Source of the DNA: a virus
Lineage: Duplodnaviria; Caudoviricetes
Reading direction: 5' to 3' (one strand)
Virus record (IMG/VR): IMGVR_UViG_3300032247_000928
Location: 15,904-79,903 of that record
DNA length: 64,000 nucleotides
A model generated the notes under the pieces. The model had not been told where the DNA came from. It saw only the letters and a list, made by a program, of their open reading frames with translations, and searched no databases. How positions within the stretch are numbered: the stretch's first letter is position 1; every line of letters starts with the position of its first letter. Below are positions 1 to 64,000 of the stretch, one piece after another. A program made the translations under genes and the position numbers.

Positions 1-263
1 TTACGTTCAATAAAAATATCGCACCAGGTTTCTTGAATATATCCAGACACTAATGTATCTAAAAATGGCATACACTTTTTTACAGTTGTATTTGGAATGC
101 CTGGCTCTTCAAAAAATAGATCATTAGTGTATGAATTACTTTTACTATTAAAAAAAGAGCCAGACTCCTTGTACCAATTTGGTAAATAAAATTTTGCTGG
201 TTTTGGCATAGGTACAATTTCTTGTACAACATTGCTACTAGCAACAAAATTAATTTTTTTCAA
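1..263 (-). CDS. 5' part (runs off the window edge) of a conserved phage protein, paralogue of 5061, 42167 and 47619 (DUF6065-like family)
   Basis: Hand translation from TTG at 263: MKKINFVASSNVVQEIVPMPKPAKFYLPNWYKES...TTVKKCMPFLDTLVSGYI. It shares the P-x-PA..P.WYK and KxCxPxxDxxxSGY motifs with the paralogues. Not in the ORF track. Confidence 0.8.
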   Translation of the reverse strand, partial: MKKINFVASSNVVQEIVPMPKPAKFYLPNWYKESGSFFNSKSNSYTNDLFFEEPGIPNTTVKKCMPFLDTLVSGYIQETWCDIFIER

Positions 264-265
264 TT

Positions 266-919
266 TTACCAGTCCATGTTTCCCGAAGCAGTATTAGGTG
301 TATCAAAGCCTAGATAAAAGGCTTCTTGTTCAGCATAAGGAATCTTATTAAGTGCTTTCTCTAATGGGAAAGGCTCAACTTCTGCCCAATTAAATGGTTC
401 CTTGTCTGGACCACCTGGAATTAAAGTATAAGATGTTTCAGTTCCCTGACCATTACGCTTCATTTTCCAAGTAAGATTTGAAATACTGCCTGTCTCCAGT
501 GCGTATTCACGAATAGTATTAAATGCAGATTGCTTGCTGACACCCATTGACCAAATAGCTACATATGGTGCTTCAATGCCGTCGTCTACAAGTACGTTGC
601 AATAGAAGCGAAGACGTGCTCTCCAGCCTGCCTTCATATCCTTGCGGTGCATTTCTTCTGCCCAGTCACGACCTTCTGTATCCATTGTGTCTACAGCTTT
701 ACGCTTGTAATCCTTTGGGTTTGTATGTTCTGAAACAACAAGTGCGAGACCACGGGCCTCATTATAATTTGCTGAATCTTCATCAAGCTCTTCAATAAAA
801 CGAATCTTTACTGCTTGTCCATCAGCCAACTTGAGCCAACGAACTTTTGTGCCTGTGCCTTCATACTTGGGCTTGTCTACCAATGCGTTGATATTTTTTA
901 ATCCCTTTACAATAGCCAT
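266..919 (-). CDS. single-stranded DNA-binding protein (phage gp32-like)
   Basis: 217 aa; WLKLADGQAVKIRF...RFYCNVLV pattern with an acidic aromatic C-terminus; adjacent to primase/helicase; SD GGAG upstream. Confidence 0.65.
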   Translation of the reverse strand: MAIVKGLKNINALVDKPKYEGTGTKVRWLKLADGQAVKIRFIEELDEDSANYNEARGLALVVSEHTNPKDYKRKAVDTMDTEGRDWAEEMHRKDMKAGWRARLRFYCNVLVDDGIEAPYVAIWSMGVSKQSAFNTIREYALETGSISNLTWKMKRNGQGTETSYTLIPGGPDKEPFNWAEVEPFPLEKALNKIPYAEQEAFYLGFDTPNTASGNMDW

Positions 920-954
920 TTTTATTTTCTCCTATATGTTTTGTTATGTTTTTA

Positions 955-1248
955 TTATAGTATTAAGCCAAAATGTTTTGCAATTGATAAAATTGCTAAA
1001 ATAGTCCATAATATATTGAACCAAATAATTGTTGGCAATGTTTTTACCGTTGATGACCAAATTAATGAAAAACTTGAAACCAATGCAAAAATATATAACC
1101 ACCAAAATTGTTTGCCAAATAGTAAACCTGGAAAGATAATTGCAATTTTTGTCATGAATGCAAAAAACTCTACGGTATTTGGCTTATCCCAATACGACTT
1201 AAAACGCATTTTTTTCAATGCTTTTAGCCACTGTGTTCTAAATTTCAT
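955..1248 (-). CDS. small membrane protein
   Basis: 97 aa with about three hydrophobic segments. Confidence 0.55.
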   Translation of the reverse strand: MKFRTQWLKALKKMRFKSYWDKPNTVEFFAFMTKIAIIFPGLLFGKQFWWLYIFALVSSFSLIWSSTVKTLPTIIWFNILWTILAILSIAKHFGLIL

Positions 1249-1263
1249 TTTGACCCCTTTATA

Positions 1264-2190
1264 CTATTTTAACATAGCAATGATTGAATTGTCAAATTGG
1301 AATTCCAACTTTTTAATTGCTTCATCGTCCATGTCTCCTATGTCTTTATATTTTTTATCTAACTGTATTACTGTGACAAGGTGACCTAGTTTCTCAACTA
1401 GTTTATCTTTCATGATAGAACCAGCCTCATCATTGTCTGCAACAAGTACAATATTATTGAAGTACTTTGCTAATAGTTTAATCTGTGATACAGATACATT
1501 AGCCCCCAGTGTTGCAACTGCTGGGAAACCTACTTGATCAAGTCTAATAGCATCAAATGATGATTCAACTACATAGACTGTTGTTGATGTTTTAACTCTG
1601 TGCAAGTTAAATAAAATTTTACTTTTTGGTAAACCTGGAGTATTTTTAAAATCTTTACCCTCAATAGTTCTAGCAACAAACCCAATACACATTCCATCTG
1701 GAGTGGCCATTGGTATAGTTACTGAATCTTGTTTTTCTGAAAACCCTAGATTAAATTTTATCACAGAATCTTTAGTAATACTGCGACCTTCAAAATATCT
1801 CATTGCTCTTGGTGATTCAATGGCTTGGTTGTTAAGTCTTTTAATTAATATTTCATCATACTGGACAAAATCTGCAGGAGCATATAGTGCTTTATCAATT
1901 ACAGAAGAAAGGTTTGACTCTTGTTCTTTGCTTTTAATATATCGTGCAGCTTCAAAATATGTTCTATTTGACATAAACATAATTAACTCAGTTAGATTCT
2001 TTGTTACTTGACAGCCAAAACAAAAGAACAATCCAGACTCCTTAGATACTTCTCCAGCAGGTGTTTTATTGTTGTTGTGATAGGGACAAAAGATAATAAA
2101 GTCAGAACCAAACTCTGCCTCAATATCAATCCCTGCTCCATTGAGAACACGACGAATCTGATCCTCTGTGTATATTTCTTTACTTGCCAT
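1264..2190 (-). CDS. dnaG: DNA primase (CHC2 zinc finger + TOPRIM)
   Basis: CPYH...CFGC zinc finger and TOPRIM motifs VVESSFD and ADNDEAG; start moved to MASKE at 2190, which overlaps the helicase stop. Confidence 0.92.
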   Translation of the reverse strand: MASKEIYTEDQIRRVLNGAGIDIEAEFGSDFIIFCPYHNNNKTPAGEVSKESGLFFCFGCQVTKNLTELIMFMSNRTYFEAARYIKSKEQESNLSSVIDKALYAPADFVQYDEILIKRLNNQAIESPRAMRYFEGRSITKDSVIKFNLGFSEKQDSVTIPMATPDGMCIGFVARTIEGKDFKNTPGLPKSKILFNLHRVKTSTTVYVVESSFDAIRLDQVGFPAVATLGANVSVSQIKLLAKYFNNIVLVADNDEAGSIMKDKLVEKLGHLVTVIQLDKKYKDIGDMDDEAIKKLEFQFDNSIIAMLK

Positions 2191-3403
2191 CTTCAAAATC
2201 CTTATATCTGTAATAACCCTTATCAAAGTCACACTGAACTAAGAAGTCACCCATAAAACCATTTCTATTCTTTCTAAATGCACATTCAATAATATCGCTG
2301 TTAGTTGCACGACCCATGGCTAGTACCCAGTCAGCATCGTATGCAATTTGTCTTGACCACGCTGTTTGTGCAAGGGTAGGAACTGTAGAAAGATCTTTAA
2401 CATCATCTGGGGTAGCAGAGGATATAGCAATGATAGGAACTTCTTCGCTAATAGCCATTAGTTTAAGTTCTCGTGAAAGGTTCTTCATCTTTACCGTTTC
2501 ATTATCAGCTTTTTGATTTGGATTCATCAACTGAAGATAATCTACTACAACAAAGTCTGGTTTGTACTGGTCTAGCTTTCCACGTATAACTGAAGGAGTT
2601 ACTTCTCCGCCAGAGTCATTAGAAATAATATGAAAAGGCGGACGACCTTCAATTTTGTCTGCATGCCATTTCTTCATCATGTCAAGTTCAACCTCACCAT
2701 TTGAAAGTTTACGGTGTGACCAAAGTCCTTCTCCCATAATAGTAAATGCACGGTTACGGACTTCTGTTTCACTCATCTCAAGAGAGATGATAAGGGGTGT
2801 CTTACCCTGTTTCCAGGCCTGTGCAGCAAAGTATAGAGCCATCCATGACTTTCCTATACCTGGGTATGCTAGAAAGACTCCCAACTGCCCTGGCATAATT
2901 CCAGAAGGAAGGTAGTTATCAAACCCTGGCAAACCTGTTTTAATTCCTCTATGACCTAAAGCCTGTTGCTCTTTAACGTTTTCAAAATATGCAATAGCAG
3001 AATCAATATCTGTTGCATCAATATCACGAATTGCTGAAGTATTCTTTTTTAACTGTGAAGTTTTTGTAATAAGTTCTTCAAGGGCTACTGATCCTTGTCC
3101 ATTTTGAACTTCACCTGCTGCGGATCGTAAGATATCTTTAAGACTATCATTTAAGTATTCTGTCTGAAGTTCTTCAAGGTGATGCTTAGTTGCACCAATT
3201 CCTTGTACTGGCTGGAAGTCTCTAAACTTTTCTACAACCAAAGATGTTGGTGGGATTGTTCCATTGTTTTCAGCGTATAGTCTAATAAAGTTCCATACGT
3301 CATTATGAGTGCGAAGTAATGTTTCTACGTTTGCCTGTAGCAAAACATGCAGTTGTTTATCTGCTAGGACTGCTGAGATTACTTTTGCTTCTGTATTATT
3401 CAC
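2180..3403 (-). CDS. dnaB: DnaB-like replicative helicase
   Basis: Walker A AYPGIGKS, SLEMS, Walker B VVVDYLQL, and a KNRNG arginine-finger region. Confidence 0.93.
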   Translation of the reverse strand: MNNTEAKVISAVLADKQLHVLLQANVETLLRTHNDVWNFIRLYAENNGTIPPTSLVVEKFRDFQPVQGIGATKHHLEELQTEYLNDSLKDILRSAAGEVQNGQGSVALEELITKTSQLKKNTSAIRDIDATDIDSAIAYFENVKEQQALGHRGIKTGLPGFDNYLPSGIMPGQLGVFLAYPGIGKSWMALYFAAQAWKQGKTPLIISLEMSETEVRNRAFTIMGEGLWSHRKLSNGEVELDMMKKWHADKIEGRPPFHIISNDSGGEVTPSVIRGKLDQYKPDFVVVDYLQLMNPNQKADNETVKMKNLSRELKLMAISEEVPIIAISSATPDDVKDLSTVPTLAQTAWSRQIAYDADWVLAMGRATNSDIIECAFRKNRNGFMGDFLVQCDFDKGYYRYKDFEDGK

Positions 3404-3704
3404 TCAGCCACTCCTTTGCTTTTTTTCTTAGTTCTGCTCTTTGTTTAATATCTTCTTGGACTTCTAGTTTACCATTAAGAATCTTTTCTGCATTGTAAGC
3501 AAAGTAATTCCATGTAGGATCTTGTGCAACACTAAAGTAATATTCTAATAAATCATAGCATTGAGAAATACCATATGATTCTACGAGAGCATCTGCTGCC
3601 CATTGTTCAACATTTAAGTTCATATTAGACTTACGCTCAAAACGCTGTGTATAAAATTTGTTGAATCTACTGAGCAAAGCCATGCGGTCTTTGCGGTCAG
3701 CCAT
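3396..3704 (-). CDS. hypothetical protein (replication module)
   Basis: 102 aa ORF overlapping the helicase start. Confidence 0.7.
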   Translation of the reverse strand: MADRKDRMALLSRFNKFYTQRFERKSNMNLNVEQWAADALVESYGISQCYDLLEYYFSVAQDPTWNYFAYNAEKILNGKLEVQEDIKQRAELRKKAKEWLSE

Positions 3705-3913
3705 TATCCTTCGGAAGCCTCTTCTTGTGCTTCCTTAATCTTCTCTGTAAGTTTATCTTCTACAAACTTATAGACACGATCAAAAGCCTGCTCTGTTGTT
3801 TCACCATCACGCTTGCTGTCAATAACGCCAAGGTCAAGTCTTAGTGACTGAAAATTTCCCAGGTTAAGAGTATATCCAAGTGTTACGTTTACCTTTGTTG
3901 AATCGTTTTCCAT
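3704..3913 (-). CDS. hypothetical protein
   Basis: 69 aa, translationally coupled, plausible composition. Confidence 0.7.
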   Translation of the reverse strand: MENDSTKVNVTLGYTLNLGNFQSLRLDLGVIDSKRDGETTEQAFDRVYKFVEDKLTEKIKEAQEEASEG

Positions 3914-3931
3914 TACCCACCCATTCCTATT

Positions 3932-4474
3932 TTAAATGCTCTCTGACCAAGTTGGAATAAATCTTCCATCTTCTGTCTTCGTATATGTAAGAATACCATC
4001 CCCCATACGCCTTGTCAATTCTTGCGTAGTAGGAGTCATATTATTTGTTATTAATTTGTCTTTTCTTGGTTGACCAATATGTATACTTGCAAGTATAGCA
4101 CGTATCTCTTTTACTTGTGATTCTGAATAGTATGCCCTTACTTGCCATCCTGGTTCCCCGCCTTTTCTTGAACCTGTTGGTCCAGGAATAGTTCCTGCTT
4201 TAATTAATCTTGGCATATACTTTCTGTGTCTATTGACAAGAATAGCAGTTTCTGTTATAGTGTATGCTCTTTCACGGTTACGCCTAAAGTCAGTACGCAA
4301 ACAAGTTTCAAGTCTATCTTTTGTAATGTTATAAAAGGAAGTCATTCCTGTTGATCTAGAGTTATGATGCATTCTAACAAGGTCACCATTCAAAAACCAT
4401 ATCTTTTGGTTTCCTTTTATTACAGTGGACTGATTGTATTCTTCGCTCTGTATTTTTCGTTTAGCAGTAGCCAT
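3932..4474 (-). CDS. putative HTH (MerR-like) DNA-binding protein
   Basis: YTITETAILVNRHRKYMPRLIKAGTIP resembles a MerR/excisionase-type wHTH. Confidence 0.5.
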   Translation of the reverse strand: MATAKRKIQSEEYNQSTVIKGNQKIWFLNGDLVRMHHNSRSTGMTSFYNITKDRLETCLRTDFRRNRERAYTITETAILVNRHRKYMPRLIKAGTIPGPTGSRKGGEPGWQVRAYYSESQVKEIRAILASIHIGQPRKDKLITNNMTPTTQELTRRMGDGILTYTKTEDGRFIPTWSESI

Positions 4475-4611
4475 CTGCCCTCCCTACTTTCTTGCGGGGG
4501 ATGATAAAACTTTCTTTCACCACAGCGCACACAGTAGGTCTCAATATGCATTTGAGAAGTATATTGTCTGTCAACAAAAATCCTACCAGTGCATCGTTTG
4601 CAAGTTAACAT
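4420..4611 (-). CDS. zinc-ribbon protein
   Basis: CKRC...CVRC motif, 63 aa. Confidence 0.6.
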   Translation of the reverse strand: MLTCKRCTGRIFVDRQYTSQMHIETYCVRCGERKFYHPPQESREGRWLLLNEKYRAKNTISPL

Positions 4612-4628
4612 CTATTTAAAGTCTCTAA

Positions 4629-4802
4629 TTACTTCTTCTTAATTGTTTCAGAGTATTCTTCTATTGCTTTTTCTTTGTCTTCTTTTTCTTGCGACAGTTG
4701 TGTTAGGTCTGCTCTAAGAACAGCAATCTGTGTTTCATAGTTTGAAACAAGTTCCCCAATGCGTTGCTGCAGGGCAGTAATTACCAATTCTGCTCTCTCC
4801 AT
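4629..4802 (-). CDS. small coiled-coil protein (57 aa)
   Basis: Hand translation MERAELVITALQQRIGELVSNYETQIAVLRADL...; fills the gap between neighbours; below the track length cutoff. Confidence 0.7.
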   Translation of the reverse strand: MERAELVITALQQRIGELVSNYETQIAVLRADLTQLSQEKEDKEKAIEEYSETIKKK

Positions 4803-4812
4803 TATTTTCCCC

Positions 4813-5031
4813 TTATACAGTTAAAGATACAACTTCTGCATTTAATGCAGTCTGTTGTGCCACGATTGAATCAATCTGTGCCTGAGTATCCGTAATAGAC
4901 TCTTGCTTTGGATTGCTTCCAGATGTTAATTCTAGCATGCTAACCTGAAGGTTATACTTGCTGTATTCCAAATTCTTTAGGTGTTGATCTATAATTGAGA
5001 TCTTTTCTGCATTTGTTAATTCGTATGTCAT
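4813..5031 (-). CDS. small coiled-coil hypothetical protein
   Basis: 72 aa; SD GGAGG; own TGCTATAAT promoter near 5048-5056. Confidence 0.7.
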   Translation of the reverse strand: MTYELTNAEKISIIDQHLKNLEYSKYNLQVSMLELTSGSNPKQESITDTQAQIDSIVAQQTALNAEVVSLTV

Positions 5032-5060
5032 AGTTCCTCCTTGTTAATTATAGCATATGC

Positions 5061-5780
5061 TTATTCAAAGCGCATGCCTTGTCTATACCCCTTTTTATAA
5101 TGAGACATGGGAACAGACTCTTTTTCTTGAATAAGTTCTACCTTTTTATTAAAAAACCTTTGATCATCATTAATAGTATGATTCCAATCTTCACGTTTTA
5201 TTGGAATGATTGAAAGAAGTGGAGTTCCAGCCTTGATTAATCCCTCAAAGTTATCTTTGATATGAAAACTAACATTTCCTGGAAGAGGATAAACATCATA
5301 GTCGGCAAGTCCAGATACTGTTGTAAATGGCAAATCATATCTATTTATTGGGTGTGTTATTAGTGCTGACCAACCTTCTGGCATTTGAATACCCCAATGC
5401 ATTTGCCAACCAAAATGCGCCTGATAGTGTCCATGTGGAACTGGCATCTCTTTAAGAACTCTGTCTCCTGCTGGCTCCATCGGAGAATCCCAAGATAGTT
5501 TAGGAATATTATTTTTATCTATTAATACATGAATATCTGTATGCAATAGGTAATGATAGCCACATGTCATCGCATCATAGTATGGCATACAATGTTTCAT
5601 GCTAAGAAAAACATTTGATCTGCTTGCTGTTCCATCTTTAAATTTTTCATAATCATTTTCGCCATGAAACCTTGGCATATTTTTCCAATAGTCTGGCAAG
5701 TTATCTCTTGCTGGTGTTGGAGAAATGGATGACTCTTTGGCTCCTTGTCCCCATGGATAAAACTGAATTACATTACTCAC
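5061..5780 (-). CDS. conserved phage protein, DUF6065-like / dUTPase-like beta fold (paralogue family)
   Basis: Motifs KHCMPYYDAMTCGY, WGIQMPEGWSALITHP, LPFTTVSG and GTPLLSIIPIKREDW are shared with three other ORFs in the window. Confidence 0.6.
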   Translation of the reverse strand: MSNVIQFYPWGQGAKESSISPTPARDNLPDYWKNMPRFHGENDYEKFKDGTASRSNVFLSMKHCMPYYDAMTCGYHYLLHTDIHVLIDKNNIPKLSWDSPMEPAGDRVLKEMPVPHGHYQAHFGWQMHWGIQMPEGWSALITHPINRYDLPFTTVSGLADYDVYPLPGNVSFHIKDNFEGLIKAGTPLLSIIPIKREDWNHTINDDQRFFNKKVELIQEKESVPMSHYKKGYRQGMRFE

Positions 5781-6840
5781 TTAGACTTCTTTCTAAATCA
5801 TACAGCATTCTTCCTGCTGGATATTTATTGCCAGTTTCTTCTACCATCTTATACATTTCTGAATAAAATTTTTTGTAATTTAATCCAGATGCTTTTTCGT
5901 ATTCTTCAATTAATTCTACTGATGGTGAGCCATATTCTCCAAGAACTTTTCCAGTTAAAATTTCTTTGTTTCTTAATGTACCAGAAACAACTTTATCTTT
6001 AAACGATATTCCATTTTCATCTGTTTCAAGATATGTTTGTTTCCATGAATTAGGAACATCTCTTCCCATTGAGTTAACGTCCCTTGTCCAAAGCACATGA
6101 TCTTTAATATTAAAAATTTTATATCCTCTTGTCCATGCTAATAGTGCAATTGCATTTTCTTCGTGGTAAGCAAGCATTGGATCATATTTAACATCTTTAA
6201 TAAAAGATCCAGAAGTAAATAAAAAATGTCCAGATATTAAATAATGTTCTTCATAGCCTAGTTCATTATAGTTTGCAGTCTTTGCACCAGGGGAATCTAG
6301 GGCCTCAATGCCGTAAGCAAATGATAGATACTTTTCTTCATTTTCTATCCCTAAAGCCTCTGGATGGCTCTTGGAGACAAGAGACCAAGATGGATAATCT
6401 GCTTCCCAGTTATTGTCCTTAACCATTGTAGTCTTTTCTCCAGTGTTCTTATCCCTATAATAGTAAGGAACATATGAAGATATGATTGGTTTTTCATATA
6501 CCGTTTTTAATTTAACATAATTCTGTTTTAATGTTTTGTCCCAGTTATTTTTAAATACTGTATGCCCATCAATTTGCAAATAGTACTCTTCTTCTTTATA
6601 GAATGTTGATGCTAACATTCTGCTCATGCCTACACCAAGGCCAATTTTCTCACTTATATTAACAAAATCTACATTTTTATATTTACTTAGATCTGGGAAA
6701 TTTTTTTTTGGATAATGCAAAACAACACCAATATAAATATTATCAGGATTTTCTGCTTTAGAAAAAGCAGTATCTATGGTGTCAATAATATCTTCTTCGT
6801 TATAGGCTGCAATACCAATAAAAATTGAATCTTGTTTCAT
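5773..6840 (-). CDS. GT-A glycosyltransferase, Skp1/Gnt1-type (hydroxyproline) GlcNAc-transferase-like
   Basis: SIFIGIAAY...AENPDNIYIGV...YYLQIDGH(T)VF..NWD...SGHFLFT...YHEE pattern is typical of the GlcNAc (PF11397-like) family. Confidence 0.7.
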   Translation of the reverse strand: MKQDSIFIGIAAYNEEDIIDTIDTAFSKAENPDNIYIGVVLHYPKKNFPDLSKYKNVDFVNISEKIGLGVGMSRMLASTFYKEEEYYLQIDGHTVFKNNWDKTLKQNYVKLKTVYEKPIISSYVPYYYRDKNTGEKTTMVKDNNWEADYPSWSLVSKSHPEALGIENEEKYLSFAYGIEALDSPGAKTANYNELGYEEHYLISGHFLFTSGSFIKDVKYDPMLAYHEENAIALLAWTRGYKIFNIKDHVLWTRDVNSMGRDVPNSWKQTYLETDENGISFKDKVVSGTLRNKEILTGKVLGEYGSPSVELIEEYEKASGLNYKKFYSEMYKMVEETGNKYPAGRMLYDLERSLSE

Positions 6841-6843
6841 TAA

Positions 6844-7071
6844 TTACCATTTACCTAATGGACAATTTGATGATTCTATTTTTGTTTTTACTTGCATAAA
6901 ACATCCACATTTTTTGCATTGAGTTGTTAATTTAATAAATTCTGGACAACTTTGGCAAATTAAAAATCTTTTTTCTGCATCAAAATCATTAATTTTTTTT
7001 GTTTTTGGGTTCAGCATATCCAGTGGAGTTGAACCATATTTTTCTTTATATTGTTCCCACTTACTTGCCAT
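6844..7071 (-). CDS. small Cys-rich protein (DUF6171-like)
   Basis: RFLICQSCPEF...QCKKCGCFM..K......CPLGKW; paralogue at 49428. Confidence 0.65.
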   Translation of the reverse strand: MASKWEQYKEKYGSTPLDMLNPKTKKINDFDAEKRFLICQSCPEFIKLTTQCKKCGCFMQVKTKIESSNCPLGKW

Positions 7072-7462
7072 GATAAAAAGGCTCCAAACTTGTTTGATCT
7101 TGATCTAAAAGTATAAATTTTTCTCCATCAAATTTAGCATTGGGGGAACTTACATATTGTCCATATGGATATAAACCTAAATCTACTACTTGTGGATTAC
7201 TTAATAATATACTGCCAAAATATTCTGAAGTATTAAATTCTTCTAATACCTCTCCATTTTTTAAAAATTGAACAGTTATTCCATTATGGTTTGGATAATT
7301 ATTAGATACATCAATAATTTCATCATATCCTGTAAAAATATCAACATATTTTTTAATTAATGGCAAATCATATAGTGCATCTTGATTAATAACCCAACAA
7401 AGTGCTCTACCCTGTAAAATTTCATGCTGAGTATATGTTTCTATATCTTCATCATATATCAT
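7061..7462 (-). CDS. hypothetical protein
   Basis: 133 aa, coupled to the Cys-rich gene. Confidence 0.7.
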   Translation of the reverse strand: MIYDEDIETYTQHEILQGRALCWVINQDALYDLPLIKKYVDIFTGYDEIIDVSNNYPNHNGITVQFLKNGEVLEEFNTSEYFGSILLSNPQVVDLGLYPYGQYVSSPNAKFDGEKFILLDQDQTSLEPFYHGK

Positions 7463-7499
7463 AATTTTCCCCTTATTTTATATTGTAGCATATCCTAAA

Positions 7500-9470
7500 T
7501 TAACATGCAACATATGGGCTACAAACTGATCCAGTTCCTCCAGCACACTTTCCTGAACATCCAGGATTACATATACCATTTACAACATTTTGTGATGTAC
7601 AAAGTTTAGACGTTGGAGCAGCATAATATGCTGGAGGTGCATAATATACAGGTGGTGCATAATATACAGGAGGTGCATAATATACAGGAGGTGCATAATA
7701 TACAGGAGGTGCATAATATACAGGAGGTGCATAATATACAGGTGGTGCATAATATACAGGTGGTGCATAATAAACTGGAGGAGCATAGTATGATGGAGGT
7801 GCATAATATGTTGGAGGAAGAGATGCCGTAATAGTGTTTGATGTTACGGTTGCAGAAGATCCTGCAGCATTACTTGCATATGCATATGCTTTAAAAATAT
7901 ATGGAGGGGTAGTACCATCAAATGTTGTAACTGTGTAAGATACTGAATTTGATGTTGTTGGTGAATTTGTTGCTTTTAATACAGCAAAAGTACTTCCGTC
8001 AGTTCCAGCCTTAATAATAACATTATAAGATGTTGGTGAATTAGACCAATCAGTTGTTGTGGCGGTAATATCTGTTCCTGCTTGTCCACTTCCAGATAAA
8101 GAAACGGTTCCACCAAATGGAGCATTAAAAGTATAAGTTTGGGTATTTGATGTTGTAGACCATCCATAAGAGTTATAGGCTGTAACAGTACAAGTATATG
8201 CTGTATCTGCTGATGTTGTACTTGGCGTATAAGAATCAGTTGTACTAGTTGTAGTATGAGTAACTGTTGGTTGTCCACCAATATCAGTTCTTTGCCAAGT
8301 ATAACGGTATTGTGTTGGAGAATTGGTCCAATTTCCAGCAGTCATATATAATGTTCCACCAGAGTAACTAATCATTGAACCACCGCCTGCAACTGGAATA
8401 ACTGTTCCTAATGGAGTAATATCTACATTTGGGAATTGATATGTTGCTGTTGGTGTTGTTTGTGATGGAATTGTTCCTGATCCAGAAAATGCCGTTCCAG
8501 AAAAACCACTAGCAGTATTATATGGAGTAATTAATACACTTATTGAATCTCCTGAATTTCCTGATCCTAAAGAAATAAAGTTTCCAGTTGATGTTGTATG
8601 TTGGGTTGTTCCACCATTAATAGAATAATCAATTTTATATTGGTTGGCATATGCTGAAGTATCCCATCCAGCAGAAAAAGATCCACCAGTTCCTGCGGTT
8701 CCATAAGCAGTTAATGATGCACTTACAGAAGTTAAAGTAGAAACATTTTTTGTTGGAGTTACAGATCCCGCAGAATAATATGTTTGTGGTGATGTTGGGG
8801 AAGTGTCAGATGGTGTCCAAGAAACAACTAAGTATGAAACATTTGTTAATGATGACCAAGAAAGAGTAAAATCGCCAAACCCACCCGTTGCATCAACTGT
8901 ACCCACTGATGGAGAAAGATTGCCTGTACCCGAAGAAATAGCCTGTACATATCCGTTAGTTAGTGCTGTTGGGTATGGAATTGTAACCGATGTGCTATTG
9001 CTGCTTTCTTCATTTGTTGTATTATTTACATTTGCTACTGCAGTAACAGAAAAACGATAATATTGAGTATCTGTTACATAGTCTGATTGGTATATAGTTA
9101 ATGTTTTTGTTTGACCATTAGATATAGATCCACTTGCTCCAATACTCATCCAATTAATTCCGTCAATTGAATATTCAAACTGATATGTTTCACTTATTGT
9201 TCCACCACCACCATAGGTCCAAGTTCCATTTGTACCAGTTAAAACAAATCTACCTATGCTTGAAGAAACGGTCCAACTAGCAGCACTTATTGTAGGCTTT
9301 GCATTTATTTGTGGTCCAGTAGTTGATGCTGTTGGCCAAAATTGACTCCAACTTGAAGAACCTTTTATAAACGCTTTAACAATTGTATGCCAGGAACCAT
9401 CATCACCTTTAACAAAAAACCTAGATATTGGACCCCAAGTGCCATTGTCTCTCTTTACAAAATATCCCAT
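7500..9470 (-). CDS. tail fibre / receptor-binding-like protein with Ig/FN3-like repeats, Pro-Tyr repeat and Cys-rich tip
   Basis: 656 aa, S/T/G-rich; GTNGTW and AGNWTNSPT beta repeats; C-terminal (PPxYYA)11 followed by an 8-residue-spaced Cys-rich tail with 6 Cys; last gene of the tail operon. Confidence 0.7.
   Translation of the reverse strand: MGYFVKRDNGTWGPISRFFVKGDDGSWHTIVKAFIKGSSSWSQFWPTASTTGPQINAKPTISAASWTVSSSIGRFVLTGTNGTWTYGGGGTISETYQFEYSIDGINWMSIGASGSISNGQTKTLTIYQSDYVTDTQYYRFSVTAVANVNNTTNEESSNSTSVTIPYPTALTNGYVQAISSGTGNLSPSVGTVDATGGFGDFTLSWSSLTNVSYLVVSWTPSDTSPTSPQTYYSAGSVTPTKNVSTLTSVSASLTAYGTAGTGGSFSAGWDTSAYANQYKIDYSINGGTTQHTTSTGNFISLGSGNSGDSISVLITPYNTASGFSGTAFSGSGTIPSQTTPTATYQFPNVDITPLGTVIPVAGGGSMISYSGGTLYMTAGNWTNSPTQYRYTWQRTDIGGQPTVTHTTTSTTDSYTPSTTSADTAYTCTVTAYNSYGWSTTSNTQTYTFNAPFGGTVSLSGSGQAGTDITATTTDWSNSPTSYNVIIKAGTDGSTFAVLKATNSPTTSNSVSYTVTTFDGTTPPYIFKAYAYASNAAGSSATVTSNTITASLPPTYYAPPSYYAPPVYYAPPVYYAPPVYYAPPVYYAPPVYYAPPVYYAPPVYYAPPVYYAPPAYYAAPTSKLCTSQNVVNGICNPGCSGKCAGGTGSVCSPYVAC
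7621..7818 (-). repeat. 11 x 18-bp coding tandem repeat encoding PP(V/S/T/A)YYA
   Basis: Units GCATAATATACAGG(A/T)GGT counted at 7621, 7639, ... 7801; 8 of 11 encode PPVYYA. Confidence 0.97.
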
Positions 9471-12227
9471 TTAGTACACCACAAATAAGTCCCCAATTAC
9501 ACCTGTAGTATCACTTGGTGTATTAGTACCAATTGGGTCTGTGGTTTTTCCATAGTATACCGCCATACCCCTTAAAAGTTCTCCAGTGTATTCACTTTGA
9601 ACAACCATTCTTTGTCTTCCGTAAGGTCCAAGCGGATACAAGTCTTGTCCTCCAGAACCTAGTCTTGATCCAGAATGCACTCCACTTGTTTGAACTCTTC
9701 TTGTAATGTCTGCATCACCCTGAGCAGTAATACCAAAAATTTGAACCTTGTTACTTCCTAAAACAATTTTAGATGCAGATGTATATGGAGAATCTGTTCC
9801 ATCTGAAGAACTTGCAGCTTGTAAAATAACTTGTTGTTCTTTGATTGTAATTGCTCCAACTGTTGTATCTGATCCTGAAGTCATTATAATTCCTGGATTA
9901 GTTCCAGTTAAAGGCTCTAAACTAATTGCAACATTTTGAGATGCTTTAATTTGAATTCCAGTAGATGTTGCTGATAAGAAAGGTTTTGTTCCAGTGCCAG
10001 TAAAAGCACCTGTATAAATACCAATTCCATTTACTGTTGAACCGTATCTGTCTACAAATCCTGCTCCAACAGAAAAATATGGATTATTGTTTAAGTTGCC
10101 AATATCTGAGTAATCTCCACCAACAAATGGACTTGCTGACGTTAAATATGTATTTGAATTTCTTGGGAACAAATAACTTGTTGCTCCCGAAGATGCAATA
10201 GATATTAAATCATGATCTCCATCCATTGTAACCGTTCCAAGTGCACCTGTACTAGTTACACTACCACCTGTAATTGCAGCACCAGTTGCATATAATTTTC
10301 CACCTAAAGTCACTCTAAATGGATTTGATGTAGAGGTTGGCCCATAAGTACCTGCCCAAAATACGTTATCTGTTAATGAATTTGTTGGACTATTAATACC
10401 AGCTTTTGAGTCTGATATAGAAGAGTGAGAAACTGCAATATATCCATTTGTTGAATCAATTTCTATGTTGCCTTTGCCAGAAATTGAGGTTTTATAAATT
10501 CTATTTGTATCAACTGTCCAACCGCCTATATCGGCAGCGTTTGTAGTAAAGACAGCACCATTAGCCAATGGAGTCGTTAACATCGCTGTATAGCCACCTG
10601 AAGCGTTATAGGCTGCTATTCCTGAAGAGTTAAAGATTGTTCTAATTCCACTATTTGCTGAGCCTCCTGTTCCTGGAGCATAAAGTGATCCACCATTTAA
10701 TAAAACGTTTCCAGTAAAAGATCCACTTCTTGCGGTTATATCTCCATCTATTGCAAATGTAGATCCATTCCAAGAAATATAATTTGTTGTACTTCCGCCT
10801 ATTTTTAATGATGCTGATTGTGCTGAGTCTATATACCAATAATTATTTGCATTAAATACTAAACCTCTTTTACCAGTGTCTACTCCATAACCAAACTTAA
10901 ATGTTCCTGTGTCTGTTCCACTTATTCCTGCTTGAAAAAATCCTGTAGTTGAAATATTTGTTCCTATAAAAGGTGTTCCGCTAATTGCAACATTTGACCC
11001 AGCAATATAAGAAGTTGAAGTATTATTATATTCATCATATGTAGCAACTGCAATTTCATATGTAAGACCTGCGCCAAGGCCAGATAATCTATATGCAGTT
11101 CCAGAGCCTGGTGAGTCGGCATAAGAATATGATGATACTGGAGTTGTTATTGGTCTATACCTTATTCTATACCCACGAATACCGCCAGTTGTAACGGAAG
11201 ACCAAGAAATATCTGCATAACCATTAAATCCAATTGTTCCAGTAGTATCTAATCCTCCCGTTGTTGTAACCGTTTCTACATTTGCAGGTCCTTCTGTATC
11301 TACTGAAACTGGACTTGTTGGAGTTATTGCATATGCTAAAGAATATGCCGTAGTTAAACCACTACTTGATGTAAATCTTGCTTTTATCCAACGTTTATTA
11401 AAATTATGAACAATAATATTTGCTGGATTAATTGTTCCAAGATAAGTTCTTATATATGTTACACCTGTTGGTTCTGTTAAACTATTTGATTCATACTCAA
11501 CAATTTCAATTGAATTATAAGAACTTTGTGTTGGTGTAGTATATGCAACACTATAACCACTAGTAATTCCAGTGACTGTAATGGTGGGTGCTGTAAGATC
11601 TAAAGTATATGTTGGTACTGATGCAGCGCAAATAGTTTCACTAATGTTATTAAGTGGATCGGCAACAAGAACACAAATGCTAGTAATTTGAGTTCTAAAG
11701 ATTCCAAAAGTTTGGGTATTTAGTGTTTTTGTTAATGTTACTGTTTGAGCGGTTTGAGTTTTATTTGCAGCAAATGTATTTAATGCTGTCCGCTTAGTAA
11801 TACCATCTGCTGTTAATTCAAGAATAAATTGTGATACTGTTTTATTAAGGGTATTTGCATAATCCCAATTAAACTGTACAACTAAGTCTTCACCAGACCA
11901 ACTAGCAGTTACATCTGTTGGGTTAGTTGGAACAATAACAACTGGTCCTTGTCCATTATATATTGCTTGTGGCAAACCATTCATTGGTGGAGTGTATGTA
12001 TCTTGAGTATAAGTTTTACTTTGAGTTACACTTGATCCTGATTGATTACCTGGAGATTTACCGCCAGCAATTAATGCTTTTCCATCAAGTCCAACAATAT
12101 CAACTTCGGCACCTTGACGAGATTTTGTTTGATTTATTTTATTCCATGCTACTCTAGGATCATCTGCACTTATTGGAACTGTTGGATTTTTTGCAACAGA
12201 TTTACCACTTTTATATTGTGATTTCAC
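9471..12227 (-). CDS. minor tail protein with fibronectin type III domain(s)
   Basis: 918 aa; ISWSSVTTGGIRGYRIRYR...LSGLGAGLTYEIAVATYD is an FN3 signature; position in the tail operon. Confidence 0.7.
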   Translation of the reverse strand: MKSQYKSGKSVAKNPTVPISADDPRVAWNKINQTKSRQGAEVDIVGLDGKALIAGGKSPGNQSGSSVTQSKTYTQDTYTPPMNGLPQAIYNGQGPVVIVPTNPTDVTASWSGEDLVVQFNWDYANTLNKTVSQFILELTADGITKRTALNTFAANKTQTAQTVTLTKTLNTQTFGIFRTQITSICVLVADPLNNISETICAASVPTYTLDLTAPTITVTGITSGYSVAYTTPTQSSYNSIEIVEYESNSLTEPTGVTYIRTYLGTINPANIIVHNFNKRWIKARFTSSSGLTTAYSLAYAITPTSPVSVDTEGPANVETVTTTGGLDTTGTIGFNGYADISWSSVTTGGIRGYRIRYRPITTPVSSYSYADSPGSGTAYRLSGLGAGLTYEIAVATYDEYNNTSTSYIAGSNVAISGTPFIGTNISTTGFFQAGISGTDTGTFKFGYGVDTGKRGLVFNANNYWYIDSAQSASLKIGGSTTNYISWNGSTFAIDGDITARSGSFTGNVLLNGGSLYAPGTGGSANSGIRTIFNSSGIAAYNASGGYTAMLTTPLANGAVFTTNAADIGGWTVDTNRIYKTSISGKGNIEIDSTNGYIAVSHSSISDSKAGINSPTNSLTDNVFWAGTYGPTSTSNPFRVTLGGKLYATGAAITGGSVTSTGALGTVTMDGDHDLISIASSGATSYLFPRNSNTYLTSASPFVGGDYSDIGNLNNNPYFSVGAGFVDRYGSTVNGIGIYTGAFTGTGTKPFLSATSTGIQIKASQNVAISLEPLTGTNPGIIMTSGSDTTVGAITIKEQQVILQAASSSDGTDSPYTSASKIVLGSNKVQIFGITAQGDADITRRVQTSGVHSGSRLGSGGQDLYPLGPYGRQRMVVQSEYTGELLRGMAVYYGKTTDPIGTNTPSDTTGVIGDLFVVY

Positions 12228-12239
12228 TGTAATCCTTAA

Positions 12240-12743
12240 TTACTTTGGACCTATTGCTTGCCAATTTATATAACAAGCACCCGTAAGTGCTGCGGGACTA
12301 GTATTTGCCCTATTTAATCTAAAACTAAAAGTATCTTTGTTAACATTATAAACAGTAAGAACTATATCATGATCTGAAGAACTAAAATCTGTATTGCCAA
12401 ATTGTATTGTTGCAGTAACAATTGGTCTTGCACTAAATGATGTTGCTCCAGTTACATTATCACCATAATCAATATCACCATGATAAATATTTCCATTAAC
12501 CAAAGCAGCATTATCTCCAGTAAAATATACTTTTGTTCTTCCATAAAGAATTTTTTCAGAACCCGGGGTATACTCATGGCCAACAGCATCTTCTGCGTTC
12601 CAGTCTGGGGTGCCAGTTCCAGTAGTACCAAAGTTATTGGTTATGGTATTAATACTATCACTGTGTTGATTAATAACATTAATAAGTTGATGCCAAGCAG
12701 CAAGGTCAATTATGTTTGGGTCTGATATTTTTACGTATGGCAT
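12240..12743 (-). CDS. minor tail protein (H-type-lectin/gp53-like C-terminus)
   Basis: FSARPIVTAT...INWQAIG C-terminal pattern; synteny. Confidence 0.55.
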   Translation of the reverse strand: MPYVKISDPNIIDLAAWHQLINVINQHSDSINTITNNFGTTGTGTPDWNAEDAVGHEYTPGSEKILYGRTKVYFTGDNAALVNGNIYHGDIDYGDNVTGATSFSARPIVTATIQFGNTDFSSSDHDIVLTVYNVNKDTFSFRLNRANTSPAALTGACYINWQAIGPK

Positions 12744-12778
12744 TCTATTCTCCTATTTTATTAATTATACCACAGGGC

Positions 12779-15700
12779 CTAATAGATCCTGTTAAGTGTT
12801 AATTTAGTACTAAGTCCATTATCAAATGTATGGCTAACAGAAACTACAACATATCTTTGGCTAGAAATTCCATTGAGTGCGTATGTAAGGGTTACTACAT
12901 CTCCTACCTGGATTAATGGATTACCAAATATATTTAACGATACCGTTTTTGAAAAACCTTCAATACCCATAGATATTACCTTAAGCATTCTTTGTGCTGC
13001 CTGCTTTGATTGTATCCATTCAGAGTCTAGCTGTACTACTTCTGATATATTTGATGGATCAATTACTGCCTCCAAAATTTCTGGGTCTGATGGAGCAACA
13101 ATTTCATGTGTCCAAAGATTAAGATTAATTGTAAATTGATCAAGGTCATCTGCTTCTTTATGCAAGAACACAAGGTTTGATGAATTATTTGCAATTGCCA
13201 TCTTTGCTCTAAACCCTGTATTGATTGGTGTTGAGTATGACAAAGAATATTCATCAACTAGTTTTTTCTGGTAATTTCTTTGGTCTCCCTGCTCATTTCC
13301 TGGAAAATAATACCACATGTATTCTACTGGCAAAACATCAACAGAAACTGCTGCAGGAGTTGTATACTGAATGTCGTAATAATTAATCCCCGAAATTTCT
13401 GGAGTAGTCTGCATAATATAAGTTATTGAATTGCCATACAATGGTTGACCCTGCACTAAACCATTTAAAAATTCTCTATCTTGATAAAAATAACTTACAC
13501 TTCGTTCTTTTAGTGATTTTTGAGTTGCGTGAATTTCTCTTAGTGATGCTGGTGCCAATATTGGGTTTTCTACTTTATAGTTAAATGCTGGATGTATTCC
13601 TGGAACTATTCCTGGATTTGTAGTTGCATAAAATCCAAATTTTTTACCTGAAGAAATATTGTCTGTAAAAAATGGTTTTTGTCTCATTCCCGTTTTAAGA
13701 TTAACATCCATTGTTTTCCAAGCAGAACCACCTGGATTTGTGGTTGCATCATAGTCATCTGTTTTTTGTTCGTTCCATCCAGTAATTTCCGTATTATTTA
13801 AAAACACAGAAAGTATTCTTTTTGGAGTTTCTGTTGTTGCATTTTCTCCATCAGTTCCATCTGACAAATAGTGAATAACCTTTAGACTAAAAGGATTATC
13901 TGTTACGTAAGAATATGTTGTTGGAGTTGTTGCTTCATTTTTTTTAATAATTTTTGGGAAATTGTTAATAATACTGTTACATTGGCCCGTAACATCAGCC
14001 CAATAATTAGTTGATGTTCCAGGACCAAAGATAAACAATAGGTATTTATATTTTGCTGGAGAGTATAGATTTGTTGTTTTTGGATCTACCAAACTAAATC
14101 TAACAAGTTCTACCATATATGTGCCAACTGAACTTGTTGCACTGGTCATATTAAAAAATAAGCCAGCAGCAGAAACATCTTGGTCTGGCATATCAAACTT
14201 AACAGAATATGTTTGATACCCGTTATCTACTTGGTTTGTTGGGTAAATTAAAACCCTGGAATCGTTTGCACTATTAACTTGTATTTTTGATATACTTGGC
14301 AAACTTGTATCATTATCATAATCATCTATAATTGAAGTAAAACCAGAAGATGTAGATATTGTATAATCTAAATTTAATAATTTTTCAGATAAACCTTTGC
14401 TTGCAAGAGTTGTTATTCTTGAGTGAGCAGATGGGGCAGTTCCAAAAAGTCCTCGCTGAACATTTGTTATATTTCCTGTTGGGGTTACAATAACATCATA
14501 ATCTTGTTTTTCTGTGCCGTCTGAAGTTTTAAGACCAACACTATATTTTTTAATAAAATTATTAATTTCAGACTGTAATTCAAGATCATTTTTAATTGAA
14601 ACAGTTACTGATGTTCCGTCGGTTTTTGCAATTGTATATTCTTTGTACAACAATGACACAATTTCATTTTCAATAAAAGCATAACCATTTGTATCACGAT
14701 TAAAAGTGTGAAAAATATTTTGTAAATCATTTACATTTATACTCATAATATTACTATCTAGGGCCATTAAGTTTTTTAAATAATTAAAACCAACAGAGTC
14801 TATGCTTTGCTGTTGCCAAACAACATCATTTGATGTTGTATAAATAAATGATGGAGAATTTTTAATTGTTGGGTTTGTTACATTTTGTAAGGATGGAGAT
14901 TGTTTTACTTTAGGAACTTGATACCTTAAAGAAATTTTTCCTGGCTTTGCTTTATTTGATACCGAGAATCCACCTTGTTTAATATCTTTGTCTGCAAGAT
15001 TTAAAGAAGAACCAGAAGAAGAAAGAATATTGTGTAAACTCAAAAACTTCATAATTCCATATTCATCAATATATGCACCAATTTGATATGCAACAAAAAT
15101 TTTATTAAGTGTATCTAAAATTGTGGAATCTTTTGAGTTACAATAAAAATACGATACATCCATTGGCATGGCTTTACTGTTACAAATATTATACAATGAA
15201 TCATAATCATAATCAGTAAAACCTGCTGTGTCTAAAATATTTGTTACAATTTCAAATACGCTCTTTAAGTTTGCAACATAATCTGGGACTGGAGTAGCTT
15301 GAAGATATCTTGATATATCAAAAGATTGAATAGAAACTGTATCTATATCGTTTTCATCCCAAGTATCAGAGTAAAATATTCCTCCAGGAATATAAGAGCT
15401 AGCTGCGGTTGTTGAAGATGTTGATAATTGAGAATATTGAAAAACATTAAAATTAACATAAAGCTTAATATTTTTTCTTAATATATTTGCAAGAACAGTT
15501 GAAGCTTGATCACTTTGACTAGAAAATATGTTTACTGGTTGGTTATTGTTGTACAAAGGAATAGAAGATAGGGTTATGCTGCATGCATCAGAGTTTATTG
15601 AAGAAATAGGAAGAGCACTATTTTGAGAGTCTATGGATTTATCTATTGATAAAGACTGCACAAACTCTGAAAGATCAATTTCAAGTCTTGGAGACACTTC

Positions 15701-16912
15701 AATTAATTGCATTCTTGCAAAATCTGCAACTGCATCTGTACTTGTATATGAGTTAAAAGCAGATCTTTTTGTTTCTGATATCTGTGTAATAGTTATTTTG
15801 TTTATGGTCGTTGTTTTACTTATTTCTCCCGTGCTTGTAAACTTTGGCATTTCAGACCATCTTGTTTTTGTCCAAGCAGATCCAGTCCAATACAAAACTA
15901 GCACTCCTGTGTTAAAACTTTCTGAGTTTGATGGAATAGTAATACTCTGGCTTCCATCAACAGTAATAGTTGTTCCATTTAAAATAACATTAAATGTAGG
16001 AATTGTAACTAAAGTATTAAATTTAATTACAATTTTGTTTGTTAAAATAGAAGACTCATATATTCCAGTAATACTTTTTGTGTTCTGTCCAGATACAAAA
16101 TACTTGTAGGGAGATATATCTGTTGGTGGTGCGCTCTTTATTCCTGGGACTGGTGGGGAGGCAAAGAAAAAGGAAGGCATATGAAGAATTGAACTTACTG
16201 GAGAATAATTTGGAGCAGTATATCCATTAATTATTGAAGATAAAATTTTTCTATGGTTGGTAGGAAATGAACAGTTTGTGTTTCCAGTAGGGACATATGA
16301 TTCTCCAGGTCTAAAATAAGTGAATGGGCTATCTGTTGGCCAAAGAGATCCGTATCTATAGTCTGTGATTGATGTTTTATATGCTTGTGGAACTGTAAAA
16401 TATATTGTTGGATTAATATCTGTACCGCTCAAAGAATTAACATTGATTGTATAAACAAAAGAAGAAATGCCAGATATTACTGAAGCTGGTGAACCAATAT
16501 AGGTGACAACTTTTGTCCAACCTAGAGAACTTGCCTCTTCCTGTTTTGATCCATACTCACCACTTGAACCTTTAGCATATGCTGTAATCATAACTGGTAT
16601 TGCATTATCTGTTTTTATATAAGTAATTATCTTGCATGCATCTGCACTATCTGCAGTTACATTATATGATACAGAACCTTTTCCAGCAGACATAGTAAAC
16701 TTCTTTGTAGTAAAGTTTTTCTTTTGTACATCATTAGAATCAGAAACGGTACTGGAAGAAGTAGAAAAAGATGTAGAAAGAGAAGTTCCAGTACTGGCAG
16801 TAGTAATATAAGGTTGATTAAATAAGTTATGATTCCATTCTGCAGAAACAACAGGAACCATGCCTATTGAATCAGAATTTGAGAATACTGAAGAACTTAA
16901 ATTTGTTAACAT
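12779..16912 (-). CDS. large tail-tip / baseplate hub protein
   Basis: 1377 aa two genes after the tape measure; ends GNPLIQVGDVVTL...YVVVSVSHTF, typical of hub proteins. Confidence 0.7.
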   Translation of the reverse strand: MLTNLSSSVFSNSDSIGMVPVVSAEWNHNLFNQPYITTASTGTSLSTSFSTSSSTVSDSNDVQKKNFTTKKFTMSAGKGSVSYNVTADSADACKIITYIKTDNAIPVMITAYAKGSSGEYGSKQEEASSLGWTKVVTYIGSPASVISGISSFVYTINVNSLSGTDINPTIYFTVPQAYKTSITDYRYGSLWPTDSPFTYFRPGESYVPTGNTNCSFPTNHRKILSSIINGYTAPNYSPVSSILHMPSFFFASPPVPGIKSAPPTDISPYKYFVSGQNTKSITGIYESSILTNKIVIKFNTLVTIPTFNVILNGTTITVDGSQSITIPSNSESFNTGVLVLYWTGSAWTKTRWSEMPKFTSTGEISKTTTINKITITQISETKRSAFNSYTSTDAVADFARMQLIEVSPRLEIDLSEFVQSLSIDKSIDSQNSALPISSINSDACSITLSSIPLYNNNQPVNIFSSQSDQASTVLANILRKNIKLYVNFNVFQYSQLSTSSTTAASSYIPGGIFYSDTWDENDIDTVSIQSFDISRYLQATPVPDYVANLKSVFEIVTNILDTAGFTDYDYDSLYNICNSKAMPMDVSYFYCNSKDSTILDTLNKIFVAYQIGAYIDEYGIMKFLSLHNILSSSGSSLNLADKDIKQGGFSVSNKAKPGKISLRYQVPKVKQSPSLQNVTNPTIKNSPSFIYTTSNDVVWQQQSIDSVGFNYLKNLMALDSNIMSINVNDLQNIFHTFNRDTNGYAFIENEIVSLLYKEYTIAKTDGTSVTVSIKNDLELQSEINNFIKKYSVGLKTSDGTEKQDYDVIVTPTGNITNVQRGLFGTAPSAHSRITTLASKGLSEKLLNLDYTISTSSGFTSIIDDYDNDTSLPSISKIQVNSANDSRVLIYPTNQVDNGYQTYSVKFDMPDQDVSAAGLFFNMTSATSSVGTYMVELVRFSLVDPKTTNLYSPAKYKYLLFIFGPGTSTNYWADVTGQCNSIINNFPKIIKKNEATTPTTYSYVTDNPFSLKVIHYLSDGTDGENATTETPKRILSVFLNNTEITGWNEQKTDDYDATTNPGGSAWKTMDVNLKTGMRQKPFFTDNISSGKKFGFYATTNPGIVPGIHPAFNYKVENPILAPASLREIHATQKSLKERSVSYFYQDREFLNGLVQGQPLYGNSITYIMQTTPEISGINYYDIQYTTPAAVSVDVLPVEYMWYYFPGNEQGDQRNYQKKLVDEYSLSYSTPINTGFRAKMAIANNSSNLVFLHKEADDLDQFTINLNLWTHEIVAPSDPEILEAVIDPSNISEVVQLDSEWIQSKQAAQRMLKVISMGIEGFSKTVSLNIFGNPLIQVGDVVTLTYALNGISSQRYVVVSVSHTFDNGLSTKLTLNRIY

Positions 16913-17418
16913 TAAATCTCCGTAAATTCAATTTTTATATCTACGTAGTCAGCTACTGGTGTTCTCTTAGATAGAGTTTTTGAAAATGATGTTATAAATG
17001 CGCTATATGTTCTAGATCCAGTTGCATTTGTTACTGTTGCTTCTGTTTGTGACGTTTTAAAGTTAGTGCCAGACTCGTCTGGAACTGCTCCTGCTACAGG
17101 ATCTGCATTAAGTTTAGACTCAATAACTTTTACATAAATAGGAACTCCAGCATTAGCATTATAAAATGATTCCATCCAAGCAGCTCCATAGTTACCATCT
17201 GCTGTCTCTGTTGTCTTAGTAGGAATAAAATTCCACCCTGTTGAAATTTTATACTTTTTAGCAACCACATATTTTCTCATAGAGCCATTTGCCATACGTG
17301 CAGAGGATTCAATCAACTCTACATCTATTTGAATAGGATCTCTATTATGGTCTGTTAGTTTATACCATGTTGATCCATTGAGAGATACTTGAAGTCCCGC
17401 TTGAATTTTATATGTCAT
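16912..17418 (-). CDS. distal tail (Dit-like) protein
   Basis: Directly follows the tape measure; RMANGSMRKYVVAKK motif. Confidence 0.6.
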   Translation of the reverse strand: MTYKIQAGLQVSLNGSTWYKLTDHNRDPIQIDVELIESSARMANGSMRKYVVAKKYKISTGWNFIPTKTTETADGNYGAAWMESFYNANAGVPIYVKVIESKLNADPVAGAVPDESGTNFKTSQTEATVTNATGSRTYSAFITSFSKTLSKRTPVADYVDIKIEFTEI

Positions 17419-20400
17419 TACATTCTCACCATATTTGACTTATTAATCTTTGAAGTTTCAACTTTAAGTCTTCTAATTACTTGATCTGCAATATCACTAG
17501 CATTTGCATTACCACCATTTACAGTCATGTTAACATTATACACGGTATCGCCAGAAGTTGATGAGGTATTTGAATTTATAGCACTAACTTTTTGATTATT
17601 AATTGCATCCATAAATCCGACACCATAATTTTGAACAGCTTTTGCTTGAACTATATATTCTCCATTAGATACAGTAAGTTGTGGAAGTCCACCTCCAGCA
17701 AAGCGTGCCATTATGGAGTCTGAAATGCCTGTTCCAGGACCTTGTATAAGTCCACCCGTGGCTTTACCTTTAGCTTTTGCCAATGCTGCTTGAGCAGCTG
17801 TAACTTTATTTGTTGCTTGAATTGCAGAAATTTCATTTTCAAGAGTTTTTATTTTATCATCAAGTACTTGAGCATCTGTTGTTTTATTAAATTGTGAAGT
17901 TTCAAATGATTTTTGTGCTCCAATAATTGCAGCACCAATATAATTACCTGAAATTTTTGCTTGCGTTGCATCAGATTGCAACTGCATCAATTTTTGTTGA
18001 TAATCATATTGACGTTTTAAATCATCATTTGTTCCATTGATTACATCTCTTTTAGTTTTTAATAAATCTAATTCTTTTTGCATATTTGCAATAGCAAGTT
18101 TAGATTGTTTTGAAAGAACATCTGCTCCGCCAGGTGTTGTTCCTCCTGCTGCTGAAAGAGCAGCTTTTTGTGCTGCTACCAATTCTTTTGTTTGTTTTTC
18201 AATCATTGCAGTAATATCTGCTTGAGTTCTACCCTTAATGTCATTAAGGATTGGATCTACCCCACTATAACTTAAAGCTTTAATCATTTCTTTTGATATT
18301 TGATCACCAAGTCCTACTGACGCTGCTCTTAATAAAAGCAATTTATCTTTAAAGTCTTTAACTCCAATTGCAGCTCTTGCAACATCTGGTGCCATTGCCT
18401 TAAGAGCAGTATCAAGTAAAATGATTGCATTTGATTGATCTGGCATTTTTTGTAATGAAACAACAAGAGAATCAAACATAGTGTTAAATTGTTTTCCATT
18501 AATTTGTCCACTTACAAGGGCAGAAGAAATTCCATTTAAATATTTATTAATAATTCCTGCCTCTGATTTAAATGGAACCATTGCCTTATCTCGTTCTTGT
18601 TTTGTTCCAAGAACAGTTTGAATCCACGCACCAGTTTTAAACTTTTTAGATTCTTTTTCAAAATCTTTAAGAATATCGGCTGGAAGTTTATCTAGATTAA
18701 TATTACCAAAATCAATTTTTAAGTCAGTTCTTTTTGCTTCTTGTTGAATAGCTTGAATAATAATTTGAATTTGATCTTTAGAAAACCCTGCACCTAAAAG
18801 TTCAAACATTTTTGCATTTAATACTTGTGTTGCCTGAGTATCGTTAAGATTTTTTAAAGCTTTTACTGTTGGTGTGCCATATTTCTTAAATGAATCTGAT
18901 TCTCTAAATTTATCTGCTGCTGAAATTTGTGCTGCAGTCCCTGGTGCAAAACCAGTCTTTTTTTCTAGTGCACTTATAGCAGGCTGTGTTCCAAAGTAAT
19001 CACCTAAAGATTTAAGCTGATCTGTTGTTGTTACAAGTGCATTTGAAAATGCTTCTGTTTTTTCTTTTGCTGCTTGCTGCGCTTTATTATAAGCAAATAA
19101 ACTTACACCTATAGTTATTGCAATTGCTGCTAATTTGCCCCAAGGACCTAAAAAGTTTAATGCAAATCTTCCAGCAGTTAATAGTCTTGCACCCCAGGAA
19201 GCTACTCCAACAAATAATGTTTTAAACGCTGTTGCTCCCATAGCCTGTGCAACTGTATTTGCTCTTGTTGCAACAACCTCTAATAGTTTTGCTTGTGTTA
19301 ATAACTGAGTTATAGTTTGCAATGCAAATAGTGCTCCAGATACATTAAATATAACACTTGATATATTTCCTAATGTACCTCCAAACATTTGTGCTACACC
19401 CGACAGTCCCATTAATGCAAATGATCCACCTTGAAGTGCATTGTTCATTTTTAAAAGTTTTGGAGATGTTTCTTTTAGTGAATTACTAAATTTTTTAATT
19501 TCTTCTTCAGTTTGTGGAGCAGAAACAAGTTGTGCTGATACTTGTGATAATGGGGCTCCCTGTGCTCTTATTGCTACTCTGCGACCACTTTGTGTAGCAT
19601 TCTGTATGCCAGTAATTCCAGCATTTCCTAGCTGTTCTCCTGCAACAGTAGCATTTTTTTCTCCACCTTTAATTGCATTAACAAAACCATTTATAACATT
19701 TTTACCCTGCACTATTGCTTTCTTTGAATCTGAGTGGGAATCTGTACCTTCAGCAATTCCCTTAATTGCCTGATCTCCAACCTCAAAACCTGCAATACCT
19801 GCTAGTTTTGCCTCCTCCATTAGTGTTTTAGTAAATAACTTAACATCATCTTTTATTAATGAAAGTTTAATTTTAACTTCATCACTAAGTTGTTTGTATG
19901 TAATTGCTAAAAATTCTTTAGTTTTTTGAGCTTCTGCTGCCATTGCATCATTAATTTGAAAAGCACCTGTAGTAGAATATGGAACACTTCCATTTGCAAC
20001 TTCTTGCATTCCTATTCCATAGGTAGATCTTTTATCTTTATAAGATTTTCCAAGACTAATTCTATTTTGTTTTCCGCCACGAGCCTCAACATCTGCAACA
20101 GCGGTTACTCTTTGCATTTTTGCGTAAGCAGTTTCTACATTTTTATCTGTTTTAGATACTGCTATATATGCTTCTTTAATTATTTTATCAAGATCATCAG
20201 CAGTTACAACTGCTACATCTCCAAGTTTTGTAAATCCATTTTCAATTTCAGTAGTTACTTTTGCAACCGTTGTTTTTATTTGTTCAATTGGAACTCCTGC
20301 TTGTTTTAGCTGATCAACTAATTCTGGGTGTGCTACGCTTCCTCTTGTTATTAAATCTCTTTTTGCAAGAGCAATTGGTGCTGTTTGACCACTACCACTT

Positions 20401-22931
20401 TTACCAACGGCAAGATTTAATTCATCTGAAATTGCAACAACTCTATTATCAAATGTCGTAAATAAACGTTTTAATCCATTTTCTGTTCTTGCAACCATCT
20501 CTGTAATATTTTTTTCTGCAGCCTGAGAAATTGTTTTTGAATAAGCAATTAACTCTTCTCCAGTCATTTGGCTTGATCCACCAAAGTGACCCGAATGGTA
20601 TGTTCCTGGAACATTAACTTGTTTGCCTCTTGAAATTATTGGTTCTGAAATAGAAGGCATATTTCCAGGAACACCTATAGTTGCACCAGACATACCACGT
20701 CCTGCAATTAAATTATTGACACCTCTATAACTAAAATTACTTCTAGCAGCATTTCCTGGTGCCCCAGTTAGATCTATTTTTGGCTCATATTTTCCAGTTT
20801 TTAATAATGCATTAACAGCTTCTGGATTCTCATTAACAGTTTTTGCATCAATTATTGCTTCTCCATTAGAAGCCATGATAGGAATTGAATCTGAGGTTCC
20901 AGTTCCTTTACCTCTGATAATTCCATTATTTGCAAACTTTTGTCTTTTATTTGGTGGAACCATCATTCCAGGATTTAAACTTGCAAACCTTGATGCTGCA
21001 CTGGTTGCTTCTTGATATACTGCTATAAGCCTTTGAAGGGCTTCTGCTTCTACTGTAAATTGTTGAGTAAGAGTTGCATGTGCTTGATTAAGTGAGTGAG
21101 CTGCTGCTGCAGCATCTATTTGCTCACTTGTCATATATTGTGTTTGTTCTCCTAAGTTTTGTGACTGCCCCGTTAATTTTTGATATCCAGTACGTAATGT
21201 TAAGAAAAGCTTAATAACATTTGCAACACCATTTGCAAGTAAGCCGAATGTCATAAGCAGAATAGGGCCAAGTCCACCAACAGCAACAATCATTAAAGTA
21301 ATTGCTTTTTTAGTTCCATCGGAAAGATGTGAAAATCCATTTGCAATTTTTGATACAACATTTACAACTGGAGTTATTGCTTTTAAGAATGCTTCACCTA
21401 CTGGAACAATTGCAAACTTAAGATCTTCAACAGCTTTTTTGAATTTATTCATTGGAGAATCAGCAGTAATATTTAATTCTTTATTTGATAAATATGCTAA
21501 ATCTTGAATTGATGTTCCTGCCAACTTAAGTACTTCTGATGCCTGTGTTCCATCTTTTGTAACATTTTGAAATAATGTTGATAAACGGGCAAATTGAAAT
21601 TTACCAAACATTGTTTCAATTGCTTGTGCTCTTTGAAGGGGAGCAAGCGTATCAAGTGCCATTGCAAAATCAATAACAGTTTTCTTTAAATCACCCTTGT
21701 CTTTTTGTACAATCCCTAAAATATCAACCCCAAGCCCTTTAAGCATTGTTCTTGCTTTAGTACTTGGATTAATCAAAGATGCAAGACCAGACTTAAGTGC
21801 GTTAGCACCTTCTGCTGCATTAACACCTCCTTGTTTCATTGCTGTAAGGAAGAATGCTAAGTCTTTTACATTACCACCAAGTTGTTTAATAATTGGGGCA
21901 ACTTTTGGAATTGCAGTTGTTACGTCATCAAGAGTTAAAACTGTTTGGTTTTCTACTGCGTTAAGAAAATCAATAGTACTAGTTAGATCAGCACTTGAAA
22001 TACCAAAAGCATTTTGTAGTGAAATTGTTGTTTGTAATGCTTTTTGATTATCAATTTGACCAAGAATAGAAAGTCTTGTTGCTTCTGTTGTTTGACGCTG
22101 TAAATCTAAACCTTTAAATCCTGCTGCTGCAGCATCTGCTGCAAGACCTACAGTATCTGATACTGCAACACCATATTTTGTAAATTCTTTTCCAAGTTCT
22201 TTAATATTAGCAAGCGCTTGTTGTGTTTCTGCTTGTGGGGTAAAAATATCTCCATAAACTTTTTTAAATTTAAGTGCTTGAGCTTCCATTTGCATAAATG
22301 TTTTAGATGCAGCAGAACCAACTGCAATAAGAGGAAGAGTAAATCCAACCATAAGCTGACGTCCAGCCCACTGTGTATTTTTACCAAAATTTAAAAGGTT
22401 TGTAGAACCTTGTTTCATCAACTGATTAAATAATGCTTGTTTTTGTGCAGCAATCTGAGTTTGTGTTGCAAAACTACTCATATCTAATTGATTTGGAGTA
22501 ATAGCAATAGCCTTCATAGCTCCAGATGCATCACGACCCATTTTAATATACTGAGTTTGTAGCTTTTTTACACGGTCTTCTGCTACCTTACCAATTGTGT
22601 CATATTCTGATTTAAATAATTGACCAAATGTTTTTGTTGATGCCCCCGCATAGCGGAAGTATTCTCGCATTGAAAACTTATTCTTTTCAAGAGAACTTGT
22701 AAATGACTCTGATGTTGTTTTTACAGTTCGGAACTCTGCAGAGAAAGCTCCAATAGAACTTATACTATTAAGAAAATTTCTCTGCAGATCCCTTTGAGCA
22801 AGTGCTGCTGCTTCGCTAGATTTAGCGACTGAAGTATGAAATAACGATATCTGACGTTGTAAGGACTTAAGTTGGTCTAATGCTGCAGACGTATTAATAT
22901 TTACGCCAATATTAGCATTTACATCAGACAT
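17418..22931 (-). CDS. tape measure protein
   Basis: 1837 aa Ala/helical protein; core with GVNAAEGANALKSGL; hydrophobic mid-segments; position after the chaperones. Confidence 0.92.
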   Translation of the reverse strand: MSDVNANIGVNINTSAALDQLKSLQRQISLFHTSVAKSSEAAALAQRDLQRNFLNSISSIGAFSAEFRTVKTTSESFTSSLEKNKFSMREYFRYAGASTKTFGQLFKSEYDTIGKVAEDRVKKLQTQYIKMGRDASGAMKAIAITPNQLDMSSFATQTQIAAQKQALFNQLMKQGSTNLLNFGKNTQWAGRQLMVGFTLPLIAVGSAASKTFMQMEAQALKFKKVYGDIFTPQAETQQALANIKELGKEFTKYGVAVSDTVGLAADAAAAGFKGLDLQRQTTEATRLSILGQIDNQKALQTTISLQNAFGISSADLTSTIDFLNAVENQTVLTLDDVTTAIPKVAPIIKQLGGNVKDLAFFLTAMKQGGVNAAEGANALKSGLASLINPSTKARTMLKGLGVDILGIVQKDKGDLKKTVIDFAMALDTLAPLQRAQAIETMFGKFQFARLSTLFQNVTKDGTQASEVLKLAGTSIQDLAYLSNKELNITADSPMNKFKKAVEDLKFAIVPVGEAFLKAITPVVNVVSKIANGFSHLSDGTKKAITLMIVAVGGLGPILLMTFGLLANGVANVIKLFLTLRTGYQKLTGQSQNLGEQTQYMTSEQIDAAAAAHSLNQAHATLTQQFTVEAEALQRLIAVYQEATSAASRFASLNPGMMVPPNKRQKFANNGIIRGKGTGTSDSIPIMASNGEAIIDAKTVNENPEAVNALLKTGKYEPKIDLTGAPGNAARSNFSYRGVNNLIAGRGMSGATIGVPGNMPSISEPIISRGKQVNVPGTYHSGHFGGSSQMTGEELIAYSKTISQAAEKNITEMVARTENGLKRLFTTFDNRVVAISDELNLAVGKSGSGQTAPIALAKRDLITRGSVAHPELVDQLKQAGVPIEQIKTTVAKVTTEIENGFTKLGDVAVVTADDLDKIIKEAYIAVSKTDKNVETAYAKMQRVTAVADVEARGGKQNRISLGKSYKDKRSTYGIGMQEVANGSVPYSTTGAFQINDAMAAEAQKTKEFLAITYKQLSDEVKIKLSLIKDDVKLFTKTLMEEAKLAGIAGFEVGDQAIKGIAEGTDSHSDSKKAIVQGKNVINGFVNAIKGGEKNATVAGEQLGNAGITGIQNATQSGRRVAIRAQGAPLSQVSAQLVSAPQTEEEIKKFSNSLKETSPKLLKMNNALQGGSFALMGLSGVAQMFGGTLGNISSVIFNVSGALFALQTITQLLTQAKLLEVVATRANTVAQAMGATAFKTLFVGVASWGARLLTAGRFALNFLGPWGKLAAIAITIGVSLFAYNKAQQAAKEKTEAFSNALVTTTDQLKSLGDYFGTQPAISALEKKTGFAPGTAAQISAADKFRESDSFKKYGTPTVKALKNLNDTQATQVLNAKMFELLGAGFSKDQIQIIIQAIQQEAKRTDLKIDFGNINLDKLPADILKDFEKESKKFKTGAWIQTVLGTKQERDKAMVPFKSEAGIINKYLNGISSALVSGQINGKQFNTMFDSLVVSLQKMPDQSNAIILLDTALKAMAPDVARAAIGVKDFKDKLLLLRAASVGLGDQISKEMIKALSYSGVDPILNDIKGRTQADITAMIEKQTKELVAAQKAALSAAGGTTPGGADVLSKQSKLAIANMQKELDLLKTKRDVINGTNDDLKRQYDYQQKLMQLQSDATQAKISGNYIGAAIIGAQKSFETSQFNKTTDAQVLDDKIKTLENEISAIQATNKVTAAQAALAKAKGKATGGLIQGPGTGISDSIMARFAGGGLPQLTVSNGEYIVQAKAVQNYGVGFMDAINNQKVSAINSNTSSTSGDTVYNVNMTVNGGNANASDIADQVIRRLKVETSKINKSNMVRM

Positions 22932-22956
22932 GTATCACCTCTTTTAAGTTTTATTT

Positions 22957-23271
22957 TTATGCAAGAATGTCTGCTACAGAACCAAGTTCAATACCTGATG
23001 CTGCTTCAACAATCTTATATACAGTTGGAAGATCAAGAATCTCTTCTAATGCATCTAAGTCGTTAGCCAGTTCTGGCTTATACTGCTTCATAGCAATCTG
23101 TACGCATTCAATTAAAAGAGTCATTGACTTTTCATTGTTGTCTGCCACCGCTGCCACACCTTCAAACTTCTTCATAAATGGGCGAAGTAGAGAAATTTTG
23201 AGAGGTCTAACCTCAATCTCTGTCCCATCAATGAGCGTAAGTTTGTTACTCTCATGTACTATTGTTGCCAT
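22957..23271 (-). CDS. tail assembly chaperone, short (G-like) form
   Basis: 104 aa between the major tail and TMP genes; clear paralogue of the N-half of 23298..24008; own TGCTATAAT and SD GGAGG. Confidence 0.7.
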   Translation of the reverse strand: MATIVHESNKLTLIDGTEIEVRPLKISLLRPFMKKFEGVAAVADNNEKSMTLLIECVQIAMKQYKPELANDLDALEEILDLPTVYKIVEAASGIELGSVADILA

Positions 23272-23297
23272 TGTTCCTCCTATATAGGCTATGTCAA

Positions 23298-24008
23298 TTA
23301 TAGCATAGCGGAGGGGTCTCTAACGTCTTCATAATCAAGTCCCATACCAATACCAAACCCTACCTTTTCTGCATTAATGCCTTGTAATGCAAGAACATCA
23401 TTACTATCAGATGTGGCACCTCCACTGAAGACTCTTGCTTTCATGTCTTCCCATTCTTTTTGACCTTTATCGTTATCGTTTTCTGCATCTAGGTCAACTC
23501 CTTGAATGGCTGCTAAAAATTTTTTTTCTTCATAATCTAATTCTCTTTTACTCGCTAAAGTTGCCATAAGTTCTGGCATAGATATAGATATTTCTAATTG
23601 ATAATAATCTTTCCATATGCCCAATAAAAATACTTCTGATTCTAATTTTGCTAAATCTAATGTATCCCAAGTGATAACATTTTCACTTGCTTGTGTTTTT
23701 ACTGGTTCTTCTGATGTGGCTTTTATTTTTATTCCTGCTGCAATATCTAGGGTTTCATATATATTAGGCAAATCAATATTATTTTCAATATCCTCAATAC
23801 TTCCAGAAATTGATGGGCAATATTGTTTCATTGCTATTCTTACACATTCTACCAAAAGGCCAATTGCTTCATCATCATTTTCTGCAGTTTGAACAATTTG
23901 AAAAGCATCCATAAACTCACGAAGATACTTTATTTTTAAAGGCATTGCCTCTAATTCAGTTCCGTCAATAAGTTTAATTATTTTATTATTATAAACAGTT
24001 GTAGCCAT
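23298..24008 (-). CDS. tail assembly chaperone, long (G-T-like) form
   Basis: The N-half matches the 104-aa ORF (LIDGTE.E..PLKI..LR.FM...EC V.IAMKQY); it has an extra C-terminal domain; start moved to MATTV. Confidence 0.7.
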   Translation of the reverse strand: MATTVYNNKIIKLIDGTELEAMPLKIKYLREFMDAFQIVQTAENDDEAIGLLVECVRIAMKQYCPSISGSIEDIENNIDLPNIYETLDIAAGIKIKATSEEPVKTQASENVITWDTLDLAKLESEVFLLGIWKDYYQLEISISMPELMATLASKRELDYEEKKFLAAIQGVDLDAENDNDKGQKEWEDMKARVFSGGATSDSNDVLALQGINAEKVGFGIGMGLDYEDVRDPSAML

Positions 24009-24041
24009 ATTATTCAATTTTAGCACATAGAAACAACAAAA

Positions 24042-24062
24042 CCCACTATTTTTAATAGTGGG
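24042..24062 (-). terminator. intrinsic terminator after the major tail gene
   Basis: CCCACTATT-TTT-AATAGTGGG hairpin followed by TTTTG on the minus strand. Confidence 0.75.
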
Positions 24063-24085
24063 CTAAGTCGTATAATTATATTAAA

Positions 24086-24724
24086 TTATGATGCTATTGT
24101 ATGTGTACGATCTACGATCTTACCATATGAGCCTGAGACGTCTTCTGGTAGAAGACGGAAATTAACAGCAAACTCTGATGCCGCATCACGCTTTGCCATT
24201 ACTGACACATTATCAATTGACAATGCACGGTATGCAGTATAAACACGTTCTACTGTTGTAGAATTAATGCAATCACCAGTACCTGGACCAATTGCAACAA
24301 TTCCACGTTCTACTGGACATTCACCAATATCTCCTGCTGAAAGATCAAGTGCACGGCCAGCCGAAGATGACTTTGTGCCTGAAATCTTTGAATCCTTATA
24401 TGCAAGTGCAAGAAGAAGGTTTTCTAGTGTTGCTTCTGCAAAAGAAGTTTTTAGATCAACCTTCATACCTTGCTTATAAAGTTTTGCAACGTCAAGAATT
24501 TGATCAACCGAAACTTCACCGAAGGTTGGTTGAAACATTAATTCAAGGCCGTTTGTTGTGTAGCCTACGTTTGTGTAATCTACGTCATTTGTAAGGGTAT
24601 CCTTAAAAGACTTAGTAGATTCAAATGCTGTAAGGCTTGCTGCATCAAGAGTTGTGTCTGCAACAAAAAGTGCTGCTGCACCAACGATAATGTTGGTTGA
24701 TGTACCACGACTATAATTAGCCAT
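24086..24724 (-). CDS. major tail (tube) protein
   Basis: 212 aa; NIIVGAAALF...VGYTTNGLEL...VDQILD pattern of actinophage tail tubes; followed by a terminator. Confidence 0.8.
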   Translation of the reverse strand: MANYSRGTSTNIIVGAAALFVADTTLDAASLTAFESTKSFKDTLTNDVDYTNVGYTTNGLELMFQPTFGEVSVDQILDVAKLYKQGMKVDLKTSFAEATLENLLLALAYKDSKISGTKSSSAGRALDLSAGDIGECPVERGIVAIGPGTGDCINSTTVERVYTAYRALSIDNVSVMAKRDAASEFAVNFRLLPEDVSGSYGKIVDRTHTIAS

Positions 24725-24804
24725 ATTTTCACCTCTTTTTTCTAAATAGGGTTATTAAATTGTTTTTGGCGCTGTGTTTCCTCAAACTCAGTATAACAGC
24801 ATTT

Positions 24805-25338
24805 TTAATTATATAAAGATGTTGTAGCGTGATAGTCATACTCAATAATGATCTTGCCACGCCAGTTAAATTTCACTGACCCTAGTTTTAGGATATCGGC
24901 TGTTTGGTCAATCTGAAATACCCTAAAAGCATGAAAAAATACATTAAGAGCAGGGAGTTTATCTTTATTTTGACTAAGCCATGTATTTACATCTTGGCCT
25001 GCTGCATCTTCACGGTCTAAAGCTTCAATGATTACCCTTGAAATATCAAGGCCTTTTGCACTATCTGCTGCATGTATTGTATAAACTAATTGCTCTCTTT
25101 TATTCCAATATGTAGTATCAGACCCATATCTAATTAATCTATCATATGCTATTAAAAAAGCATCCCCAGTAACGGTAATTTCGTCATATAGGTCATCAAT
25201 ATTTGTTGCCTGTACTGGGATTATTGGCTCAATGCCTTCAATTCCCGTGACAAGGTCAAAAGTTTTTAATTGATCAATAATGTATTTATTAATAAAAACT
25301 GGTGGAAATACTGTTTGTAATGCTACGCTCTCTGCCAT
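24805..25338 (-). CDS. putative tail terminator protein
   Basis: Synteny: immediately upstream of the major tail gene. Confidence 0.5.
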   Translation of the reverse strand: MAESVALQTVFPPVFINKYIIDQLKTFDLVTGIEGIEPIIPVQATNIDDLYDEITVTGDAFLIAYDRLIRYGSDTTYWNKREQLVYTIHAADSAKGLDISRVIIEALDREDAAGQDVNTWLSQNKDKLPALNVFFHAFRVFQIDQTADILKLGSVKFNWRGKIIIEYDYHATTSLYN

Positions 25339-25342
25339 AATA

Positions 25343-26020
25343 TTATGCTACTCCAATTTTTGCGTTTGCTATCCATTTAAAGCCAGTTTCAACTCCAACT
25401 GATTTTCCAGCTTTTGATCCTGCAGTAAAATTTTTCTTATAAATTATTGGATTTTTAATATAATTATATATTCCAGATGATTTTAAAAATGATTGTTTAA
25501 AATATATATTAAAAAATTCATCAACTATTTTTTGAAAAGATCCTTGAACTGCTTTTCCTCCTGGGTTTTCAACTGTAATTTCTTTTTCTGTAAATATGGT
25601 TTCTCCATCAATTTCAAATACAAGTTTATTTCCTTTTTTAGGAGAAATTGTTACTGGAATTCCTTCTTCCATAATTTTTGCTTTATCATAGAATGGTGTA
25701 TTTGATCCATTAGAAACAGTTTGTGATTGACTGAATGTTGATTTAAAAGATAGTCCAATATTGCTTACAGTGTAATTAAAATTATATAATCTTGCGCTTG
25801 GACTTCCAGTTTGATACCATTCATAAATATGATGAAGTGCTTTTGGATTTGATCTTGCTTCTGCATCAACATATTGTTTTAATACCTCAATAACGCCAAT
25901 ACCGAGATTATTTAAAAATACAGTTTTACCTTTTTCTACTCCATCTAAAAATCCGATTGAATATTCATAAATATTAAAAAGTTTTTTTTCAAATTCTTTT
26001 GTATTAAGTGTTATTTGCAT
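25343..26020 (-). CDS. neck / tail-completion protein
   Basis: Synteny within the head-tail joining cluster. Confidence 0.45.
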   Translation of the reverse strand: MQITLNTKEFEKKLFNIYEYSIGFLDGVEKGKTVFLNNLGIGVIEVLKQYVDAEARSNPKALHHIYEWYQTGSPSARLYNFNYTVSNIGLSFKSTFSQSQTVSNGSNTPFYDKAKIMEEGIPVTISPKKGNKLVFEIDGETIFTEKEITVENPGGKAVQGSFQKIVDEFFNIYFKQSFLKSSGIYNYIKNPIIYKKNFTAGSKAGKSVGVETGFKWIANAKIGVA

Positions 26021-26484
26021 TATCCACCAACTGTTTGATTTTCTGATCTACGCCAAAGCATATAATAAAACTCAACTGTTTGAAGTCCACCAATAAATGG
26101 CTCAAGAGTTGATATTTCAAAGATTGTTCCTTTTCCGCTTCTAACTCCTGCTGTTTCTCTATAGATTAATTTATCTCCTGGAAATCTTACATTTTCTATT
26201 AGAATATTAGTTAAATTATTATTTTCGCCTTTTGTTGAAGTTCTTACATCAACTTTAGATCTTGTTTTTAATTTTCCATCTAATTGAAGAAATACTTCGG
26301 GAGCTAGTTCTTCTTGAAGTCTGACTGTAAATGGTTGGGCGTTGCAAGCAATTGTTCTATCAAATACCCATTCTTTTACTGCTTTTCCATATTCGTCTTG
26401 GCTAATTATTGCATAGTAAACATCAGCAAGCATTGGAAACATAAAATCTGTTGTATCACAGGAATTTGATGATGCTCCATACAT
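26020..26484 (-). CDS. head-to-tail stopper-like protein
   Basis: Synteny; ADVYYA..SQDEYGK..KEW pattern. Confidence 0.5.
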   Translation of the reverse strand: MYGASSNSCDTTDFMFPMLADVYYAIISQDEYGKAVKEWVFDRTIACNAQPFTVRLQEELAPEVFLQLDGKLKTRSKVDVRTSTKGENNNLTNILIENVRFPGDKLIYRETAGVRSGKGTIFEISTLEPFIGGLQTVEFYYMLWRRSENQTVGG

Positions 26485-27470
26485 TACAACATCCCTGGGG
26501 TGCGTAGATTTGTTATGTACTTATCAAGGATAATATCAACCATAATATTTCCAGTACCAAAGAATTTAGATGGATCATATTTTAAAGTAAACTGATCTGT
26601 TTGATATTCAGCAATATATGCTTTATAATGATCCATTTTTCCACATTTAATATCTTCAATCATCATTCCTACTGCATCACGCACATCATTTGGAATAACT
26701 TTATACCCTGCATCATAGACAAAAATATAATCAAATCCTTCTGGGAATGAAACAGCAGGATTACGTGTATTAATCCACATATTATCAAAATTTTCATATG
26801 GAGCATATGTATAAAATGAATCTGATCCAGCGTCTCTATATTTTAGGGGTTTGCGCTCATTACGATTCTTTGGTTCATACTGACTTGTATCTGTAGGTAC
26901 CTTAACAATTGATGTTCTATCTTTTGTAATAATATAATCAAACCCTGCAAGGGCTGGTCCATTAACTATATCTGTAATGTCGTATACCAATACGCCATTC
27001 TCATAAACCTGATCAATCTTATAAATTGTTTCCCAGACTGGCATGTAGTCTGTGCCTTGACCAACTACCTCAAGGACTTTCTTTTTAAAAGTAAAACCAC
27101 GAGTAATTAATGAATCAACTATTGCTCTTGCAATACGTTCATTATATGTTGCTTCTGCAATTTCTGTTGCAGTTGTTCCTAAAGTTTTTGGGTCTACATA
27201 TGGTCTAATTATGCTAAGAATATCTTGAACTAAAATATGCTCTTCTGGGTTATCATTAATTTCATAAATTTGAACTGAATAATCATGATCATAAGTGATG
27301 AAGTCACCAGTTAAAGTAAAAGTAACTTGTGAATTTTCATCTGATGTTAGGGTTACTGATGCTTCAATTGTTCTTGGAGCATTTTCAATTGTAAATAAAT
27401 AATCTGTATGTGGCATTGGAACATCATACTTAACATCAATTGGATATGGTGGGAGTCTAAGAATGATCAT
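26484..27470 (-). CDS. head-to-tail adaptor-like protein
   Basis: Synteny; C-terminal YDAGYKVIPNDVRDAVGMMIED resembles gp15/gp6-type adaptors. Confidence 0.55.
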   Translation of the reverse strand: MIILRLPPYPIDVKYDVPMPHTDYLFTIENAPRTIEASVTLTSDENSQVTFTLTGDFITYDHDYSVQIYEINDNPEEHILVQDILSIIRPYVDPKTLGTTATEIAEATYNERIARAIVDSLITRGFTFKKKVLEVVGQGTDYMPVWETIYKIDQVYENGVLVYDITDIVNGPALAGFDYIITKDRTSIVKVPTDTSQYEPKNRNERKPLKYRDAGSDSFYTYAPYENFDNMWINTRNPAVSFPEGFDYIFVYDAGYKVIPNDVRDAVGMMIEDIKCGKMDHYKAYIAEYQTDQFTLKYDPSKFFGTGNIMVDIILDKYITNLRTPGML

Positions 27471-27472
27471 TA

Positions 27473-27814
27473 TTATTTCCCGTAGTGTTTTGCTACCTCT
27501 TGGGGTGTCGCTGTGCGAACCTTATCGTGGGTAAGCCACTTTTCGGAAACCTCCTTGGTTACAATGTTATAGCCTTTTACAACTTCTCCAACACCGTTCC
27601 AGAAGATATTACGCTCTGAAAATAGTGCTACTTTTTCTTCTACAGGCTTTACAATTTTTGGTACTGCTATTGATTCTTCTTTTGGTGTCCAACTAGCAAT
27701 TACCTCAAGCATATGAGCCTTTGTTTTTACCCCAAATAAATCAATATTATTTTTCTTTGCATAAGACTTTATTTCCATAACAGTCTTTTTAGACAAATCT
27801 TCAATAATAGACAT
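27473..27814 (-). CDS. hypothetical protein with an N-terminal Rho-N/HeH-like helix pair
   Basis: LSKKTVMEIKSYAKKNNI motif; own TGGTATAAT and SD. Confidence 0.5.
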   Translation of the reverse strand: MSIIEDLSKKTVMEIKSYAKKNNIDLFGVKTKAHMLEVIASWTPKEESIAVPKIVKPVEEKVALFSERNIFWNGVGEVVKGYNIVTKEVSEKWLTHDKVRTATPQEVAKHYGK

Positions 27815-27842
27815 TAGTTCCTCCTATGTCATTATACCAGAA

Positions 27843-28100
27843 TTAGCGGGTTCTTCTTCTATATGTTGAACTATAACTTCTAAAATTATTTTGTGATGGC
27901 AAACGAATTCCGTTTGGTGTTCCAGATGGATTAACTGCATTTGGTCCTGACGTATCACCCATATTTGGTTCTCCAAGTGTTCCCATTGTATTAACTTGTA
28001 AACCACCTGGTCCCATAACAATTACTCCTGGATTTCCAAGTGTAACAATTGCACCCTCAGCAATATGAGTGTGTCCTTCTGGTGTTCCTGGATATGACAT
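27843..28100 (-). CDS. 85-aa paralogue of the major capsid protein N-terminal arm
   Basis: YPGTPEGHTH.AEG...GPNAVNPSGTPNGIRLPSQ aligns with MCP YPGTTQGHTHTGEG...GPNGVNPVGTPGGILLPEQ; SD GGAG. Confidence 0.75.
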   Translation of the reverse strand: MSYPGTPEGHTHIAEGAIVTLGNPGVIVMGPGGLQVNTMGTLGEPNMGDTSGPNAVNPSGTPNGIRLPSQNNFRSYSSTYRRRTR

Positions 28101-28124
28101 TATTACTCCTTATTAATGACTAAA

Positions 28125-28148
28125 GGGGACGGATTTTATACCGTCCCC
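28125..28148 (-). terminator. intrinsic terminator after the major capsid gene
   Basis: GGGGACGG-N8-CCGTCCCC hairpin followed by TTTAGT on the minus strand. Confidence 0.7.
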
Positions 28149-28167
28149 CAAGTCAATCGTTTAGCGA

Positions 28168-29280
28168 TTATGAGTTGTTTGCTGCTGTTGCAAATGCAAC
28201 TGCGTCAAGTTCTTCCCACTGAATACCAAAGCGGACGAATACTGTGTATTCAATTGTGTCCTTCTTTGGCTGGTAGAAACGGTTTACAGTGATATCACGC
28301 TGGAATCCCCATACACGGTTCTGAGGGAATGTAAGATCTACATAACCTGCAGGGTAGTAAGGAACTTCCTGAACTTCAACACCGAGAACACGAGTTGTAC
28401 GTGCTCCACCAAATGTCTGAGCGTTACCGTCGTAGTATGCCTGACGATTAGCCTCAGTACCACCAAGACGTGGCGTAAATGCTTCTGCAATTGCATCTGC
28501 AAGTGTACCGTTATTCTTGACAATACCTTGGAATGCATCTGTACCAGCATAGAACTTAAGATTGTTCTTGATTGCACGATACTTACGTGGCATTGCGAGG
28601 ATGATATTTTGAAGTACTGGTGTAGTCCAGTTGTTATCAGCAACTGTTACGTATGACTCGTGTGAGTCTCCGCCCTGTGCCTTTGAAACGAAGCCTTCCA
28701 TGATTGAAAGGAAGTTTCCTGTTGAACCGTCACCGTTGATCGCAAGATCTTCAATGTCGTTTGCAAAAGCAGTTGTCATCAAACGTACTAGATGATCTTC
28801 AAGAGCTCCACCTTCTACGTTATCTTCTAGTGCTTCTGTTGATACTTCCCAGTCCAGACGAATCTTCTTAGTAGTCAATTCAACCTTTGAGAAAGTTGCG
28901 CCTGCATTTGTAAATGTAGGGTCTGCTTGTGCTGCTGCACGAATTACACGCTCACCAACGTTAACTTTTTCAAGTTCCATTGTGTTGGCTCTCATAGTAA
29001 CTCTACGTCCATCCTTAGCGAGAACTGTAGCATCCCACACATAATCAATGAAGCGACGTGCTTGTTCAGGCAATAGAATACCGCCTGGAGTACCTACTGG
29101 ATTAACTCCATTAGGACCTTCAGTTCCGTAATTTGCACCTGCAATGTTACCCATAACGCCAAGACGACCATTAGCAATGGCTGCTGCGTTACCAGTAGAG
29201 CCAGATGCTACTGAGCCCTCACCTGTATGAGTGTGGCCCTGTGTTGTACCTGGATAGTTTTTTACGATATCTTCTGACAT
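28168..29280 (-). CDS. major capsid protein (HK97 fold)
   Basis: GGILLPEQARRFID...ELTTKKIRL.WEVSTEALEDN...FANDIEDLAINGD; follows the protease gene; SD AGGAGG. Confidence 0.92.
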   Translation of the reverse strand: MSEDIVKNYPGTTQGHTHTGEGSVASGSTGNAAAIANGRLGVMGNIAGANYGTEGPNGVNPVGTPGGILLPEQARRFIDYVWDATVLAKDGRRVTMRANTMELEKVNVGERVIRAAAQADPTFTNAGATFSKVELTTKKIRLDWEVSTEALEDNVEGGALEDHLVRLMTTAFANDIEDLAINGDGSTGNFLSIMEGFVSKAQGGDSHESYVTVADNNWTTPVLQNIILAMPRKYRAIKNNLKFYAGTDAFQGIVKNNGTLADAIAEAFTPRLGGTEANRQAYYDGNAQTFGGARTTRVLGVEVQEVPYYPAGYVDLTFPQNRVWGFQRDITVNRFYQPKKDTIEYTVFVRFGIQWEELDAVAFATAANNS

Positions 29281-29307
29281 ATTGTTCACCTCCTAGTGAT
29301 TTTTATG

Positions 29308-30666
29308 TTAGTTATATAGGTCGGAGAATTTGAGGAAACGTCCGCCCCATAGGGATTTTTGAAGTGGACTTTCATCCAATTCCTGCACGATCTCGCCTAG
29401 ATCGCCAGACTTGCGGAAAGCGGTGTCCTTTTCTACGGAATCAACTCTCTTTCCAATTTCATTAAAAGTACCCTTGATCTGATTTACATCAGTTGTTGTG
29501 GCATCAAGAGACTTCTTCATATTTGCAACTTCATCACCAAGTGATTTAATTGTTGCTGTTAGATCGCTAAAGGCATTAGTAACAGAATCTTTAAGTTCTG
29601 TAATTACATCAGTAATTACATCATCTGACTTAGGAGCCATTGGCTTCTTCTTGTCTTCTGCTTCTTCATCTGCTGGTGTTTCAGCTGCAGCATCAGCAGC
29701 AGATTCTTCTTCATCAGCTATTGGCTTTGCAGCCTTTTCTGTTGAATCTTCTTCTGTTGCATCAGACTTCATATCGCACTTGCACTTATCCATGGGATTG
29801 TTGCAATCTGGACACATTGCTGCATCTGCCTTTGGAGCGACCTCTGCTGATACTGCTTCTGTCTTTGCAACGGGTGCATCAACTACTGCTGTTGTATCTT
29901 CTGACATAGGGTTTACCTCCTTGTTAATCTTAGAAGTATTAATGCCTTTAGCACTATCAACTAAGAATTTTATCATGTTTGCTTTTTCTGAATCATTTTT
30001 TTCTACAAAACCAATATTTTTCATTTCGTTACCACTTACTGGGCTAACGTATGTTTCTTCATCAGAGGTTAAAACAATTCCTGTTTCTTCATCATAAAAA
30101 ACATTTTCTACAACTACATCTGCAAGATCACCTTTAATTGTATTTACACCATTAACTTTTTCAACTGACATAATACTTGCAAATTGATTTGCTGGGGAAT
30201 CTACAAGACTCAACTCAACAAGATCGTAATCTTTAATAATTCTAATTGCTTTATCAAGTTCTTCATTATATGCATCATCCCATTTGTTCATTCTACCGCC
30301 AATAGAAAAACCAGTGTATGTTCCGTCAAGAACTTTTTCCCAAGCATCTGCTGCTCCCTTAGAAATGTATGTAGAAACATAGATACCTTTATAAAACTTT
30401 TTTGATTCTGGATCAAAATATTTTTCTTCTTTAAATGAAATCATTTTGCCTACTGCAGAGGGTTGATGCATTTCTCTAATATTTCCACGGAACTTTGCAA
30501 AAGCACTCATTGATGCTTCAGTGGTAACAATGTCATATTGCTTATCAACATTATCAACAGATGCAAAACCAGAGACAATTCTCTTCTCAATATCTACTTT
30601 GCCAAAGGGCATTGATAAGCGAACATTGTCGCCGTCAGTGGTCCAAAAAGCTTTATTTATGTTCAT
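29308..30666 (-). CDS. prohead protease with acidic scaffold-like C-terminus
   Basis: IVSGFASVDNVDKQYD, IREMH, GFSIGG and ELSLVDSPAN (HK97 protease motifs); acidic/coiled C-half. Confidence 0.9.
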   Translation of the reverse strand: MNINKAFWTTDGDNVRLSMPFGKVDIEKRIVSGFASVDNVDKQYDIVTTEASMSAFAKFRGNIREMHQPSAVGKMISFKEEKYFDPESKKFYKGIYVSTYISKGAADAWEKVLDGTYTGFSIGGRMNKWDDAYNEELDKAIRIIKDYDLVELSLVDSPANQFASIMSVEKVNGVNTIKGDLADVVVENVFYDEETGIVLTSDEETYVSPVSGNEMKNIGFVEKNDSEKANMIKFLVDSAKGINTSKINKEVNPMSEDTTAVVDAPVAKTEAVSAEVAPKADAAMCPDCNNPMDKCKCDMKSDATEEDSTEKAAKPIADEEESAADAAAETPADEEAEDKKKPMAPKSDDVITDVITELKDSVTNAFSDLTATIKSLGDEVANMKKSLDATTTDVNQIKGTFNEIGKRVDSVEKDTAFRKSGDLGEIVQELDESPLQKSLWGGRFLKFSDLYN

Positions 30667-30707
30667 ATCGTATTCCATTATACCAAATGTTTATGTAGGT
30701 TTCTCAA

Positions 30708-32342
30708 CTATTGAGACGCTCTACCTTCACCCTTCGGATTACGTCCAGATACTGTTGCAGAACCATCTGATTGATTATTTGTTCTCTCTGCATCTCTAGA
30801 ACGATTTCCATTTGCTCTTGAATCTGCAGACTGTCTTGGGCTTAATTCAAGCGGTGTATCGCCATGATCTGCTTGAGGAAGATCTAAAATTTCACGGGCT
30901 TCATTAGGAAGCATAATCTGATTCTTAACATAACGCTCAAGAATCTGGGACTGTGCAATTTCATCTGTAAGAGTAAGTTCATTAAACTTGAACTGAAGAA
31001 TATCTGTTCTTTCCTTGATAAGCTTGCTAATTACCTTTTCAAGGTGCTGTTGTTCTGGACGAGATACCTGCTCTTTAAAAGTACGGTCTTGTGCTAAGGC
31101 TGCTGCAATTGCTCCTGAATCTGAACCGCCAAGTTTAGAAATTGGAACCTGATGAGCAATTAAAATATCATCACGGTTCTGCTTACGATACTCTTTAAAT
31201 GATCCATCTTGAATACCGTTTTCAATTGGCTTCATATCAAACTCAACCTTAGAGTGATCATTGTCGCCAGGAAGTGGGATATATAGAGTTCTGTGTGACT
31301 GAGACTTTAGTCCTGTTTGCAAGAATCTAAACATCTTATCTTCGGCATCAGCAGATAACTTAGCACCCTTAAGAGTAATTACATATCTTGGTACCGCTTT
31401 GTTTTCAAAATAATCAATGTTGTATTGTGAAGCAAGTTGATCACCAATAAGTGATGGCAGCGCTGCAATAATATCTGGAACACCATAATATGTATTTAGT
31501 GGTGAATAATCTTTGAAATGAATAATTTCATTTGGACGTGGATCTGCTGTTAATGGATTTTGATTTGTGGCACCAAAGTTGCGGAAGTAAACAACCTTTG
31601 GTCCAATAATTTGAACGTGCCCATCACGAATACGGCGCACTCTCATTGTTGTAGATGGAATATGACCAACATATCCAATCTCACCACTTACTGTTCTGCC
31701 AACTTCCATATAGCCATTTCCAGTTGCCTGAAGGTCTGTATAAATTTTTTCCATTGTTCTTGTAAAACTATCATCATCGTTAAGTGACTCAAGCCAATCA
31801 CGAAGTTCTAATTTTGCTCTTTCAATTCTCTTACGTGCACGATCTGTTGCACCTTGGTCTGCGTTATTTTCAAGGCTCATCATTGTACGGTCTGTTACAT
31901 CAAAACGGTAGCCAAGACCAACAACATTTTCTACCTTTGCATCAATTGCAGCATGGTTAGCAAAAGACGTATCATAAAAATTAGCAAGCTCATACATATT
32001 GTATGGTGGTGTAATTACATCAAAAAGACCGTATCCATTTCGGTATACCAAACCAGGGTTAATTGCCTTTGATCCAGAATCTTTTAAACCTTTTGGATCT
32101 GCATTTGCTGAGTCAAGATAAGGAATACTAAGAAGATCAATATTTGCATTAGTAGCAAGATAACCTTCTTGTGTCATTGCTTTATTTACTTGTCTAGTAA
32201 TACGACGTTTAACATTTTCTTCAAGTCCCGCTAAAGATTTTAGTTCATCCCATGTTTTGTTAAATGGATCACTATTTTTAAACTGATTTTCTGGTTTTTC
32301 TGTAGTGCCAAGTCTGGCTTCTAGATAATCACTATTACTCAT
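30708..32342 (-). CDS. portal protein
   Basis: DLQATGNGYMEVGR, NEIIHFKDYSPLNTYYGVP, YFENKAVP and IMLPNEAREILDLP (HK97/PBSX portal motifs); start moved to MSNSD. Confidence 0.92.
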   Translation of the reverse strand: MSNSDYLEARLGTTEKPENQFKNSDPFNKTWDELKSLAGLEENVKRRITRQVNKAMTQEGYLATNANIDLLSIPYLDSANADPKGLKDSGSKAINPGLVYRNGYGLFDVITPPYNMYELANFYDTSFANHAAIDAKVENVVGLGYRFDVTDRTMMSLENNADQGATDRARKRIERAKLELRDWLESLNDDDSFTRTMEKIYTDLQATGNGYMEVGRTVSGEIGYVGHIPSTTMRVRRIRDGHVQIIGPKVVYFRNFGATNQNPLTADPRPNEIIHFKDYSPLNTYYGVPDIIAALPSLIGDQLASQYNIDYFENKAVPRYVITLKGAKLSADAEDKMFRFLQTGLKSQSHRTLYIPLPGDNDHSKVEFDMKPIENGIQDGSFKEYRKQNRDDILIAHQVPISKLGGSDSGAIAAALAQDRTFKEQVSRPEQQHLEKVISKLIKERTDILQFKFNELTLTDEIAQSQILERYVKNQIMLPNEAREILDLPQADHGDTPLELSPRQSADSRANGNRSRDAERTNNQSDGSATVSGRNPKGEGRASQ

Positions 32343-32730
32343 TAAATGCATCCTTGCCTGATTTATTAAGAGTCTGTTGTGCTGCATGCCAAGCACCAAG
32401 GTCATTCATTGAAGGAATAAGTCCAGACTTCATGCGATCTAATTGTTCTGAATGTTCCTCTTCGGTAATACGAGTAAGGCCAGGAACAAAGACTGCTTCG
32501 CCATCACCTTCGTCACCATAATATTTGGCTGCTGATTTAAGTTCTGCAATTTTAGTTAAATCATTACGCATAGACTCAATATTTAGTACATTACCTTGTC
32601 CATCAGTAAACCATTTACCATTTGATTTTTTGTATACATATAGACCCCAGTTATATTTCTTTTCAATAACTTGTCTACGTACATTTTTGACAATTGGTTC
32701 GCCAGTTTCGGGGTTGATTAATGAATCCAT
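32335..32730 (-). CDS. conserved hypothetical protein
   Basis: 131 aa; leaderless start 7 nt after TGGTATACT. Confidence 0.75.
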   Translation of the reverse strand: MDSLINPETGEPIVKNVRRQVIEKKYNWGLYVYKKSNGKWFTDGQGNVLNIESMRNDLTKIAELKSAAKYYGDEGDGEAVFVPGLTRITEEEHSEQLDRMKSGLIPSMNDLGAWHAAQQTLNKSGKDAFNE

Positions 32731-32782
32731 AACCATCAGTATACCATATTCCTATTGTATAAGTAGTTTAATGACCAATATT

Positions 32783-34816
32783 TTAATAGAACTTGATTTC
32801 ACATGCATCGGTAGAACAATATGCTTCACCTTCTGCTTCAAGATTTTCTACGCCATCGTAGATAGCAGACCAGTCAATTTTACCAATCTTGCCTACATAG
32901 GCGTTGTATTCTTCTCTTGTAATTTCTGAATATGGCTGCTGAGGGTAAACTTTATCTCCCATTGGAAGGAAAGATACAGCCTTTAGCTGTCCCTCATACA
33001 TATTAAGGGCTGGTGCTACAAACTTCTTTTCAGTTTCCTTGTCAAATGAAAGTGTTACGGAAACACCATTATCTGACCAGTATTTCTGAGCAGTTGCTGC
33101 CAAACCAATTTTTTCAAATAGGCTGACCTGCTTTTCTGCACGTTTGTGTCCAGATGCTACTGGGAAATATACTACTTGAGTATTTGCTGATACTAGATCT
33201 GGTTCAACTTTATATCCCGCTGCTTTAAACAAATGAAGCATTGGATCAGTATCACCAAAACGAATAGCACGAAGATAAAATTCTCCACCAGGTCCCCAGT
33301 GAACTCCAGGAGTTGCACCAGAAAGAAGTGAAACAGATCCTGATGGTTTAATGGTTGTTACACGAACTGATTCACGAACGCATAGCCACTCTGAATACTT
33401 GTGATCGTAGTAGCGAATCTTGTGATAGCCTTCATCCATCCATTCACGGGTAGTTGGCAAACCATTTTCATCGGCAAATGAAGCAATACCTGTAAGAGAT
33501 GTACCAATACGGCGATTGCGTTGCATAATACCATTTGTAGTTGGCCAATGTGTTGGCATAAGTGTAACGGTCTTGCCGTACAAGTATGCAAACTTAAGAG
33601 TCTTTAAAAAATCTTCTTTTGAATCATGTCGGTTAAGGTGAACTTCTACAAGTGTGCAAAGTTCATAAGATTCAAGTGGTTGCTCTGCACATGGATTGAA
33701 TCCCATAATACGAGCATCTTTATAATCTGGTGCATCTGCAAGACGACCATAATCACGAGCAACATCAAGCCAAATAAAACCTGGCTCTCCATTGTCTGCG
33801 ATCAAGTCAACATAGTCTTCATATTTTGTTCCAACTTCAGCAGCAATAGAATTATTACTCATCCAAGCCCAACCTGGTTTTGCTGGATCATATGAGTTTC
33901 TTTCTGGAAATACTTCTGGGTTCTTGAGATTAATAAAACCATCATCTTTTGCAGTACCTAATGCAAGAGTTGCAGAACGGCGAACATTGCCAGAAACAAC
34001 GCATGTGCCAATAAGGTTTACAATATCTACAATTGCACGGCTATCAAGTGCTTCTCCTGCTCTAGAACCAACTACATTGCGAATGCGTGTATGGAGATCA
34101 ATCAAAGGTGCTGGACCGCTGGCTACCCCGCCAAAGCCCTTAATGGGGGCTCCTAGAGGACGGATAAGGTCATAGTTAAACTCCTGAGTAGGCTGGTTCT
34201 GGCGTAAAAATGAGTTGATCAGAAGGCGTACAGACTCTACCCAACCTTCACGAGTATCTGGAATTTCATAAATAAATGCTGGCTCTGTAGGTGCATAAAT
34301 AGACATTTGCTTATCTTGTCCAAGGGTATCAAATCCAACTCCAATACCCAACATTAATGCATCCATTACCCAAGCAAATAATGCACCAGGATCATTACGA
34401 TCAATGTCACGAGTAGAGACCATTGCACAATTTTGAAGGGATGCTGAGTTGCGCTTTTCCATAGTCATAGGTGTACCAAATGCCCAAAGACCACGACCTG
34501 GGGGTGTCCACTTTAATTCAAACATTCTTTGAAAAGCTTCTTGTGCAGACTTCTGTGCCTTGTTATCATTCCAGGGTAGACGGTTATCTTTAGCGTGGTT
34601 TTTTTGAACTGAATACATACCCTCAATTACACGACGACAAACTTCATGCCAGCGTTCCTTTGTACCGTCTTCTTTAACACGAGAATATGTACGAATAAAT
34701 GTTACTTCTCCCAACGAGTTAGACCCTGCATCTGAGAATCCAAATGGTGCTGGAATAGTTTGATATTTAGTTACAAATTCATCTGAAAGACGAAAAGAGA
34801 ATACGGTTTCTGGCAT
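32783..34816 (-). CDS. nrdJ: class II (B12-dependent, monomeric RTPR-type) ribonucleotide reductase
   Basis: FIRTYSR, TPPGRGLW, LQNCAMV, NVRRSA, GFNPCAEQPLESYELCTLVE, TTIKPSGSVSLL, C-terminal CSTDAC. Confidence 0.95.
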   Translation of the reverse strand: MPETVFSFRLSDEFVTKYQTIPAPFGFSDAGSNSLGEVTFIRTYSRVKEDGTKERWHEVCRRVIEGMYSVQKNHAKDNRLPWNDNKAQKSAQEAFQRMFELKWTPPGRGLWAFGTPMTMEKRNSASLQNCAMVSTRDIDRNDPGALFAWVMDALMLGIGVGFDTLGQDKQMSIYAPTEPAFIYEIPDTREGWVESVRLLINSFLRQNQPTQEFNYDLIRPLGAPIKGFGGVASGPAPLIDLHTRIRNVVGSRAGEALDSRAIVDIVNLIGTCVVSGNVRRSATLALGTAKDDGFINLKNPEVFPERNSYDPAKPGWAWMSNNSIAAEVGTKYEDYVDLIADNGEPGFIWLDVARDYGRLADAPDYKDARIMGFNPCAEQPLESYELCTLVEVHLNRHDSKEDFLKTLKFAYLYGKTVTLMPTHWPTTNGIMQRNRRIGTSLTGIASFADENGLPTTREWMDEGYHKIRYYDHKYSEWLCVRESVRVTTIKPSGSVSLLSGATPGVHWGPGGEFYLRAIRFGDTDPMLHLFKAAGYKVEPDLVSANTQVVYFPVASGHKRAEKQVSLFEKIGLAATAQKYWSDNGVSVTLSFDKETEKKFVAPALNMYEGQLKAVSFLPMGDKVYPQQPYSEITREEYNAYVGKIGKIDWSAIYDGVENLEAEGEAYCSTDACEIKFY

Positions 34817-34901
34817 TTATTTACCTTTCATAGCAAAAATAAGTTAAGTACTTCAGTAATTCGGAAGTAGTCCCTAAGTATAACACAGTTTAAAAAGAAA
34901 A

Positions 34902-34922
34902 ACACGCTCAACAAGAGCGTGT
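34902..34922 (-). terminator. intrinsic terminator after the 805-aa fibre gene
   Basis: ACACGCTC-AACAA-GAGCGTGT hairpin followed by TTTTCTTTTT on the minus strand. Confidence 0.75.
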
Positions 34923-34964
34923 AAATCTTTACTTTATAGTTAGTGCATTAATTTTTATTAAGTA

Positions 34965-37382
34965 CTATGCACCGATCAACATAAGTTCGCTGAATGCTGC
35001 TCCACCTGCTGGTGTAATCCACTGAACTCCAGAACCTGTTGAAGAAAGTACCTGTCCTGATGTTCCTGTTGCTGAACCTGCTGTAAGTGTACCCGTAAGT
35101 GTAGCATTTGAAAGTGTAAGTCCTGCAATTGTTGTTACAGTTGCGCCAGATGCAATTGATGTTGAACCAAGTGTAGGTGCTGAGTATGAAGATACTGTTC
35201 CCCATGATACGTTAGTTCCATCAGATGTTAAGTACTTTCCACTTGCTGAAGTCTGTGAAGGAAGAACTGCATTTGCTGCACCTGCCTGTGTTGTTGCTCC
35301 AGTACCACCCTTATTGAGGGCAATTGCTGTACCAGACCATGTACCAGTTGCAATAGTTCCAAGTGTTGTAATATTTGTAGAACCAGCCCATGTTGAAACT
35401 GCTGTATTTTCTACGTTTCCAAGTCCAATAGATGTTCTGTGTGTAGATGCTGATTCAGCACTTACAGTATTATCTGCATTGTACTTAGGGAAAGTAATTG
35501 CTGATGGATTAGTTTGTGTAAATATATTTGCACCAAGAGTTGTAGCACCAAGATTTGTTCTTGCAGTTGCTGCATCAGTTGCACCTGTACCACCATTTGC
35601 AATTGGGAGAGTTCCAGTTACACCAGTAGTTAAAGGCAATCCAGTTGCATTAGTAAGAGTTCCTGAAGCAGGTGTACCAAGTACTGGAGTCACAAGTGTA
35701 GGGGATGTAGCAAATACTAAAGCGCCTGAACCAGTCTCATCAGAGATGATTCCAGCAAGTTCAGATGAAGATGTAGAAGCGTGTACAGATAGTTTATCTG
35801 TTGTTACTACTAGTGTCTTTGATGAAGGAATAGTTGTACCGTTGACAGATGTAGCAGTAGCCACACCAAGTGCTGGTGTTGTCAAGGTTGGAGATGTTAA
35901 TGTTTTATTTGTTAATGTTTCTGTTCCAGCAATTGTTGCAAAATCTGCATCAGTAACCGCTGTATTAAATTGTGCAATTGTTCCTGATACTGTATTTGAG
36001 CCAAGAGCAACTGTTTTATTTGTAAGTGTTTCTGTGGCATCTTTTAGTAATGTTCCATTTGCATAGTATGACTTACCTGAAGCAAGATCTATGTGTTCTG
36101 ATGAAGTCCAAGCAGAAGTTGCATTAACCCAGTTAAATGTTTTATTTGTTGTGCCATTTACAGTAATACCAGCGCCATCAGCAGTAGTATTTGTAGGTGT
36201 TGCTACATCTGCAAGAACAATATTCTTGTCTTCAATAACTAGGTTAGTTGAGTTAAGGTTTGTTGTTGTTCCGTTTACTGTCAAATCCCCAGAAATTGTT
36301 AGGTTAACTGCTGTTGCAGTTCCTGTTAACGCTGGTGATGCAAGTGGAGCCTTATCAGCAAGGGCTGTAGTAAGACCTGAAATCTTAGACTGAGCAATTG
36401 CTGCTGCAGAATTAATGTCTGCATCTACGATTGTGTCATTTGCAATCTTTGCTGATGTAATTGCACTATCAGCAATGTCTCCTGTGGCAATTGTTCCATC
36501 TAGAATTTTTGCAGTTGTGATAGCACCGTCAGCAATATCTCCAGCAACAATAGTACCGTCAGCAATCTTAGCAGAAGTAATTGCTGAATCAGCAATATCT
36601 GCTGTAGCGATTGTTCCATCAACAATGTCTGATGATGTAATAGACCCTGTAAGGTTTAACTTACTGTAAGCAATTGCTGCTGATGCATTAATATCAGCGT
36701 TAACAATAGTACCGTCAGCAATCTTAGCAGAAGTAATTGCTGAATCAGCAATATCTGCTGTAGCGATTGTTCCATCTAGAATCATTGTAGATGTAACAGT
36801 TCCTGATGGTAGTGTTACAGTACCTGTAAATGTTGGGGAAGCAAGAGGAGCCTTATTATTAATCTGTGTTTGAATTGCAGAAGTAACACCATCAAGGTAA
36901 CCAATTTCAGTATCTGAAACACCAGTTACACGAGCCTGAATTGCTGTTGTATCTACTGCTAAAGTTAATGTATTTGCTGCATCGTTATAATTTTTTGTTA
37001 TACCTGTACCCGCAGTTAAAGCTGCATCAATTGCATCTTGTGAAAGTTCTGCAATGTCAGATGTTAGGGCTACTGTACCTGATGCATCTGGAAGTGTAAT
37101 TGTGCGATCCGCTGTAGGATCTGTTACCTGAAGAGTAGTCTCGTATGAGTCTTCTGTTGCACCCTCAAAAGTAATGCTTGAACCAAATGATGGGTTTACT
37201 GTTGAGTTAGAGTCAACGAAGTAATCAAGGTCAATCCAGTGATTTGTACCATCACCAATTTTAAATTTATTTGTGTCAGTTTCATAACCGATTTCACCTG
37301 CGTTGAGGATTGGGCCATTGCCAGAATTTGTTGAAATCCATTGAGCAGCAGTACCTCTGCGCTGTTGCATTCTTGTTGCCAT
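34965..37382 (-). CDS. fibre-like virion protein with major-tropism-determinant-type N-terminal domain
   Basis: [15 protein letters not shown]...[18 protein letters not shown]-terminus; [16 protein letters not shown] repeats; [11 protein letters not shown] repeats. Confidence 0.75.
36546..36776. repeat. exact 75-bp direct repeat inside the fibre gene (36546-36620 and 36702-36776)
   Basis: AACAATAGTACCGTCAGCAATCTTAGCAGAAG...GATTGTTCCATC is identical in both copies. Confidence 0.9.
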
Positions 37383-37428
37383 TTATAGTCTCCTCTTTCG
37401 TGGTGTCTTATAGTATTATATCAGATTA

Positions 37429-37914
37429 TTAACTGAAGTTATCTAATGGGCTTCCGCCATCGTAACTGTTATTCCAATATGTTGAATCATAAAATGCTGC
37501 AATTTCTGTTGATGTAAAGATTGAGTCGTAATAACCAGCATCTTGGAATATTGAAACAATAAGTCCTGTTCCATCAATTGCAGTATCGTGGATGTGCTGT
37601 CTAAGATCAGCGGTATCAGTAAATGTTGCAATCATAATCCAATCAGCAGCATCAGTAGAATAAATAGATAGATGGCGTGATACTGTATCAAACCATAACT
37701 GTCCATCTACTGGACTTACTGGTGCAGATGACTCAGTAGGGACAATTGGAGTTCTTGCCCCTACCAAGTTATCTACATAAAGTTTTGTTGTTGCATGTGA
37801 ATTGTCAGTAGGAGTGGCAACTGTGACAGTTCCACCAAAAGTACCGCCATTGGCTACATCTAGCCCATGCTTTACTTTGAAGTCTCTATTGGTTGTTGTT
37901 GATGGTACTGTCAC
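37429..37914 (-). CDS. virion structural protein (fibre-associated)
   Basis: DFKVKHGL N-terminus shared with the next gene; APVSPVDGQLWFDT collar motif. Confidence 0.55.
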   Translation of the reverse strand: MTVPSTTTNRDFKVKHGLDVANGGTFGGTVTVATPTDNSHATTKLYVDNLVGARTPIVPTESSAPVSPVDGQLWFDTVSRHLSIYSTDAADWIMIATFTDTADLRQHIHDTAIDGTGLIVSIFQDAGYYDSIFTSTEIAAFYDSTYWNNSYDGGSPLDNFS

Positions 37915-37933
37915 AGTTGGTTCCTCTTTTCAA

Positions 37934-40282
37934 TTATGCCTTGATGTAGGTCTTGCTTACCTTAACAGTAGTATTTGCTGCTGCTGCAGTAACTTGCATA
38001 AGAACATTGCCTGCTGAATATACAGCATCTGTTATTCCAAGTTGGCCATTGCTTTGTACATCAGCATACTCTGTTACATAAACATTGTTTGATGCATCTA
38101 CGCCAACTAACATTTCAATTACTTCAATGTCTCCACCAGTATTCTTCATTTGTACTACATACTTAGCAGCAGTATATGTTGTTGCTGAGAATGTGTCAAT
38201 TGTAGTTGCTGAAGTTCCTGCAACTGCTGTTGCAGAACCTGTAAGAGTATCAGCAAAACCTACTGATGTTGCTAATGCTGCACCAAGAGTTGGTGTAACA
38301 AGAGTTGGGCTATTTGAAAATACTAGTGTGCTTGTTCCTGTTTCATCAGTTAAAGCTGCTGCAAGGTTTGCAGAAGATGGTGTTGCAAGGAATGTTGCTA
38401 CACCAGATCCAAGACCAGAGATACCAGAAGATACTGGCAAACCAGTTGCATTTGTAAGTGTTGCAGAAGAAGGTGTTCCAAGTGCTCCACCATTTGTAAC
38501 AAATGCTCCTGCTGAACCAACATTTACTCCAAGTGCTGTAGAAACTCCTGTACCCAAGCCTGAAATACCAGTTGATACTGGAAGTCCAGTTGCATTTGTA
38601 AGAACACCAGATGCTGGAGTTCCAAGCGCTGGTGTAGTTAATACTGGGCTAGTAAGTGTCTTGTTTGTAAGTGTTTGTGCTGTTGAAAGATCTACAGTTA
38701 CTGATGTATCAATTGAAAGTGTATTTCCTGACTTTGAAATACCAGTTCCTGCTGTAACTTGACCTAAGCCAGTAAACTGTGTGAAAGTAAGAGCTGTGGT
38801 TCCAATTGTAATTGCACCATTATTTGTTAATGTCCAACCAGAATCTGCGTTTACAGTTCCTTCTTCAACAAATACTGCAAGTGAAGGAGTTACTTCTGCT
38901 GCTGCGTCTGCATCTGTTGAACGAGTTGGTGCACCTGTTGCATTAACGGTATAAATACCATTTTCAGCACCTGATGCCTGATTCTTAACAAGAATTCTAT
39001 TTCCAGTTGCAAGTGTTACTCCATCAATTACAGATCCATTAGCAAATGCTGATGAAAGAGTTCCAGAAGTAGTTGTTGCTGCACGTACTGAAGCTTTCCA
39101 GTCAATTCCCTGAGCTGCTGAATCAACATATGCTTTTGTTGATGCATCTGAATCATTTACTGGTGTTGGAACTGTTACAGTTCCTGTAAATGTTGGAGAA
39201 TTAAGTGGAGCTCTTGATGTATCTGTAGCATGTACGTGATCTGCACGAGCAGCTGTTGTTCCTGTACCAATTGCAGCAGTTCCATCCATTGATGGAGTTG
39301 TTGAGCTTAATCCAGTGATGCTGTTAAATGATGTACCTGTTGCAACACCAATATTTGGAGTTACAAATGTTGGGCTGTTAGTAAATGCAACTGTTGAAGT
39401 TCCTGACTCATCTGTAAGTGCTGTTGCTAGATTTGCAGATGTTGGAGTTGCAAGAAATGCTGCTACGCCTGTACCAAGACCAGATACACCAGTTGAAATT
39501 GGAAGACCTGTTGCGTTTGTTAATGTTCCGCTTGAAGGTGTACCTAATGCTCCGCCATTTACAACTACAGCGCCAGCAGAGCCAACGTTTGTTGCAAGAG
39601 CAGTAGCAACGTTAGTTCCAAGTCCTGAAACACCTGTGCTAATTGGCAAACCAGTAGCATTTGTAAGTGTAGCCGAAGATGGTGTTCCAAGTGCTGGTGA
39701 TGTTAATGTAGGTGATGTTAAAGTCTTATTTGTAAGTGTTTGTGTTCCAGAAAGTGTGGCAACTACTGTTGTATCTAATGTAATTGTATTTGCTGGGTCA
39801 TTATATGTAAAACCAGTACCCAATATATTACCAACTGCATCCTGTGCTCTTTCATCTGTAAAGTAAAGGTTTGTACCTTCTGAAAGTGCTGTTGTTGATG
39901 AAGGAATATCTGAAGTAAATGCCACTGTTCCTGAAGCATCTTTAAGTGTAATTGTGCGATCAGCAGTTGGGTCTGTTACTGCAAGAGTTGTCTGATATGA
40001 ATCTGTTGTTGCACCTTCAAATTCAATGCTTGTACCAAAAACACCAACTGCTTGTGGGGCTGCCCACTTAATACCATTGGTTGCACTTGAATCTGCTGTA
40101 AGAATATAATTATTAGTTCCTACTGCTAAACGAGCAACTGCATCGTCTGCACTTCCTACTAGTAAATCACCTTTAGCATCAATTGTGCCTGCAGTGATTA
40201 CATTTTTTCCGTTGACAGTCGCAGTTGTACCTTCAACTACCAGTCCTGCCTTTACTCTAAAATCTTTTGTTACTGTTGCCAT
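37934..40282 (-). CDS. long fibre-like virion protein
   Basis: 782 aa; repeats [22 protein letters not shown]; internal domain [11 protein letters not shown]...ILVKNQ...ENGIY; C-terminal domain paralogous to 40299. Confidence 0.7.
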
Positions 40283-40298
40283 TTTTATATCTCCTTAG

Positions 40299-40745
40299 TT
40301 AGGCCTTTAGACCAATACGCAAATAGCGCAAGGTTATCGGGGTTTGCCCACCTACAGGAACTACAGTTAGTGAAACTGTATCCCCTGCTCTAGACACGGA
40401 GATGGTGCCAATATTCCCATCATTGTCTACTGTTCCATATTCACTGACGTTTACGTTTGTAGCATCAGGGACTATGGTTAATTCTGTTGCGTAGTACTTA
40501 TTTGCACCACCAGCAGTTTTTTTGATTGAGACCATGTACTTAACTGATCTCCATTCACTGGCAAGGAAGTTATCAAAAATTGTTGAATTTTCAATGCCGT
40601 TGATAGTTACTTCATTATTACCATCAGAACCTAAGTCTGTTGATCTCGCAGAAGTGCTGTCAATCAAATCTTCATAATCTGCTTGACTTGGACGGTCACC
40701 TGTTTGGAAAAGGGACTTGATACTCGTGATTGATAACTTAGCCAT
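40299..40745 (-). CDS. virion structural protein
   Basis: LFQTGDRPSQADY N-terminus; the C-domain (KYMVSIK...TEL....V.VSEYG) resembles the end of the 782-aa ORF; leaderless. Confidence 0.55.
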   Translation of the reverse strand: MAKLSITSIKSLFQTGDRPSQADYEDLIDSTSARSTDLGSDGNNEVTINGIENSTIFDNFLASEWRSVKYMVSIKKTAGGANKYYATELTIVPDATNVNVSEYGTVDNDGNIGTISVSRAGDTVSLTVVPVGGQTPITLRYLRIGLKA

Positions 40746-40766
40746 GTTTGTATTATATCATGCATT

Positions 40767-40988
40767 TTAAAGTATATAGTTAGATAATCCAATAATCTGA
40801 AGTGGAATTGCTGGTATATTGGCAATAGATGTTGGTATCTGTATTGTTGTAAATCTTATTCTAAAAGGTAAAACTGAATTTATCTTTACCCCATGATTTT
40901 GTTGTATGATCTCTGTATTTGGAAAAAAGACTCTTTCAATATTTTTTGTAAAAACTGGGGTATTGTTATTTATAGCAACTGTCGCCAT
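40767..40988 (-). CDS. hypothetical protein
   Basis: 73 aa, coupled. Confidence 0.55.
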   Translation of the reverse strand: MATVAINNNTPVFTKNIERVFFPNTEIIQQNHGVKINSVLPFRIRFTTIQIPTSIANIPAIPLQIIGLSNYIL

Positions 40989-41401
40989 TAGTTTGTAACA
41001 TCCTCAAGGAGAGTAATCTTCCCTTGAGCAACTGTCCAAACAAGTGTGTTTTGTGGAAGACTAATTTCAATATCAAAAATATCATTTGTTCTTAGTAATG
41101 AAGTTTGGTATGCAGATAGTTTTACTTTAAACTCACCTCTACCATCCTCTAAATCTTGCTGTGGGTTAGTACTAAAAATTAAAGTTGCATCATCAGTAAT
41201 TATTTGAGGATCAACTGGTGTATTTGGTCTTTTAAAGTCTATCTTAATATGCCAATCAGGAATAACCAAAGGCTGCTTTGCATCGTCTGTAAGATAAACC
41301 ATAAAGGAAACTGTGTCCCCTTTTACAATTGTCCAATTGACAAATGGTGGTTTTTCACCAATATCATATGTATTTGCGCCTTGCCCTCTATATGTAGCCA
41401 T
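40988..41401 (-). CDS. BppU-like virion protein
   Basis: NWTIVKGDTVSFMV...; paralogue of 45805 (QWTVVRGDSASFTV). Confidence 0.5.
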   Translation of the reverse strand: MATYRGQGANTYDIGEKPPFVNWTIVKGDTVSFMVYLTDDAKQPLVIPDWHIKIDFKRPNTPVDPQIITDDATLIFSTNPQQDLEDGRGEFKVKLSAYQTSLLRTNDIFDIEISLPQNTLVWTVAQGKITLLEDVTN

Positions 41402-41565
41402 AGTTCTTTTATTATATCATATAAGTAATGCTATATTTTGTTATCAAAACGTTATAATTGTATCTTGGTACAAAACGGACATTAATTTGTACTTATGAGT
41501 AGAATAGTGCTATACTTAATTTGAGACCTAAAAAGGTCTCATTCGTTTCTTAGGAGGTAAAAACT

Positions 41566-42108
41566 ATGAGAGAAACAAAAGTGTGGTTAGGGGTAATGTT
41601 ATTGGTGGTATCGTCTGCTGTTTTTGCAAACAATGCTAATGCCATTAATAATAAAATACTAAGTACATCTGCTTTGGATGAAACTACCGCCCATAAAGCG
41701 GTTTTTTTGGTTTCTAAGGAAGAAATATTAAAAAAGTATGAAAATGCAGCAACTCTTTCAGATAAAGATTTGGCCGTGATGCTTAAGGCAGTAGGGTTTA
41801 AAGGTAATGATCTAAAAGAAGCTTGGGCAATAGCAAAACGTGAATCTAACGGGCAACCAATTAGATTTAACGGTAATAAAAAAACTGGAGATAGTTCTTA
41901 TGGACTTTTTCAGATTAACATGATCAGAGATTTAGGTCCAGAACGTCGTGAGAAGTTTAACCTTAGAACAAATTCTGATTTATTAAATCCAGTAGTAAAT
42001 GCAAAAATAGCATTTTATATGAGCGATGGTGGTAAGAACTGGACTGCTTGGCATGGTTTAACGGCAAGGGCCAAGATGTGGATTGAGAAGTTCCCACATA
42101 ACATTTAG
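41566..42108 (+). CDS. secreted lysozyme-like / SLT transglycosylase
   Basis: N-terminal signal peptide; AWAIAKRESNG...DSSYGLFQIN...NPVVNAKIAF.MSDGGKNWTAW; own promoter TTGTAC-18-TATACT and SD AGGAGG. Confidence 0.8.
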   Translation: MRETKVWLGVMLLVVSSAVFANNANAINNKILSTSALDETTAHKAVFLVSKEEILKKYENAATLSDKDLAVMLKAVGFKGNDLKEAWAIAKRESNGQPIRFNGNKKTGDSSYGLFQINMIRDLGPERREKFNLRTNSDLLNPVVNAKIAFYMSDGGKNWTAWHGLTARAKMWIEKFPHNI

Positions 42109-42122
42109 TTATAAATAAAAAA

Positions 42123-42157
42123 TCCCCCTTGGCTATATGCCTTGGGGGTATTTTTTT
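42123..42157. terminator. bidirectional terminator between convergent genes
   Basis: CCCCCTTGGC-TATAT-GCCTTGGGGG hairpin flanked by an A-run and a T-run. Confidence 0.7.
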
Positions 42158-42166
42158 ATATATTTT

Positions 42167-42907
42167 TTAGTTATATTGTTTTTTATCCCAAAACATAGTC
42201 TTATATTTATCAAAAAACTTTGTATTTAATTTTATTTTTGTTTGCAAAATGTTTTCAATATCATTTTTATTGCCAATAACAGTTTCCCAACTATCTCTTT
42301 TGAAAGGAATAACCTGAGCAATTGGTGTTCCTTTTGGAATAATTCCTTCAAAATCTGGATCATTAACCACAAAAGGAAAATTAACTGGATTAGGATATCT
42401 ATCTGTGTCTACAATACCAGGAAGTATAGTAAATATAGATTCTCTATGCATTGGTTGAATAAATAATGAGGAGTATCCCTTTGGAGTTTGAATACCCCAA
42501 GGATTTATCCATTTTGGATAGGGAAATTCATTTTTTGCTGGATGATTTGGAGCCTGAGCAATTGGATGAAAATCAATTAAACTAAACCAAGACCAAATAA
42601 AATGTTGTTGTTTTTCTAAACTATGATCTTGTGTCAAATCAATATTATTTAATTTTTCTTTTTCTACTTGTCTTGGAGAGATATATATATCTGCTGGTGA
42701 CTCAATTATATATCCTGAAGTAATTGCATCAAAAACTGGAATACATTTTTTTATTGTAGAAGGAGTACTTCCATCGTCAAATGGTTTTTTTTCGTTGTCA
42801 ACATAAGACTTAGTTTGCTTATACCAATCTGGAACATATCTTGATGCTGGTTTTGGTGGCTCTAAGTCCCTATAATCACTTACATTTGTAAAAATAATTT
42901 TTTTCAT
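42167..42907 (-). CDS. conserved phage protein, DUF6065-like paralogue
   Basis: Same family motifs. The ORF track labels it +, but MKKIIFTNV reads from the reverse complement at 42907 and the TAA lies at 42167-42169 on the minus strand. Confidence 0.8.
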   Translation of the reverse strand: MKKIIFTNVSDYRDLEPPKPASRYVPDWYKQTKSYVDNEKKPFDDGSTPSTIKKCIPVFDAITSGYIIESPADIYISPRQVEKEKLNNIDLTQDHSLEKQQHFIWSWFSLIDFHPIAQAPNHPAKNEFPYPKWINPWGIQTPKGYSSLFIQPMHRESIFTILPGIVDTDRYPNPVNFPFVVNDPDFEGIIPKGTPIAQVIPFKRDSWETVIGNKNDIENILQTKIKLNTKFFDKYKTMFWDKKQYN

Positions 42908-42971
42908 TAACTACCCCTTACAAATTATTATATCATAAAGAGTTAATAAAGAAAATAAAACTATATTTTTA

Positions 42972-43577
42972 TTAAGCAATAAAAGGATTTAGTACTATTC
43001 CTGAATTTGGAAGAATATTTGGTTCATTTGCAGGAATTGATTGGGTAAATATTTTTCCAGCATATTCAGAAACTTTTGCTCTTCCATAAGGAACTTGTAC
43101 CTCTGACATATTTGTAGCATTTTTAGTAACAACAAATTTATTTTCACTTACAACAGATACAATATTATAGGTTCCATTTAAATCTTCATTTTCTAAAGAT
43201 TCAAGAACTACAGAATCGCCAATTTTATAATTATTATTAAAAATTGTTTCAACTGTAAGTTGATTTGAGTTAATTGATATTGCAGATATTGCTGGTGTTG
43301 TGCCCTCTCCAATTATAACATCAAACCCTAAATCTTGTAATAAAGTTTCTGCTTCTGTAGCACTCATTCCAAATACATCTGGAACTTCCAAATATGTTGA
43401 ATTTGATATAAAGTTTGAATCAATATATTGATAGCCTACAGCAACATCTTCAGGCGCTTCAACTAATTGGTCATATTCATTTTCTTGAATGATTGAGTTA
43501 ACAAGTTCTTCATTTAACTCTTCAAATAGTGTTATGTTTTCTACAATATTATTTTTTATACATGCATATTTTAACAT
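42972..43577 (-). CDS. PASTA-domain protein with an inserted beta domain
   Basis: VPDVFGMSATEAETLLQDLGFDV...GKIFTQSIPA; N-terminal YACIKNNIVENI fibre-chaperone-like segment. Confidence 0.6.
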   Translation of the reverse strand: MLKYACIKNNIVENITLFEELNEELVNSIIQENEYDQLVEAPEDVAVGYQYIDSNFISNSTYLEVPDVFGMSATEAETLLQDLGFDVIIGEGTTPAISAISINSNQLTVETIFNNNYKIGDSVVLESLENEDLNGTYNIVSVVSENKFVVTKNATNMSEVQVPYGRAKVSEYAGKIFTQSIPANEPNILPNSGIVLNPFIA

Positions 43578-43578
43578 A

Positions 43579-44592
43579 TTAAGACACCTTCTTTTCAAAT
43601 ACTATAACTCGTCCTGCAGCGCCTGCACCGCCTGTGCCACCGTTACCGCCTCCGCCACCACCGCCAGATAAACCGTTACCTGCACCGCCTGTGCCACCAC
43701 CGTGACCACCGTAGTTCCAACTTGCATTGCGATAGTTAAAACTCATGTGCTGACCTGATCCGCCACCACCGCCACCGCCGTAAGGTGATCCACCAGCATT
43801 TCCTCCGCTACCACCTGCGTGAGCAGAGTATCCGTCCCAAAGATCATTTGGACTTGTGCCGTTACCATTACCACCGTTACCACCGCCACCACCGTAGTTA
43901 TAGGTTTGTCCAGGACCAGAAAGTGTTAGGTTTCCACCTGTACCGCCTCCACCTGCACCTCCACCGTTACCTGCTGTCTTTGATGTAGCATTTCCGCCAC
44001 CAGTACTATCTAAATAAGAACCAAAAGAACTTGTTGCTCCGCCAGATGCGCCAACAGTAATTGTTGCTGTGTGACCTGGGGTTGGAAGATTAACTATTCC
44101 AGAATATGCATTTCCTCCAGCACCACCACTTTGTCCAGAACCATTCTGTCCAGCACCAAAAGCATAAATACCTAATTGTGAAACGCCAGATGGTAATGAG
44201 TATGACTGAGTTGTATTTGCTGTTACTGCTAATACCCAAGTTGCTGCTGCTGCAGTAATTGCACCAGAGTCTGCACTGTAAGTTGAGTTTCCAGTTGAGT
44301 TATTTGCTCTTGCTTTAAAGGTATATGATGTGCCATTAGTTAAGCCTGTAATTGTCAGTGGAGAAGATGATCCAGTTGCTGTAATATTACCTGGTGTTGA
44401 TATAACAGTATAATCTGTTACTGCACCACCTGTAGTCGCTGAAGTAAATGCTATTTGTGCACCTAGATCAATTCTTGTTACAGAAGAGACTTCTGGAGAG
44501 TCTGGAACGTCAACAATCTTTGATGTTCCAGCGGAAGCATCAATGTATCTTGTACCCAATAGTCCAGAATTACTTGCTTTTTTAATAGCCAT
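43579..44592 (-). CDS. FN3 + glycine-rich fibre-like protein
   Basis: PLTITGLTNGTSYTFKARANNSTG (FN3); Gly-rich C-half ending GRVIVFE. Confidence 0.7.
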   Translation of the reverse strand: MAIKKASNSGLLGTRYIDASAGTSKIVDVPDSPEVSSVTRIDLGAQIAFTSATTGGAVTDYTVISTPGNITATGSSSPLTITGLTNGTSYTFKARANNSTGNSTYSADSGAITAAAATWVLAVTANTTQSYSLPSGVSQLGIYAFGAGQNGSGQSGGAGGNAYSGIVNLPTPGHTATITVGASGGATSSFGSYLDSTGGGNATSKTAGNGGGAGGGGTGGNLTLSGPGQTYNYGGGGGNGGNGNGTSPNDLWDGYSAHAGGSGGNAGGSPYGGGGGGGSGQHMSFNYRNASWNYGGHGGGTGGAGNGLSGGGGGGGNGGTGGAGAAGRVIVFEKKVS

Positions 44593-44613
44593 GTTAAATT
44601 ATCCTTTTCTTAA

Positions 44614-44940
44614 TTATGAAATTTCTGATCCAAATGCTGAAAATGATGTGTTAGCATTTGAAGAATAAACCTGTACTTTATCGCCTGATGCAAGTGTAAG
44701 TCCAAGAGTTAACATGATTGAGTCTGATGCAGCAACTGTTGCTCCATATACAATCCAGTGTTTTGCAGCGGTTGAACCGTCTGCTGATGGACGTACTGCA
44801 ATGCGATAAGTTGCAGATGAACCTGCTTGGTTGCAAATTGCAATAGTAGAAACTACTGCAGCAGCACCAGCGGTGTATAGTGTTGTTTCAGTTGTAGCAC
44901 TTGGGTTAGACTGTGCTAGTACCTTGTAAGTTGTTGCCAT
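44614..44940 (-). CDS. small virion structural protein
   Basis: TTLYTAG..AVVSTIAICNQ...LTLGLTLASGDKVQV...SFSAFGSEI; own promoter and SD. Confidence 0.55.
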   Translation of the reverse strand: MATTYKVLAQSNPSATTETTLYTAGAAAVVSTIAICNQAGSSATYRIAVRPSADGSTAAKHWIVYGATVAASDSIMLTLGLTLASGDKVQVYSSNANTSFSAFGSEIS

Positions 44941-44982
44941 TGTGTGGCTCCTATCTGTATATGTTAGTATTGTATCACATAT

Positions 44983-45717
44983 TTATGATACTGATATATA
45001 CATACCCTTTAAAATAATACTGGACTCATTATCAGTTCTTGCCTGGATAATTCCACCTTCAGACCTTATTTTTGAAACATCTATATATAAAGTTTGGTTA
45101 AACGACATTTCATATGGGTATTTGTATTTAAGCATTCCTATATATCCCGTTGGAGATTCAACTTTTGGAATGAATGTTCTAATCCATGCTTCTGTACTAT
45201 TTGTATCGGTATTTAAAATAATATCATAACGTATATCAACCTTAGTACCAACTTTTAATTGTTTAAAATTAATTCTTTGGGTAATGGGATTCCATAAAGA
45301 TACGTGCTCTGCAGGTAAAAATGTTAAAGTACTATTTGCTGGATCATCTGTCATTAAAATGTCTACCCAACCATCATCACCTCTATCTGGGCCAAGTAAA
45401 ATTGGTTTTTTGTCTTGGTTTTGATAATACGCCCATCCAGGATATTGGCCAGAAGGGCTCTCGTATGATTGTCCTCCGCCTTTTCCTGGTTCACCCTTTG
45501 GTCCTTGAGGACCTTCTTTTCCATCTCTTCCTTGAGGACCTCTTTCGCCTTTTTCACCTTGTGGGCCTGCTGGTCCTTGAGCTCCTGTTTCACCTTTTTC
45601 GCCTTGAATTCCTGGTACGGCAATATACTCTGTATTACTTAATTGAGTTCCTTTTGTTTCTTTGATTGCCTCTGCATATCTTGATTTTGGGGCATCCATA
45701 TTTTTTGAAATAGCCAT
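44983..45717 (-). CDS. collagen-like (Gly-X-Y) virion protein
   Basis: About 15 consecutive G-X-Y triplets (GIQGEKGETGAQGPAGPQ...). Confidence 0.85.
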   Translation of the reverse strand: MAISKNMDAPKSRYAEAIKETKGTQLSNTEYIAVPGIQGEKGETGAQGPAGPQGEKGERGPQGRDGKEGPQGPKGEPGKGGGQSYESPSGQYPGWAYYQNQDKKPILLGPDRGDDGWVDILMTDDPANSTLTFLPAEHVSLWNPITQRINFKQLKVGTKVDIRYDIILNTDTNSTEAWIRTFIPKVESPTGYIGMLKYKYPYEMSFNQTLYIDVSKIRSEGGIIQARTDNESSIILKGMYISVS

Positions 45718-45720
45718 TTA

Positions 45721-45804
45721 CTACTTCTTTACTTTAAAAATTGTACCATTTATCTTTATTAGTGGAGGCAGTTTAACGCTAGTGTCGTTAATTTTAATTA
45801 TCAT
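45721..45804 (-). CDS. 27-aa basic peptide
   Basis: Hand translation MIIKINDTSVKLPPLIKINGTIFKVKK; exactly fills the gap between two genes. Confidence 0.45.
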   Translation of the reverse strand: MIIKINDTSVKLPPLIKINGTIFKVKK

Positions 45805-46218
45805 TTAAGATACCCCACTCGTAGTTCTTGTGCTTGCTGGAGAAACATCTCCTAATACGCATATCGTTCCAATTACTGGAGTCCAAGTCATTACCGAGGG
45901 ACCATCTGGAACTACCGCTTGAAGATCAAAAGAAAGTTCTGCAACCACTGACTTATATTTTGTTCCCCAGTTTGCTGTTATATCTGCTGGGGCAGTAACT
46001 GTAACAACACTTCCATTAGTTGTAACAACAAGTTCATCTAGAACATCTGCAATAGGGTCGTAGGCTGTTGCTGAGTAAGTCCAGCCTTCTGTATCAAACT
46101 CTGTAACTTCGTCATTTTCAAGAAGGGAGACTGTAAAAGAAGCAGAGTCACCACGAACAACGGTCCATTGTATATTTGCTGGGGTGGCCCCAAATTTTTC
46201 TATCGTAGGTGAGCACAT
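45805..46218 (-). CDS. BppU-like virion protein
   Basis: Paralogue of 40988; real start MCSPT is 7 nt after TGGTATAAT. Confidence 0.6.
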   Translation of the reverse strand: MCSPTIEKFGATPANIQWTVVRGDSASFTVSLLENDEVTEFDTEGWTYSATAYDPIADVLDELVVTTNGSVVTVTAPADITANWGTKYKSVVAELSFDLQAVVPDGPSVMTWTPVIGTICVLGDVSPASTRTTSGVS

Positions 46219-46573
46219 ATCATTGATTATACCATAATAAAAAGGACTGACTCCTAGGGGCAGTGGGGTGGGTAGAGAGCAACCTAGGAGCCAATCCATA
46301 TGATTATAACATTCATTTATACATCAGTTAGTAAACATCGTACCCCAATATATTAATTAGTAACAAAAAATTATAATTGGGAATTAAAATTATAATGCCA
46401 GAGTGTGTTGAAATTGTTATCAAAGAGTTATAAATACATATATACCAAATGTCCATATTGTCTCAATAAGCCAGAGTATTGATAGTGTATACTTAAAAAT
46501 ATAAAGAAAAGAAATAACTAACTAGCAAGATTTTAATATATCTTCTATATAGTATATGAGTAAATTATATAAA

Positions 46574-47554
46574 TTATTGTATGTTGGCGTAATCACTTGG
46601 AAAAGCACAATAATTATAGTAGGTGTCATCAAAATAAAAATTTGCGTATTCTTGAAATTTTTTTAGTTTTTCTTTGCTTTGCTCATTAGTTAAAAGGTTG
46701 CGTATTCTTTCGGTATTTTCTTTAACAATATCTCTGCCGTATTTTTTTTGTATATCTAGCAGATTTTTTCTTTCTCCAATACCATCAACTATATCCTGTG
46801 TATGTAAATGACTAATTACAGCCAACTCTCCAGGATAAACTAAAGTAAATCCGTTGTGTAATAGTTCCGATGTTTGCCAAATTTCTTCTTCATAAAATAA
46901 TGTATTTTCATCTAAATGTCTATTTTCTGCAAATAAATTATTTCCAAATATAAAAGCACCGCAAACTTTTGCTGCAGGAAGAATTTCTTCTTTTAAAAGC
47001 CTATCCTTTAATTTTTTTGATACTTCCGAAGGGTATGCATGACCAAATAGAGGAAATCTGCCATCACATACCCAAGTACTTTTATCAAACCAGATGTTAT
47101 ACCCAAGCACTTGCCTAAATAATATTTCCTCATATTCTCCTTGATCATTTTTTTTGTATGTGTAGTGTGCTGGTGTGCCCGTTAGTAGCAATTTATTATT
47201 TTTTAATTTTTTTACCGCATACTCGTGTTTTTGTATAAGATACTCGTCCCAGGCATTAATAAATCTTGAGTGTGAATCAATCTGCAAAATATATTCTTCT
47301 TTGTTATAAAAACTTATTGGTAATTTTTTCCCAATACCAGTACCTATGTGATTTTTATAGTTATGAAATGATATTTTTACGTGTGTGTTATCTTTAAACT
47401 CTTCTATTACTTTTTTATAATAGTCCTTTTCGCCAATAATGGCAATACCTAAAAATATTTTATCGGGATTATTTGCATTATTTATACAAGACTTTATGGT
47501 GGGTATTAGTTCGGTGTCTCCACCAAAACAAGGAATTGATACAAAAATTGACAT
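46574..47554 (-). CDS. second Gnt1-type GlcNAc-transferase-like glycosyltransferase
   Basis: MSIFVSIPCF...ANNPDKIFLGI...YILQIDSHSRF..AWD...FYEEE; leaderless after TGATACAAT. Confidence 0.72.
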   Translation of the reverse strand: MSIFVSIPCFGGDTELIPTIKSCINNANNPDKIFLGIAIIGEKDYYKKVIEEFKDNTHVKISFHNYKNHIGTGIGKKLPISFYNKEEYILQIDSHSRFINAWDEYLIQKHEYAVKKLKNNKLLLTGTPAHYTYKKNDQGEYEEILFRQVLGYNIWFDKSTWVCDGRFPLFGHAYPSEVSKKLKDRLLKEEILPAAKVCGAFIFGNNLFAENRHLDENTLFYEEEIWQTSELLHNGFTLVYPGELAVISHLHTQDIVDGIGERKNLLDIQKKYGRDIVKENTERIRNLLTNEQSKEKLKKFQEYANFYFDDTYYNYCAFPSDYANIQ

Positions 47555-47618
47555 ATTTTCATTGTATCATAAAACCTAATATTTATTTAGTGTATACTTA
47601 ATATAAAAGGGAAAATAA

Positions 47619-48359
47619 ATGAAAATAAAAAAAATACAAGAGATTTTGTTTTATCCAGTAAATGAACAAGCAGCATTGTATATTGATCCTCCATTACCAT
47701 CTTCTAATTTTATTCCAGAGTGGTACAAAAAAATACCTAAATATAAAGATAGATCAAATAAATTTAGAAATTATGGAATAGGTGATAATAATTTAAGTGT
47801 AAAGTCATGTCTTCCTATTGTTGATTCTTTAACTTCTGGATACATGATAAGTTTGCCACACGATATACAAATTTCAAGAGATAATAGTAATTTGGCTCCA
47901 ATAATAAACTGGTCTTTTTCTGTTAATGGTTTACCTGATTTTATAAATTCAAGACCAAATAGAGATGATAGTTGTGCCTGGGATAATATTGATGGATATG
48001 ATGATTTACTATTTAATTGGCTTCCATTTTGGTGTATTAAAACTCCAAAAGGATACAGTTCATTGTTTTCTCATCCAGTAAATAGACCAGATTTACCATT
48101 TTATACATTAGGTGGAATTTTAGATACTGATGGGTTTGGTGACGCTGGCAATCATCCATTTTTAATAAAAAGTGGATGGGAAGGTATTATTCCTGCAGGT
48201 ACTCCAATTATTCAAATAATACCATTTAAACGTGAAAATTGGAGATCTAAAGCAGATAAAACTATGATAAAAGAGTTTTATAAAAATTATATAAATAAAA
48301 ACAGAGTATTAAAAGATTATTATAAAAATAATTTTTGGAATAATAAATCTTATAAATAG
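47619..48359 (+). CDS. conserved phage protein, DUF6065-like paralogue
   Basis: PEWYKK, VKSCLPIVDSLTSGY, IKTPKGYSSLFSHP, GIIPAGTPIIQIIPFKRENW. Confidence 0.75.
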   Translation: MKIKKIQEILFYPVNEQAALYIDPPLPSSNFIPEWYKKIPKYKDRSNKFRNYGIGDNNLSVKSCLPIVDSLTSGYMISLPHDIQISRDNSNLAPIINWSFSVNGLPDFINSRPNRDDSCAWDNIDGYDDLLFNWLPFWCIKTPKGYSSLFSHPVNRPDLPFYTLGGILDTDGFGDAGNHPFLIKSGWEGIIPAGTPIIQIIPFKRENWRSKADKTMIKEFYKNYINKNRVLKDYYKNNFWNNKSYK

Positions 48360-48644
48360 TTATTTAGCACGAGCAACATAGTCAAGTAATACATCGTACA
48401 TATGATCTAGTTTATCACTAGTTGCTTTACGTTTTTCTCTAGCATTTTCTTGCTCAAGTTTAATCTGCTTAATTTCATCACGCATACTGGTTCCGCCGTT
48501 AGTTTTGGTTTCGGCACGAATATCACAAACCGCTTCGTGAATAGGCTTAATCTGGACTTTAATATACCAACGAATTGATCCAACTACAATCGCTCCAATT
48601 GAAAGCAAAGCAAGAATGAATTGTGCCCAGTCTGTAGTGGTCAT
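48360..48644 (-). CDS. small membrane protein (holin/spanin-like possible)
   Basis: Single N-terminal TM helix followed by a coiled coil (TNGGTSMRD). Confidence 0.5.
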   Translation of the reverse strand: MTTTDWAQFILALLSIGAIVVGSIRWYIKVQIKPIHEAVCDIRAETKTNGGTSMRDEIKQIKLEQENAREKRKATSDKLDHMYDVLLDYVARAK

Positions 48645-48834
48645 TATAAAATTATTATACCATTATTTGAGATTAAATAAATAAATATAAAGTTCGCCCG
48701 ATTAAACTCCGCCGATTTTAAAAGTCGCCGAAATAGAGATATCAAACCAACTATGTACAAACCCTGCATTAATAATGCTATATGTACACATACTGGTAAT
48801 AGACTTATAAAGGTTTATGCGCTACAATTGAGTA

Positions 48835-49431
48835 ATGGTAGATAGCATCAAAGATACACTTAAACTTTTTTTACTGAGCAAATTACGCTTACATCACATG
48901 CTATACCGACTACCTGCAATTTCTGAATTTTTAGAAGAACTTATATCCGAAGCCTTGCAGGAAAACGGATACCCTAATGACTGGAAACCTAATCGCTCAC
49001 ATGCTGTTTCAAAGGATCTTACACTAGATACTGGCAAATCGTTTTCAATTAAATCGGGGATTTATGATCCAAAAAAGAAGACCCTAAAATTTTCGGGGAG
49101 TAGATTAGGTAAGCACAACACAATAGAAGCAATGGTAGAAGCAATAGCAGATACTCACGCAGACTTCTACATATGCCTTGCAAAAGCCTCAGAAGACTGG
49201 TCTAACGTCCCAGGAAAGGATGAGGATAAGACATACTACCTATTTGTCTTTGAGGCTTCTAAACTTGACTATAATGGAGAATGGGGAGTAAAGGTTTCTA
49301 AGAAAGGTGGTTTTAAATACGTGATTGACAAACCAGGTTTTCATGCAAAGATTGCACCTTCCATGTCATATCAACTCTGGACTACTGTGGATACATCTAT
49401 TATTGGCGATCCAGAGAAGTTGATTGTATGA
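48835..49431 (+). CDS. PD-(D/E)xK restriction-endonuclease-like protein
   Basis: EFLEELISEAL...SKDLTLDTGKSFSIKSG resembles the E...PD..(S)xK catalytic layout; leaderless. Confidence 0.45.
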   Translation: MVDSIKDTLKLFLLSKLRLHHMLYRLPAISEFLEELISEALQENGYPNDWKPNRSHAVSKDLTLDTGKSFSIKSGIYDPKKKTLKFSGSRLGKHNTIEAMVEAIADTHADFYICLAKASEDWSNVPGKDEDKTYYLFVFEASKLDYNGEWGVKVSKKGGFKYVIDKPGFHAKIAPSMSYQLWTTVDTSIIGDPEKLIV

Positions 49432-49625
49432 GTGATGTAAGTTTTGGTGATTGGCTTAAACCTTCTACGCCTAGAGCCAGTGATGCTTTGATTGAGTCCC
49501 GCTTAAAAATATGTCAAGCATGTGAACATTTTAAGAAGAATGGATCCCGCTGTAAATTATGTCATTGCTTCATGAAACTTAAAACCGAACTAGCCGATGC
49601 TCGTTGTCCTATAGGCAAGTGGTAA
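49428..49625 (+). CDS. small Cys-rich protein (DUF6171-like), paralogue of 6844
   Basis: RLKICQACEHF...RCKLCHCFMKLKT.L.DARCPIGKW. Confidence 0.7.
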   Translation: MSDVSFGDWLKPSTPRASDALIESRLKICQACEHFKKNGSRCKLCHCFMKLKTELADARCPIGKW

Positions 49626-49825
49626 TGCGAGACTGGCAAAATAAAGACTGGCTTACAAACCAGTATATTACTATGGGGCGTAGCGTAGCATGGATAGCAG
49701 ATAGTGTTAAAGTTCATCCAGATATGATTAGGTTTTATTTGGATCAATTTGCTATCTACCGTCCGATGAAAAAATGCAAACATGGTATGATTATATGTGA
49801 GAGATGTAACAAGGAGCAGAAATGA
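49625..49825 (+). CDS. small HTH protein with C-terminal Cys knuckle
   Basis: WQNKDWLTNQYITMGRSVAWIADSVKV HTH-like; CKHGMIICERC; start moved to the coupled ATG. Confidence 0.55.
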   Translation: MRDWQNKDWLTNQYITMGRSVAWIADSVKVHPDMIRFYLDQFAIYRPMKKCKHGMIICERCNKEQK

Positions 49826-50565
49826 AAGAAAAGCCAATAACGGTTTACCTAGCAACTGGAGTTAATACAGAGTTTCATGGAACTGACTGGTCTTTTTTGT
49901 ATCCAAAACCAAAAATATTATTTTCAAGTCTTTTAGAAAACAAGCACAAAGACAGCAATAGAAATTCATTCATTGGCTGTCCCGCTCTTTCTGGTTTTAG
50001 CAAAAAAACTTTAGAGTATTACTCTCCAATGTCATGCTCATACGAGTATGACTTTAATGATAAAGAAAAAGACTTTTATCCAATCAGCGAAAACTTCATT
50101 GCTACAGGAACTAATACCGTTCCAGCGTTATCACTAGGCAATAGCATTATCTTTGAATTAAAACATTATGTATTTGCAGATCAGCCTTTGAATGCTTTTT
50201 TTACTTCCCCCCATTTTACGCAAAGTAAATATACCAGATATGGATCAGTTGTTCCAGGAAAGTTTGATGTTGGGCGATGGTTTAGACCTTTTAACTTTGA
50301 AGTGCAGATGTGGAATCAGAAGGGTGAGTTCCATCTTGAAGAGGGAGAGCCTATTTTTTATGTTCATTTTGAAACAGATAGACCTATTGAGTTTAAGAGG
50401 TTTAACCTTAACCCCAAGTTGGCTTTAATGGCTAAGGCTTGCATTGATAGCCCCAATCTTTTTGGAAGAGGTCAATCCCTTAAGCAAAGATATAATCGTT
50501 TTATAAATGTTGGAATGCAGGAAAGAGTACTTAATGAGATTAAAAAAAATATTATTGAAGAATAA
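49822..50565 (+). CDS. distant DUF6065-like protein
   Basis: GCPA...VVPGKFDVGRWFRPFNFE...EGEPIFYVHF. Confidence 0.5.
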   Translation: MKEKPITVYLATGVNTEFHGTDWSFLYPKPKILFSSLLENKHKDSNRNSFIGCPALSGFSKKTLEYYSPMSCSYEYDFNDKEKDFYPISENFIATGTNTVPALSLGNSIIFELKHYVFADQPLNAFFTSPHFTQSKYTRYGSVVPGKFDVGRWFRPFNFEVQMWNQKGEFHLEEGEPIFYVHFETDRPIEFKRFNLNPKLALMAKACIDSPNLFGRGQSLKQRYNRFINVGMQERVLNEIKKNIIEE

Positions 50566-50668
50566 CAAAATCTGAAAAATTATATAAAATCATTTTTCAT
50601 AAAATCTGAATATTTTTCTAAGATGTACGATACATAAAAATAAAATAAAAATACAAAAAAGATAGTGA

Positions 50669-50692
50669 GCACACAAGCGTGATCATGTGTGC
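50669..50692 (-). terminator. terminator of the leftward mini-operon
   Basis: GCACACA-N10-TGTGTGC stem followed by a T-run on the minus strand. Confidence 0.55.
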
Positions 50693-50702
50693 CCATCTAC
50701 TC

Positions 50703-50876
50703 TTAGTTAACGCCCTGTAGGTAACCGTCAATCCCTAGTAGGTCGCAAGTAATCTTAACACGCTGATTCTTTAGTAGTGTGCTTTTGTATAGGTCAATGA
50801 AATCATATACCTCTTGCTTTGTCATGAGGTTAATGTCTCTTGTGTTACCTTGCATAGATGTGATTGTTACTTTCAT
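50703..50876 (-). CDS. 57-aa hypothetical protein, paralogue of 52813
   Basis: MKVTITSMQGN...VKITCDLLGIDGYLQG; SD GGGG; start moved. Confidence 0.7.
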   Translation of the reverse strand: MKVTITSMQGNTRDINLMTKQEVYDFIDLYKSTLLKNQRVKITCDLLGIDGYLQGVN

Positions 50877-50886
50877 TTTATTCCCC

Positions 50887-51045
50887 TTACTTTGAGCAAC
50901 GATAAATGTGGCGCACAGTTGTATGCCCTGTAACATGGTTAGTGTGGTAGACATAATATAGACCACAGGTTTTAGCGTTAGCACCAGGTGTGATAATCGC
51001 TAGTGGCAATAGTGATAGGGTTAGTGTTAATATAATCTTATTCAT
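50887..51045 (-). CDS. 52-aa secreted peptide precursor
   Basis: Hand translation MNKIILTLTLSLLPLAIITPGANA-KTCGLYYVYHTNHVTGHTTVRHIYRCSK; SD GGAG; not in the track. Confidence 0.7.
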   Translation of the reverse strand: MNKIILTLTLSLLPLAIITPGANAKTCGLYYVYHTNHVTGHTTVRHIYRCSK

Positions 51046-51147
51046 TTATTTCTCCTTAGTGCATTGACATGGGGCTATTGTAATTGTAGTACCGTCGTAC
51101 TTAACGATACCTAGCGTATTGCATGAGTCGCATAGAAAGATATTCAT
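51046..51147 (-). CDS. 33-aa zinc-knuckle mini-protein
   Basis: MNIFLCDSCNTLGIVKYDGTTITIAPCQCTKEK; TGATG-coupled to the upstream gene. Confidence 0.6.
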   Translation of the reverse strand: MNIFLCDSCNTLGIVKYDGTTITIAPCQCTKEK

Positions 51148-51314
51148 CAGAGTGACACTCTCCACTCTGACCACATAGAGAGGCGGTCTCCGTCTGAGTC
51201 AATATACCAACGCTCTATGTTATTCTCACACTCTGTGCAGAATGTGTACTGAGTATCCGCTACCTCTGAGATAGCACTCATGTAGGGGATATGTGTATGT
51301 GTTAATGTAGTCAT
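51147..51314 (-). CDS. small CxxC protein
   Basis: MTTLTHTH...FCTECEN; SD GAAAGGTGG. Confidence 0.65.
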   Translation of the reverse strand: MTTLTHTHIPYMSAISEVADTQYTFCTECENNIERWYIDSDGDRLSMWSEWRVSL

Positions 51315-51363
51315 TGTGTGACCACCTTTCTTTATTGACACTGTGTCAATTTCTTATAAGAGA

Positions 51364-51392
51364 ATAATAACATATACCGCCCCAAAAAGCAA
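51364..51392 (-). promoter_or_regulatory. sigma-A-type promoter of the leftward mini-operon
   Basis: TTGCTT-17-TATTAT with TG extension. Confidence 0.55.
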
Positions 51393-51453
51393 GTATAGAC
51401 ACGGACAAATCGGACATGATTGGTGTGGTATTCGTCACATTTTTCCGGGCCCC

Positions 51454-51474
51454 TGTGGATAACTATGTGGATAA
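51454..51474. promoter_or_regulatory. DnaA-box pair
   Basis: TGTGGATAA-cta-TGTGGATAA (two perfect boxes). Confidence 0.7.
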
Positions 51475-51556
51475 GTAATGTGGTGTATATCACATATCCC
51501 ATATGTCCGATTTGATATATCTTGTGGTGATAATCTACTTAACATAATATATGTAG

Positions 51557-51579
51557 ATGTCAGACCCCCCTGCTATAAT
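51557..51579 (+). promoter_or_regulatory. RecA-NDp-like promoter
   Basis: ATGTCAGAC-8-TATAAT, then SD GAAAGGAG and ATG 51615. Confidence 0.7.
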
Positions 51580-51614
51580 TCTAGTATAAAGAAAAATAAA
51601 GAAAGGAGTTCCAA

Positions 51615-51755
51615 ATGAACTCACTATATGAAAATAGAAACTCACTAGAAACCTATGAACAGGTTCGTGAAAGACTCGCAGAAAGTATCTGCGATGAATG
51701 TCAGTACGCTTGCTTCGTACACAAGAGCGATTGCTCTAAGAAAGGTCGTAAATAA
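51615..51755 (+). CDS. 46-aa Cys/His protein
   Basis: MNSLYENR...CDECQYACFVHKSDC; strong SD; not in the track. Confidence 0.7.
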   Translation: MNSLYENRNSLETYEQVRERLAESICDECQYACFVHKSDCSKKGRK

Positions 51756-51756
51756 T

Positions 51757-51930
51757 ATGACAACTAATTCAATGTTAAATCCAGCGGATAGCCTAACACC
51801 TATCCTACACTTTCCTAATCGTGTTACCTATCGTTGCTACTACTGTAACGAAAGCGTATACTTTCATAAAGGTCTAAATCGTTGGGCTACTAACGATACA
51901 CTTGATATTCGCTGTAAGGAGGCTAAATAA
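51757..51930 (+). CDS. small CxxC protein
   Basis: MTTNSML...CYYC...C; start moved to the ATG after the upstream stop. Confidence 0.6.
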   Translation: MTTNSMLNPADSLTPILHFPNRVTYRCYYCNESVYFHKGLNRWATNDTLDIRCKEAK

Positions 51931-52085
51931 TGTCATACATGAAACAACTAATTGACACAGTTCTTAACTGTGAAATCTGCGGAGGTGAGGGAATTACTGA
52001 CGCATGGGTTTCACAAGATGGAGACTTTGACTTTGAGTGGTGCGATTGCAACCCTCATCATATAAGCATGGAGGTGTTTGCGTAA
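51930..52085 (+). CDS. 51-aa zinc-finger mini-protein
   Basis: CEICGGEG...WCDC; TAATG-coupled at both ends. Confidence 0.7.
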   Translation: MSYMKQLIDTVLNCEICGGEGITDAWVSQDGDFDFEWCDCNPHHISMEVFA

Positions 52086-52255
52086 TGACATACATGGAAT
52101 TACTTCAAGAGGTAAAAGCAATATCCGCAGAAATTCGTGGAGATAAAGATAGCGGAAACGCTTACTTACTTGGTTACTTGTGGGCTTCACTCACAAACGA
52201 ACAACAGATTGAAACAGCAGAATCGTTTCGTAAATATTTAGAGGAGGATAAATGA
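52085..52255 (+). CDS. hypothetical protein
   Basis: MTYMELLQEVK...; SD GGAGG. Confidence 0.7.
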   Translation: MTYMELLQEVKAISAEIRGDKDSGNAYLLGYLWASLTNEQQIETAESFRKYLEEDK

Positions 52256-52341
52256 AACACTTTTTAGAAACAGGTAATGCACTTTTCTTTTTCTCATTTT
52301 TTATTTTAATTTATTCTGCATGGTTACACTTGACAGAATGA
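52252..52341 (+). CDS. 29-aa single-TM peptide
   Basis: MKHFLETGNALFFFSFFILIYSAWLHLTE; SD GAGGAGG. Confidence 0.55.
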   Translation: MKHFLETGNALFFFSFFILIYSAWLHLTE

Positions 52342-52359
52342 TCTAAAAATTCCGGGCCG

Positions 52360-52380
52360 TTTTCCACAGGCTGTGGATAA
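52360..52380. promoter_or_regulatory. DnaA-box pair (inverted)
   Basis: TTTTCCACA-ggc-TGTGGATAA. Confidence 0.7.
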
Positions 52381-52421
52381 CTTATGTGATTAGAAACACA
52401 TTTAAGTTACGGCGTGTCGCC

Positions 52422-52450
52422 TTGACTTTTTGGGTATGCCATGCTAAGAT
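52422..52450 (+). promoter_or_regulatory. sigma-A-type promoter preceded by GGCGTGTCGC
   Basis: TTGACT-17-TAAGAT. Confidence 0.55.
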
Positions 52451-52537
52451 TCTCTTTATACAATTAAATAAACTAGCAAAACAATGTGACCAACCTCACA
52501 TTTAATTTGTCTGATATGTCCGAATTTAGATTTGTAT

Positions 52538-52560
52538 TTGTCAGCCAAAAATGCTAGACT
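52538..52560 (+). promoter_or_regulatory. RecA-NDp-like promoter
   Basis: TTGTCAGCC-8-TAGACT; also TTGTAT-17-TAGACT. Confidence 0.7.
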
Positions 52561-52595
52561 TGCCATATCAAGAAAAAAGAAAAGAAGGTGACACC

Positions 52596-52811
52596 ATGTC
52601 AGCAAACATCTACACAATATCCAACCTACTTGTAGGAAAACAATACATCTCCAAAACAATGCGTGGAGAAATCATAAGTGCAGAGCCACACCCACAACCA
52701 ATTTGGTACGATGGGTGCGAAACTTATCTCGTAGAAATTGCACCAAATAGCGGTAGCAATACTTGGGGTCGCAAGACTTTCCGCACAGTTGCAGTAAGAA
52801 AGGAAAACTAA
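52596..52811 (+). CDS. small beta-barrel-like hypothetical protein
   Basis: MSANIY...; SD GAAGGTG; start moved. Confidence 0.7.
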   Translation: MSANIYTISNLLVGKQYISKTMRGEIISAEPHPQPIWYDGCETYLVEIAPNSGSNTWGRKTFRTVAVRKEN

Positions 52812-52812
52812 T

Positions 52813-52995
52813 ATGTATAAATTAACACTAGAAACTTTTAATGGTACAGTAAAAACCATTTCCCTACCATCTAAGGGTGCAGTTGCACAATTCGTAACTT
52901 CATACCCTGACACTTTGCCAGTTGGCGTATCAGTAAAAATTGCATGTGACGCACTCGGCGTTCGTGGCACACTTCGTGGAAAGGCTTCTCTCTAA
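52813..52995 (+). CDS. hypothetical protein, paralogue of 50703
   Basis: KLTLETFNG...VKIACDALGVRGTLRG. Confidence 0.7.
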   Translation: MYKLTLETFNGTVKTISLPSKGAVAQFVTSYPDTLPVGVSVKIACDALGVRGTLRGKASL

Positions 52996-53201
52996 TGGTA
53001 CTAATTGAACACAATCTTCGTTTCGTTACAGAATTAGACGAAACAAATCCAACCGCTATTCGTTTGCTCAATCTTGAAAAAGAAATGCAAATTGAAATGC
53101 TTGAAGGCTTGCTAAAAGAAGTTCTTGCACCTATGATTCAGCCTGCGTTAGATGAAGTTAATGAAGGCAATTCATGGGCAGTTCTAAAGGTGGCAGACTA
53201 A
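52995..53201 (+). CDS. hypothetical protein
   Basis: Coupled ORF, 68 aa. Confidence 0.7.
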   Translation: MVLIEHNLRFVTELDETNPTAIRLLNLEKEMQIEMLEGLLKEVLAPMIQPALDEVNEGNSWAVLKVAD

Positions 53202-53377
53202 TGATGACACGCAAGGACTATGTAAAAGTTTCAGAAATTCTTGCAGGTTATCATCAAGCCATGATTGACAATTTCTGGTGGGAAGATTTGGTAAATGATT
53301 TCGCTCTAATGTTTGAGCAAGACAATCCAAATTTTAGTCGTCAAAAATTTACAGAAGCCTGCGAAGCGGGAATGTAA
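53201..53377 (+). CDS. conserved small phage protein
   Basis: MMTRKDY...DNPNFSRQKFTEAC; coupled. Confidence 0.7.
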   Translation: MMTRKDYVKVSEILAGYHQAMIDNFWWEDLVNDFALMFEQDNPNFSRQKFTEACEAGM

Positions 53378-53382
53378 AAATA

Positions 53383-53411
53383 AGATCCTGAGCATGATTT
53401 AAAACTGCTTA
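53383..53411 (+). ncRNA. H-type pseudoknot element (copy 1)
   Basis: AGATC-C-TGAGCA-T-GATTT-AAAAC-TGCTTA, 5 nt after a stop codon. Confidence 0.65.
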
Positions 53412-53436
53412 AAGTTTCAACTAAATTTCCGGGGCG

Positions 53437-53457
53437 TTTTCCACAGGTTTATCCACA
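53437..53457. promoter_or_regulatory. DnaA-box pair
   Basis: TTTTCCACA-ggt-TTATCCACA. Confidence 0.7.
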
Positions 53458-53511
53458 AGCTTTACGTTGTGAGATTTATCACATGCGATCTTGCCCGTTT
53501 AAGATTTGTAT

Positions 53512-53534
53512 TTGTCACCCTGAGATGATAGGAT
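53512..53534 (+). promoter_or_regulatory. RecA-NDp-like promoter
   Basis: TTGTCACCC-8-TAGGAT. Confidence 0.6.
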
Positions 53535-53565
53535 ATTTATATCAACTTAAAGAAAGAAGGCTCAC

Positions 53566-53715
53566 ATGACCGCTTATGTATGTATGCAGTGTAATGAAAA
53601 TGCAGTAGATGTAACTGAACTCTATTGCTTCCGTTGCTACCTTGACCGAGAGGTAGAGGCGATGATAGAATATGACCTTATTGACCAACTATTCGTAACG
53701 AAAGAGGCTAACTAA
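53566..53715 (+). CDS. 49-aa zinc-finger mini-protein
   Basis: CMQC...CFRC; SD GAAGG; not in the track. Confidence 0.7.
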   Translation: MTAYVCMQCNENAVDVTELYCFRCYLDREVEAMIEYDLIDQLFVTKEAN

Positions 53716-53930
53716 TGGAATACCTATACTCAGTATCTTGCACCTATGACGGAGATAAGTCTCCACACTGGGTTGGTCGCTATGATAATGCGATTGACGC
53801 AGTTAATTCTTGGAATAAGTTTATTGACTGGGGCATGGCATTAGAATATGCTACAGTTAATTTCTCAGAGCCTAATGGCAAAATGCACACAAAGATATTC
53901 TATCGTAATGGAAATGTAGGGGGTAAGTAA
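53715..53930 (+). CDS. hypothetical protein
   Basis: Coupled, 71 aa. Confidence 0.7.
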   Translation: MEYLYSVSCTYDGDKSPHWVGRYDNAIDAVNSWNKFIDWGMALEYATVNFSEPNGKMHTKIFYRNGNVGGK

Positions 53931-54028
53931 TGTCAAAAGTAATGTTATGGTTCAACGATGAAGTTAATGAAGCGTTAGACTACGCTAATGAAATGGAACT
54001 AATGGGATTAGATAAGGAGAATAAATAA
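53930..54028 (+). CDS. 32-aa acidic peptide
   Basis: TAATG-coupled at both ends. Confidence 0.5.
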   Translation: MSKVMLWFNDEVNEALDYANEMELMGLDKENK

Positions 54029-54363
54029 TGGGTTCAGTTACAGCGTTGGGAATTAAAGAAATGGTACTTGACTTGGAGACTCAGATTCTCTATCACCTTA
54101 AGGCTAATCACTATCCACCTGTACCCGCAGAAATGGTAACTGCGTGTATTGATGCGATTGATGCCTTCTATGATGAGGACTATGACCGCATGATTGATAT
54201 GCCAAAGGTTGGTGACTTTCAGATTACCTATCGTGGCTCAACACAAGCACCTGCACACGCTATCGTAGACCAACACCACCTTGATGTATTTATTGATTCT
54301 GTTGATGACTGGCAAGATGGGTCAGATGACTTTCCACTCTCACTAGAATATGATGAGGAGTAA
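54028..54363 (+). CDS. hypothetical protein
   Basis: ILYHLKANHYPPVP...AIVDQHHLDVF; SD AAGGAG. Confidence 0.75.
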   Translation: MGSVTALGIKEMVLDLETQILYHLKANHYPPVPAEMVTACIDAIDAFYDEDYDRMIDMPKVGDFQITYRGSTQAPAHAIVDQHHLDVFIDSVDDWQDGSDDFPLSLEYDEE

Positions 54364-54366
54364 TAA

Positions 54367-54606
54367 ATGCCTGCTACAATAAACAACATGGAACTCGTAT
54401 GGGCAGATAAGTTAACACCAGACTCATTGATGGTTGATGATCTGATAAAAATTGATGGAGATTTAATTGAAATCATTAATATCAGTTCTGATGGCACGGG
54501 CGATAACTATTTTATTGACTGTGTTGATGTGTATGGTGAGCCAGATACAATTACACTTGCGTATGATAAATATGTTGATTTATATGTGTATGTAGACAAA
54601 GACTAA
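54367..54606 (+). CDS. small OB/SH3-like hypothetical protein
   Basis: 79 aa; SD GAGGAG. Confidence 0.65.
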   Translation: MPATINNMELVWADKLTPDSLMVDDLIKIDGDLIEIINISSDGTGDNYFIDCVDVYGEPDTITLAYDKYVDLYVYVDKD

Positions 54607-54686
54607 TAAAAATCCCGGGGCAAAATGTCCGATTTACCCTTTTACGTTAAGTTGCATTTTTGCCTTAACTTTGCTAATATTATTAT

Positions 54687-54827
54687 ATGAAAAAGACACC
54701 TGAAGAGTTACGTAAACTTATGGAGTTACGTCGTTCTAATGCAGCGTCTGCGATCCCAAATAAAAAAAAGTACAATAGGAAAAAATGTCAGTCCCTATTG
54801 CTACAATTAAAGAAAGAAAGCGAGTAA
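54687..54827 (+). CDS. 46-aa basic peptide (leaderless)
   Basis: MKKTPEELRKLMELRRSNAASAIPNKKKYNRKK...; 6 nt after TTGCAT-17-TAATAT. Confidence 0.6.
   Translation: MKKTPEELRKLMELRRSNAASAIPNKKKYNRKKCQSLLLQLKKESE
54785..54807 (+). promoter_or_regulatory. RecA-NDp-like promoter
   Basis: ATGTCAGTC-8-TACAAT. Confidence 0.65.
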
Positions 54828-54833
54828 CCCACC

Positions 54834-55556
54834 ATGTCAAAATTACTTCGTTCAAAAGATAGGAAAGTTGCTAATGCAGTTACACCAAATGGAAAGCAAG
54901 CAAGTATCGCCAACACATTCGGACTACCAGCAGGCAAGGCTTATTCATGTCCTGGAGCGACTAGCGTATGCGAGACTGTTTGCTACGCTGGCAAGCTTGA
55001 AAAGATATTCCCAACCGTAAAAGTTAACTTACTTCATAACTGGGAACTATTGAAAGACGCAGACTATGAAACTATGGTCTCACTTCTTAATGAAATGATA
55101 ATGGACTTCAAGAAAGACTGTATCAAGAAAGACGCACCTAAACTATTCCGCATTCACTGGGACGGCGACTTCTTTAATGATACATATGCATATGCATGGA
55201 AGCAAATTATCATGAACCATAGTGATATTCAATTCTGGGTCTATACTAGAGTTAAGTCTGCAGCCCTAATGCTTAATGGCATTGCTAATCTTTCTTTATA
55301 CTATTCTACAGATAGCGAGAATAAAGAAACTGGTATTGAACTTAAAACGGATCATGGAATATCCCTTGCATACCTTGCCAAAAATTTTCAATTAGGACAA
55401 GCAGACATGAAGGAACTTACAGGCAAGCCTGGCGCTAAGTGCCCTGAGAATAAAAAGGCCATTCCGCTTATCTCAAGCAATGGGTCTGCCTGCGCTAGTT
55501 GTAAGTTGTGTATTTATCAGAAATCTGATATAGTATTTAGCGCAACCAAAAAGTAA
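54834..55556 (+). CDS. gp88-like protein (radical-SAM-like Cys motif)
   Basis: FGLPAGKAYSCPGATSVCETVCYA...FRIHWDGDFF...WVYTR; C-terminal C..CxxCxxC. Confidence 0.6.
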   Translation: MSKLLRSKDRKVANAVTPNGKQASIANTFGLPAGKAYSCPGATSVCETVCYAGKLEKIFPTVKVNLLHNWELLKDADYETMVSLLNEMIMDFKKDCIKKDAPKLFRIHWDGDFFNDTYAYAWKQIIMNHSDIQFWVYTRVKSAALMLNGIANLSLYYSTDSENKETGIELKTDHGISLAYLAKNFQLGQADMKELTGKPGAKCPENKKAIPLISSNGSACASCKLCIYQKSDIVFSATKK

Positions 55557-55565
55557 GGGAAACCT

Positions 55566-55634
55566 ATGCTAACAATAACTATACTAACTATCATAGTCGG
55601 AATTGTCCTATTCGCAGGGCTAGGGCATGAGTGA
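55566..55634 (+). CDS. 22-aa single-TM peptide
   Basis: MLTITILTIIVGIVLFAGLGHE; SD AAGGGA. Confidence 0.45.
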   Translation: MLTITILTIIVGIVLFAGLGHE

Positions 55635-55747
55635 CGCAAATCACACAGAAAGGGTCTCAATATATGAGATTTTCTAGGCTAGGAATTGTATTTCCGAGAT
55701 TTTTCGGATATACTAGAAATATCAACAACTACAGAAAAGGAAACAAA

Positions 55748-55909
55748 ATGACAGTAGCAACAGCAACTTACAAGGTCGGCGACCTCTTTACAACACAGAA
55801 GTCAAAGGTCACAGGTCAAATCTTGGAAATCAAGCCAACAGATAAGAACACAGTTCGTGTGAAGTTAGATGTAAATGGCAACACACGCTGGACAACTTGG
55901 AAGGCGTAA
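55748..55909 (+). CDS. small KOW/SH3-like protein
   Basis: YKVGDLFTT..VTGQILEI; promoter TTGTAT-17-TATACT at 55686; start moved. Confidence 0.7.
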   Translation: MTVATATYKVGDLFTTQKSKVTGQILEIKPTDKNTVRVKLDVNGNTRWTTWKA

Positions 55910-55958
55910 GCCTTTCATAGTCGCCAATGTACAGCGACTCTAAATAAGTGGCAGGAAC

Positions 55959-55986
55959 TATCCTGAGCAAGATACAAAAAGGCTCA
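55959..55986 (+). ncRNA. H-type pseudoknot element (copy 2)
   Basis: TATC-C-TGAGCA-A-GATA-CAAAAA-GGCTCA. Confidence 0.55.
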
Positions 55987-55991
55987 CTTTA

Positions 55992-56014
55992 ATGTCAGAC
56001 CAACCCCCTATAAT
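55992..56014 (+). promoter_or_regulatory. RecA-NDp-like promoter
   Basis: ATGTCAGAC-8-TATAAT. Confidence 0.7.
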
Positions 56015-56046
56015 AGAAATATAACCCACAAAAGAAAAGGAACACC

Positions 56047-56463
56047 ATGTCAAGAGCAATAACAGTAAAGGTGGCAACACCAAAAGTAATCAAGGCTTTG
56101 GAAACAAAGTTAGAAACAATCAAGAAAGACAAAGAGAACGAAGCAAGCAACGAAGCAAAGTTCCAAAAACTTAATGAAAAGTGGAAAAAGGAAATTGTTG
56201 CTTTTGCAATCGCAAATATCAAGAAGGCTGAAAATGTACGCAGTAACTATCGTTCTTGGAACAATCAGTTAAACCTTGACTTTGACATTACAGTTTCAGA
56301 ACTGGATATGCCAAAGCAACCTGAGCGTGATTTCACAACTATGCACGACCACACATATCGTGAAATGGTAGAGGAAATTAACAACGCACTTTCTATTCTC
56401 CGCATGACAGATGAGGAAACAGTTAATGCTTCTACAATGAAGCAAATTGCTCGTTATCTCTAA
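56047..56463 (+). CDS. hypothetical protein
   Basis: 138 aa; SD AAAGGA. Confidence 0.8.
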   Translation: MSRAITVKVATPKVIKALETKLETIKKDKENEASNEAKFQKLNEKWKKEIVAFAIANIKKAENVRSNYRSWNNQLNLDFDITVSELDMPKQPERDFTTMHDHTYREMVEEINNALSILRMTDEETVNASTMKQIARYL

Positions 56464-56569
56464 ATGAGGTTGGGTGGGGTGTAAAAGCCCCACTCCAATT
56501 CGCCAGGCTGATTAGGGCGATCACAGAAATACTATAGAGCAAGGTTACTGCCGACCTAAAGACGCAGAC

Positions 56570-56596
56570 CACCTGAGTAAGTGCCAAAACTGCTCA
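56570..56596 (+). ncRNA. H-type pseudoknot element (copy 3)
   Basis: CAC-C-TGAGTA-A-GTG-CCAAAAC-TGCTCA. Confidence 0.55.
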
Positions 56597-56705
56597 CCAA
56601 TATTTATTCAAGTGACTGCATAAATATGCGGGGGCCGGAAAAATGTGATGAGCATCACCTATATTAAGTCTCACTATTTAAGATTCATGGGTTTACGGTT
56701 GACAG

Positions 56706-56728
56706 TTGTCGGTACCCGCTGCTAGACT
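56706..56728 (+). promoter_or_regulatory. RecA-NDp-like promoter
   Basis: TTGTCGGTA-8-TAGACT. Confidence 0.72.
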
Positions 56729-56756
56729 TATAATAACAACAACAGAAAGAGGCCCC

Positions 56757-57197
56757 ATGGACCAAACAGTAAACTATGAAACAGAAATATTTCTTCGTGA
56801 TTCATTGGCAAAGTCATCTCTCAAGATAAGTGAACTTGAAGTTGACCTTGAAACAGTAAAAAAATTCAAAGAAGATTTAATCATCCAAAGCAACACATTG
56901 CACCGTAAGCATACTAACCTGCAGGATTCTCTTAAAGAGTGGACACGTGCAGAGTTAGCAAATGAAGATATCACAATTGAGCAAGCACAAGCGCTTGCAG
57001 AAATTGGTGAATTCACACTAACAAAATCATATGACGTAACAGTTGTAGTAGAGCACTCATTCACCGTTGAACTTGAAGCAAGCGATGACATTGATGACGT
57101 CCTTGGTACCCTTGATTTCAGTGTTGACTCTTATCACACAACAATTGATAACGTTGACTATTCAATTGTTGAAACTAACTATGATGAAACAAATTAA
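56757..57197 (+). CDS. coiled-coil hypothetical protein
   Basis: MDQTVNY...; SD AGAGG; start moved. Confidence 0.75.
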   Translation: MDQTVNYETEIFLRDSLAKSSLKISELEVDLETVKKFKEDLIIQSNTLHRKHTNLQDSLKEWTRAELANEDITIEQAQALAEIGEFTLTKSYDVTVVVEHSFTVELEASDDIDDVLGTLDFSVDSYHTTIDNVDYSIVETNYDETN

Positions 57198-57220
57198 TAT
57201 TTCATAGGGGGCTATGAAAC

Positions 57221-57283
57221 AAAGACCTGTCACATGTCTTTAAACTGGATGAGGGCCCTGAGCACGGCCACGTAAACTGCTCA
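57221..57283 (+). ncRNA. tandem pseudoknot elements (copies 4-5)
   Basis: AAAGAC-C-TGTCACA-T-GTCTTT-AAAC-TGGATG (weak P2), then GGCC-C-TGAGCA-C-GGCC-ACGTAAAC-TGCTCA-CTTTTT. Confidence 0.6.
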
Positions 57284-57404
57284 CTTTTTATTGCAAAAAT
57301 TTCCGGGCCCCAAAACTTGATCTTGTCAAGCGACACGCCATGTGATTTACGACACGTTTAAGAAATGTCCGAATTGCCCCATGTCTGATTAGCCTGATTT
57401 GCAT

Positions 57405-57427
57405 ATGTCAGTCTGTCTTGCTATACT
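57405..57427 (+). promoter_or_regulatory. RecA-NDp-like promoter
   Basis: ATGTCAGTC-8-TATACT; also TTGCAT-17-TATACT. Confidence 0.7.
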
Positions 57428-57457
57428 TAAATTTCAACAACAAAAAGGAGAAAACTC

Positions 57458-58480
57458 ATGGCACATGACCTAGAAACACAAAACGGCAAGGCATCTTTTG
57501 CATCTTTCCGTGAACCTGCATGGCATGGATTGGGTACTGTATTCACAGAAGAAAAAACAACCGCAGAAATGCTAGAGGCTGCAAACCTCAATGGTTGGAA
57601 TGTTCGTCTTGAAGATATGCCTATCCCTGCACACTTAACTACAGACAAGGCGTACCAATATGTATTGCGTACTAATCCTACAGAATCAACTCAGACCGAT
57701 ATTCTTGGTGTAGTTGGTGAGCGTTATCATGTAATGCAGAATGAAGATTTATTTTCATTCGGTGACAATATTCTTGACGGCGGGGGACGATGGGAAACCG
57801 CTGGTTCAATCAAGGGTGGGCGTGTAGTATTTGGCGCACTTGCTCTTGAGCGTGAAACTGTACTAGACCCTAATGGTGTTGCAGATAAGGTAAAAACTTA
57901 TTTGCTTATCAACACATCACACGATGGTTCAATCGCAATTCAAGCAAGCATCACACCTGTTCGTGTTGTGTGCGCTAATACTCTTAATCTTGCTCTTGGT
58001 GGCGTAGGTCGTAAGAAGAACAAGGGAATCAAGCAATCTTTCAAGATTCGCCACACACAGACAGCAAGCGGTAAGGTAGAGGTTGCTCGCCAGACTCTTG
58101 GTCTTGCTAATGCTTACATGGACGAATTTGACCTCATGGCTAAGGCTATGATTGAGAAAGAAGTCAATGCTAAGTCTTTCAATGATATTCTTCTCGCTGC
58201 TTATCCTAAGCCAGAAAAAGATGCTAAGGGTGCAATCAAGAAGTGGGAAAATAAAATTGACATGGTAAATGATATTTACACAGGTGAATTTAACGGCATG
58301 ATTGCTGGTAATGCTTGGGGTGCGTTTAATGCACTTACTGAACGCCTTGATTGGTACCGCACAGCAAGAGGTGGTTCTAACGAATCTATCCTTGCAAGCG
58401 CATCAGGATTTGACCCTGCAATTAACGCAGAGAAGAATCGTTTGCTTAAAGTTGTGCAGAATGTAATGTCTCTCGCATAA
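57458..58480 (+). CDS. DUF932 / TIGR03299 phage-plasmid family protein
   Basis: REPAWHGLG, LGVVGERYHVMQN, ETAGSIKGGRVVF, SHDGS, TPVRVVCANTL, IRHT. Confidence 0.88.
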   Translation: MAHDLETQNGKASFASFREPAWHGLGTVFTEEKTTAEMLEAANLNGWNVRLEDMPIPAHLTTDKAYQYVLRTNPTESTQTDILGVVGERYHVMQNEDLFSFGDNILDGGGRWETAGSIKGGRVVFGALALERETVLDPNGVADKVKTYLLINTSHDGSIAIQASITPVRVVCANTLNLALGGVGRKKNKGIKQSFKIRHTQTASGKVEVARQTLGLANAYMDEFDLMAKAMIEKEVNAKSFNDILLAAYPKPEKDAKGAIKKWENKIDMVNDIYTGEFNGMIAGNAWGAFNALTERLDWYRTARGGSNESILASASGFDPAINAEKNRLLKVVQNVMSLA

Positions 58481-58485
58481 TAAAA

Positions 58486-58514
58486 AATTCCTAGGCATGA
58501 ATTAAAACTACCTG
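58486..58514 (+). ncRNA. H-type pseudoknot element (copy 6), 3 nt before the tRNA
   Basis: AATTC-C-TAGGCA-T-GAATT-AAAAC-TACCTG; compensatory changes in both stems. Confidence 0.6.
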
Positions 58515-58517
58515 CAA

Positions 58518-58591
58518 GATCTCATAGCTCAATTGGTTAGAGCGCTACCCTGTCACGGTAGAGGCTACGGGTTCAAGTCCCGTTGGGGTCG
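58518..58591 (+). tRNA. trnD: tRNA-Asp (GUC), CCA not encoded
   Basis: Acceptor GATCTCA/TGGGGTC, D arm GCTC/GAGC, anticodon arm CTACC-CTGTCAC-GGTAG, T arm ACGGG-TTCAAGT-CCCGT, discriminator G. Confidence 0.92.
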
Positions 58592-58706
58592 CAGCGTAAA
58601 TGGGGCCCCGGAAAATCGGACATATAGGACATTAACTAATTAGATTAATATAAAAACTTTATTAAGAAGACTTGCTTTTTTCCCTGGAAGCGTGTAAAAT
58701 AAATGT

Positions 58707-58865
58707 ATGACCACAAAAACAAATGAAAAAACCATCGCCCAACTCGTAGAGGATATCTATGAGGACCACTTCTCTCATATTGATTTCATGGATAATATGG
58801 GGGGAGATTGTGATTGTGCAATTCACTCTACCCTGGAAACAATTCTACAGTATTGGAGTAAGTAA
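58707..58865 (+). CDS. 52-aa hypothetical protein (leaderless)
   Basis: 6 nt after TTGCTT-17-TAAAAT; CDCAIH motif. Confidence 0.6.
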   Translation: MTTKTNEKTIAQLVEDIYEDHFSHIDFMDNMGGDCDCAIHSTLETILQYWSK

Positions 58866-59014
58866 TGCTAGGATATGAAAAATCTGATTTAGATATGATG
58901 ATTGCTAGTGTAAACATTGCTTCTAAGCAGTTGGGCAATTCAGGTATTGCTAAGGGTCTAGAAGAAGTATCTAGTTTCTTACAAGGTCTATGGGCAGAAG
59001 GGTACTTTGACTAA
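58865..59014 (+). CDS. 49-aa hypothetical protein
   Basis: MLGYEKSDLD...LQGLWAEGYFD; coupled at both ends. Confidence 0.65.
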   Translation: MLGYEKSDLDMMIASVNIASKQLGNSGIAKGLEEVSSFLQGLWAEGYFD

Positions 59015-59196
59015 TGCAAATTAAATCCCGTGAAATTACATACCGCCAAATAGTTGAGCAGATCTTCTTTGAGGACGGAACAGAGTTGGTAGTTACAACT
59101 GGTTGGCCTGAAGGACAGGAGTTTGACATTGATGTTAAATTAGACTGGGTAACAGGAGAGCCTGAGTGGGCAGAGGAGTATGTTCATGAAGCATAA
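59014..59196 (+). CDS. hypothetical protein
   Basis: Coupled, 60 aa. Confidence 0.65.
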   Translation: MQIKSREITYRQIVEQIFFEDGTELVVTTGWPEGQEFDIDVKLDWVTGEPEWAEEYVHEA

Positions 59197-59299
59197 GCAC
59201 CATTGGCTATGTAGTGATGTACCAGGTGTTTATACTTGTACATTTAATTGTGGGTTTGGATATTGGAATCCTAAGACAGAACAAATAGAGGAGCAATAA
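59186..59299 (+). CDS. 37-aa His/Cys peptide
   Basis: MKHKHHWLC...CTFNCG; SD GAGGAG; coupled to the next gene. Confidence 0.5.
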   Translation: MKHKHHWLCSDVPGVYTCTFNCGFGYWNPKTEQIEEQ

Positions 59300-59502
59300 T
59301 GTGGACTAAGTATGATTATGTATGTAGTGATTGTGATGCTCTTGTTGAGATAACTACCCTGCAAAATATCAGGGAGTGGCGTGGCTGGTGTTCTTGTGGA
59401 TCTGCTAATCTAATTAATATTAGTGTCATGGATGCCTTTGAGCCTGTGATGAGTATCACACCTAAGAACCTTGTAAAAATCAACACCAACCCCTATAATT
59501 AA
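59299..59502 (+). CDS. zinc-ribbon protein
   Basis: CSDC...CSC. Confidence 0.65.
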   Translation: MWTKYDYVCSDCDALVEITTLQNIREWRGWCSCGSANLINISVMDAFEPVMSITPKNLVKINTNPYN

Positions 59503-59519
59503 TATAAAGGAGAAAACAA

Positions 59520-59702
59520 ATGCCAATGTATGACTTGAAGGTAATCGTAGAATATAACTACGAGGTAGAAGCAGATAACGCAGACGAAGCAGAAAAGCTT
59601 GGTTGGGAGTACGAGGACTACGGATTCCCTGAAGTTTATTCTATTGATGTAGATGAACAGTATGAGGAAGATGAAGTTGAATTAGATGAGGAAGTAATCT
59701 AA
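59520..59702 (+). CDS. small acidic protein
   Basis: YEVEADNADEAEKL motif; SD AAGGAG. Confidence 0.7.
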   Translation: MPMYDLKVIVEYNYEVEADNADEAEKLGWEYEDYGFPEVYSIDVDEQYEEDEVELDEEVI

Positions 59703-59866
59703 TGGAAATGCCAACCTTCATTGAGTATATGAAGATTCATGAGATTAGTCTTATGCAAGACTTAGAGAAGATTGACTATGTAAACAATCATCACTTCTAT
59801 AGACTTAAAGAAGCAGAAATTTATAACACCCGTCATCTATTGTCAGTAGCAGAGGATAGAATATAA
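59702..59866 (+). CDS. 54-aa hypothetical protein
   Basis: Hand translation MEMPTFIEYMKIHEISL...; coupled. Confidence 0.55.
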   Translation: MEMPTFIEYMKIHEISLMQDLEKIDYVNNHHFYRLKEAEIYNTRHLLSVAEDRI

Positions 59867-59868
59867 TT

Positions 59869-60138
59869 ATGGAAAATGACCCAACAATACTAGAACCATA
59901 TCTACAACGCATGGTAGACGCAGGCATGGACGGTGCAGATATAATGCATGGTCATCTTAAAACTCTCATGCTAGAAGCAGAAACACAACTAACCCTAGCC
60001 CAAGAAGCAGAAGACGAATCAGAGGAAGCAATGGATTCTATGGAGCGCCGCTATTGGGAAGGTGTATGCGAAGCCTATGGAGAACTATATAGTTTGACAT
60101 ATGCAATTGCATTTGCGAAGGGAAAACAAAATGCCTAA
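59869..60138 (+). CDS. acidic hypothetical protein
   Basis: DSMERRYWEG motif, 89 aa. Confidence 0.7.
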   Translation: MENDPTILEPYLQRMVDAGMDGADIMHGHLKTLMLEAETQLTLAQEAEDESEEAMDSMERRYWEGVCEAYGELYSLTYAIAFAKGKQNA

Positions 60139-60310
60139 GTGTTTAGACTGCGGTCAAACCGAGCAATTTTGGTATGACGAAACATCTCATAAGCTTGGTA
60201 AATATAATGAAGATGGGGATCTTCTAGACGTTGAGACAGATTGGTATGATGACGTTACGAACGGTCATTGTGGAGTCTGTGACTCAGAAAATATTGAGGG
60301 TAGGCTGTAG
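60131..60310 (+). CDS. zinc-ribbon protein
   Basis: MPKCLDCG...CGVCDS; start moved. Confidence 0.7.
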   Translation: MPKCLDCGQTEQFWYDETSHKLGKYNEDGDLLDVETDWYDDVTNGHCGVCDSENIEGRL

Positions 60311-60372
60311 GTCTTGACAGTCCCCTGCATTTTTGATAGAATTATATAAACCACTAGTAGAAAGTAACCACC

Positions 60373-61101
60373 ATGCCAAACTGGGTATATAACGGATTAA
60401 CTGTAGAAGGTAATCCTGAACAAGTTAAGAAAATGATTGTTCAATTAAATAAACCATTTGTTTATTCTGTTCAATCTAATGGCGATTTAGCCTATACAGT
60501 TAGACAGCGCAAGTATGTTAATCCTATCTTTGCATTCCATAATATCTATTCATATAAAGATGCAGGTATTACTGATGAGCAATATCATGGTGTTCCTACA
60601 TTCCCCGAAAAATTTGATATGAAATTTGACGGCAATGACTGGTATAACTTTAACAACCGTGAGTGGGGCACTAAGTGGGATGTAGCCGTAGCAGAAGATG
60701 ACCAGTATAGTAATACTAGTATTCAAGAAGCAGAGAACGGTGAAAACTATGTAGTTCACTATAACTTTGAAACAGCATGGTCTAGGCCAATCCCTGCATT
60801 GCAAAAACTATCTGCTCAATATCCAACATTACTCTTTACCTTATCATATGAGGAAGAAACAGGTTGGGGTGGGGAGATGGAATTCTTACGTGGTGAGATT
60901 ATTTCATCATCAGAATATGACAGTATGTGTAGAGATTGTGATGCCACAGATTGCATGGAATACTGCGAAAATGATTGTGGTGAGATATGTTCTGTATGCC
61001 ATTGGCTAGGAGAAGCAGACTTAGAGGCAGTTGCAGAATGTGATGACCACAAGATATACTTAGATACAAAAGTTCCTGAATACCGAAAGGCAGATGCATG
61101 A
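60373..61101 (+). CDS. Api92/YubB-like (DUF1281) protein with Cys-rich C-terminus
   Basis: MPNWVYN.L, DWYNFNNREWGTKWD, FETAWSRP, YEEETGWGG; own promoter TTGACA-17-TAGAAT at 60314. Confidence 0.75.
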   Translation: MPNWVYNGLTVEGNPEQVKKMIVQLNKPFVYSVQSNGDLAYTVRQRKYVNPIFAFHNIYSYKDAGITDEQYHGVPTFPEKFDMKFDGNDWYNFNNREWGTKWDVAVAEDDQYSNTSIQEAENGENYVVHYNFETAWSRPIPALQKLSAQYPTLLFTLSYEEETGWGGEMEFLRGEIISSSEYDSMCRDCDATDCMEYCENDCGEICSVCHWLGEADLEAVAECDDHKIYLDTKVPEYRKADA

Positions 61102-61412
61102 GACCCGATGACAAAGATAAACTAAACCAATGCTTAACAATACTAGAAAGCACAGACTTAGGTCTTTCATTAGTATGGCTATGGACGTGGAGTACAGTCA
61201 AGAACTTTATGGAAGATACTGAATACCGCTTTAATTTCTCAGAAGATGAGATTTGGGATAAACTAGTAGAGGCTACTAAGGCTGGTCATGGTTTCTCTCT
61301 GGAGTATGGTGCAGAGCAGAACTATGAAGACATTCGTGACTGGCTAACAGATAACGATATCATGACGGACCTAATGTTTGAGGAGGATGAAGATGAAGAC
61401 GACAGTGAGTGA
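61098..61412 (+). CDS. acidic hypothetical protein
   Basis: 104 aa, coupled. Confidence 0.7.
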   Translation: MRPDDKDKLNQCLTILESTDLGLSLVWLWTWSTVKNFMEDTEYRFNFSEDEIWDKLVEATKAGHGFSLEYGAEQNYEDIRDWLTDNDIMTDLMFEEDEDEDDSE

Positions 61413-61728
61413 TTTAATTTATGCAGGTTCATTTGCAGTTGACTCAGGCCAAGCAATGGTTGGTGACCCATGCTATCTAGATGGTTGGGAACCGTGGGAA
61501 GATGGTACACCTTTTGATCATGAGAATAAGTCTGGGCAGTATGGCTATCTAGGTGCAAGCGGTGTAACTCTTAAACAAAACTATGGCACATTAGGTGCTG
61601 CAGATGCAGTTGTATTTTCAACGGGATATGGAGATGGGCTCTACCCTGTATACGTACAACTAAATTCCGATGGACGTGTTGCTAAGGTAGTTATTGATTT
61701 TGAGGGAGACATTGAGGCGGACGAGTGA
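61405..61728 (+). CDS. DUF4241-like protein
   Basis: FAVDSGQAMVGDP...FSTGYGDGLYPVY; GTG start. Confidence 0.55.
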   Translation: MSDLIYAGSFAVDSGQAMVGDPCYLDGWEPWEDGTPFDHENKSGQYGYLGASGVTLKQNYGTLGAADAVVFSTGYGDGLYPVYVQLNSDGRVAKVVIDFEGDIEADE

Positions 61729-61792
61729 ACTGGACACAGTTAACTTTATTTGATATCATTGAAGTAAACGACCTAACAGAGGAGCAAGAATA

Positions 61793-62173
61793 ATGGGAGC
61801 ACGTATTAATTTTGTATTTAAAACAGATGAGTTCGCTGTAGGAGAACCTGAGTCATATGTAGTTCTCTATTCACACTGGGGCCAAGATTCCTGGGAGTCA
61901 GACCTGGCAGAGGCGCTGCAGCATGCACGTCCTAGATGGGATGACGCTTCATATGGTACCCGCATGATTATTAGTTATCTTATTCAACATAACATTTTGG
62001 ATGAGACAGGGTTTGGTATTTATTCTATCAGTGATATTTCTAGGGACCTAGGAGAGCAGACGGTCATCATTGACTTCACTGACAAGACTATTACTGATAC
62101 TCAGCCCGTGGAATGGGACGCATTCATAAATGCATACGGGCCAAAGCTTTTCGCTGAGCATGTGATAGGGTAG
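61793..62173 (+). CDS. hypothetical protein
   Basis: MGARINF...LYSHWG motif; SD GAGGAG. Confidence 0.75.
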   Translation: MGARINFVFKTDEFAVGEPESYVVLYSHWGQDSWESDLAEALQHARPRWDDASYGTRMIISYLIQHNILDETGFGIYSISDISRDLGEQTVIIDFTDKTITDTQPVEWDAFINAYGPKLFAEHVIG

Positions 62174-62259
62174 GGTCACCCTGTCCATATAATGAGACGG
62201 GGGTCAGGTGTTTGTGGTGGGGACTTGACCCCCTCTCAACCTTTTGATAGAATGGAGAG

Positions 62260-62499
62260 ATGATGAGTAGAGGCTTTCACTTAAGGGCAAGCAAGGAAGA
62301 AAAGGTTGCCACAACCATTGGTCGCCTTCTATCTGACTTTACCCTTGACCTTGAGGCAGTTGGAAAGTATCTTGCAACAGCCAATCCATATGTTATTTAT
62401 GCGAGGGCAGTTGAAGTTCTAGAATCAGCAGAGTATAATAAAACCACAGCAGAATACAGAGAGATAGGAAAATACTATGGCAACGACCTTTTCCAATAA
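62260..62499 (+). CDS. hypothetical protein
   Basis: 6 nt after TTGACC-17-TAGAAT. Confidence 0.65.
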   Translation: MMSRGFHLRASKEEKVATTIGRLLSDFTLDLEAVGKYLATANPYVIYARAVEVLESAEYNKTTAEYREIGKYYGNDLFQ

Positions 62500-62743
62500 A
62501 GTAAAAATACTTTCACAGTTTTGGGAACAGTATAGATTTAATGACGAGTATTCTGATTTTGTAGAATATAACGATTTAGGTTTGCCACTTGCACACTTGA
62601 ACGAACAAGGTTTGGCAGTAATCACAACCGAAGGAGAAAATTATATTGCAGAAACATTTGAGTATCTGCTTGCAAGACTTGACTCTGATGACAATGATTT
62701 TACAGAACTAGAAGAAATTTTTACTTCCGCTTCACAGGGGTAA
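62477..62743 (+). CDS. acidic hypothetical protein
   Basis: FVEYNDLGLPLA motif. Confidence 0.7.
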   Translation: MATTFSNKVKILSQFWEQYRFNDEYSDFVEYNDLGLPLAHLNEQGLAVITTEGENYIAETFEYLLARLDSDDNDFTELEEIFTSASQG

Positions 62744-63008
62744 AACTGCCAGGGATCTCACGGTTGCAGTCTCGTGGGATTTTTGGCCCCCGGAAATTGG
62801 ACATATAGTACAAACCACCCAAACCATTTTTTGCCAAAATAACATTACGATGCAAACCTAAAAATCCCTGGAGCTTTTTTCCAAAACCTTTCTATCATAC
62901 AAACCTTATATTGTCAAACCTCCAATTGATCAAACCTCAAAGCCAGAATATATGGTTTGTCTATTAGTGGTATTACGAACACTCTTTAAATTCCCTGGAC
63001 TTTTCAGG

Positions 63009-63031
63009 TTGTCAGTGGTCTCTGTTACAAT
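63009..63031 (+). promoter_or_regulatory. RecA-NDp-like promoter (exact consensus)
   Basis: TTGTCAGTG-8-TACAAT. Confidence 0.7.
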
Positions 63032-63235
63032 ACCGCCCCATTAGGGCGCCCCGCTTTTGGCGGGGGATTACGAAGATCAATCCAAATCCCTACAGTATAT
63101 ACAGTATAAAACCTTCAAACCTTTTTGCTGGATTTTGCAGAAATATCCAAACCTTTTTATATTTTTTCTGGATATTTTGTACATTTTCTGGACATTTTTG
63201 TACATTTTGTACAGGGTTTTTTGTCCATAAAAGGT

Positions 63236-63264
63236 TTGACAAATAGAAAGGTTTGGGGTATAAT
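63236..63264 (+). promoter_or_regulatory. consensus sigma-70/sigma-A promoter inside the iteron region
   Basis: TTGACA-17-TATAAT; no ORF directly downstream. Confidence 0.6.
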
Positions 63265-63547
63265 CCGCATGCAAGATATAAGGTTTGAGAGGTTTGACAA
63301 ATGGGAAGGTTTGTGATAGGAGGTTTGGCCGTTAGACATTACGAAGCCATCTGTCTAATATGCTCAATAACATGGTAGACAAACCAGATATGATATGTCT
63401 GACACATCTAAAAAATATCAGTAACATTTAAATTGCTATCAAACCTCTCAAACCTCTCAATTTGGACCTATATATAGTGGGTATTTAAGGTTTTAAACCA
63501 TACATATTGTGTAAAAATCCAGGGGACAAATAAGGTATACTTGGTAT

Positions 63548-63877
63548 ATGATATTTACAGATGAAGCAATAAAGAAAGTAGCAAACCTTATTACAGAATC
63601 TCAGATAACAACTCCTGGAAAGCCACAGTTTTTGAGGGTATCGGTTTCTCCTGGAGGATGTTCTGGTTTACGCTATCAAACCTATTTTGATTATGAAGAA
63701 AAAGAAGGTGATTCGGTATATCCTTTTGAAGGTTTTTCTCTTAGGGTGGATAAACTCTCCGACCCATATCTACAGGGTTCAACTTTTGATTTTGTAGACA
63801 CCATAGAAAAACAAGGTTTTACAATAGATAACCCTAATGCTCAAGGCTCTTGTGCCTGTGGAGATAGTTTTCACTAA
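63548..63877 (+). CDS. erpA: A-type Fe-S carrier (HesB/IscA/ErpA family)
   Basis: LRVSVSPGGCSGLRY...FTIDNPNAQGSCACGDSF; leaderless after TATACT. Confidence 0.92.
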   Translation: MIFTDEAIKKVANLITESQITTPGKPQFLRVSVSPGGCSGLRYQTYFDYEEKEGDSVYPFEGFSLRVDKLSDPYLQGSTFDFVDTIEKQGFTIDNPNAQGSCACGDSFH

Positions 63878-64000
63878 TATGGGCATACTAGATAACTTTG
63901 AAAACTCTCTGGACTTTGATGATTCTGACCTAGAACTCCAGATCCAAAACCCACATATTACCAAATAGGGTTATATCTTATACTGGGGATTACGATAGCC

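Follow-up and report, generated by a model that had tools for sequence, protein, structure and literature searches.

The arm at 51.3-62.9 kb of the window, the 64,000-nucleotide stretch of viral DNA that was analysed, consists of 11 small + strand gene clusters and 12 spacers (S1-S12, Table 1), and most of the clusters have their own promoter. The first-pass annotation had described short gene clusters split by motif-bearing spacers, and this description is confirmed. Its account of a shared kit whose parts stand in near-fixed order holds as well; of the kit's parts, S10 and S11 have just a canonical promoter. The phage's portal protein shares 44-46% identity with portals of Streptomyces phages of ~130 kb. 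The arm's GP88-family and DUF932 genes have counterparts in those phages that are present twice per record and hence lie in the terminal repeats, and related contigs of 111-119 kb carry the arm at a contig end. The source is probably an uncultured, lytic lake phage with a genome of about 112 kb, an actinobacterial host and distant kinship to the Streptomyces Stanwilliamsviridae. We consider it fairly likely that the stretch would be an early, terminal arm divided into numerous short units that are driven by promoters and equipped with composite control regions.

Table 1. Spacers of the arm and the elements located in them (window coordinates)
Spacer	Feature	Position	Strand or orientation	Remark
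S1	spacer	51300-51614	+	
S1	ATGTCCGA box	51408-51417	reverse	
S1	CRP-like sites	51424-51439 and 51479-51494		
S1	GC box	51443-51451	forward	
S1	DnaA pair	51454-51462 and 51466-51474		
S1	ATGTCCGATT	51503-51512		
S1	PafBC-type promoter	51558-51579	+	
S2	spacer	52342-52595	+	
S2	GC box	52350-52358	forward	
S2	DnaA pair	52360-52368 and 52372-52380		
S2	CRP-like site	52385-52400		degenerate
S2	CGGCGTGTCGCC box	52410-52421		
S2	sigma-70-like promoter	52422-52450		
S2	CRP palindrome	52485-52500		
S2	ATGTCCGAAT	52516-52525		
S2	PafBC-type promoter	52539-52560	+	
S3	spacer	53378-53565	+	
S3	pseudoknot	53383-53411		
S3	GC box	53427-53435	forward	
S3	DnaA pair	53437-53445 and 53449-53457		
S3	CRP palindrome	53468-53483		
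S3	variant promoter	53513-53534		TGTCAC-N10-TAGGAT
S4	spacer	54607-54833	+	
S4	GC box	54613-54621	forward	TCCCGGGGC
S4	ATGTCCGATT	54625-54634		
S4	promoter-like TTGCAT..TAATAT	near 54654-54682		
S4	small ORF	54687-54827		PafBC-type promoter inside
S4	PafBC-type promoter	54786-54807	+	for GP88-family gene (54834-55556)
S5	spacer	55636-55747	+	neither GC box nor pseudoknot
S5	promoter	55686-55714		TTGTAT-17-TATACT
S5	inverted repeat TCCGA/TCGGA	55693-55708		within promoter spacer
S6	spacer	55910-56046	+	hairpin 3' of stop codon
S6	pseudoknot variant	55958-55986		
S6	PafBC-type promoter	55993-56014	+	
S7	spacer	56464-56756	+	
S7	GC-rich hairpin	56469-56499		
S7	pseudoknot	56569-56596		
S7	GC box	56632-56640	reverse	adjoins TGTGAT..ATCAC repeat
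S7	promoter TTGACA	56699		overlaps TGTCGG-N10-TAGACT at 56707-56728
S8	spacer	57198-57457	+	upstream of DUF932 gene 57458-58480
S8	hairpin	57200-57219		
S8	pseudoknot	57253-57283		
S8	GC box	57301-57309	forward	
S8	TTGTCAAGCGACACGCC	57323-57339		
S8	CRP-like site	57341-57356		degenerate
S8	ATGTCCGAAT	57365-57374		
S8	ATGTCTGATT	57381-57390		
S8	PafBC-type promoter	57406-57427	+	
S9	spacer	58481-58706	+	
S9	pseudoknot variant	58486-58514		compensatory changes in stem 2
S9	tRNA-Asp	58518-58592		
S9	GC box	58605-58613	reverse	abuts reversed ATGTCCGATT at 58614-58623
S10	spacer	60311-60372	+	
S10	canonical promoter	60314-60342		TTGACA-17-TAGAAT; sole element
S11	spacer	62174-62259	+	
S11	long hairpin	62193-62238		overlaps promoter
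S11	canonical promoter	62225-62253		TTGACC-17-TAGAAT
S12	spacer, arm end	62744-62810	+	
S12	16-bp hairpin	62748-62787		
S12	GC box	62787-62795	reverse	
S12	ATGTCCAATT	62795-62804	reverse	degenerate

Parts of the spacers and their order

The elements follow one another as pseudoknot, GC box, DnaA pair, CRP palindrome, ATGTCCGA box and TGTCRG-N10-TANNNT promoter, an order kept in every spacer of the window with the sole exception of an additional ATGTCCGA box in S1 that is reversed. Across 80 related IMG/VR loci the pseudoknot leads (302:0), DnaA boxes precede CRP sites (128:12) and the promoter is last relative to nearly all elements; with so many orthologous spacers among them, these pairwise counts are not independent events. 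The near-fixed order proposed at first pass extends from the window to its relatives, and hundreds of related phages have this layout. All motifs are more frequent than in shuffled spacers: for none of them was the observed count reached when the spacers themselves were shuffled 1000 times with dinucleotides preserved. All 6 sites of ATGTCCGA and all 5 sites of TTTCCGGG in the whole 79.9-kb record fall in 2.2 kb of spacers, ATGTCCGAWT has 8 sites within the arm, and CGACACGCC is an extra family-wide box that the first list of parts did not include. Matches between spacers span just 11-24 bp and are the boxes themselves, which argues against one recent duplication and agrees with the earlier view of the parts as separately conserved elements. 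Footprinting of S8 orthologues shows conservation of the pseudoknot, CRP site, ATGTCCGA box and promoter, and a variable GC box. From these observed elements, their order, conservation and positions, we infer the protein-DNA interactions, what the RNA does and when the genes are expressed, such that each spacer would be a composite control region with an element order set by functional need.

The pseudoknot starts 3-6 nt past the last stop codon. Stem 1 shows covariation at 5 of 5 pairs; stem 2 is invariant in a 96-row alignment whose selection pattern itself fixes stem 2, and a few compensatory stem-2 variants were found separately from that alignment. As to the autonomy proposed for each cassette at first pass, a T run follows only 47 of 159 pseudoknots, and several spacers have no terminator-like hairpin. 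The pseudoknot might stabilise the 3' end, serve as a processing signal or terminate transcription weakly.

With at most one mismatch, TTCCGGGSC has 8 sites in the window (5 forward and 3 reverse), all at 51443-62795 and confined to arm spacers. The word is uniform within this genome, and its exact sequence, TTCCGGG, is all but peculiar to it, being nearly absent in relatives (11 matches in 1.36 Mb). What relatives keep at the position of the GC box is a GC-rich word that differs by genome group, among them CCGCCCC, CCCGAGG, CCCGGGC, GCCCGGC and GGGACGTCCC, mostly at the same place in the spacer and in several relatives palindromic. Some non-coding GC-rich 7-mer is commoner than in any of 100 shuffles at 21 of 81 loci, so that over-representation is clear in only about a quarter of loci, relative to a mononucleotide-shuffle null. 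The word would be read by a sequence-specific factor, probably phage-encoded. WYL, ParB, Lsr2 and WhiB domains are absent from the 80-kb record, and the 30 arm ORFs scanned contain no DNA-binding Pfam domain; no candidate reader of the GC word was found in these scans, and a gene-to-word association test is confounded by relatedness.

Candidate regulator sites and promoters

Exact TTATCCACA has four sites in the window, all in S1-S3 and paired 3 bp apart, and the same gap predominates family-wide (78 of 136 contexts). The GC box of S1-S3 lies 0-2 nt from the DnaA pair with an A/T run on the opposite side, and the 10 nt before the first DnaA box average 72% G+C compared with 31% for the rest of the segment. 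Such tandem boxes no more than 3 bp apart, adjoining a GC-rich region, recall the basal unwinding system, in which DnaA-trios follow the GC-rich region (PMC8287927), and could be taken as origin-like modules for phage replication or DnaA-driven opening instead of transcription control. We regard that as quite unlikely. In the published system box orientation is fixed and at least three trios follow the GC region, whereas here both boxes are reverse in S1, convergent in S2 and forward in S3, and no trio array was seen on reading the sequence by eye. Furthermore, the GC word measures 8-10 bp against about 4 bp in that system, 5 of the 8 GC boxes have no DnaA box nearby, and the three candidate modules crowd into a 2-kb span, with a promoter downstream of each.

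TGTGA-N6-TCACA occurs in the window in S2, in S3 and at one intragenic site, and related loci contain 356 exact CRP palindromes over 1.36 Mb. Measured from TGTCRG, CRP sites begin at -44, -54 and -64/65, in steps of ~10 bp, and ATGTCCG boxes at -41, -33 and -24. The CRP motif is conserved across phyla (PMC10187061). The putative DnaA boxes and CRP sites agree with the published consensus, and the upstream TGTGA-N6-TCACA lies on one helix face, as in class I CRP-activated promoters. The tandem DnaA-type boxes 3 bp apart and the CRP-type sites phased by ~10 bp are putative host-factor sites, accompanied by the unassigned boxes AAATGTCCGWTTTG and CGACACGCC, and the earlier idea that the units are wired to host state is plausible.

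TGTCRG-N10-TANNNT is found 9 times in the window against 1.03 expected. The arm holds 8 of these, each on the + strand and ahead of genes; relatives carry 605 such promoters on the + strand versus 37 on the - strand. The PafBC consensus is tGTCgg(N10)tA(N3)T without a -35 element (PMC8635444), and the arm promoters match this 22-nt motif. The PafBC-type promoters of S1 and S6 have no -35 element, TTGNAT is located 17 bp upstream of the -10 element in S2, S3 and S8, and in S7 the TTGACA at 56699 is a usable -35 beside the TGTCRG promoter. With its -26 and -10 elements, the promoter would belong to the host PafBC 'sigma adaptation' class. Promoters of the Streptomyces phage NootNoot have TGTCCY at -26 in place of TGTCRG, so the -26 element might have a reader other than PafBC. 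A Shine-Dalgarno sequence, then genes, would close each unit.

So many consensus-quality sites in a short and probably first-injected arm could also be a decoy array titrating host DnaA, CRP and PafBC to disturb the host, which we hold to be very improbable. The sites are few per genome compared with host regulons, and every TGTCRG element is paired with a -10 box, a Shine-Dalgarno sequence and a gene. Their fixed order and ~10-bp steps from the promoter fit promoter control instead.

Junctions between relatives

The arm is mosaic, with some genes in nearly all of 80 relatives and others in 0-7, and the order of cassettes is permuted in some relatives (e.g., L006, L007 and L031). It had been proposed that the GC box serves as an exchange point for cassettes, and the distribution of breakpoints does not support this. 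Between the window and the 80 relatives, 31.7% of homology ends fall at gene starts or stops, which represent 11.9% of sequence; within spacers, 9.8% fall at the GC box against 9.1% of sequence, which is no enrichment, and none was seen at any other spacer box. Reading by eye the junctions of 20 clean indels between close relatives placed about 12 at gene boundaries and 5-6 within promoters; one falls in the stretch that separates the pseudoknot from the GC patch, and the GC box has none.

These data bear on the possibility that the spacers are mobile regulatory cassettes comparable to those of T4-type phages, with the boxes, above all the GC box, as recombination points. The mosaicism and permuted order, the precedent in T4 (PMC2839356, PMC4122927), the indel between pseudoknot and GC patch, and the promoter indels at the -35 element, spacer or -10 element (L043/L071, L043/L072 and L017/L021 are examples) are in its favor. 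It is nonetheless unlikely, given that homology ends concentrate at gene starts and stops and show no enrichment at any box, that about 12 of the 20 indels occur exactly at stop/start junctions with the spacer uninvolved, and that 11-24 bp of identity between spacers is short for homologous recombination. In addition, GC words differ among relatives and so could not mediate pairing between genomes. The spacer layout seems to behave like rich promoter control and not like a cassette-swapping device, and the arm evolves as a gene-by-gene mosaic whose junctions lie at gene boundaries, with some exchange within promoters.

Related architectures in other phages

Although the first-pass annotation was not aware of any description of the combined architecture, terminator-promoter composites of T4-type phages, the promoter-early stem-loop (PeSL) cassettes of hyperplastic regions, have been published (PMC2839356, PMC4122927). 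Both are composite intergenic units with a 3' RNA structure and an early promoter, repeated among small non-essential genes of a plastic region, and some indel junctions between relatives of the arm lie, as read by eye, inside promoters. However, a PeSL is a compact stem-loop joined directly to a sigma-70 early promoter, whereas in the arm 35-300 bp filled with regulator-type sites separate RNA structure and promoter. Copies of the arm spacers are alike over 11-24 bp only, below recombination-grade likeness; junctions are mostly at gene boundaries; the promoter is PafBC-type and not plain sigma-70 early; and the host belongs to the actinobacteria.

Stoperators of Cluster A mycobacteriophages are short intergenic words with a lineage consensus that tracks the cognate repressor (PMC6550527). 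Arm GC words are likewise repeated in many intergenic places and differ in consensus between lineages, clearly so in 21 of 81 loci only. They differ in occurring in both orientations (5 forward, 3 reverse), often as palindromes, in having no sites beyond the early arm or terminal repeat, and in lying upstream of promoters and not inside transcription units; moreover, this phage looks lytic, and the domain scans found no candidate cognate protein in it. Mycobacterial PafBC (RecA-NDp) promoters (PMC8635444) have a 22-nt geometry identical to that of the arm promoters, with a -26 and a canonical -10 element. The latter are set apart in being phage-borne, in arrays of about 8 per arm, in preferring A at position 5 (TGTCAG) and in having a -35-like hexamer in some copies.

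The terminal-redundancy host-takeover module of Bacillus phage SPO1 and the pre-early repeat of T5 hold many small early genes with closely spaced promoters, and so resemble the arm in having small early genes and numerous promoters at a genome end. Their promoters are plain strong host-sigma promoters, unlike those of the arm, and we know of no lineage-specific word, and no upstream set of several ordered sites, described for either.

In the literature searched, we found no published description of the terminal-repeat spacers of the Streptomyces phages NootNoot (NC_042009) and Coruscant (NC_070782). NootNoot has 15 TGTCSGSSCSGGACA sites per terminal repeat copy and Coruscant 16 GGCGCCSGGCGCC sites, with 0 sites of either in the ~110 kb between repeats. 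These spacers differ from those of the arm in having GC hairpin terminators in place of the pseudoknot, in the high G+C content of the genomes and, for NootNoot, in the TGTCCY at -26; neither DnaA pairs nor CRP palindromes were seen in them by eye. As in the arm, nearly each small gene has its own spacer, in which a hairpin, a phage-specific GC palindrome and other repeats (CGGACAT after the palindrome, mainly in NootNoot) precede the promoter, and GP88-family and DUF932 genes are common to both.

Genomic setting of the arm

The window forms the final 64 kb of a linear virus record from IMG/VR, 79.9 kb long and ~73% complete, in which large structural genes occupy the minus strand up to ~47.5 kb and small genes the plus strand from there to the record end. 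The portal shares 44-46% identity with those of 126-134 kb Streptomyces phages (Stanwilliamsviridae), and the GP88-family and DUF932 genes of the arm match genes whose presence in two copies per Streptomyces phage record identifies them as genes of long terminal repeats. A search of IMG/VR with the DUF932 protein returned 420 relatives, of which 80 loci were kept for comparison, and the related contigs of 111-119 kb carry the arm at one end. Together, the portal identity, the terminal-repeat gene matches and the contig-end position make an actinobacterial host very probable. Judged by these relationships, what the first-pass annotation termed an accessory arm is the terminal early region of a ~112 kb phage.

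Megablast found nothing in the phage collection that matches the arm, and a sensitive search recovered only short gene matches, to Mycobacterium and Streptomyces phages. Pfam recognized GP88, DUF932, DUF1281_C and DUF4241 only, and no DNA-binding domain, among 30 arm ORFs scanned, a set covering all but some six short ones of 29-88 aa; PHROGs returned families of unknown function only. Just outside the arm, at the extreme record end, lies a gene for an iron-sulphur cluster assembly protein (Fe-S_biosyn, PF01521, E = 9e-15 in Pfam).

Positions of the features discussed; the last two rows refer to Streptomyces phage genomes
Feature	Position	Location	Description
SEQ11/SEQ6-type box	52410-52421, 57330-57339	arm	CGGCGTGTCG / CGACACGCC
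Small ORF	54687-54827	arm	46 aa, basic
GP88-family gene	54834-55556	arm	match to gene present twice per record in Streptomyces phages
S5 promoter	55686-55714	arm	TTGTAT-17-TATACT
Variable gene	56757-57197	arm	146 aa
DUF932 gene	57458-58480	arm	match to gene present twice per record in Streptomyces phages
tRNA-Asp	58518-58592	arm	within 58486-58623
CAAACCT/AGGTTTG array	62853-63683	immediately right of arm	16 copies
Promoter in array	63236	immediately right of arm	TTGACA-17-TATAAT
Iron-sulphur gene	63548-63877	record end	109 aa, IscA/HesB type
NootNoot palindrome (L082)	0.7-10.1 kb	terminal repeat	TGTCSGSSCSGGACA, 15 sites per repeat copy
Coruscant palindrome (L083)	0.8-11.2 kb	terminal repeat	GGCGCCSGGCGCC, 16 sites

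Spacer motifs and promoters

Twelve spacers (S1-S12) set off the 11 gene clusters of the arm. In the window, TTCCGGGSC (the GC box) and ATGTCCGAWT have eight sites each, all of them in spacers; exact TTATCCACA has four, likewise in spacers and paired with a 3-bp gap, and TGTGA-N6-TCACA is present in S2 and S3. When the whole record is scanned, six of six ATGTCCGA sites and five of five TTTCCGGG sites fall inside 2.2 kb of spacers. When the spacers were shuffled 1000 times with dinucleotides preserved, no observed motif count was equalled, so the motifs exceed shuffled expectation in the test on which the first-pass annotation had itself staked its reading. The near-fixed order that it described is also borne out: in the window the parts run pseudoknot, GC box, DnaA, CRP, ATGTCCGA, promoter, and among the 80 relatives the pseudoknot leads (302:0), DnaA lies ahead of CRP (128:12) and the promoter follows nearly all else, counts that take in orthologous spacers and are not of independent events. 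Since the stretches shared between spacers are only 11-24 bp long, the kit is, as had been surmised, not a single duplicated block. S10 and S11 carry a canonical TTGAC(A/C)-17-TAGAAT promoter and nothing more of the kit.

Across the family the ATGTCCGA box reads AAATGTCCGWTTTG and occupies positions -41, -33 or -24. A further box absent from the original list, CGACACGCC, equals it in family frequency. This box, in the form CGGCGTGTCG / CGACACGCC, lies ~120-145 bp upstream of promoters in both orientations among the 80 loci, and its GACAC core matches what we take to be the Streptomyces WhiA site. A literature search on the box sequences returned unrelated papers only, apparently through chance matches.

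The "TGTCR-type promoter" of the first reading is TGTCRG-N10-TANNNT, found nine times in the window versus 1.03 expected, with the eight arm copies all on the plus strand. It agrees exactly with the PafBC consensus tGTCgg(N10)tA(N3)T, which comprises -26 and -10 elements read via "sigma adaptation" (PMC8635444); readings of TGTCAG as an analogue of the MotA box or as a displaced -35 element were dropped because the spacing fits the PafBC -26 element. Most clusters have a promoter of their own, a part of the earlier interpretation that is supported, the exchange role of the GC box being a part that is not. DnaA boxes are paired, 78 of 136 contexts showing a 3-bp gap. CRP palindromes, of which the 1.36 Mb of related loci contain 356, begin at -44, -54 and -64/65 relative to TGTCRG, a phasing of ~10 bp. 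Because the sites match PafBC, DnaA and CRP and are phased in this way, putative control of the arm promoters by these host factors is the most economical reading, although the TGTCCY -26 element of the Streptomyces phage NootNoot warns of a possible reader other than PafBC.

Three further local arrangements involve promoters. The S5 promoter holds an inverted repeat within its spacer, TCCGA-N6-TCGGA, whose half-site is similar to the ATGTCCGA box as well as to the GC-box core TTTCCGG, and which may therefore be an operator overlapping the promoter. The small ORF at the left of the GP88-family gene lacks a Shine-Dalgarno sequence, begins directly after a promoter-like TAATAT box, encloses the PafBC-type promoter that serves the gene after it, and has a DNA sequence conserved in ~64 of the 80 relatives. 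A leaderless mini-gene is one possibility, a mere leader region the other. To the right of the arm, CAAACCT/AGGTTTG (28 copies in the whole window, 11.5 expected) forms an array of 16 copies, in blocks that alternate in orientation around a perfect promoter. Many relatives have three or four DnaA boxes at the corresponding place, and the window genome thus appears to have replaced DnaA boxes with a different iteron-like word.

The pseudoknot and the GC word

The pseudoknot starts 3-6 nt past a stop codon, with an ORF end no more than 80 nt upstream in 147 of 159 copies. Across 96 distinct copies stem 1 varies on both sides of each of its five pairs, one pair being AU in 43, UA in 27, CG in 13, GC in 13 and unpaired in none. 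Stem 2 (UGAGCA/UGCUCA) is invariant except for wobble-compatible C/U in these rows, which were chosen by a pattern that fixes it; a separate scan found a few compensatory stem 2 variants elsewhere. TTTT follows the pseudoknot in just 47 of 159 copies. Rfam has no family for the element, its sole match being the tRNA. Clear hairpins after the stop codon are limited to some spacers (folding of spacer ends gave them only in S5, S6, S7, S8, S11 and S12), and a generic terminator scan of the plus strand gave nothing useful. The tRNA-Asp gene is preceded by a degenerate pseudoknot with two compensatory stem 2 changes and followed directly 3' by a reversed GC box and a reversed ATGTCCGATT box; it is found in ~74 of the 80 relatives, where their own GC word likewise comes after the tRNA.

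Exact TTCCGGG is nearly missing in relatives (11 matches in 1.36 Mb), and places orthologous to the GC box differ by 1-3 bases even in the closest of them. What is conserved is a GC-rich patch behind an A/T run, the 10 nt preceding the first DnaA box averaging 72% G+C versus 31% in the remaining segment. At this position several groups of relatives have a recurrent word of their own, among them CCGCCCC (nine copies in one locus, L066), CCCGAGG, CCCGGGC, GCCCGGC, GGGACGTCCC and GCTGGCC, and the top GC word lies above all 100 shuffles in 21 of 81 loci. Because these words appear in either orientation and are frequently palindromes, a Chi-like reading was rejected. Uniformity of the word within the window genome and several relatives, combined with its divergence from one related genome to the next, is suggestive of a sequence-specific reader, which would co-evolve with the phage. 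Domain searches of the phage record (no WhiB, WYL, ParB or Lsr2 domain), Pfam on the 30 arm ORFs and a test of association between protein clusters and GC words yielded no candidate for such a reader; the association test was uninformative owing to dominant shared ancestry, and one of its matches was an ORF artefact overlying the spacer itself.

Exchange in the arm and comparison with known systems

The arm is mosaic, with coverage among the 80 loci ranging from 0-7 to 80, and in some relatives the cassette order is permuted. Homology ends fall at gene starts and stops in 31.7% of cases versus 11.9% of sequence, and are not enriched at the GC box (9.8% versus 9.1% of spacer sequence) or at the other boxes, so that the suggested use of GC boxes as exchange points is not upheld. 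Among 20 clean indels between close relatives, with junctions read by eye, ~12 are at stop/start junctions, 5-6 inside promoters, one between pseudoknot and GC patch, and one or two within genes. PeSLs, the composite terminator/early-promoter cassettes of T4-type phages, have been described previously (PMC2839356, PMC4122927). By the indel junctions, PeSL-like exchange at promoters probably occurs here, but the GC box is not the exchange point. The result is a caution against taking every repeated intergenic box of a mosaic region for a recombination point, the junctions here lying at gene boundaries.

The variable gene directly upstream of the conserved DUF932 gene is covered by 1-3 of the 80 loci. 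A coiled coil is predicted for the N-terminus of its product, the C-terminus is acidic, and neither Pfam nor PHROGs has a matching family. In the relatives examined closely it is swapped from start to stop codon for unrelated sequence of similar length, the pattern of a hypervariable slot.

In the Streptomyces phages NootNoot and Coruscant, private GC-rich palindromes occur in the direct terminal repeats only, one per early-gene spacer, and the ~110 kb between the repeats holds no site in either; the literature searched gave no description of them. Their spacers run from hairpin to palindrome to other repeats to promoter, with CGGACAT repeats behind the palindrome mainly in NootNoot, whose arrangement S9 and S12 (GGGGCCCCGGAAAATCGGACAT) of the window resemble. 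NootNoot promoters read TGTCCY-N10-TAGACT and those of Coruscant end TGTAAGCT. Both phages are cultured, and the shared layout of hairpin, lineage-specific GC palindrome and promoter is testable at the bench now.

If the proposed wiring holds, very abundant freshwater actinobacterial phages would drive their early programme through PafBC, DnaA and CRP, joined by a GC word of their own and by a new RNA pseudoknot placed close to stop codons, and mostly uncultured hosts and phages would gain concrete, testable cis-elements. A broader proposal, which we consider possible if rather unlikely, starts from a GC word that is each lineage's own, opens every early control region, is uniform per genome, differs between relatives and does not leave the terminal early arm in lake and Streptomyces phages alike. 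Its putative fast-evolving and probably phage-encoded reader would act on the early genes of lytic actinophages either as a master switch particular to the lineage or as a mark of self-recognition, together with promoters taken over from the host PafBC alarm for single-stranded DNA. In sum, the spacers are a variant of a composite intergenic control cassette, a kind of cassette already known, and the GC word with its proposed reader finds a parallel in stoperators, the repeated words of Cluster A phages, and their repressors (PMC6550527).

Follow-up and report, generated by a model that had tools for sequence, protein, structure and literature searches.

In a stretch of 64 kb from an uncultured lake actinophage (the window, which is the final part of an 80-kb IMG/VR contig, comes from a genome of roughly 112 kb with a GC content of ~38%), we identified nine co-oriented sites on the + strand, between 51.5 and 63.0 kb, that have the form (A/T)TGTC(A/G)(G/C)-N10-TAnnnT (Table 1). 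To judge from their pattern and conservation, these sites are real promoters of one class, in which the predicted element TGTC(A/G)G is fixed at about -28 to -23 upstream of a -10 for the housekeeping sigma factor. Because they match promoters controlled by the host activator PafBC in both sequence and spacing, the phage probably uses the DNA-damage switch of its host, and with moderate confidence we take reading of the phage boxes by host PafBC to be the best explanation of the class. In particular, we infer that PafBC binds the box, that infection supplies the triggering ssDNA, and that the genes headed by these promoters form an early block.

PafBC-dependent (RecA-NDp) promoters occur in Mycobacterium, Streptomyces and other Actinobacteria and are read by what has been termed sigma adaptation (PMC8635444, PMC11804915, PMC5087735). 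Their consensus is tGTCgg(N10)tA(N3)T with the box, or -26 element, at -23 to -28; the GTC is strict, there is no -35, and the sigma factor is the housekeeping SigA (PMC8635444). The amount of PafBC is constant and its activators are ssDNA of at least 6 nt or gaps, with the authors favouring local sources of ssDNA (PMC11804915). As the original prediction held, the phage sites equal the published box in the GTC core (within TGTCRG), the 12-nt distance to TAnnnT and the kind of -10, although the box used by the phage's own host may differ from the published one. The two sets of promoters share TGTCRG with an invariant GTC, 12 nt from the C to the T of TAnnnT, a housekeeping -10, and a -35 that is dispensable (at five of the nine phage sites). 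They differ in that the phage sites are borne by a lytic-type genome, where their density is about 9 in 12 kb; the genes they head are not repair genes but ones of unknown function, four copies have an added -35, and no LexA box accompanies them. PafBC boxes have so far been known only as host DNA-damage promoters.

A pattern search of the window recovered all eight of the sites that had been proposed, each on the + strand, together with two additional matches to the same pattern, at 59840 and 37054. The first of these became the ninth member of the class, and the claim of identical spacing held for all nine, in which the distance from box to -10 is the same. (The match at 37054 was rejected as a chance occurrence; it lies antisense within a - strand ORF, 34965-37382, and the other features are absent.) When the motif was counted, the tight pattern TGTCRG-N10-TANNNT was found 9 times against 1.03 expected, with none of 100 shuffles reaching 9, and the looser pattern initially proposed was found 10 times against 3.4 expected. 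A tenth box site falls outside the window but within the same contig; it is on the - strand, and a gene for a PD-(D/E)XK/Cas4-like nuclease lies ~45 nt downstream of it.

TGTC is present in all nine sites, being followed by (A/G)G in eight and by AC in one; the SigA-type -10 (TAnnnT) is likewise found in 9/9, and an extended -10 (TGn) in 7/9. A Shine-Dalgarno sequence and an ATG follow 25-40 nt downstream of seven sites (51557 to 57405). The -35-like hexamers TTGTAT/TTGCAT that had been claimed for several copies were found at 52538, 53512 and 57405, with a full TTGACA at 56706, so that four of the nine sites carry TTGnnn at 17-18 nt. There is no -35 at 51557, 54785, 55992, 59840 and 63009, and a TTGACA-like -35 is not a defining feature of the promoter class as a whole. 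Note that a second -10-like hexamer at 56706, 57405 and 59840 makes (A/T)TGTCA readable as a -35 at 16-17 nt; at P6 a further TATAAT lies 6 nt downstream, making an alternative reading possible. The -10 of P8 ends 6 nt ahead of the ATG at 59869, which is a leaderless geometry, and P9 points into a GC-rich hairpin within an 800-bp, iteron-rich non-coding region. The actinobacterial SOS box, TCGAAC-N4-GTTCGA, had no match anywhere in the window with up to 2 mismatches allowed.

Table 1 Promoters and selected genes of the block (positions within the 64-kb window)
Feature	Position	Strand	Description
P1	51557..51579	+	ATGTCAG, 10 nt, extended -10 TGnTATAAT; no -35; four small genes 51615-52255 downstream
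P2	52538..52560	+	TTGTCAG, TGnTAGACT; -35-like TTGTAT at 17 nt; genes 52596-53377
P3	53512..53534	+	Variant TTGTCAC (GTC retained), TGnTAGGAT; -35-like TTGTAT; genes 53566-54606
P4	54785..54807	+	ATGTCAG, TGnTACAAT; no -35; GP88-family gene 54834-55556
P5	55992..56014	+	ATGTCAG, TATAAT; no -35, no extended -10; gene 56047-56463
P6	56706..56728	+	TTGTCGG, TGnTAGACT; full TTGACA -35 at 18 nt; gene 56757-57197
P7	57405..57427	+	ATGTCAG, TGnTATACT; -35-like TTGCAT; DUF932 gene 57458-58480, tRNA-Asp 58518-58592
P8	59840..59862	+	TTGTCAG, TAGAAT; absent from the original prediction; within end of preceding ORF
P9	63009..63031	+	TTGTCAGTGG box, TGnTACAAT; closest copy of recA-type box
GP88-family gene	54834..55556	+	Homologue within the terminal repeat (Streptomyces BE-cluster phages) and the right arm (L5-like mycobacteriophages)
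DUF932 gene	57458..58480	+	Homologue in BE-cluster terminal repeat (annotated DUF945 in phage LukeCage)
Canonical promoter without box	60314..60342	+	TTGACA-17-TAGAAT; others of this class at 62225-62253 and 63236-63264

More than 400 related contigs were found. In 80 related loci, the gene strand has 551 occurrences of TGTCAG-Nk-TANNNT with k=10 and the opposite strand 27, and any other spacing gives at most 168. An unbiased count of the hexamer at -26 in 3309 TGnTAnnnT sites returned TGTCAG 316 times and the runner-up hexamer 35 times. Moreover, when the footprints of relatives were aligned by anchoring on downstream sequence rather than on the motif, conservation was 0.82-0.91 for TGTC, 0.87 for the G two bases on, and 0.84-0.91 for the T/A/T of the -10, as opposed to 0.5-0.65 for the spacer between box and -10. 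TGTC.G and the -10 are thereby the best-conserved columns in the 80 related contigs, and by this comparative measure both are under selection. Each of five complete relatives has 7 to 11 good copies of the box, co-oriented in one block of 6-11 kb.

Complete relatives also encode WhiB, which implies an actinobacterial host, and the structural and early genes of the phage are common to Streptomyces and Mycobacterium phages; gene content of both kinds supports assignment of the phage lineage to the actinobacteria. The predicted host is a low-GC freshwater actinobacterium rather than a mycobacterium. A host with pafBC is plausible: among candidate host-type genomes, adjacent pafBC-like pairs (adjacent WYL ORFs of roughly 310-340 aa) are found in three genomes of 1.3 Mb and in one 'Aquiluna' bin, and of 401 genomes sampled from the class, 399 encode WYL proteins. 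In five streamlined actinobacterial genomes recA is preceded by the box and then a LexA box, and TTGTCAGTGG is common to these recA promoters and P9. One host-type genome has the box at the head of a DUF6504 gene (where a LexA box follows), a DNA methylase gene and a HATPase_c_3 gene, as well as near genes for a Nei-type glycosylase and an XPB-like helicase.

Homology links the block, whose small genes are of unknown function, to the direct terminal repeat found in BE-cluster phages of Streptomyces, so that the block is probably an early or host-takeover module. In NootNoot and other BE-cluster phages this repeat is 10.8 kb long, and it shares GP88-like and DUF932/DUF945 genes, with their order preserved, with the block. 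Phages SPO1 and T5 have host-takeover modules in long terminal repeats, with plain -35/-10 promoters. All of these repeats resemble the block in having successive short cassettes of small genes, every cassette with a strong promoter of its own. In NootNoot, a cultured relative, each terminal repeat contains seven promoters of the form TGTC(C/T)-N11-TAGA(C/G)T, and the rest of the genome contains none. All of these have a full -35/-10 with the box in the spacer and a TGTC...GACA palindrome upstream; the spacing from box to -10 is fixed and that of the -35 varies by 1 nt. The TGTC is at the same distance from the -10 in NootNoot as in the window, but the NootNoot box is TGTCC rather than TGTCRG and always comes with a -35.

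If host PafBC reads the boxes, then ssDNA resulting from injection of the phage genome, end resection or replication would activate the constitutively present PafB-PafC heterodimer of the host. Active PafBC would insert between domain 4 of sigma-A and the promoter, with the helix-turn-helix of PafB reading the GTC triplet, and host RNA polymerase would then start without a -35 at the phage promoters by sigma adaptation. Promoters with an added -35 would have a basal mode independent of PafBC, giving the dual control that had been suggested. Several points weigh against reading by PafBC. A usable -35 is present at four of the nine promoters and at all those of NootNoot, and these would fire without PafBC; three sites allow box and second -10 to be read as an ordinary promoter; canonical promoters and other conserved upstream elements occur in the block; and immediate-early use would require that PafBC be activated within minutes of injection. 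More tentatively, phage ssDNA might activate PafBC in cis, and with it about ten -35-less promoters, while the amplifying boxes simultaneously draw PafBC off the host regulon; we think this extended scheme possible, if on balance unlikely, and it would be the first instance of a virus that exploits sigma adaptation by a WYL activator. (The host-type damage/defence regulon with PafBC boxes includes the methylase/ATPase/helicase island.)

A rather unlikely alternative to PafBC is that TGTCAG is read by a factor, encoded by the phage or delivered with the virion, whose fold has escaped recognition, in which case the promoters would be a phage-specific middle class merely resembling PafBC boxes. 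Such a factor could be MotA/AsiA-like, or a small protein or phage WhiB acting on domain 4 of sigma-A, which is where WhiB-family proteins bind. The ORFs of the block mostly belong to no known family, the complete relatives have a WhiB-like protein, and the canonical promoters could express such a factor first. However, no known regulator family, and no PHROG or Pfam regulator, was found among the block ORFs; WYL, HTH_11 and sigma-70 region 2 domains were found neither in the five complete relatives nor in the phage's own contig; and a search of the phage's own contig returned no sigma-70 region 4. The WhiB gene of the complete relatives, moreover, is distant from the promoter block. In addition, it is very unlikely that the PafBC core would be matched at the exact spacing by chance (by a rough estimate, ~2/4096 hexamers x ~1/25 positions), and the NootNoot class is restricted to the terminal repeat, a region that in SPO1 and T5 is read by unmodified host polymerase.

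We give somewhat less credence still to the idea that the box is an operator or decoy, serving as the site where a phage or host protein shuts off early promoters or, in many copies on replicating phage DNA, to titrate PafBC and so blunt the host damage/defence regulon, with the promoters working on sigma-A alone. An extended -10 or a -35 at 7/9 sites could support factor-independent initiation, and the NootNoot promoters, complete as they are and with the box in the spacer below the palindrome, fit this arrangement. So does the density of boxes, about 9 in 12 kb of the window versus about 13 matches in a 1.3-Mb host-type genome, in which the reversed-pattern control gave about 10. On the other hand, the sites at 55992 and 59840 lack both a -35 and TGn and by themselves would be weak, and a repressor site need not hold single-base register to the -10 across hundreds of diverged copies. 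It is highly improbable that these are ordinary sigma-A promoters in which TGTCAG survives in the spacer as a leftover of cassette duplication, or serves with a downstream -10 as a variant -35 (TTGTCA), for although several repeated modules are common to the cassettes and a -35 reading is possible at three sites, TGTC.G is conserved and the spacer from box to -10 is not, at six of the nine sites no -10 lies 16-18 nt from the box, and the same box is found at unrelated host genes such as recA.

Middle promoters of phage T4 combine a sigma-70 -10 with a MotA box at about -30, the spacing of which varies by 1-2 nt whereas that in the window is invariant, and are read through sigma appropriation by MotA/AsiA. 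T4 sigma appropriation has been cited as an analogy for PafBC (PMC8635444). In both T4 and the window an upstream box replaces the -35, the host primary sigma reads the -10, and the class is limited to one temporal or functional set of genes. The T4 factors, however, are phage-encoded; the window has no recognisable factor, and its box equals the site of a host activator. Temperate phages with SOS boxes (CTX-phi, GIL01, and tum of coliphage 186) have genes under the control of LexA, and here too phage transcription would be tied to the signal for DNA damage in the host. Those cases involve relief of a repressor, mostly in prophage induction, whereas an activator on a virulent-type genome is proposed here. 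Our literature search found no paper describing phage promoters of the PafBC-box type. If host PafBC does read the boxes, sigma adaptation would have a counterpart in viruses to the sigma appropriation of T4, and lake actinophages of a group that is both abundant and widespread would run a whole gene block from PafBC boxes. It would also mean that WYL-type ssDNA sensors, usually seen as damage or anti-phage alarms, can be converted into a transcription switch for the phage, and would provide a sequence rule by which contigs of uncultured phages could be assigned this promoter class and an actinobacterial host.

The canonical promoters without a box (Table 1) are a second promoter class within the same block. 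Together with the four promoters that have a -35, they indicate that the block is not wired exclusively to the box. Other conserved elements upstream, namely ATGTCCGA, CRP-like palindromes and pairs resembling DnaA boxes, show that additional factors act at the block.

The original prediction had listed eight promoters between window positions 51557 and 63031, in each of which (A/T)TGTCRnnn stands 8 nt before a TAnnnT -10 element; all eight are present, and we added a ninth at 59840. It had also proposed a count of the motif which, when run on the window with the tighter pattern TGTCRG-N10-TANNNT, gave nine matches against 1.03 expected, a number reached in none of 100 shuffles. The sole match outside the run of small genes at 51.5-63.1 kb (the block) lies at 37054, and we rejected it as a chance occurrence: it is antisense within a coding ORF of the minus strand and has neither a TGn nor a gene start. 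TGn precedes the -10 in seven of the nine sites, and a ribosome-binding site and ATG follow 25-40 nt downstream in seven of nine. The -10 of the site at 59840 stops 6 nt short of an ATG, a leaderless geometry of the kind common among Actinobacteria. A tenth site, outside the window and on the opposite strand, is found ~45 nt upstream of a Cas4-like nuclease gene that adjoins the phage recA, and is kept in the complete relative G001. No SOS boxes were found in the window.

We then compared 80 related loci (1.16 Mb), in which the gene strand has 752 matches to TGTC-N12-TANNNT and the opposite strand 175. When the spacing was varied, TGTCAG-Nk-TANNNT gave one sharp maximum, at k=10 (551 sites); the lesser counts at k=15-16 are orthologues of three promoters with a second -10-like hexamer. 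A count blind to the box, of the hexamer at -26 of all TGnTAnnnT sites, returned TGTCAG 316 times and the runner-up 35 times. Moreover, when orthologous promoters were aligned with the anchor on downstream sequence and not on the box, the conserved columns were TGTC (0.82-0.91), the G two bases later (0.87), the T, A and T of the -10 (0.84-0.91) and, likewise, the predicted start region, with the spacer at 0.5-0.65. Each of five complete relatives has 7-11 good copies, all in one 6-11-kb block and co-oriented with its genes. Judged from these sequence comparisons, the box promoters exceed chance and are under selection.

PafBC is a WYL-family activator whose level is constant and which is activated by ssDNA of at least 6 nt, gaps included; the authors of that work argue that the source of the ssDNA should be local (PMC11804915). 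Its in vivo consensus is tGTCgg(N10)tA(N3)T, of which the 5' part, at -23 to -28, is termed the '-26 element'. Its GTC triplet is invariant among actinobacterial recA promoters and is read by two arginines of the PafB helix-turn-helix; the promoters have no -35 consensus, their -10 being read by the housekeeping SigA (PMC8635444). Promoters of this type (RecA-NDp) function in Streptomyces too (PMC5087735). The phage promoters share with this consensus the core, a gap of 12 nt from the C to TAnnnT, and a like type of -10. It is very improbable that a 6-nt core would agree by coincidence at a single fixed position, and we therefore take the box to be, almost certainly, an element of PafBC type. 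In the literature that could be searched, we found no description of phage promoters of this type among papers pairing RecA-NDp or PafBC with phages.

The source contig, a linear IMG/VR record of 79,903 bp of which the window forms the final 64 kb, has an estimated completeness of 73%, and the GC content of the window is 30-43%. More than 400 related contigs are present in IMG/VR, with complete genomes of ~112-119 kb; these relatives are lake metagenome contigs, and those binned into MAGs bear Lake Mendota sample names. The portal, protease and capsid genes share ~65% DNA identity with Streptomyces BE/BK-cluster and Rhodococcus phages. In complete relatives we found a gene for a WhiB-like protein (E ~1e-12), whose family is regarded in the literature as restricted to Actinobacteria and the phages that infect them (PMC10202952) and, among 14 control genomes, was found in Corynebacterium only. 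Thus GC content, relatives, structural-gene matches and WhiB identify the element as a low-GC freshwater actinophage of Stanwilliamsviridae type. The GP88-family and DUF932 genes, which sit in the region of the promoters, have their nearest DNA matches in the terminal repeat of BE-cluster Streptomyces phages and in L5-like mycobacteriophages. A mycobacteriophage-like origin was rejected on three grounds: the GC content, the lake relatives, and the lack of any such site in the right arm of a GP88-sharing L5-like mycobacteriophage. (Note that the phage also carries GDP-mannose-dehydratase/epimerase-like and tryptophan-halogenase-family genes, at contig positions 1249-2331 and 6876-8369, outside the window.)

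The phage RecA, DnaE-type polymerase and Cas4-like nuclease genes follow the gene order of Streptomyces phage NootNoot (131,086 bp), which has seven TGTC(C/T)-N11-TAGA(C/G)T promoters in each copy of its 10,787-bp terminal repeat and none elsewhere. In all seven a TTGnnn -35 is present too, at a distance of 17 or 18 nt from the -10. Since this -35 shifts while the position of TGTC is invariant, it is the -10 that sets the position of the box. With its TGTCC, the NootNoot box departs more from the host consensus than does that of the lake phage. The occurrence of such promoters in NootNoot means that the class predates the lake lineage. In long-repeat phages such as SPO1 and T5, the repeat region is the first to be read by host polymerase; the location of the NootNoot promoters therefore ties the class to that part of the genome.

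Two attempts to assign a host were uninformative: a search with the phage RecA among genome contigs returned only phage contigs mis-binned in unrelated MAGs, and the phage Fe-S (IscA/HesB-like) protein, which fits an actinobacterial gene type, has a homologue of 57-70% identity in 113 of 121 genomes sampled from the class, giving no resolution. WYL proteins are present in 399 of 401 genomes sampled from the class of the 'Aquiluna' MAG that held a mis-binned phage relative. (The WYL and Fe-S tallies include some unpublished genomes, namely G013, G028, G033, G036, G042, G247, G285, G344, G366 and G412, on which none of the specific claims depends.) Streamlined freshwater actinobacteria have genomes of 1.3 Mb. 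In five of five genomes of this size, recA is preceded by TTGTCAGTGGC-N7-TAnnnT and then immediately by a LexA box, and the first ten bases of the phage promoter at 63009 are those of these recA promoters. Each of the three genomes searched (G204, G249 and G369) has two neighbouring WYL ORFs of 307-338 aa, arranged as pafB and pafC are. The box is rare in these 1.3-Mb genomes, with ~13 matches per genome versus ~10 for a reversed-pattern control. Clear sites in G249 head genes for an N6/N4 DNA methylase and a HATPase_c_3 protein, as well as recA and a DUF6504 gene, the latter two also with a LexA box; the sites lie near XPB-like helicase and Nei glycosylase genes, and most are leaderless. Such a composition is what one would expect of a damage and defence regulon. 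A cluster of such boxes in G249 heads genes for the DNA methylase, the HATPase_c_3 protein, a trypsin-like peptidase, an Rce1-like protease and a cytochrome-b5-domain protein, and adjoins the XPB-like helicase and Nei genes. PafBC may control this region as a damage or defence island.

The most economical mechanism is that host PafBC reads the phage box, which we consider somewhat likelier than not to be correct. A phage factor, for example a protein of unrecognised fold or the phage WhiB, could read it instead; this is unlikely, in that WYL, HTH_11 and sigma-70 region 2 domains were not found in the source contig and five complete relatives, nor any regulator family among the ~30 block ORFs. 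Sigma-70 region 4 was likewise not found in the source contig, to which that search was confined. Reading by host PafBC is complicated by several features. Four promoters (52538, 53512, 56706 and 57405) carry a -35, as was noticed originally for several copies; three sites (56706, 57405 and 59840) have a second -10 for which (A/T)TGTCA could serve as the -35; box-free canonical promoters occur in the block at 60314, 62225 and 63236; and its intergenic regions hold additional conserved modules. We regard it as doubtful that the box is an operator or decoy, and as highly improbable that no factor is involved.

Positions of sites and repeats (window coordinates unless another sequence is named)
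Feature	Position	Remarks
Tenth site, TGTCAG-N10-TATAAT, with PD-(D/E)XK/Cas4-like nuclease gene	contig 9190-10092	minus strand, outside window
TGTG-N8-CACA palindromes, six	51424-51439, 51479-51494, 52385-52400, 52485-52500, 53468-53483, 59445-59460	
Perfect DnaA-box 9-mers, TTATCCACA or complement	51454-51474, 52372-52380, 53449-53457	
ATGTCCGA element	51410, 51503, 52516, 54625, 57365, 58616	
TTCCGGG box	51443, 52350, 53427, 57301, 58607, 62789	
Non-coding stretch, 800 bp	62750-63550	AGGTTTG/CAAACCT iteron-like repeats, duplicated AGGTTTGACAAAT
Seven PafBC-type boxes within 21 kb	G249:C1:411000-433000	most 6-7 nt before ATG (leaderless)

Among the additional elements of the block, the TGTG-N8-CACA palindromes, several of which are perfect TGTGA-N6-TCACA (a CRP/GlxR-type site), are confined to it in the whole 80-kb contig. 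We considered them as class I activator sites; their centres lie ~65, 74, 81, 85 and 99 nt upstream of predicted starts, and because these distances are not in helical register we make no such claim. The DnaA-box 9-mers, which include one pair 3 nt apart, stand directly 3' of the TTCCGGG GC box and are absent elsewhere in the contig. Both ATGTCCGA and the TTCCGGG(G/C)CC box repeat at cassette borders in both orientations; ATGTCCGA is as conserved in relatives as the promoter, and NootNoot has a TGTC...GACA palindrome at the equivalent place. A single tRNA-Asp(GTC) gene, the sole match in an Rfam search, lies within the block directly after the DUF932 gene (58518-58592); BE-cluster relatives have at least 40 tRNAs, located elsewhere in the genome. 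Finally, the 800-bp non-coding stretch contains the promoter at 63009, then a GC-rich hairpin just downstream, and the promoter at 63236, a perfect TTGACA-17-TATAAT; it may be an origin, packaging site or terminus region.

Follow-up and report, generated by a model that had tools for sequence, protein, structure and literature searches.

A covarying H-type pseudoknot located after gene ends in one phage and in hundreds of others

Along the 64-kb stretch of viral DNA analysed here (the window), a short repeat recurs between 53383 and 58514, lying between genes and, in its last copy, directly before a tRNA gene, which raises the question of what these repeats are and which role they play at such places. 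A first-pass annotation of this DNA had described six sense-strand copies of a covarying H-type pseudoknot at the 3' ends of genes, and this description is borne out, being more general than noted at that time, with more than 400 copies in other phages. Thus, the repeats are shown to be copies of a compact cis-acting RNA pseudoknot that is part of the sense-strand message. As regards interpretation, the annotation as a whole is partly supported: it also suggested a STAXI element or a structured single-stranded DNA signal, next to 3'-end protection, processing or termination.

Table 1. Pseudoknot copies and neighbouring features in the window.
Feature	Position	Strand	Structure or family	Score	Context
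Copy 1	53383-53411	+	AGAUC / C / UGAGCA / U / GAUUU / AAAAC / UGCUUA; P1 AGAUC/GAUUU; L1 CU; P2 GAGCA/UGCUU with one G.U pair	R1 44.2 bits, E 1.4e-12	Starts 5 nt past the TAA of ORF 53174-53377
Copy 2	55959-55986	+	P1 UAUC/GAUA; P2 UGAGC/GCUCA, 5 bp	R1 23.4 bits, E 1.1e-5	49 nt past the stop of the 53-aa ORF 55748-55909; 60 nt before the ATG at 56047; within a short C/A-rich leader
Copy 3	56570-56596	+	P1 CAC/GUG; P2 GAGUA/UGCUC with one U.G pair	R1 32.1 bits, E 1.4e-8	106 nt past the stop of ORF 56047-56463
Copy 4, diverged subtype	57221-57251	+	P1 AAAGAC/GUCUUU; 9-nt loop; P2 UGUC/GAUG, 4 bp	R1 13.2 bits, E 0.024	Starts 23 nt past the stop of ORF 56757-57197; tandem partner of copy 5
Copy 5	57254-57283	+	P1 GGCC/GGCC; P2 GAGCA/UGCUC; L3 8 nt	R1 24.9 bits, E 3.3e-6	CUUUUUAUU directly 3', a terminator-like U-tract
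DUF932 gene	57458-58480	+	Pfam PF06067	E 1.4e-45	Cistron with copy 6 at its 3' end
Copy 6	58486-58514	+	P1 AAUUC/GAAUU; P2 AGGCA/UACCU	R1 31.3 bits, E 2.7e-8	Starts 5 nt past the TAA of the DUF932 gene; ends 3 nt before tRNA-Asp
tRNA-Asp (GUC)	58518-58592	+	ARAGORN; Rfam tRNA	68.7 bits	

Architecture and covariation of the repeat

The window copies and those from other phages share an H-type fold of about 30 nt. The first helix (P1) has 3-6 bp, free in sequence except for the closing C-G pair, followed by a CU loop (L1) and by the second helix (P2), a 5-bp GAGCA/UGCUC or a compensated variant of it. A single unconserved junction base (U 76, A 49, C 14, G 2) separates P2 from the 3' strand of P1, and the last loop (L3), of 4-9 nt, is rich in adenines and has AAAC at its 3' end. 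Around 16 positions of the alignment are almost invariant among unrelated phages, and P2, L1 and L3 keep a near-constant sequence even in very different phages, while the separate helices are thermodynamically weak (-0.8 to -7.3 kcal/mol), with unremarkable z-scores. P2 had been described as 6 nt long; the helix stands but not this length, as it effectively comprises 5 bp, and the preceding U is assigned to L1, since the base supposed to pair with it is free to be A, G, C or U.

The window contains five clear copies and a diverged one, all on the + strand (Table 1). The covariance model R1, trained solely on copies from other phages, recovers the five with E-values between 1e-12 and 1e-5 and the diverged copy with E 0.02. 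All six are confirmed at the places first reported. Scanning the 64 kb, it gives a single additional match below E 0.1 (22447, E 0.002), every match being on the + strand. The two conserved halves of the motif, taken singly, are not above chance frequency, and it is the composite motif that exceeds expectation. The family represented by R1 is defined by a P1 of at least 3 bp closed by C-G, P2 as GAGCA/UGCUC or a compensated variant, a CU L1, a 1-nt junction and an L3 ending in AAAC, in intergenic position on the sense strand; five of the window copies fit it, with scores of 23-44 bits.

Some details reported for individual copies required correction. The tandem pair at 57221-57283 is present, but the P2 of copy 4 uses a shifted 4-bp register (URYC/GRYR), which also covaries, at two P2 positions, in copies of this subtype from relatives. 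In copy 6, the P2 compensation proposed (TAGGCA/TACCTG) holds for two true compensatory pairs but not for the remainder, a wobble and a C.A mismatch; its close relatives carry a fully compensated AGGCA/UGCCU. Orthologues of the ORF upstream of copy 2 have a pseudoknot at the equivalent place.

As seen in the copies from other phages, both helices covary strongly. When the inner 4 nt of P2 were left unconstrained, all four pairs were formed in 141/178 candidates versus 7/178 in a shifted control, including many compensated P2 types. In a set of matches unselected for pairing, P1 had at least two pairs beyond the closing one in 116/121, against at most 6 in controls, with 55 distinct P1 types. 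Paired cells amount to 92.9%, and the covariation score is 0.477, compared to 0.142 for shuffles and no more than 0.093 when the partners were slid; a second alignment produced similar pair and covariation values. Regarding the strand, G.U pairs outnumber A.C mismatches 31 to 3 when read on the sense strand, and all 265 R1 matches in 80 loci carrying the DUF932 gene lie on that strand, indicating that the sense strand is the one that folds.

Distribution and comparison with known families

The strand data also bear on the idea of a STAXI member or of a structured single-stranded DNA signal that would serve, for example, in priming, in recombination or as a cassette boundary. In line with this idea, the motif is repeated at cassette boundaries and adjoins DUF932 genes and, in Methanobrevibacter contigs, an ArdC-like gene, which are gene types found on mobile elements. 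STAXI is described as a tandem array of at least two, usually three, pseudoknot units with frequent UUCG tetraloops, found in Enterobacteriales near Ssb, topoisomerase, antirestriction or integrase genes (PMC2864571). Both motifs are simple pseudoknots recurring, here at least in part, near mobile-element genes; however, the units considered here differ in sequence and are dispersed behind different genes, with one adjacent pair only (copies 4 and 5) instead of tandem arrays of 2-3 units, and with loops CUGAGCAN and not UUCG. In addition, the STAXI model (RF01728) has no match at E up to 10 in either the 6-kb region or the whole 79.9-kb genome, which refutes the STAXI identity. The single-stranded DNA signal is disfavoured as well, as only the sense strand accepts G.U pairs and the copies keep strictly to that strand; the A-rich L3 is also presumably typical of RNA minor-groove triples. 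A STAXI member or single-stranded DNA signal is, taken together, the most improbable of the explanations considered.

The motif matches no family of Rfam 15, at E up to 10 in the 6-kb region and up to 1 in seven further phage loci, so that the search proposed in the annotation gave no strong match to a known family, and it is defined here as a new one. PreQ1-I (RF00522), pistol and other small ribozymes were discarded on the same lack of an Rfam match and on the middle loop, which is one unconserved base here, while preQ1-I, located upstream of queuosine genes, has a middle loop of 4-6 nt with a conserved C. The pseudoknot in the leader of T-even gene 32 resembles the motif, as preQ1-I does, in its small H-type fold, short first loop and A-rich last loop, and it also precedes an unstructured leader. 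Nevertheless, the gene 32 knot is specific to one gene, and preQ1-I differs by the ligand-pairing C of its longer middle loop; among the window copies, a longer middle loop occurs only in the diverged subtype of copy 4.

Searching with R1 retrieved 157 matches in 100 viral loci, and beyond this phage, hundreds of others carry the pseudoknot just behind gene ends. The cultured phages that carry it infect cyanobacteria, actinobacteria, Firmicutes, alphaproteobacteria and Vibrio, and the motif is also found in contigs binned to Saccharibacteria and Methanobrevibacter. No phage of Escherichia, Salmonella, Klebsiella or Pseudomonas is among the blastn matches listed, nor are enterobacteria among the hosts identified. 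Many genomes hold a single copy; consequently, the motif is not a general gene-end signal. Besides the DUF932 and ArdC-like genes, most neighbours are unrelated small genes, and no protein family was found to co-occur consistently with the motif.

Conservation of this kind could reflect an element that is specifically recognized, or a small RNA that is catalytic or binds a ligand, where the conserved L1, P2 and L3 would form a binding surface or an active site. Its partner might be a protein, a metabolite or another RNA, the knot then being a regulatory operator or a self-processing site. The near-invariant positions kept across unrelated phages despite the weak helices agree with this, as does the combination of cross-phylum conservation, a pseudoknot and several highly conserved bases, which as a rule of thumb characterizes biochemically demanding RNAs (PMC5737381). 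However, the motif has only about 30 nt, its unconserved junction base leaves no obvious pocket, no protein family accompanies it consistently and no riboswitch or ribozyme family of Rfam matches it; such a role is therefore regarded as quite unlikely.

Placement behind genes and the 3' end of the message

The motif is located in gaps between co-directional phage genes and is anchored to the upstream stop codon, from which P1 is separated by no fewer than 4 nt; the commonest distance is 5 nt and the median 12 nt. Where the intergenic region is long, the knot is close to the upstream stop 49 times versus 9 times near the downstream start. The window copies are indeed downstream of stop codons, as annotated, but just copies 1 and 6 at 5 nt, the others being 23-106 nt away. 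A U-tract follows 34/141 copies directly, compared to 10/141 control windows, and at a threshold of at least 6 T in 7 nt it is seen after 19 copies and in 1 control window; the one after copy 5 is common to part of the orthologous sites.

Among the functions previously suggested, 3'-end protection, processing or termination fits the context best, because of the stop-codon anchoring, the enrichment of U-tracts and the presence of a tRNA 3-9 nt downstream. It is tentatively proposed, with a probability of roughly 40%, that the knot works as a compact cap, setting the 3' end of the mRNA of the upstream cistron and protecting it. It would lie as near the stop codon as the terminating ribosome permits (at least 4 nt, mostly 5) and could therefore remain folded while the gene is translated. 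The 3' end might then be formed just behind the knot in three ways: at a downstream U-tract, with P2 acting as the terminator hairpin; by an RNase P cut at a tRNA 3-9 nt downstream; or by an endonuclease cut in the G-poor single-stranded flank. The residual tail would offer 3'-to-5' exonucleases too little length to engage, and the knot, stabilized by L3 adenines in the P1 minor groove and by L1 in the P2 major groove, would block them, resulting in a stable message with a minimal 3' UTR. Since the helices are individually weak, this barrier would depend on such putative tertiary contacts. Moreover, the constancy of P2, L1 and L3 exceeds the need of a mere roadblock, which may point to a specific partner.

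As a general function, full termination is excluded, because almost all copies are internal to co-directional gene arrays. Compared to intrinsic terminators, the helices are short and weak, and the U-tract is absent after copies other than the 34/141. A simple terminator scan called no canonical + strand terminator in the 6-kb region, nor any of the copies, and promoter-like sites follow copies 3 and 5, with a sigma-70-like promoter at 56699 downstream of copy 3; the missing terminators and these promoter-like sites are in line with the proposed 3'-end role. This arrangement is similar to the PeSL cassettes of T4-type phages and to REP-type intercistronic stabiliser hairpins, repeated structures that are found at the boundaries of small-gene cassettes, paired with promoters, and are thought to end or stabilise the upstream message and favour module shuffling; however, those are plain lineage-specific hairpins, whereas the pseudoknot keeps the same core in unrelated phage families.

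The short distance to the stop codon could also mean that the knot acts on the terminating ribosome, standing at the mRNA entrance and modulating read-through, frameshifting, recycling or re-initiation, or blocking post-termination scanning. The spacing of 4-10 nt is that of known recoding stimulators, and the fold class is shared with the frameshift knots of luteoviruses (e.g., beet western yellows virus). As known from published structures, these are compact H-type knots of about 28-30 nt, in which L1 is very short and starts with C, one unconserved base stands at the helix junction and the last loop, A-rich and 5-7 nt long, runs along stem 1; like the present motif, they are found a few nucleotides 3' of the codon at which the ribosome stops. 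The present motif differs in its 5-bp stem 2 of conserved sequence, in not being tied to one gene, in lacking an overlapping reading frame and in belonging to DNA phages of prokaryotes. Furthermore, an in-frame slippery heptamer (XXXYYYZ) is found in 0/70 upstream sites and the next in-frame stop is a median of 7.5 codons on, so that a -1 frameshift or read-through stimulator was rejected. Tandem stops are common and many copies are 20-100 nt past the stop or after a terminator, leaving any ribosome-directed role improbable.

A further explanation considers the RNA downstream of the knot, which would be protected against 5'-to-3' or 5'-end-dependent decay entering from the upstream cistron or, in a variant, would be a leader, tRNA or non-coding RNA shielded from upstream folding; in both cases, expression of the downstream gene would exceed that of its upstream neighbours. 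In about 40% of copies, a start codon follows after 19-40 nt. In Lactobacillus phage phiEF-1.1, an ordinary terminator precedes the knot and the scaffold gene follows about 60 nt later, and Staphylococcus phage SA13 has the knot ahead of its scaffold and capsid genes; across Staphylococcus and Lactobacillus siphoviruses, this distance to the scaffold or major-capsid genes is again about 60 nt. Both placements fit a downstream role better than an upstream 3'-end role. Frameshift-stimulating knots withstand unwinding from the 5' side through an A-rich L3 placed along P1, the geometry presumed here too. In addition, the hosts listed by blastn, among which those of the four genera mentioned above are missing, are presumably bearers of RNase J. 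On the other hand, the anchor of the motif is the upstream stop and not the downstream start, promoter-like sites lie between knot and next gene in the window, a tRNA should need no such shield and Vibrio phages also carry the motif. Hence, protection of the downstream RNA is considered unlikely.

The DUF932 gene, the knot and tRNA-Asp

The annotated placement of a copy directly before a tRNA was correct for copy 6, and the order gene, knot and tRNA-Asp is kept in 80/80 DUF932 orthologues examined. The gap between knot and tRNA measures 3-9 nt over 54 distinct junctions, all from one lineage. In general, the motif is often beside tRNA genes or, in one locus (L125), abuts another structured RNA, the DUF2800 RNA.

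That association would also be expected if the knot were itself a tRNA-like punctuation mark, its stacked P2 and P1 (9-12 bp) mimicking the acceptor arm so that tRNA-processing enzymes of the host cut polycistronic RNA there, either RNase P ahead of the opening G of P2 or RNase Z behind the base that comes next after P2. Conservation over phages of very different hosts and over archaea-binned contigs would suit a universally conserved partner, and the flanking bases, U before the opening G-C pair of P2 and A after its last pair in 79% of copies, resemble what we take to be the tRNA cleavage-site consensus. Against this, an equivalent of the T-loop is absent, a helix mimic would need no conservation of P2 sequence, the L1 of just 2 nt would occupy the P2 groove and cleavage at L1 would strip the upstream message of its protection. 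CCA directly follows 14/141 copies, about 10%. The same count, together with the lack of a conserved T-loop-like sequence and of any copy called by ARAGORN or the Rfam tRNA model, led to the rejection of a tRNA-like structure of the TYMV type. Punctuation by tRNA mimicry is accordingly seen as an unlikely function.

With the knot as a 3'-end cap, it is the true tRNA that would be cut: RNase P acting at the 5' end of tRNA-Asp would release a DUF932 mRNA ending 3 nt past copy 6. This order may resemble the 3'-end formation of mammalian MALAT1, where a triple-helix-capped end arises via RNase P cleavage at a downstream tRNA-like element. The logic shared with the MALAT1 and MEN-beta module would be a 3' end capped by structure without a terminator, as the cut at tRNA-Asp would leave the message ending 3-9 nt past a knot with an A-rich strand; however, the eukaryotic module uses a U.A-U triple helix and a genomically encoded A-tract, while here an H-type knot and a true tRNA are present in a prokaryotic setting. 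At this single site behind DUF932 genes, P2 occurs as GAGCA/UGCUC, AAGCA/UGCUU, AGGCA/UGCCU and AGACA/UGUCU, all four fully compensated.

A covarying pseudoknot in the window

A 79.9-kb IMG/VR phage contig ends with the 64 kb that make up the window. Its minus strand carries the structural genes (portal, protease, capsid protein and tail fibres) and a ribonucleotide reductase, and small genes of early type are clustered on its plus strand beyond about 47.6 kb. The six plus-strand repeats proposed by the first-pass annotation were all found by reading 53000-59000, and the observation was greatly extended. The knot is about 30 nt long and, in its common form, built from a stem P1, a loop L1 (CU), a stem P2 (GAGCA/UGCUC), a one-nucleotide junction and an A-rich loop L3 ending in AAAC. 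Either conserved half alone is no commoner than in shuffled sequence, and the composite motif occurs at these sites only across the whole genome. R1, a covariance model built from copies in other phages, recovered all six on the plus strand, copy 4 with an E value of 0.024 and the other five with values between 1e-12 and 1e-5. A further pseudoknot-like R1 match, antisense within a 1837-aa minus-strand ORF, is probably due to chance.

Coordinates of the knots and of neighbouring elements in the window and in other loci
Feature	Sequence	Position	Strand	Remarks
Knot copy 1	window	53383-53411	+	begins exactly 5 nt past TAA stop
Knot copy 2	window	55959-55986	+	
Knot copy 3	window	56570-56596	+	
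Knot copy 4	window	57221-57251	+	adjoins copy 5
Knot copy 5	window	57254-57283	+	adjoins copy 4; U-tract follows
Knot copy 6	window	58486-58514	+	exactly 5 nt past TAA stop; 3' end 3 nt before tRNA-Asp
tRNA-Asp	window	starts 58518		downstream of copy 6
Loop of copy 4	window	57227-57233		CUGUCAC
Anticodon loop of tRNA-Asp	window	58549-58555		CUGUCAC
Further R1 match	window	22447-22482	+	16.5 bits, E 0.002; 10-nt loop
GP88-family gene	window	54834-55556		
DUF932 gene	window	57458-58480		
Plain hairpin	window	55922-55942		AGUCGC...GCGACU; between stop codon and copy 2
Plain hairpin	window	56472-56497		GGGUGGGG...CCCCACUCC; between stop codon and copy 3
(A/T)ATGTCCGA(T/A)TT repeat	window	51407, 51502, 52515, 54624, 57364, 58613	-, +, +, +, +, -	six of six in early-gene intergenic regions
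G+C-rich blocks	window	53428-53440, 54612-54622, 56630-56642, 57299-57312, 58600-58612		CCGGGGC, CCCGGGGC, GGGGGCCGG, CCGGGCCCC, GGGGCCCCGG
Knot with DUF2800 RNA	L125, Acutalibacteraceae phage NatCom_11578	2995-3184		
Putative composite leader region	L246, Staphylococcus phage SA13	2497-2590		
Putative composite leader region	L247, Lactobacillus phage phiEF-1.1	2498-2595		
Knot	L148, Methanobrevibacter assembly	376-402		T7 run and ArdC-like antirestriction gene next
Knot	L182, Methanobrevibacter assembly	1892-1918		T7 run and ArdC-like antirestriction gene next

Scanning IMG/VR for CCTGAGCA and AAACTGCTCA separated by 4-16 nt yielded at least 120 loci, the gap being 7 nt in 90 of the 137 matches listed. 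P1 pairing played no part in choosing these matches, and at least two further contiguous pairs follow the closing C-G pair in 116 of the 121 distinct matches listed (at most 6 in slid controls), which comprise 55 different 4-bp stems. Regarding P2, a descriptor leaving its inner four bases unconstrained found all four paired in 141 of 178 candidates, whereas a shifted control gave 7 of 178; the compensated forms include AAGC/GCUU, GGGU/GCCC, GGCC/GGCC, GAAC/GUUC, GGAC/GUCC and AGAC/GUCU. When 112 copies are aligned without gaps, 92.9% of the cells are paired and double changes occur at 9 of the 11 pairs; the covariation score of 0.477, compared to 0.142 for shuffles and at most 0.093 for slid partners, bears out the proposed pseudoknot, as both helices covary. 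Nested folding energies are uninformative for a pseudoknot, and each helix by itself is weak. P2 contains 31 G.U pairs to 3 A.C mismatches, indicating that folding takes place in the sense strand, so the suggestion of a structured single-stranded DNA signal was rejected. P2 had been given 6 nt; the helix stands, but its length is 5 bp, since the would-be partner of the U in CU can be A, G, C or U, leaving CU as L1. We regard its identity as an RNA pseudoknot as practically settled.

The site at the end of the DUF932 gene was compared in 80 close relatives of that gene (89-96% identity), and in all 80 a knot lies 5-25 nt past the stop codon and is followed by tRNA-Asp, in agreement with the placement of copy 6 directly before the tRNA. 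The last P2 pair is 3-9 nt (mode 4, 54 distinct junctions) upstream of tRNA position +1. Among 58 distinct versions of this site P1 varies freely and P2 appears as GAGCA/UGCUC, AAGCA/UGCUU, AGGCA/UGCCU or AGACA/UGUCU; pair counts are again far above controls, and all 265 R1 matches in the 80 loci are on the sense strand. Thus, the compensatory change reported for copy 6 corresponds to a real variant, AGGCA/UGCCU, of which the form in the window, AGGCA/UACCU, is slightly damaged. Copy 4 is a diverged subtype, kept by relatives in tandem with copy 5, having a P2 of 4 bp in a shifted register (URYC/GRYR) that also covaries (U-A, C-G or U.G at one pair; G.U, A-U or G-C at the next). Its loop and the anticodon loop of the nearby tRNA-Asp have the same sequence, but relatives show CUGUCAA, CUGCCAC or CUACCGC instead, so anticodon mimicry was discarded and the identity is probably a coincidence.

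Known families and distribution

The Rfam 15 scan found no family at the knots, either in the whole window at gathering scores or in permissive scans of the region and seven other phage loci, yielding only the tRNA and an unrelated DUF2800 RNA adjoining one copy. Membership in STAXI, as first suspected, is contradicted by the negative result of its model run directly, as well as by its published tandem units, UUCG loops and presence in Enterobacteriales, which the knots do not fit (PMC2864571). Consequently, the knot lies outside every curated family. In two phages a GP20 scaffold gene lies downstream of the knot, which prompted a check for the GP20-a and GP20-b motifs; Rfam had no match there. 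CRISPR-repeat tags end in AAAC and the hammerhead core reads CUGANGA; both likenesses were dismissed, as P1 is variable, a second stem is absent and no Rfam ribozyme family matches. Literature searches on the core sequence and on phage pseudoknot motifs returned nothing specific. The knot is a new, widespread and well-supported RNA family, which may be included in a 2023 catalogue described as holding about 10,000 candidate viral RNAs (PMC10690425).

Searching viral loci with R1 gave 157 copies across 100 loci. Very different cultured phages carry verified copies: Synechococcus phage S-EIVl has eight, and one each, where counted, is present in the T7-like Paracoccus phage ParMal1, Mycobacterium phage Labelle, the T4-like cyanophage S-RIM4, an Acutalibacteraceae gut phage and Vibrio phage D456; the copies of Lactobacillus phage phiEF-1.1 and Staphylococcus phage SA13 were verified by the model. 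Blastn alone also suggests the knot in Microcystis, Nostoc, Moorella, Arthrobacter, Bacillus and Geobacillus phages and about 80 temperate phages of S. aureus. Megablast of the 6-kb region found no match among cultured phages, for which short-motif blastn was required. No Escherichia, Salmonella, Klebsiella or Pseudomonas phage was among the organisms listed by blastn, a soft observation because the search was seeded with two particular P1 sequences. The portal protein of the window is closest to those of large Streptomyces phages (44-47% identity), and the knot-bearing relatives are IMG/VR metagenome contigs.

In species-representative genomes the pattern occurs in at least 119 contigs; about 75 of the contigs listed have a proper P1 and about 40 lack it and look chance-like. 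Among the matches listed, the former include Saccharibacteria, Anaerolineae, Omnitrophota, Lactobacillaceae isolates and two Methanobrevibacter assemblies, among others. A type I restriction-modification system adjoins both Methanobrevibacter loci, which could possibly represent an archaeal mobile element or provirus bearing the knot, the host being assigned by binning only.

Position at gene ends and possible function

Outside long ORFs and on the strand of their neighbours lie 129 of 141 non-redundant copies; almost all are between co-directional genes, so that gene orientation is uninformative. P1 never begins less than 4 nt after the upstream stop codon, most often begins 5 nt after it and has a median distance of 12 nt, the minimum being equal to the reach of a terminating ribosome; the spacing to the next start varies widely, from 19 to 300 nt. 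Where the intergenic region measures at least 100 nt, 49 knots are close to the upstream stop and 9 near the downstream start. A U-tract follows 34 of 141 copies, copy 5 included, compared to 10 of 141 control windows, and if at least six T in 7 nt are required, 19 cases remain against 1 in controls; the 3' flank is strongly G-poor. Recoding was rejected, as slippery heptamers are absent and read-through frames close at a median of 7.5 codons.

Stop-codon anchoring, minimum spacing, U-tracts and the order gene, knot, tRNA all point to the 3' end of the upstream cistron, favouring a knot that would act as a cap defining and protecting that end, to which we give a probability of roughly 0.4. The 3'-end role initially put forward is thus plausible, but a purely mechanical block fits poorly with the weak helices, the conserved core, the single copy of many genomes and the Staphylococcus and Lactobacillus knots that precede scaffold and capsid genes, once after a terminator. 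The same features keep three alternatives in play, namely that the knot is a tRNA-like processing signal, that it protects the RNA downstream, or that it has a specific partner or catalytic activity. Regarding a partner, no co-occurring protein was found and the upstream genes are diverse, DUF932 being upstream in 14 of 84 cases because of one lineage. A wider reading, which seems rather unlikely, is that of a self-contained uncatalogued RNA class in viruses of Bacteria, and possibly Archaea, serving as a general punctuation mark of transcripts, whose near-invariant core would either be catalytic or dock on a universal host machine, with RNase P, RNase Z, the CCA-adding enzyme or the mRNA entrance of the ribosome as candidates.

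To our knowledge, few small pseudoknots combine so many conserved bases with a spread over phages of many bacterial phyla, and the known ones have proved to be riboswitches, ribozymes or recoding signals. The knot has no Rfam model; its ready recognition, its abundant covariation and its presence in cultivable systems (S-EIVl, ParMal1, Labelle and Staphylococcus phages such as SA13) make its function directly testable. Should it be a 3'-end cap, it would represent the prokaryotic equivalent of mRNA ends that are protected by structure and need no terminator, and would offer engineered operons a compact portable part to stabilise or insulate cistrons; should tRNA-processing enzymes or the ribosome read it, it would be a general phage means of punctuating long transcripts. 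For annotation, it also helps to recognise gene ends and strand in the genomes of uncultured phages.

Elements accompanying the knots

In SA13 and phiEF-1.1, another conserved hairpin (CGUGG...CCACG and an A run) comes after the knot, and the scaffold (GP20) and major capsid genes come next; this appears to be a composite leader, different from Rfam GP20-a and GP20-b. In the Acutalibacteraceae phage NatCom_11578, the knot directly abuts the 158-nt DUF2800 RNA (RF02960, 144 bits), and the small minus-strand ORFs annotated across both look spurious.

The 6-kb knot region of the window has no canonical plus-strand terminator, and sigma-70-like promoters follow copies 3 and 5. The plain hairpins before copies 2 and 3 indicate that some gene ends bear both a hairpin and a knot. 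The early cassettes include the GP88-family and DUF932 genes. Within 51407-58624, another repeat, (A/T)ATGTCCGA(T/A)TT, has six occurrences on both strands, none with more than one mismatch; a phage regulator may use it as an operator or promoter element. In addition, G+C-rich, partly palindromic blocks flanked by A or T runs follow pseudoknots or the tRNA, and similar blocks are also seen 3' of knots in relatives.
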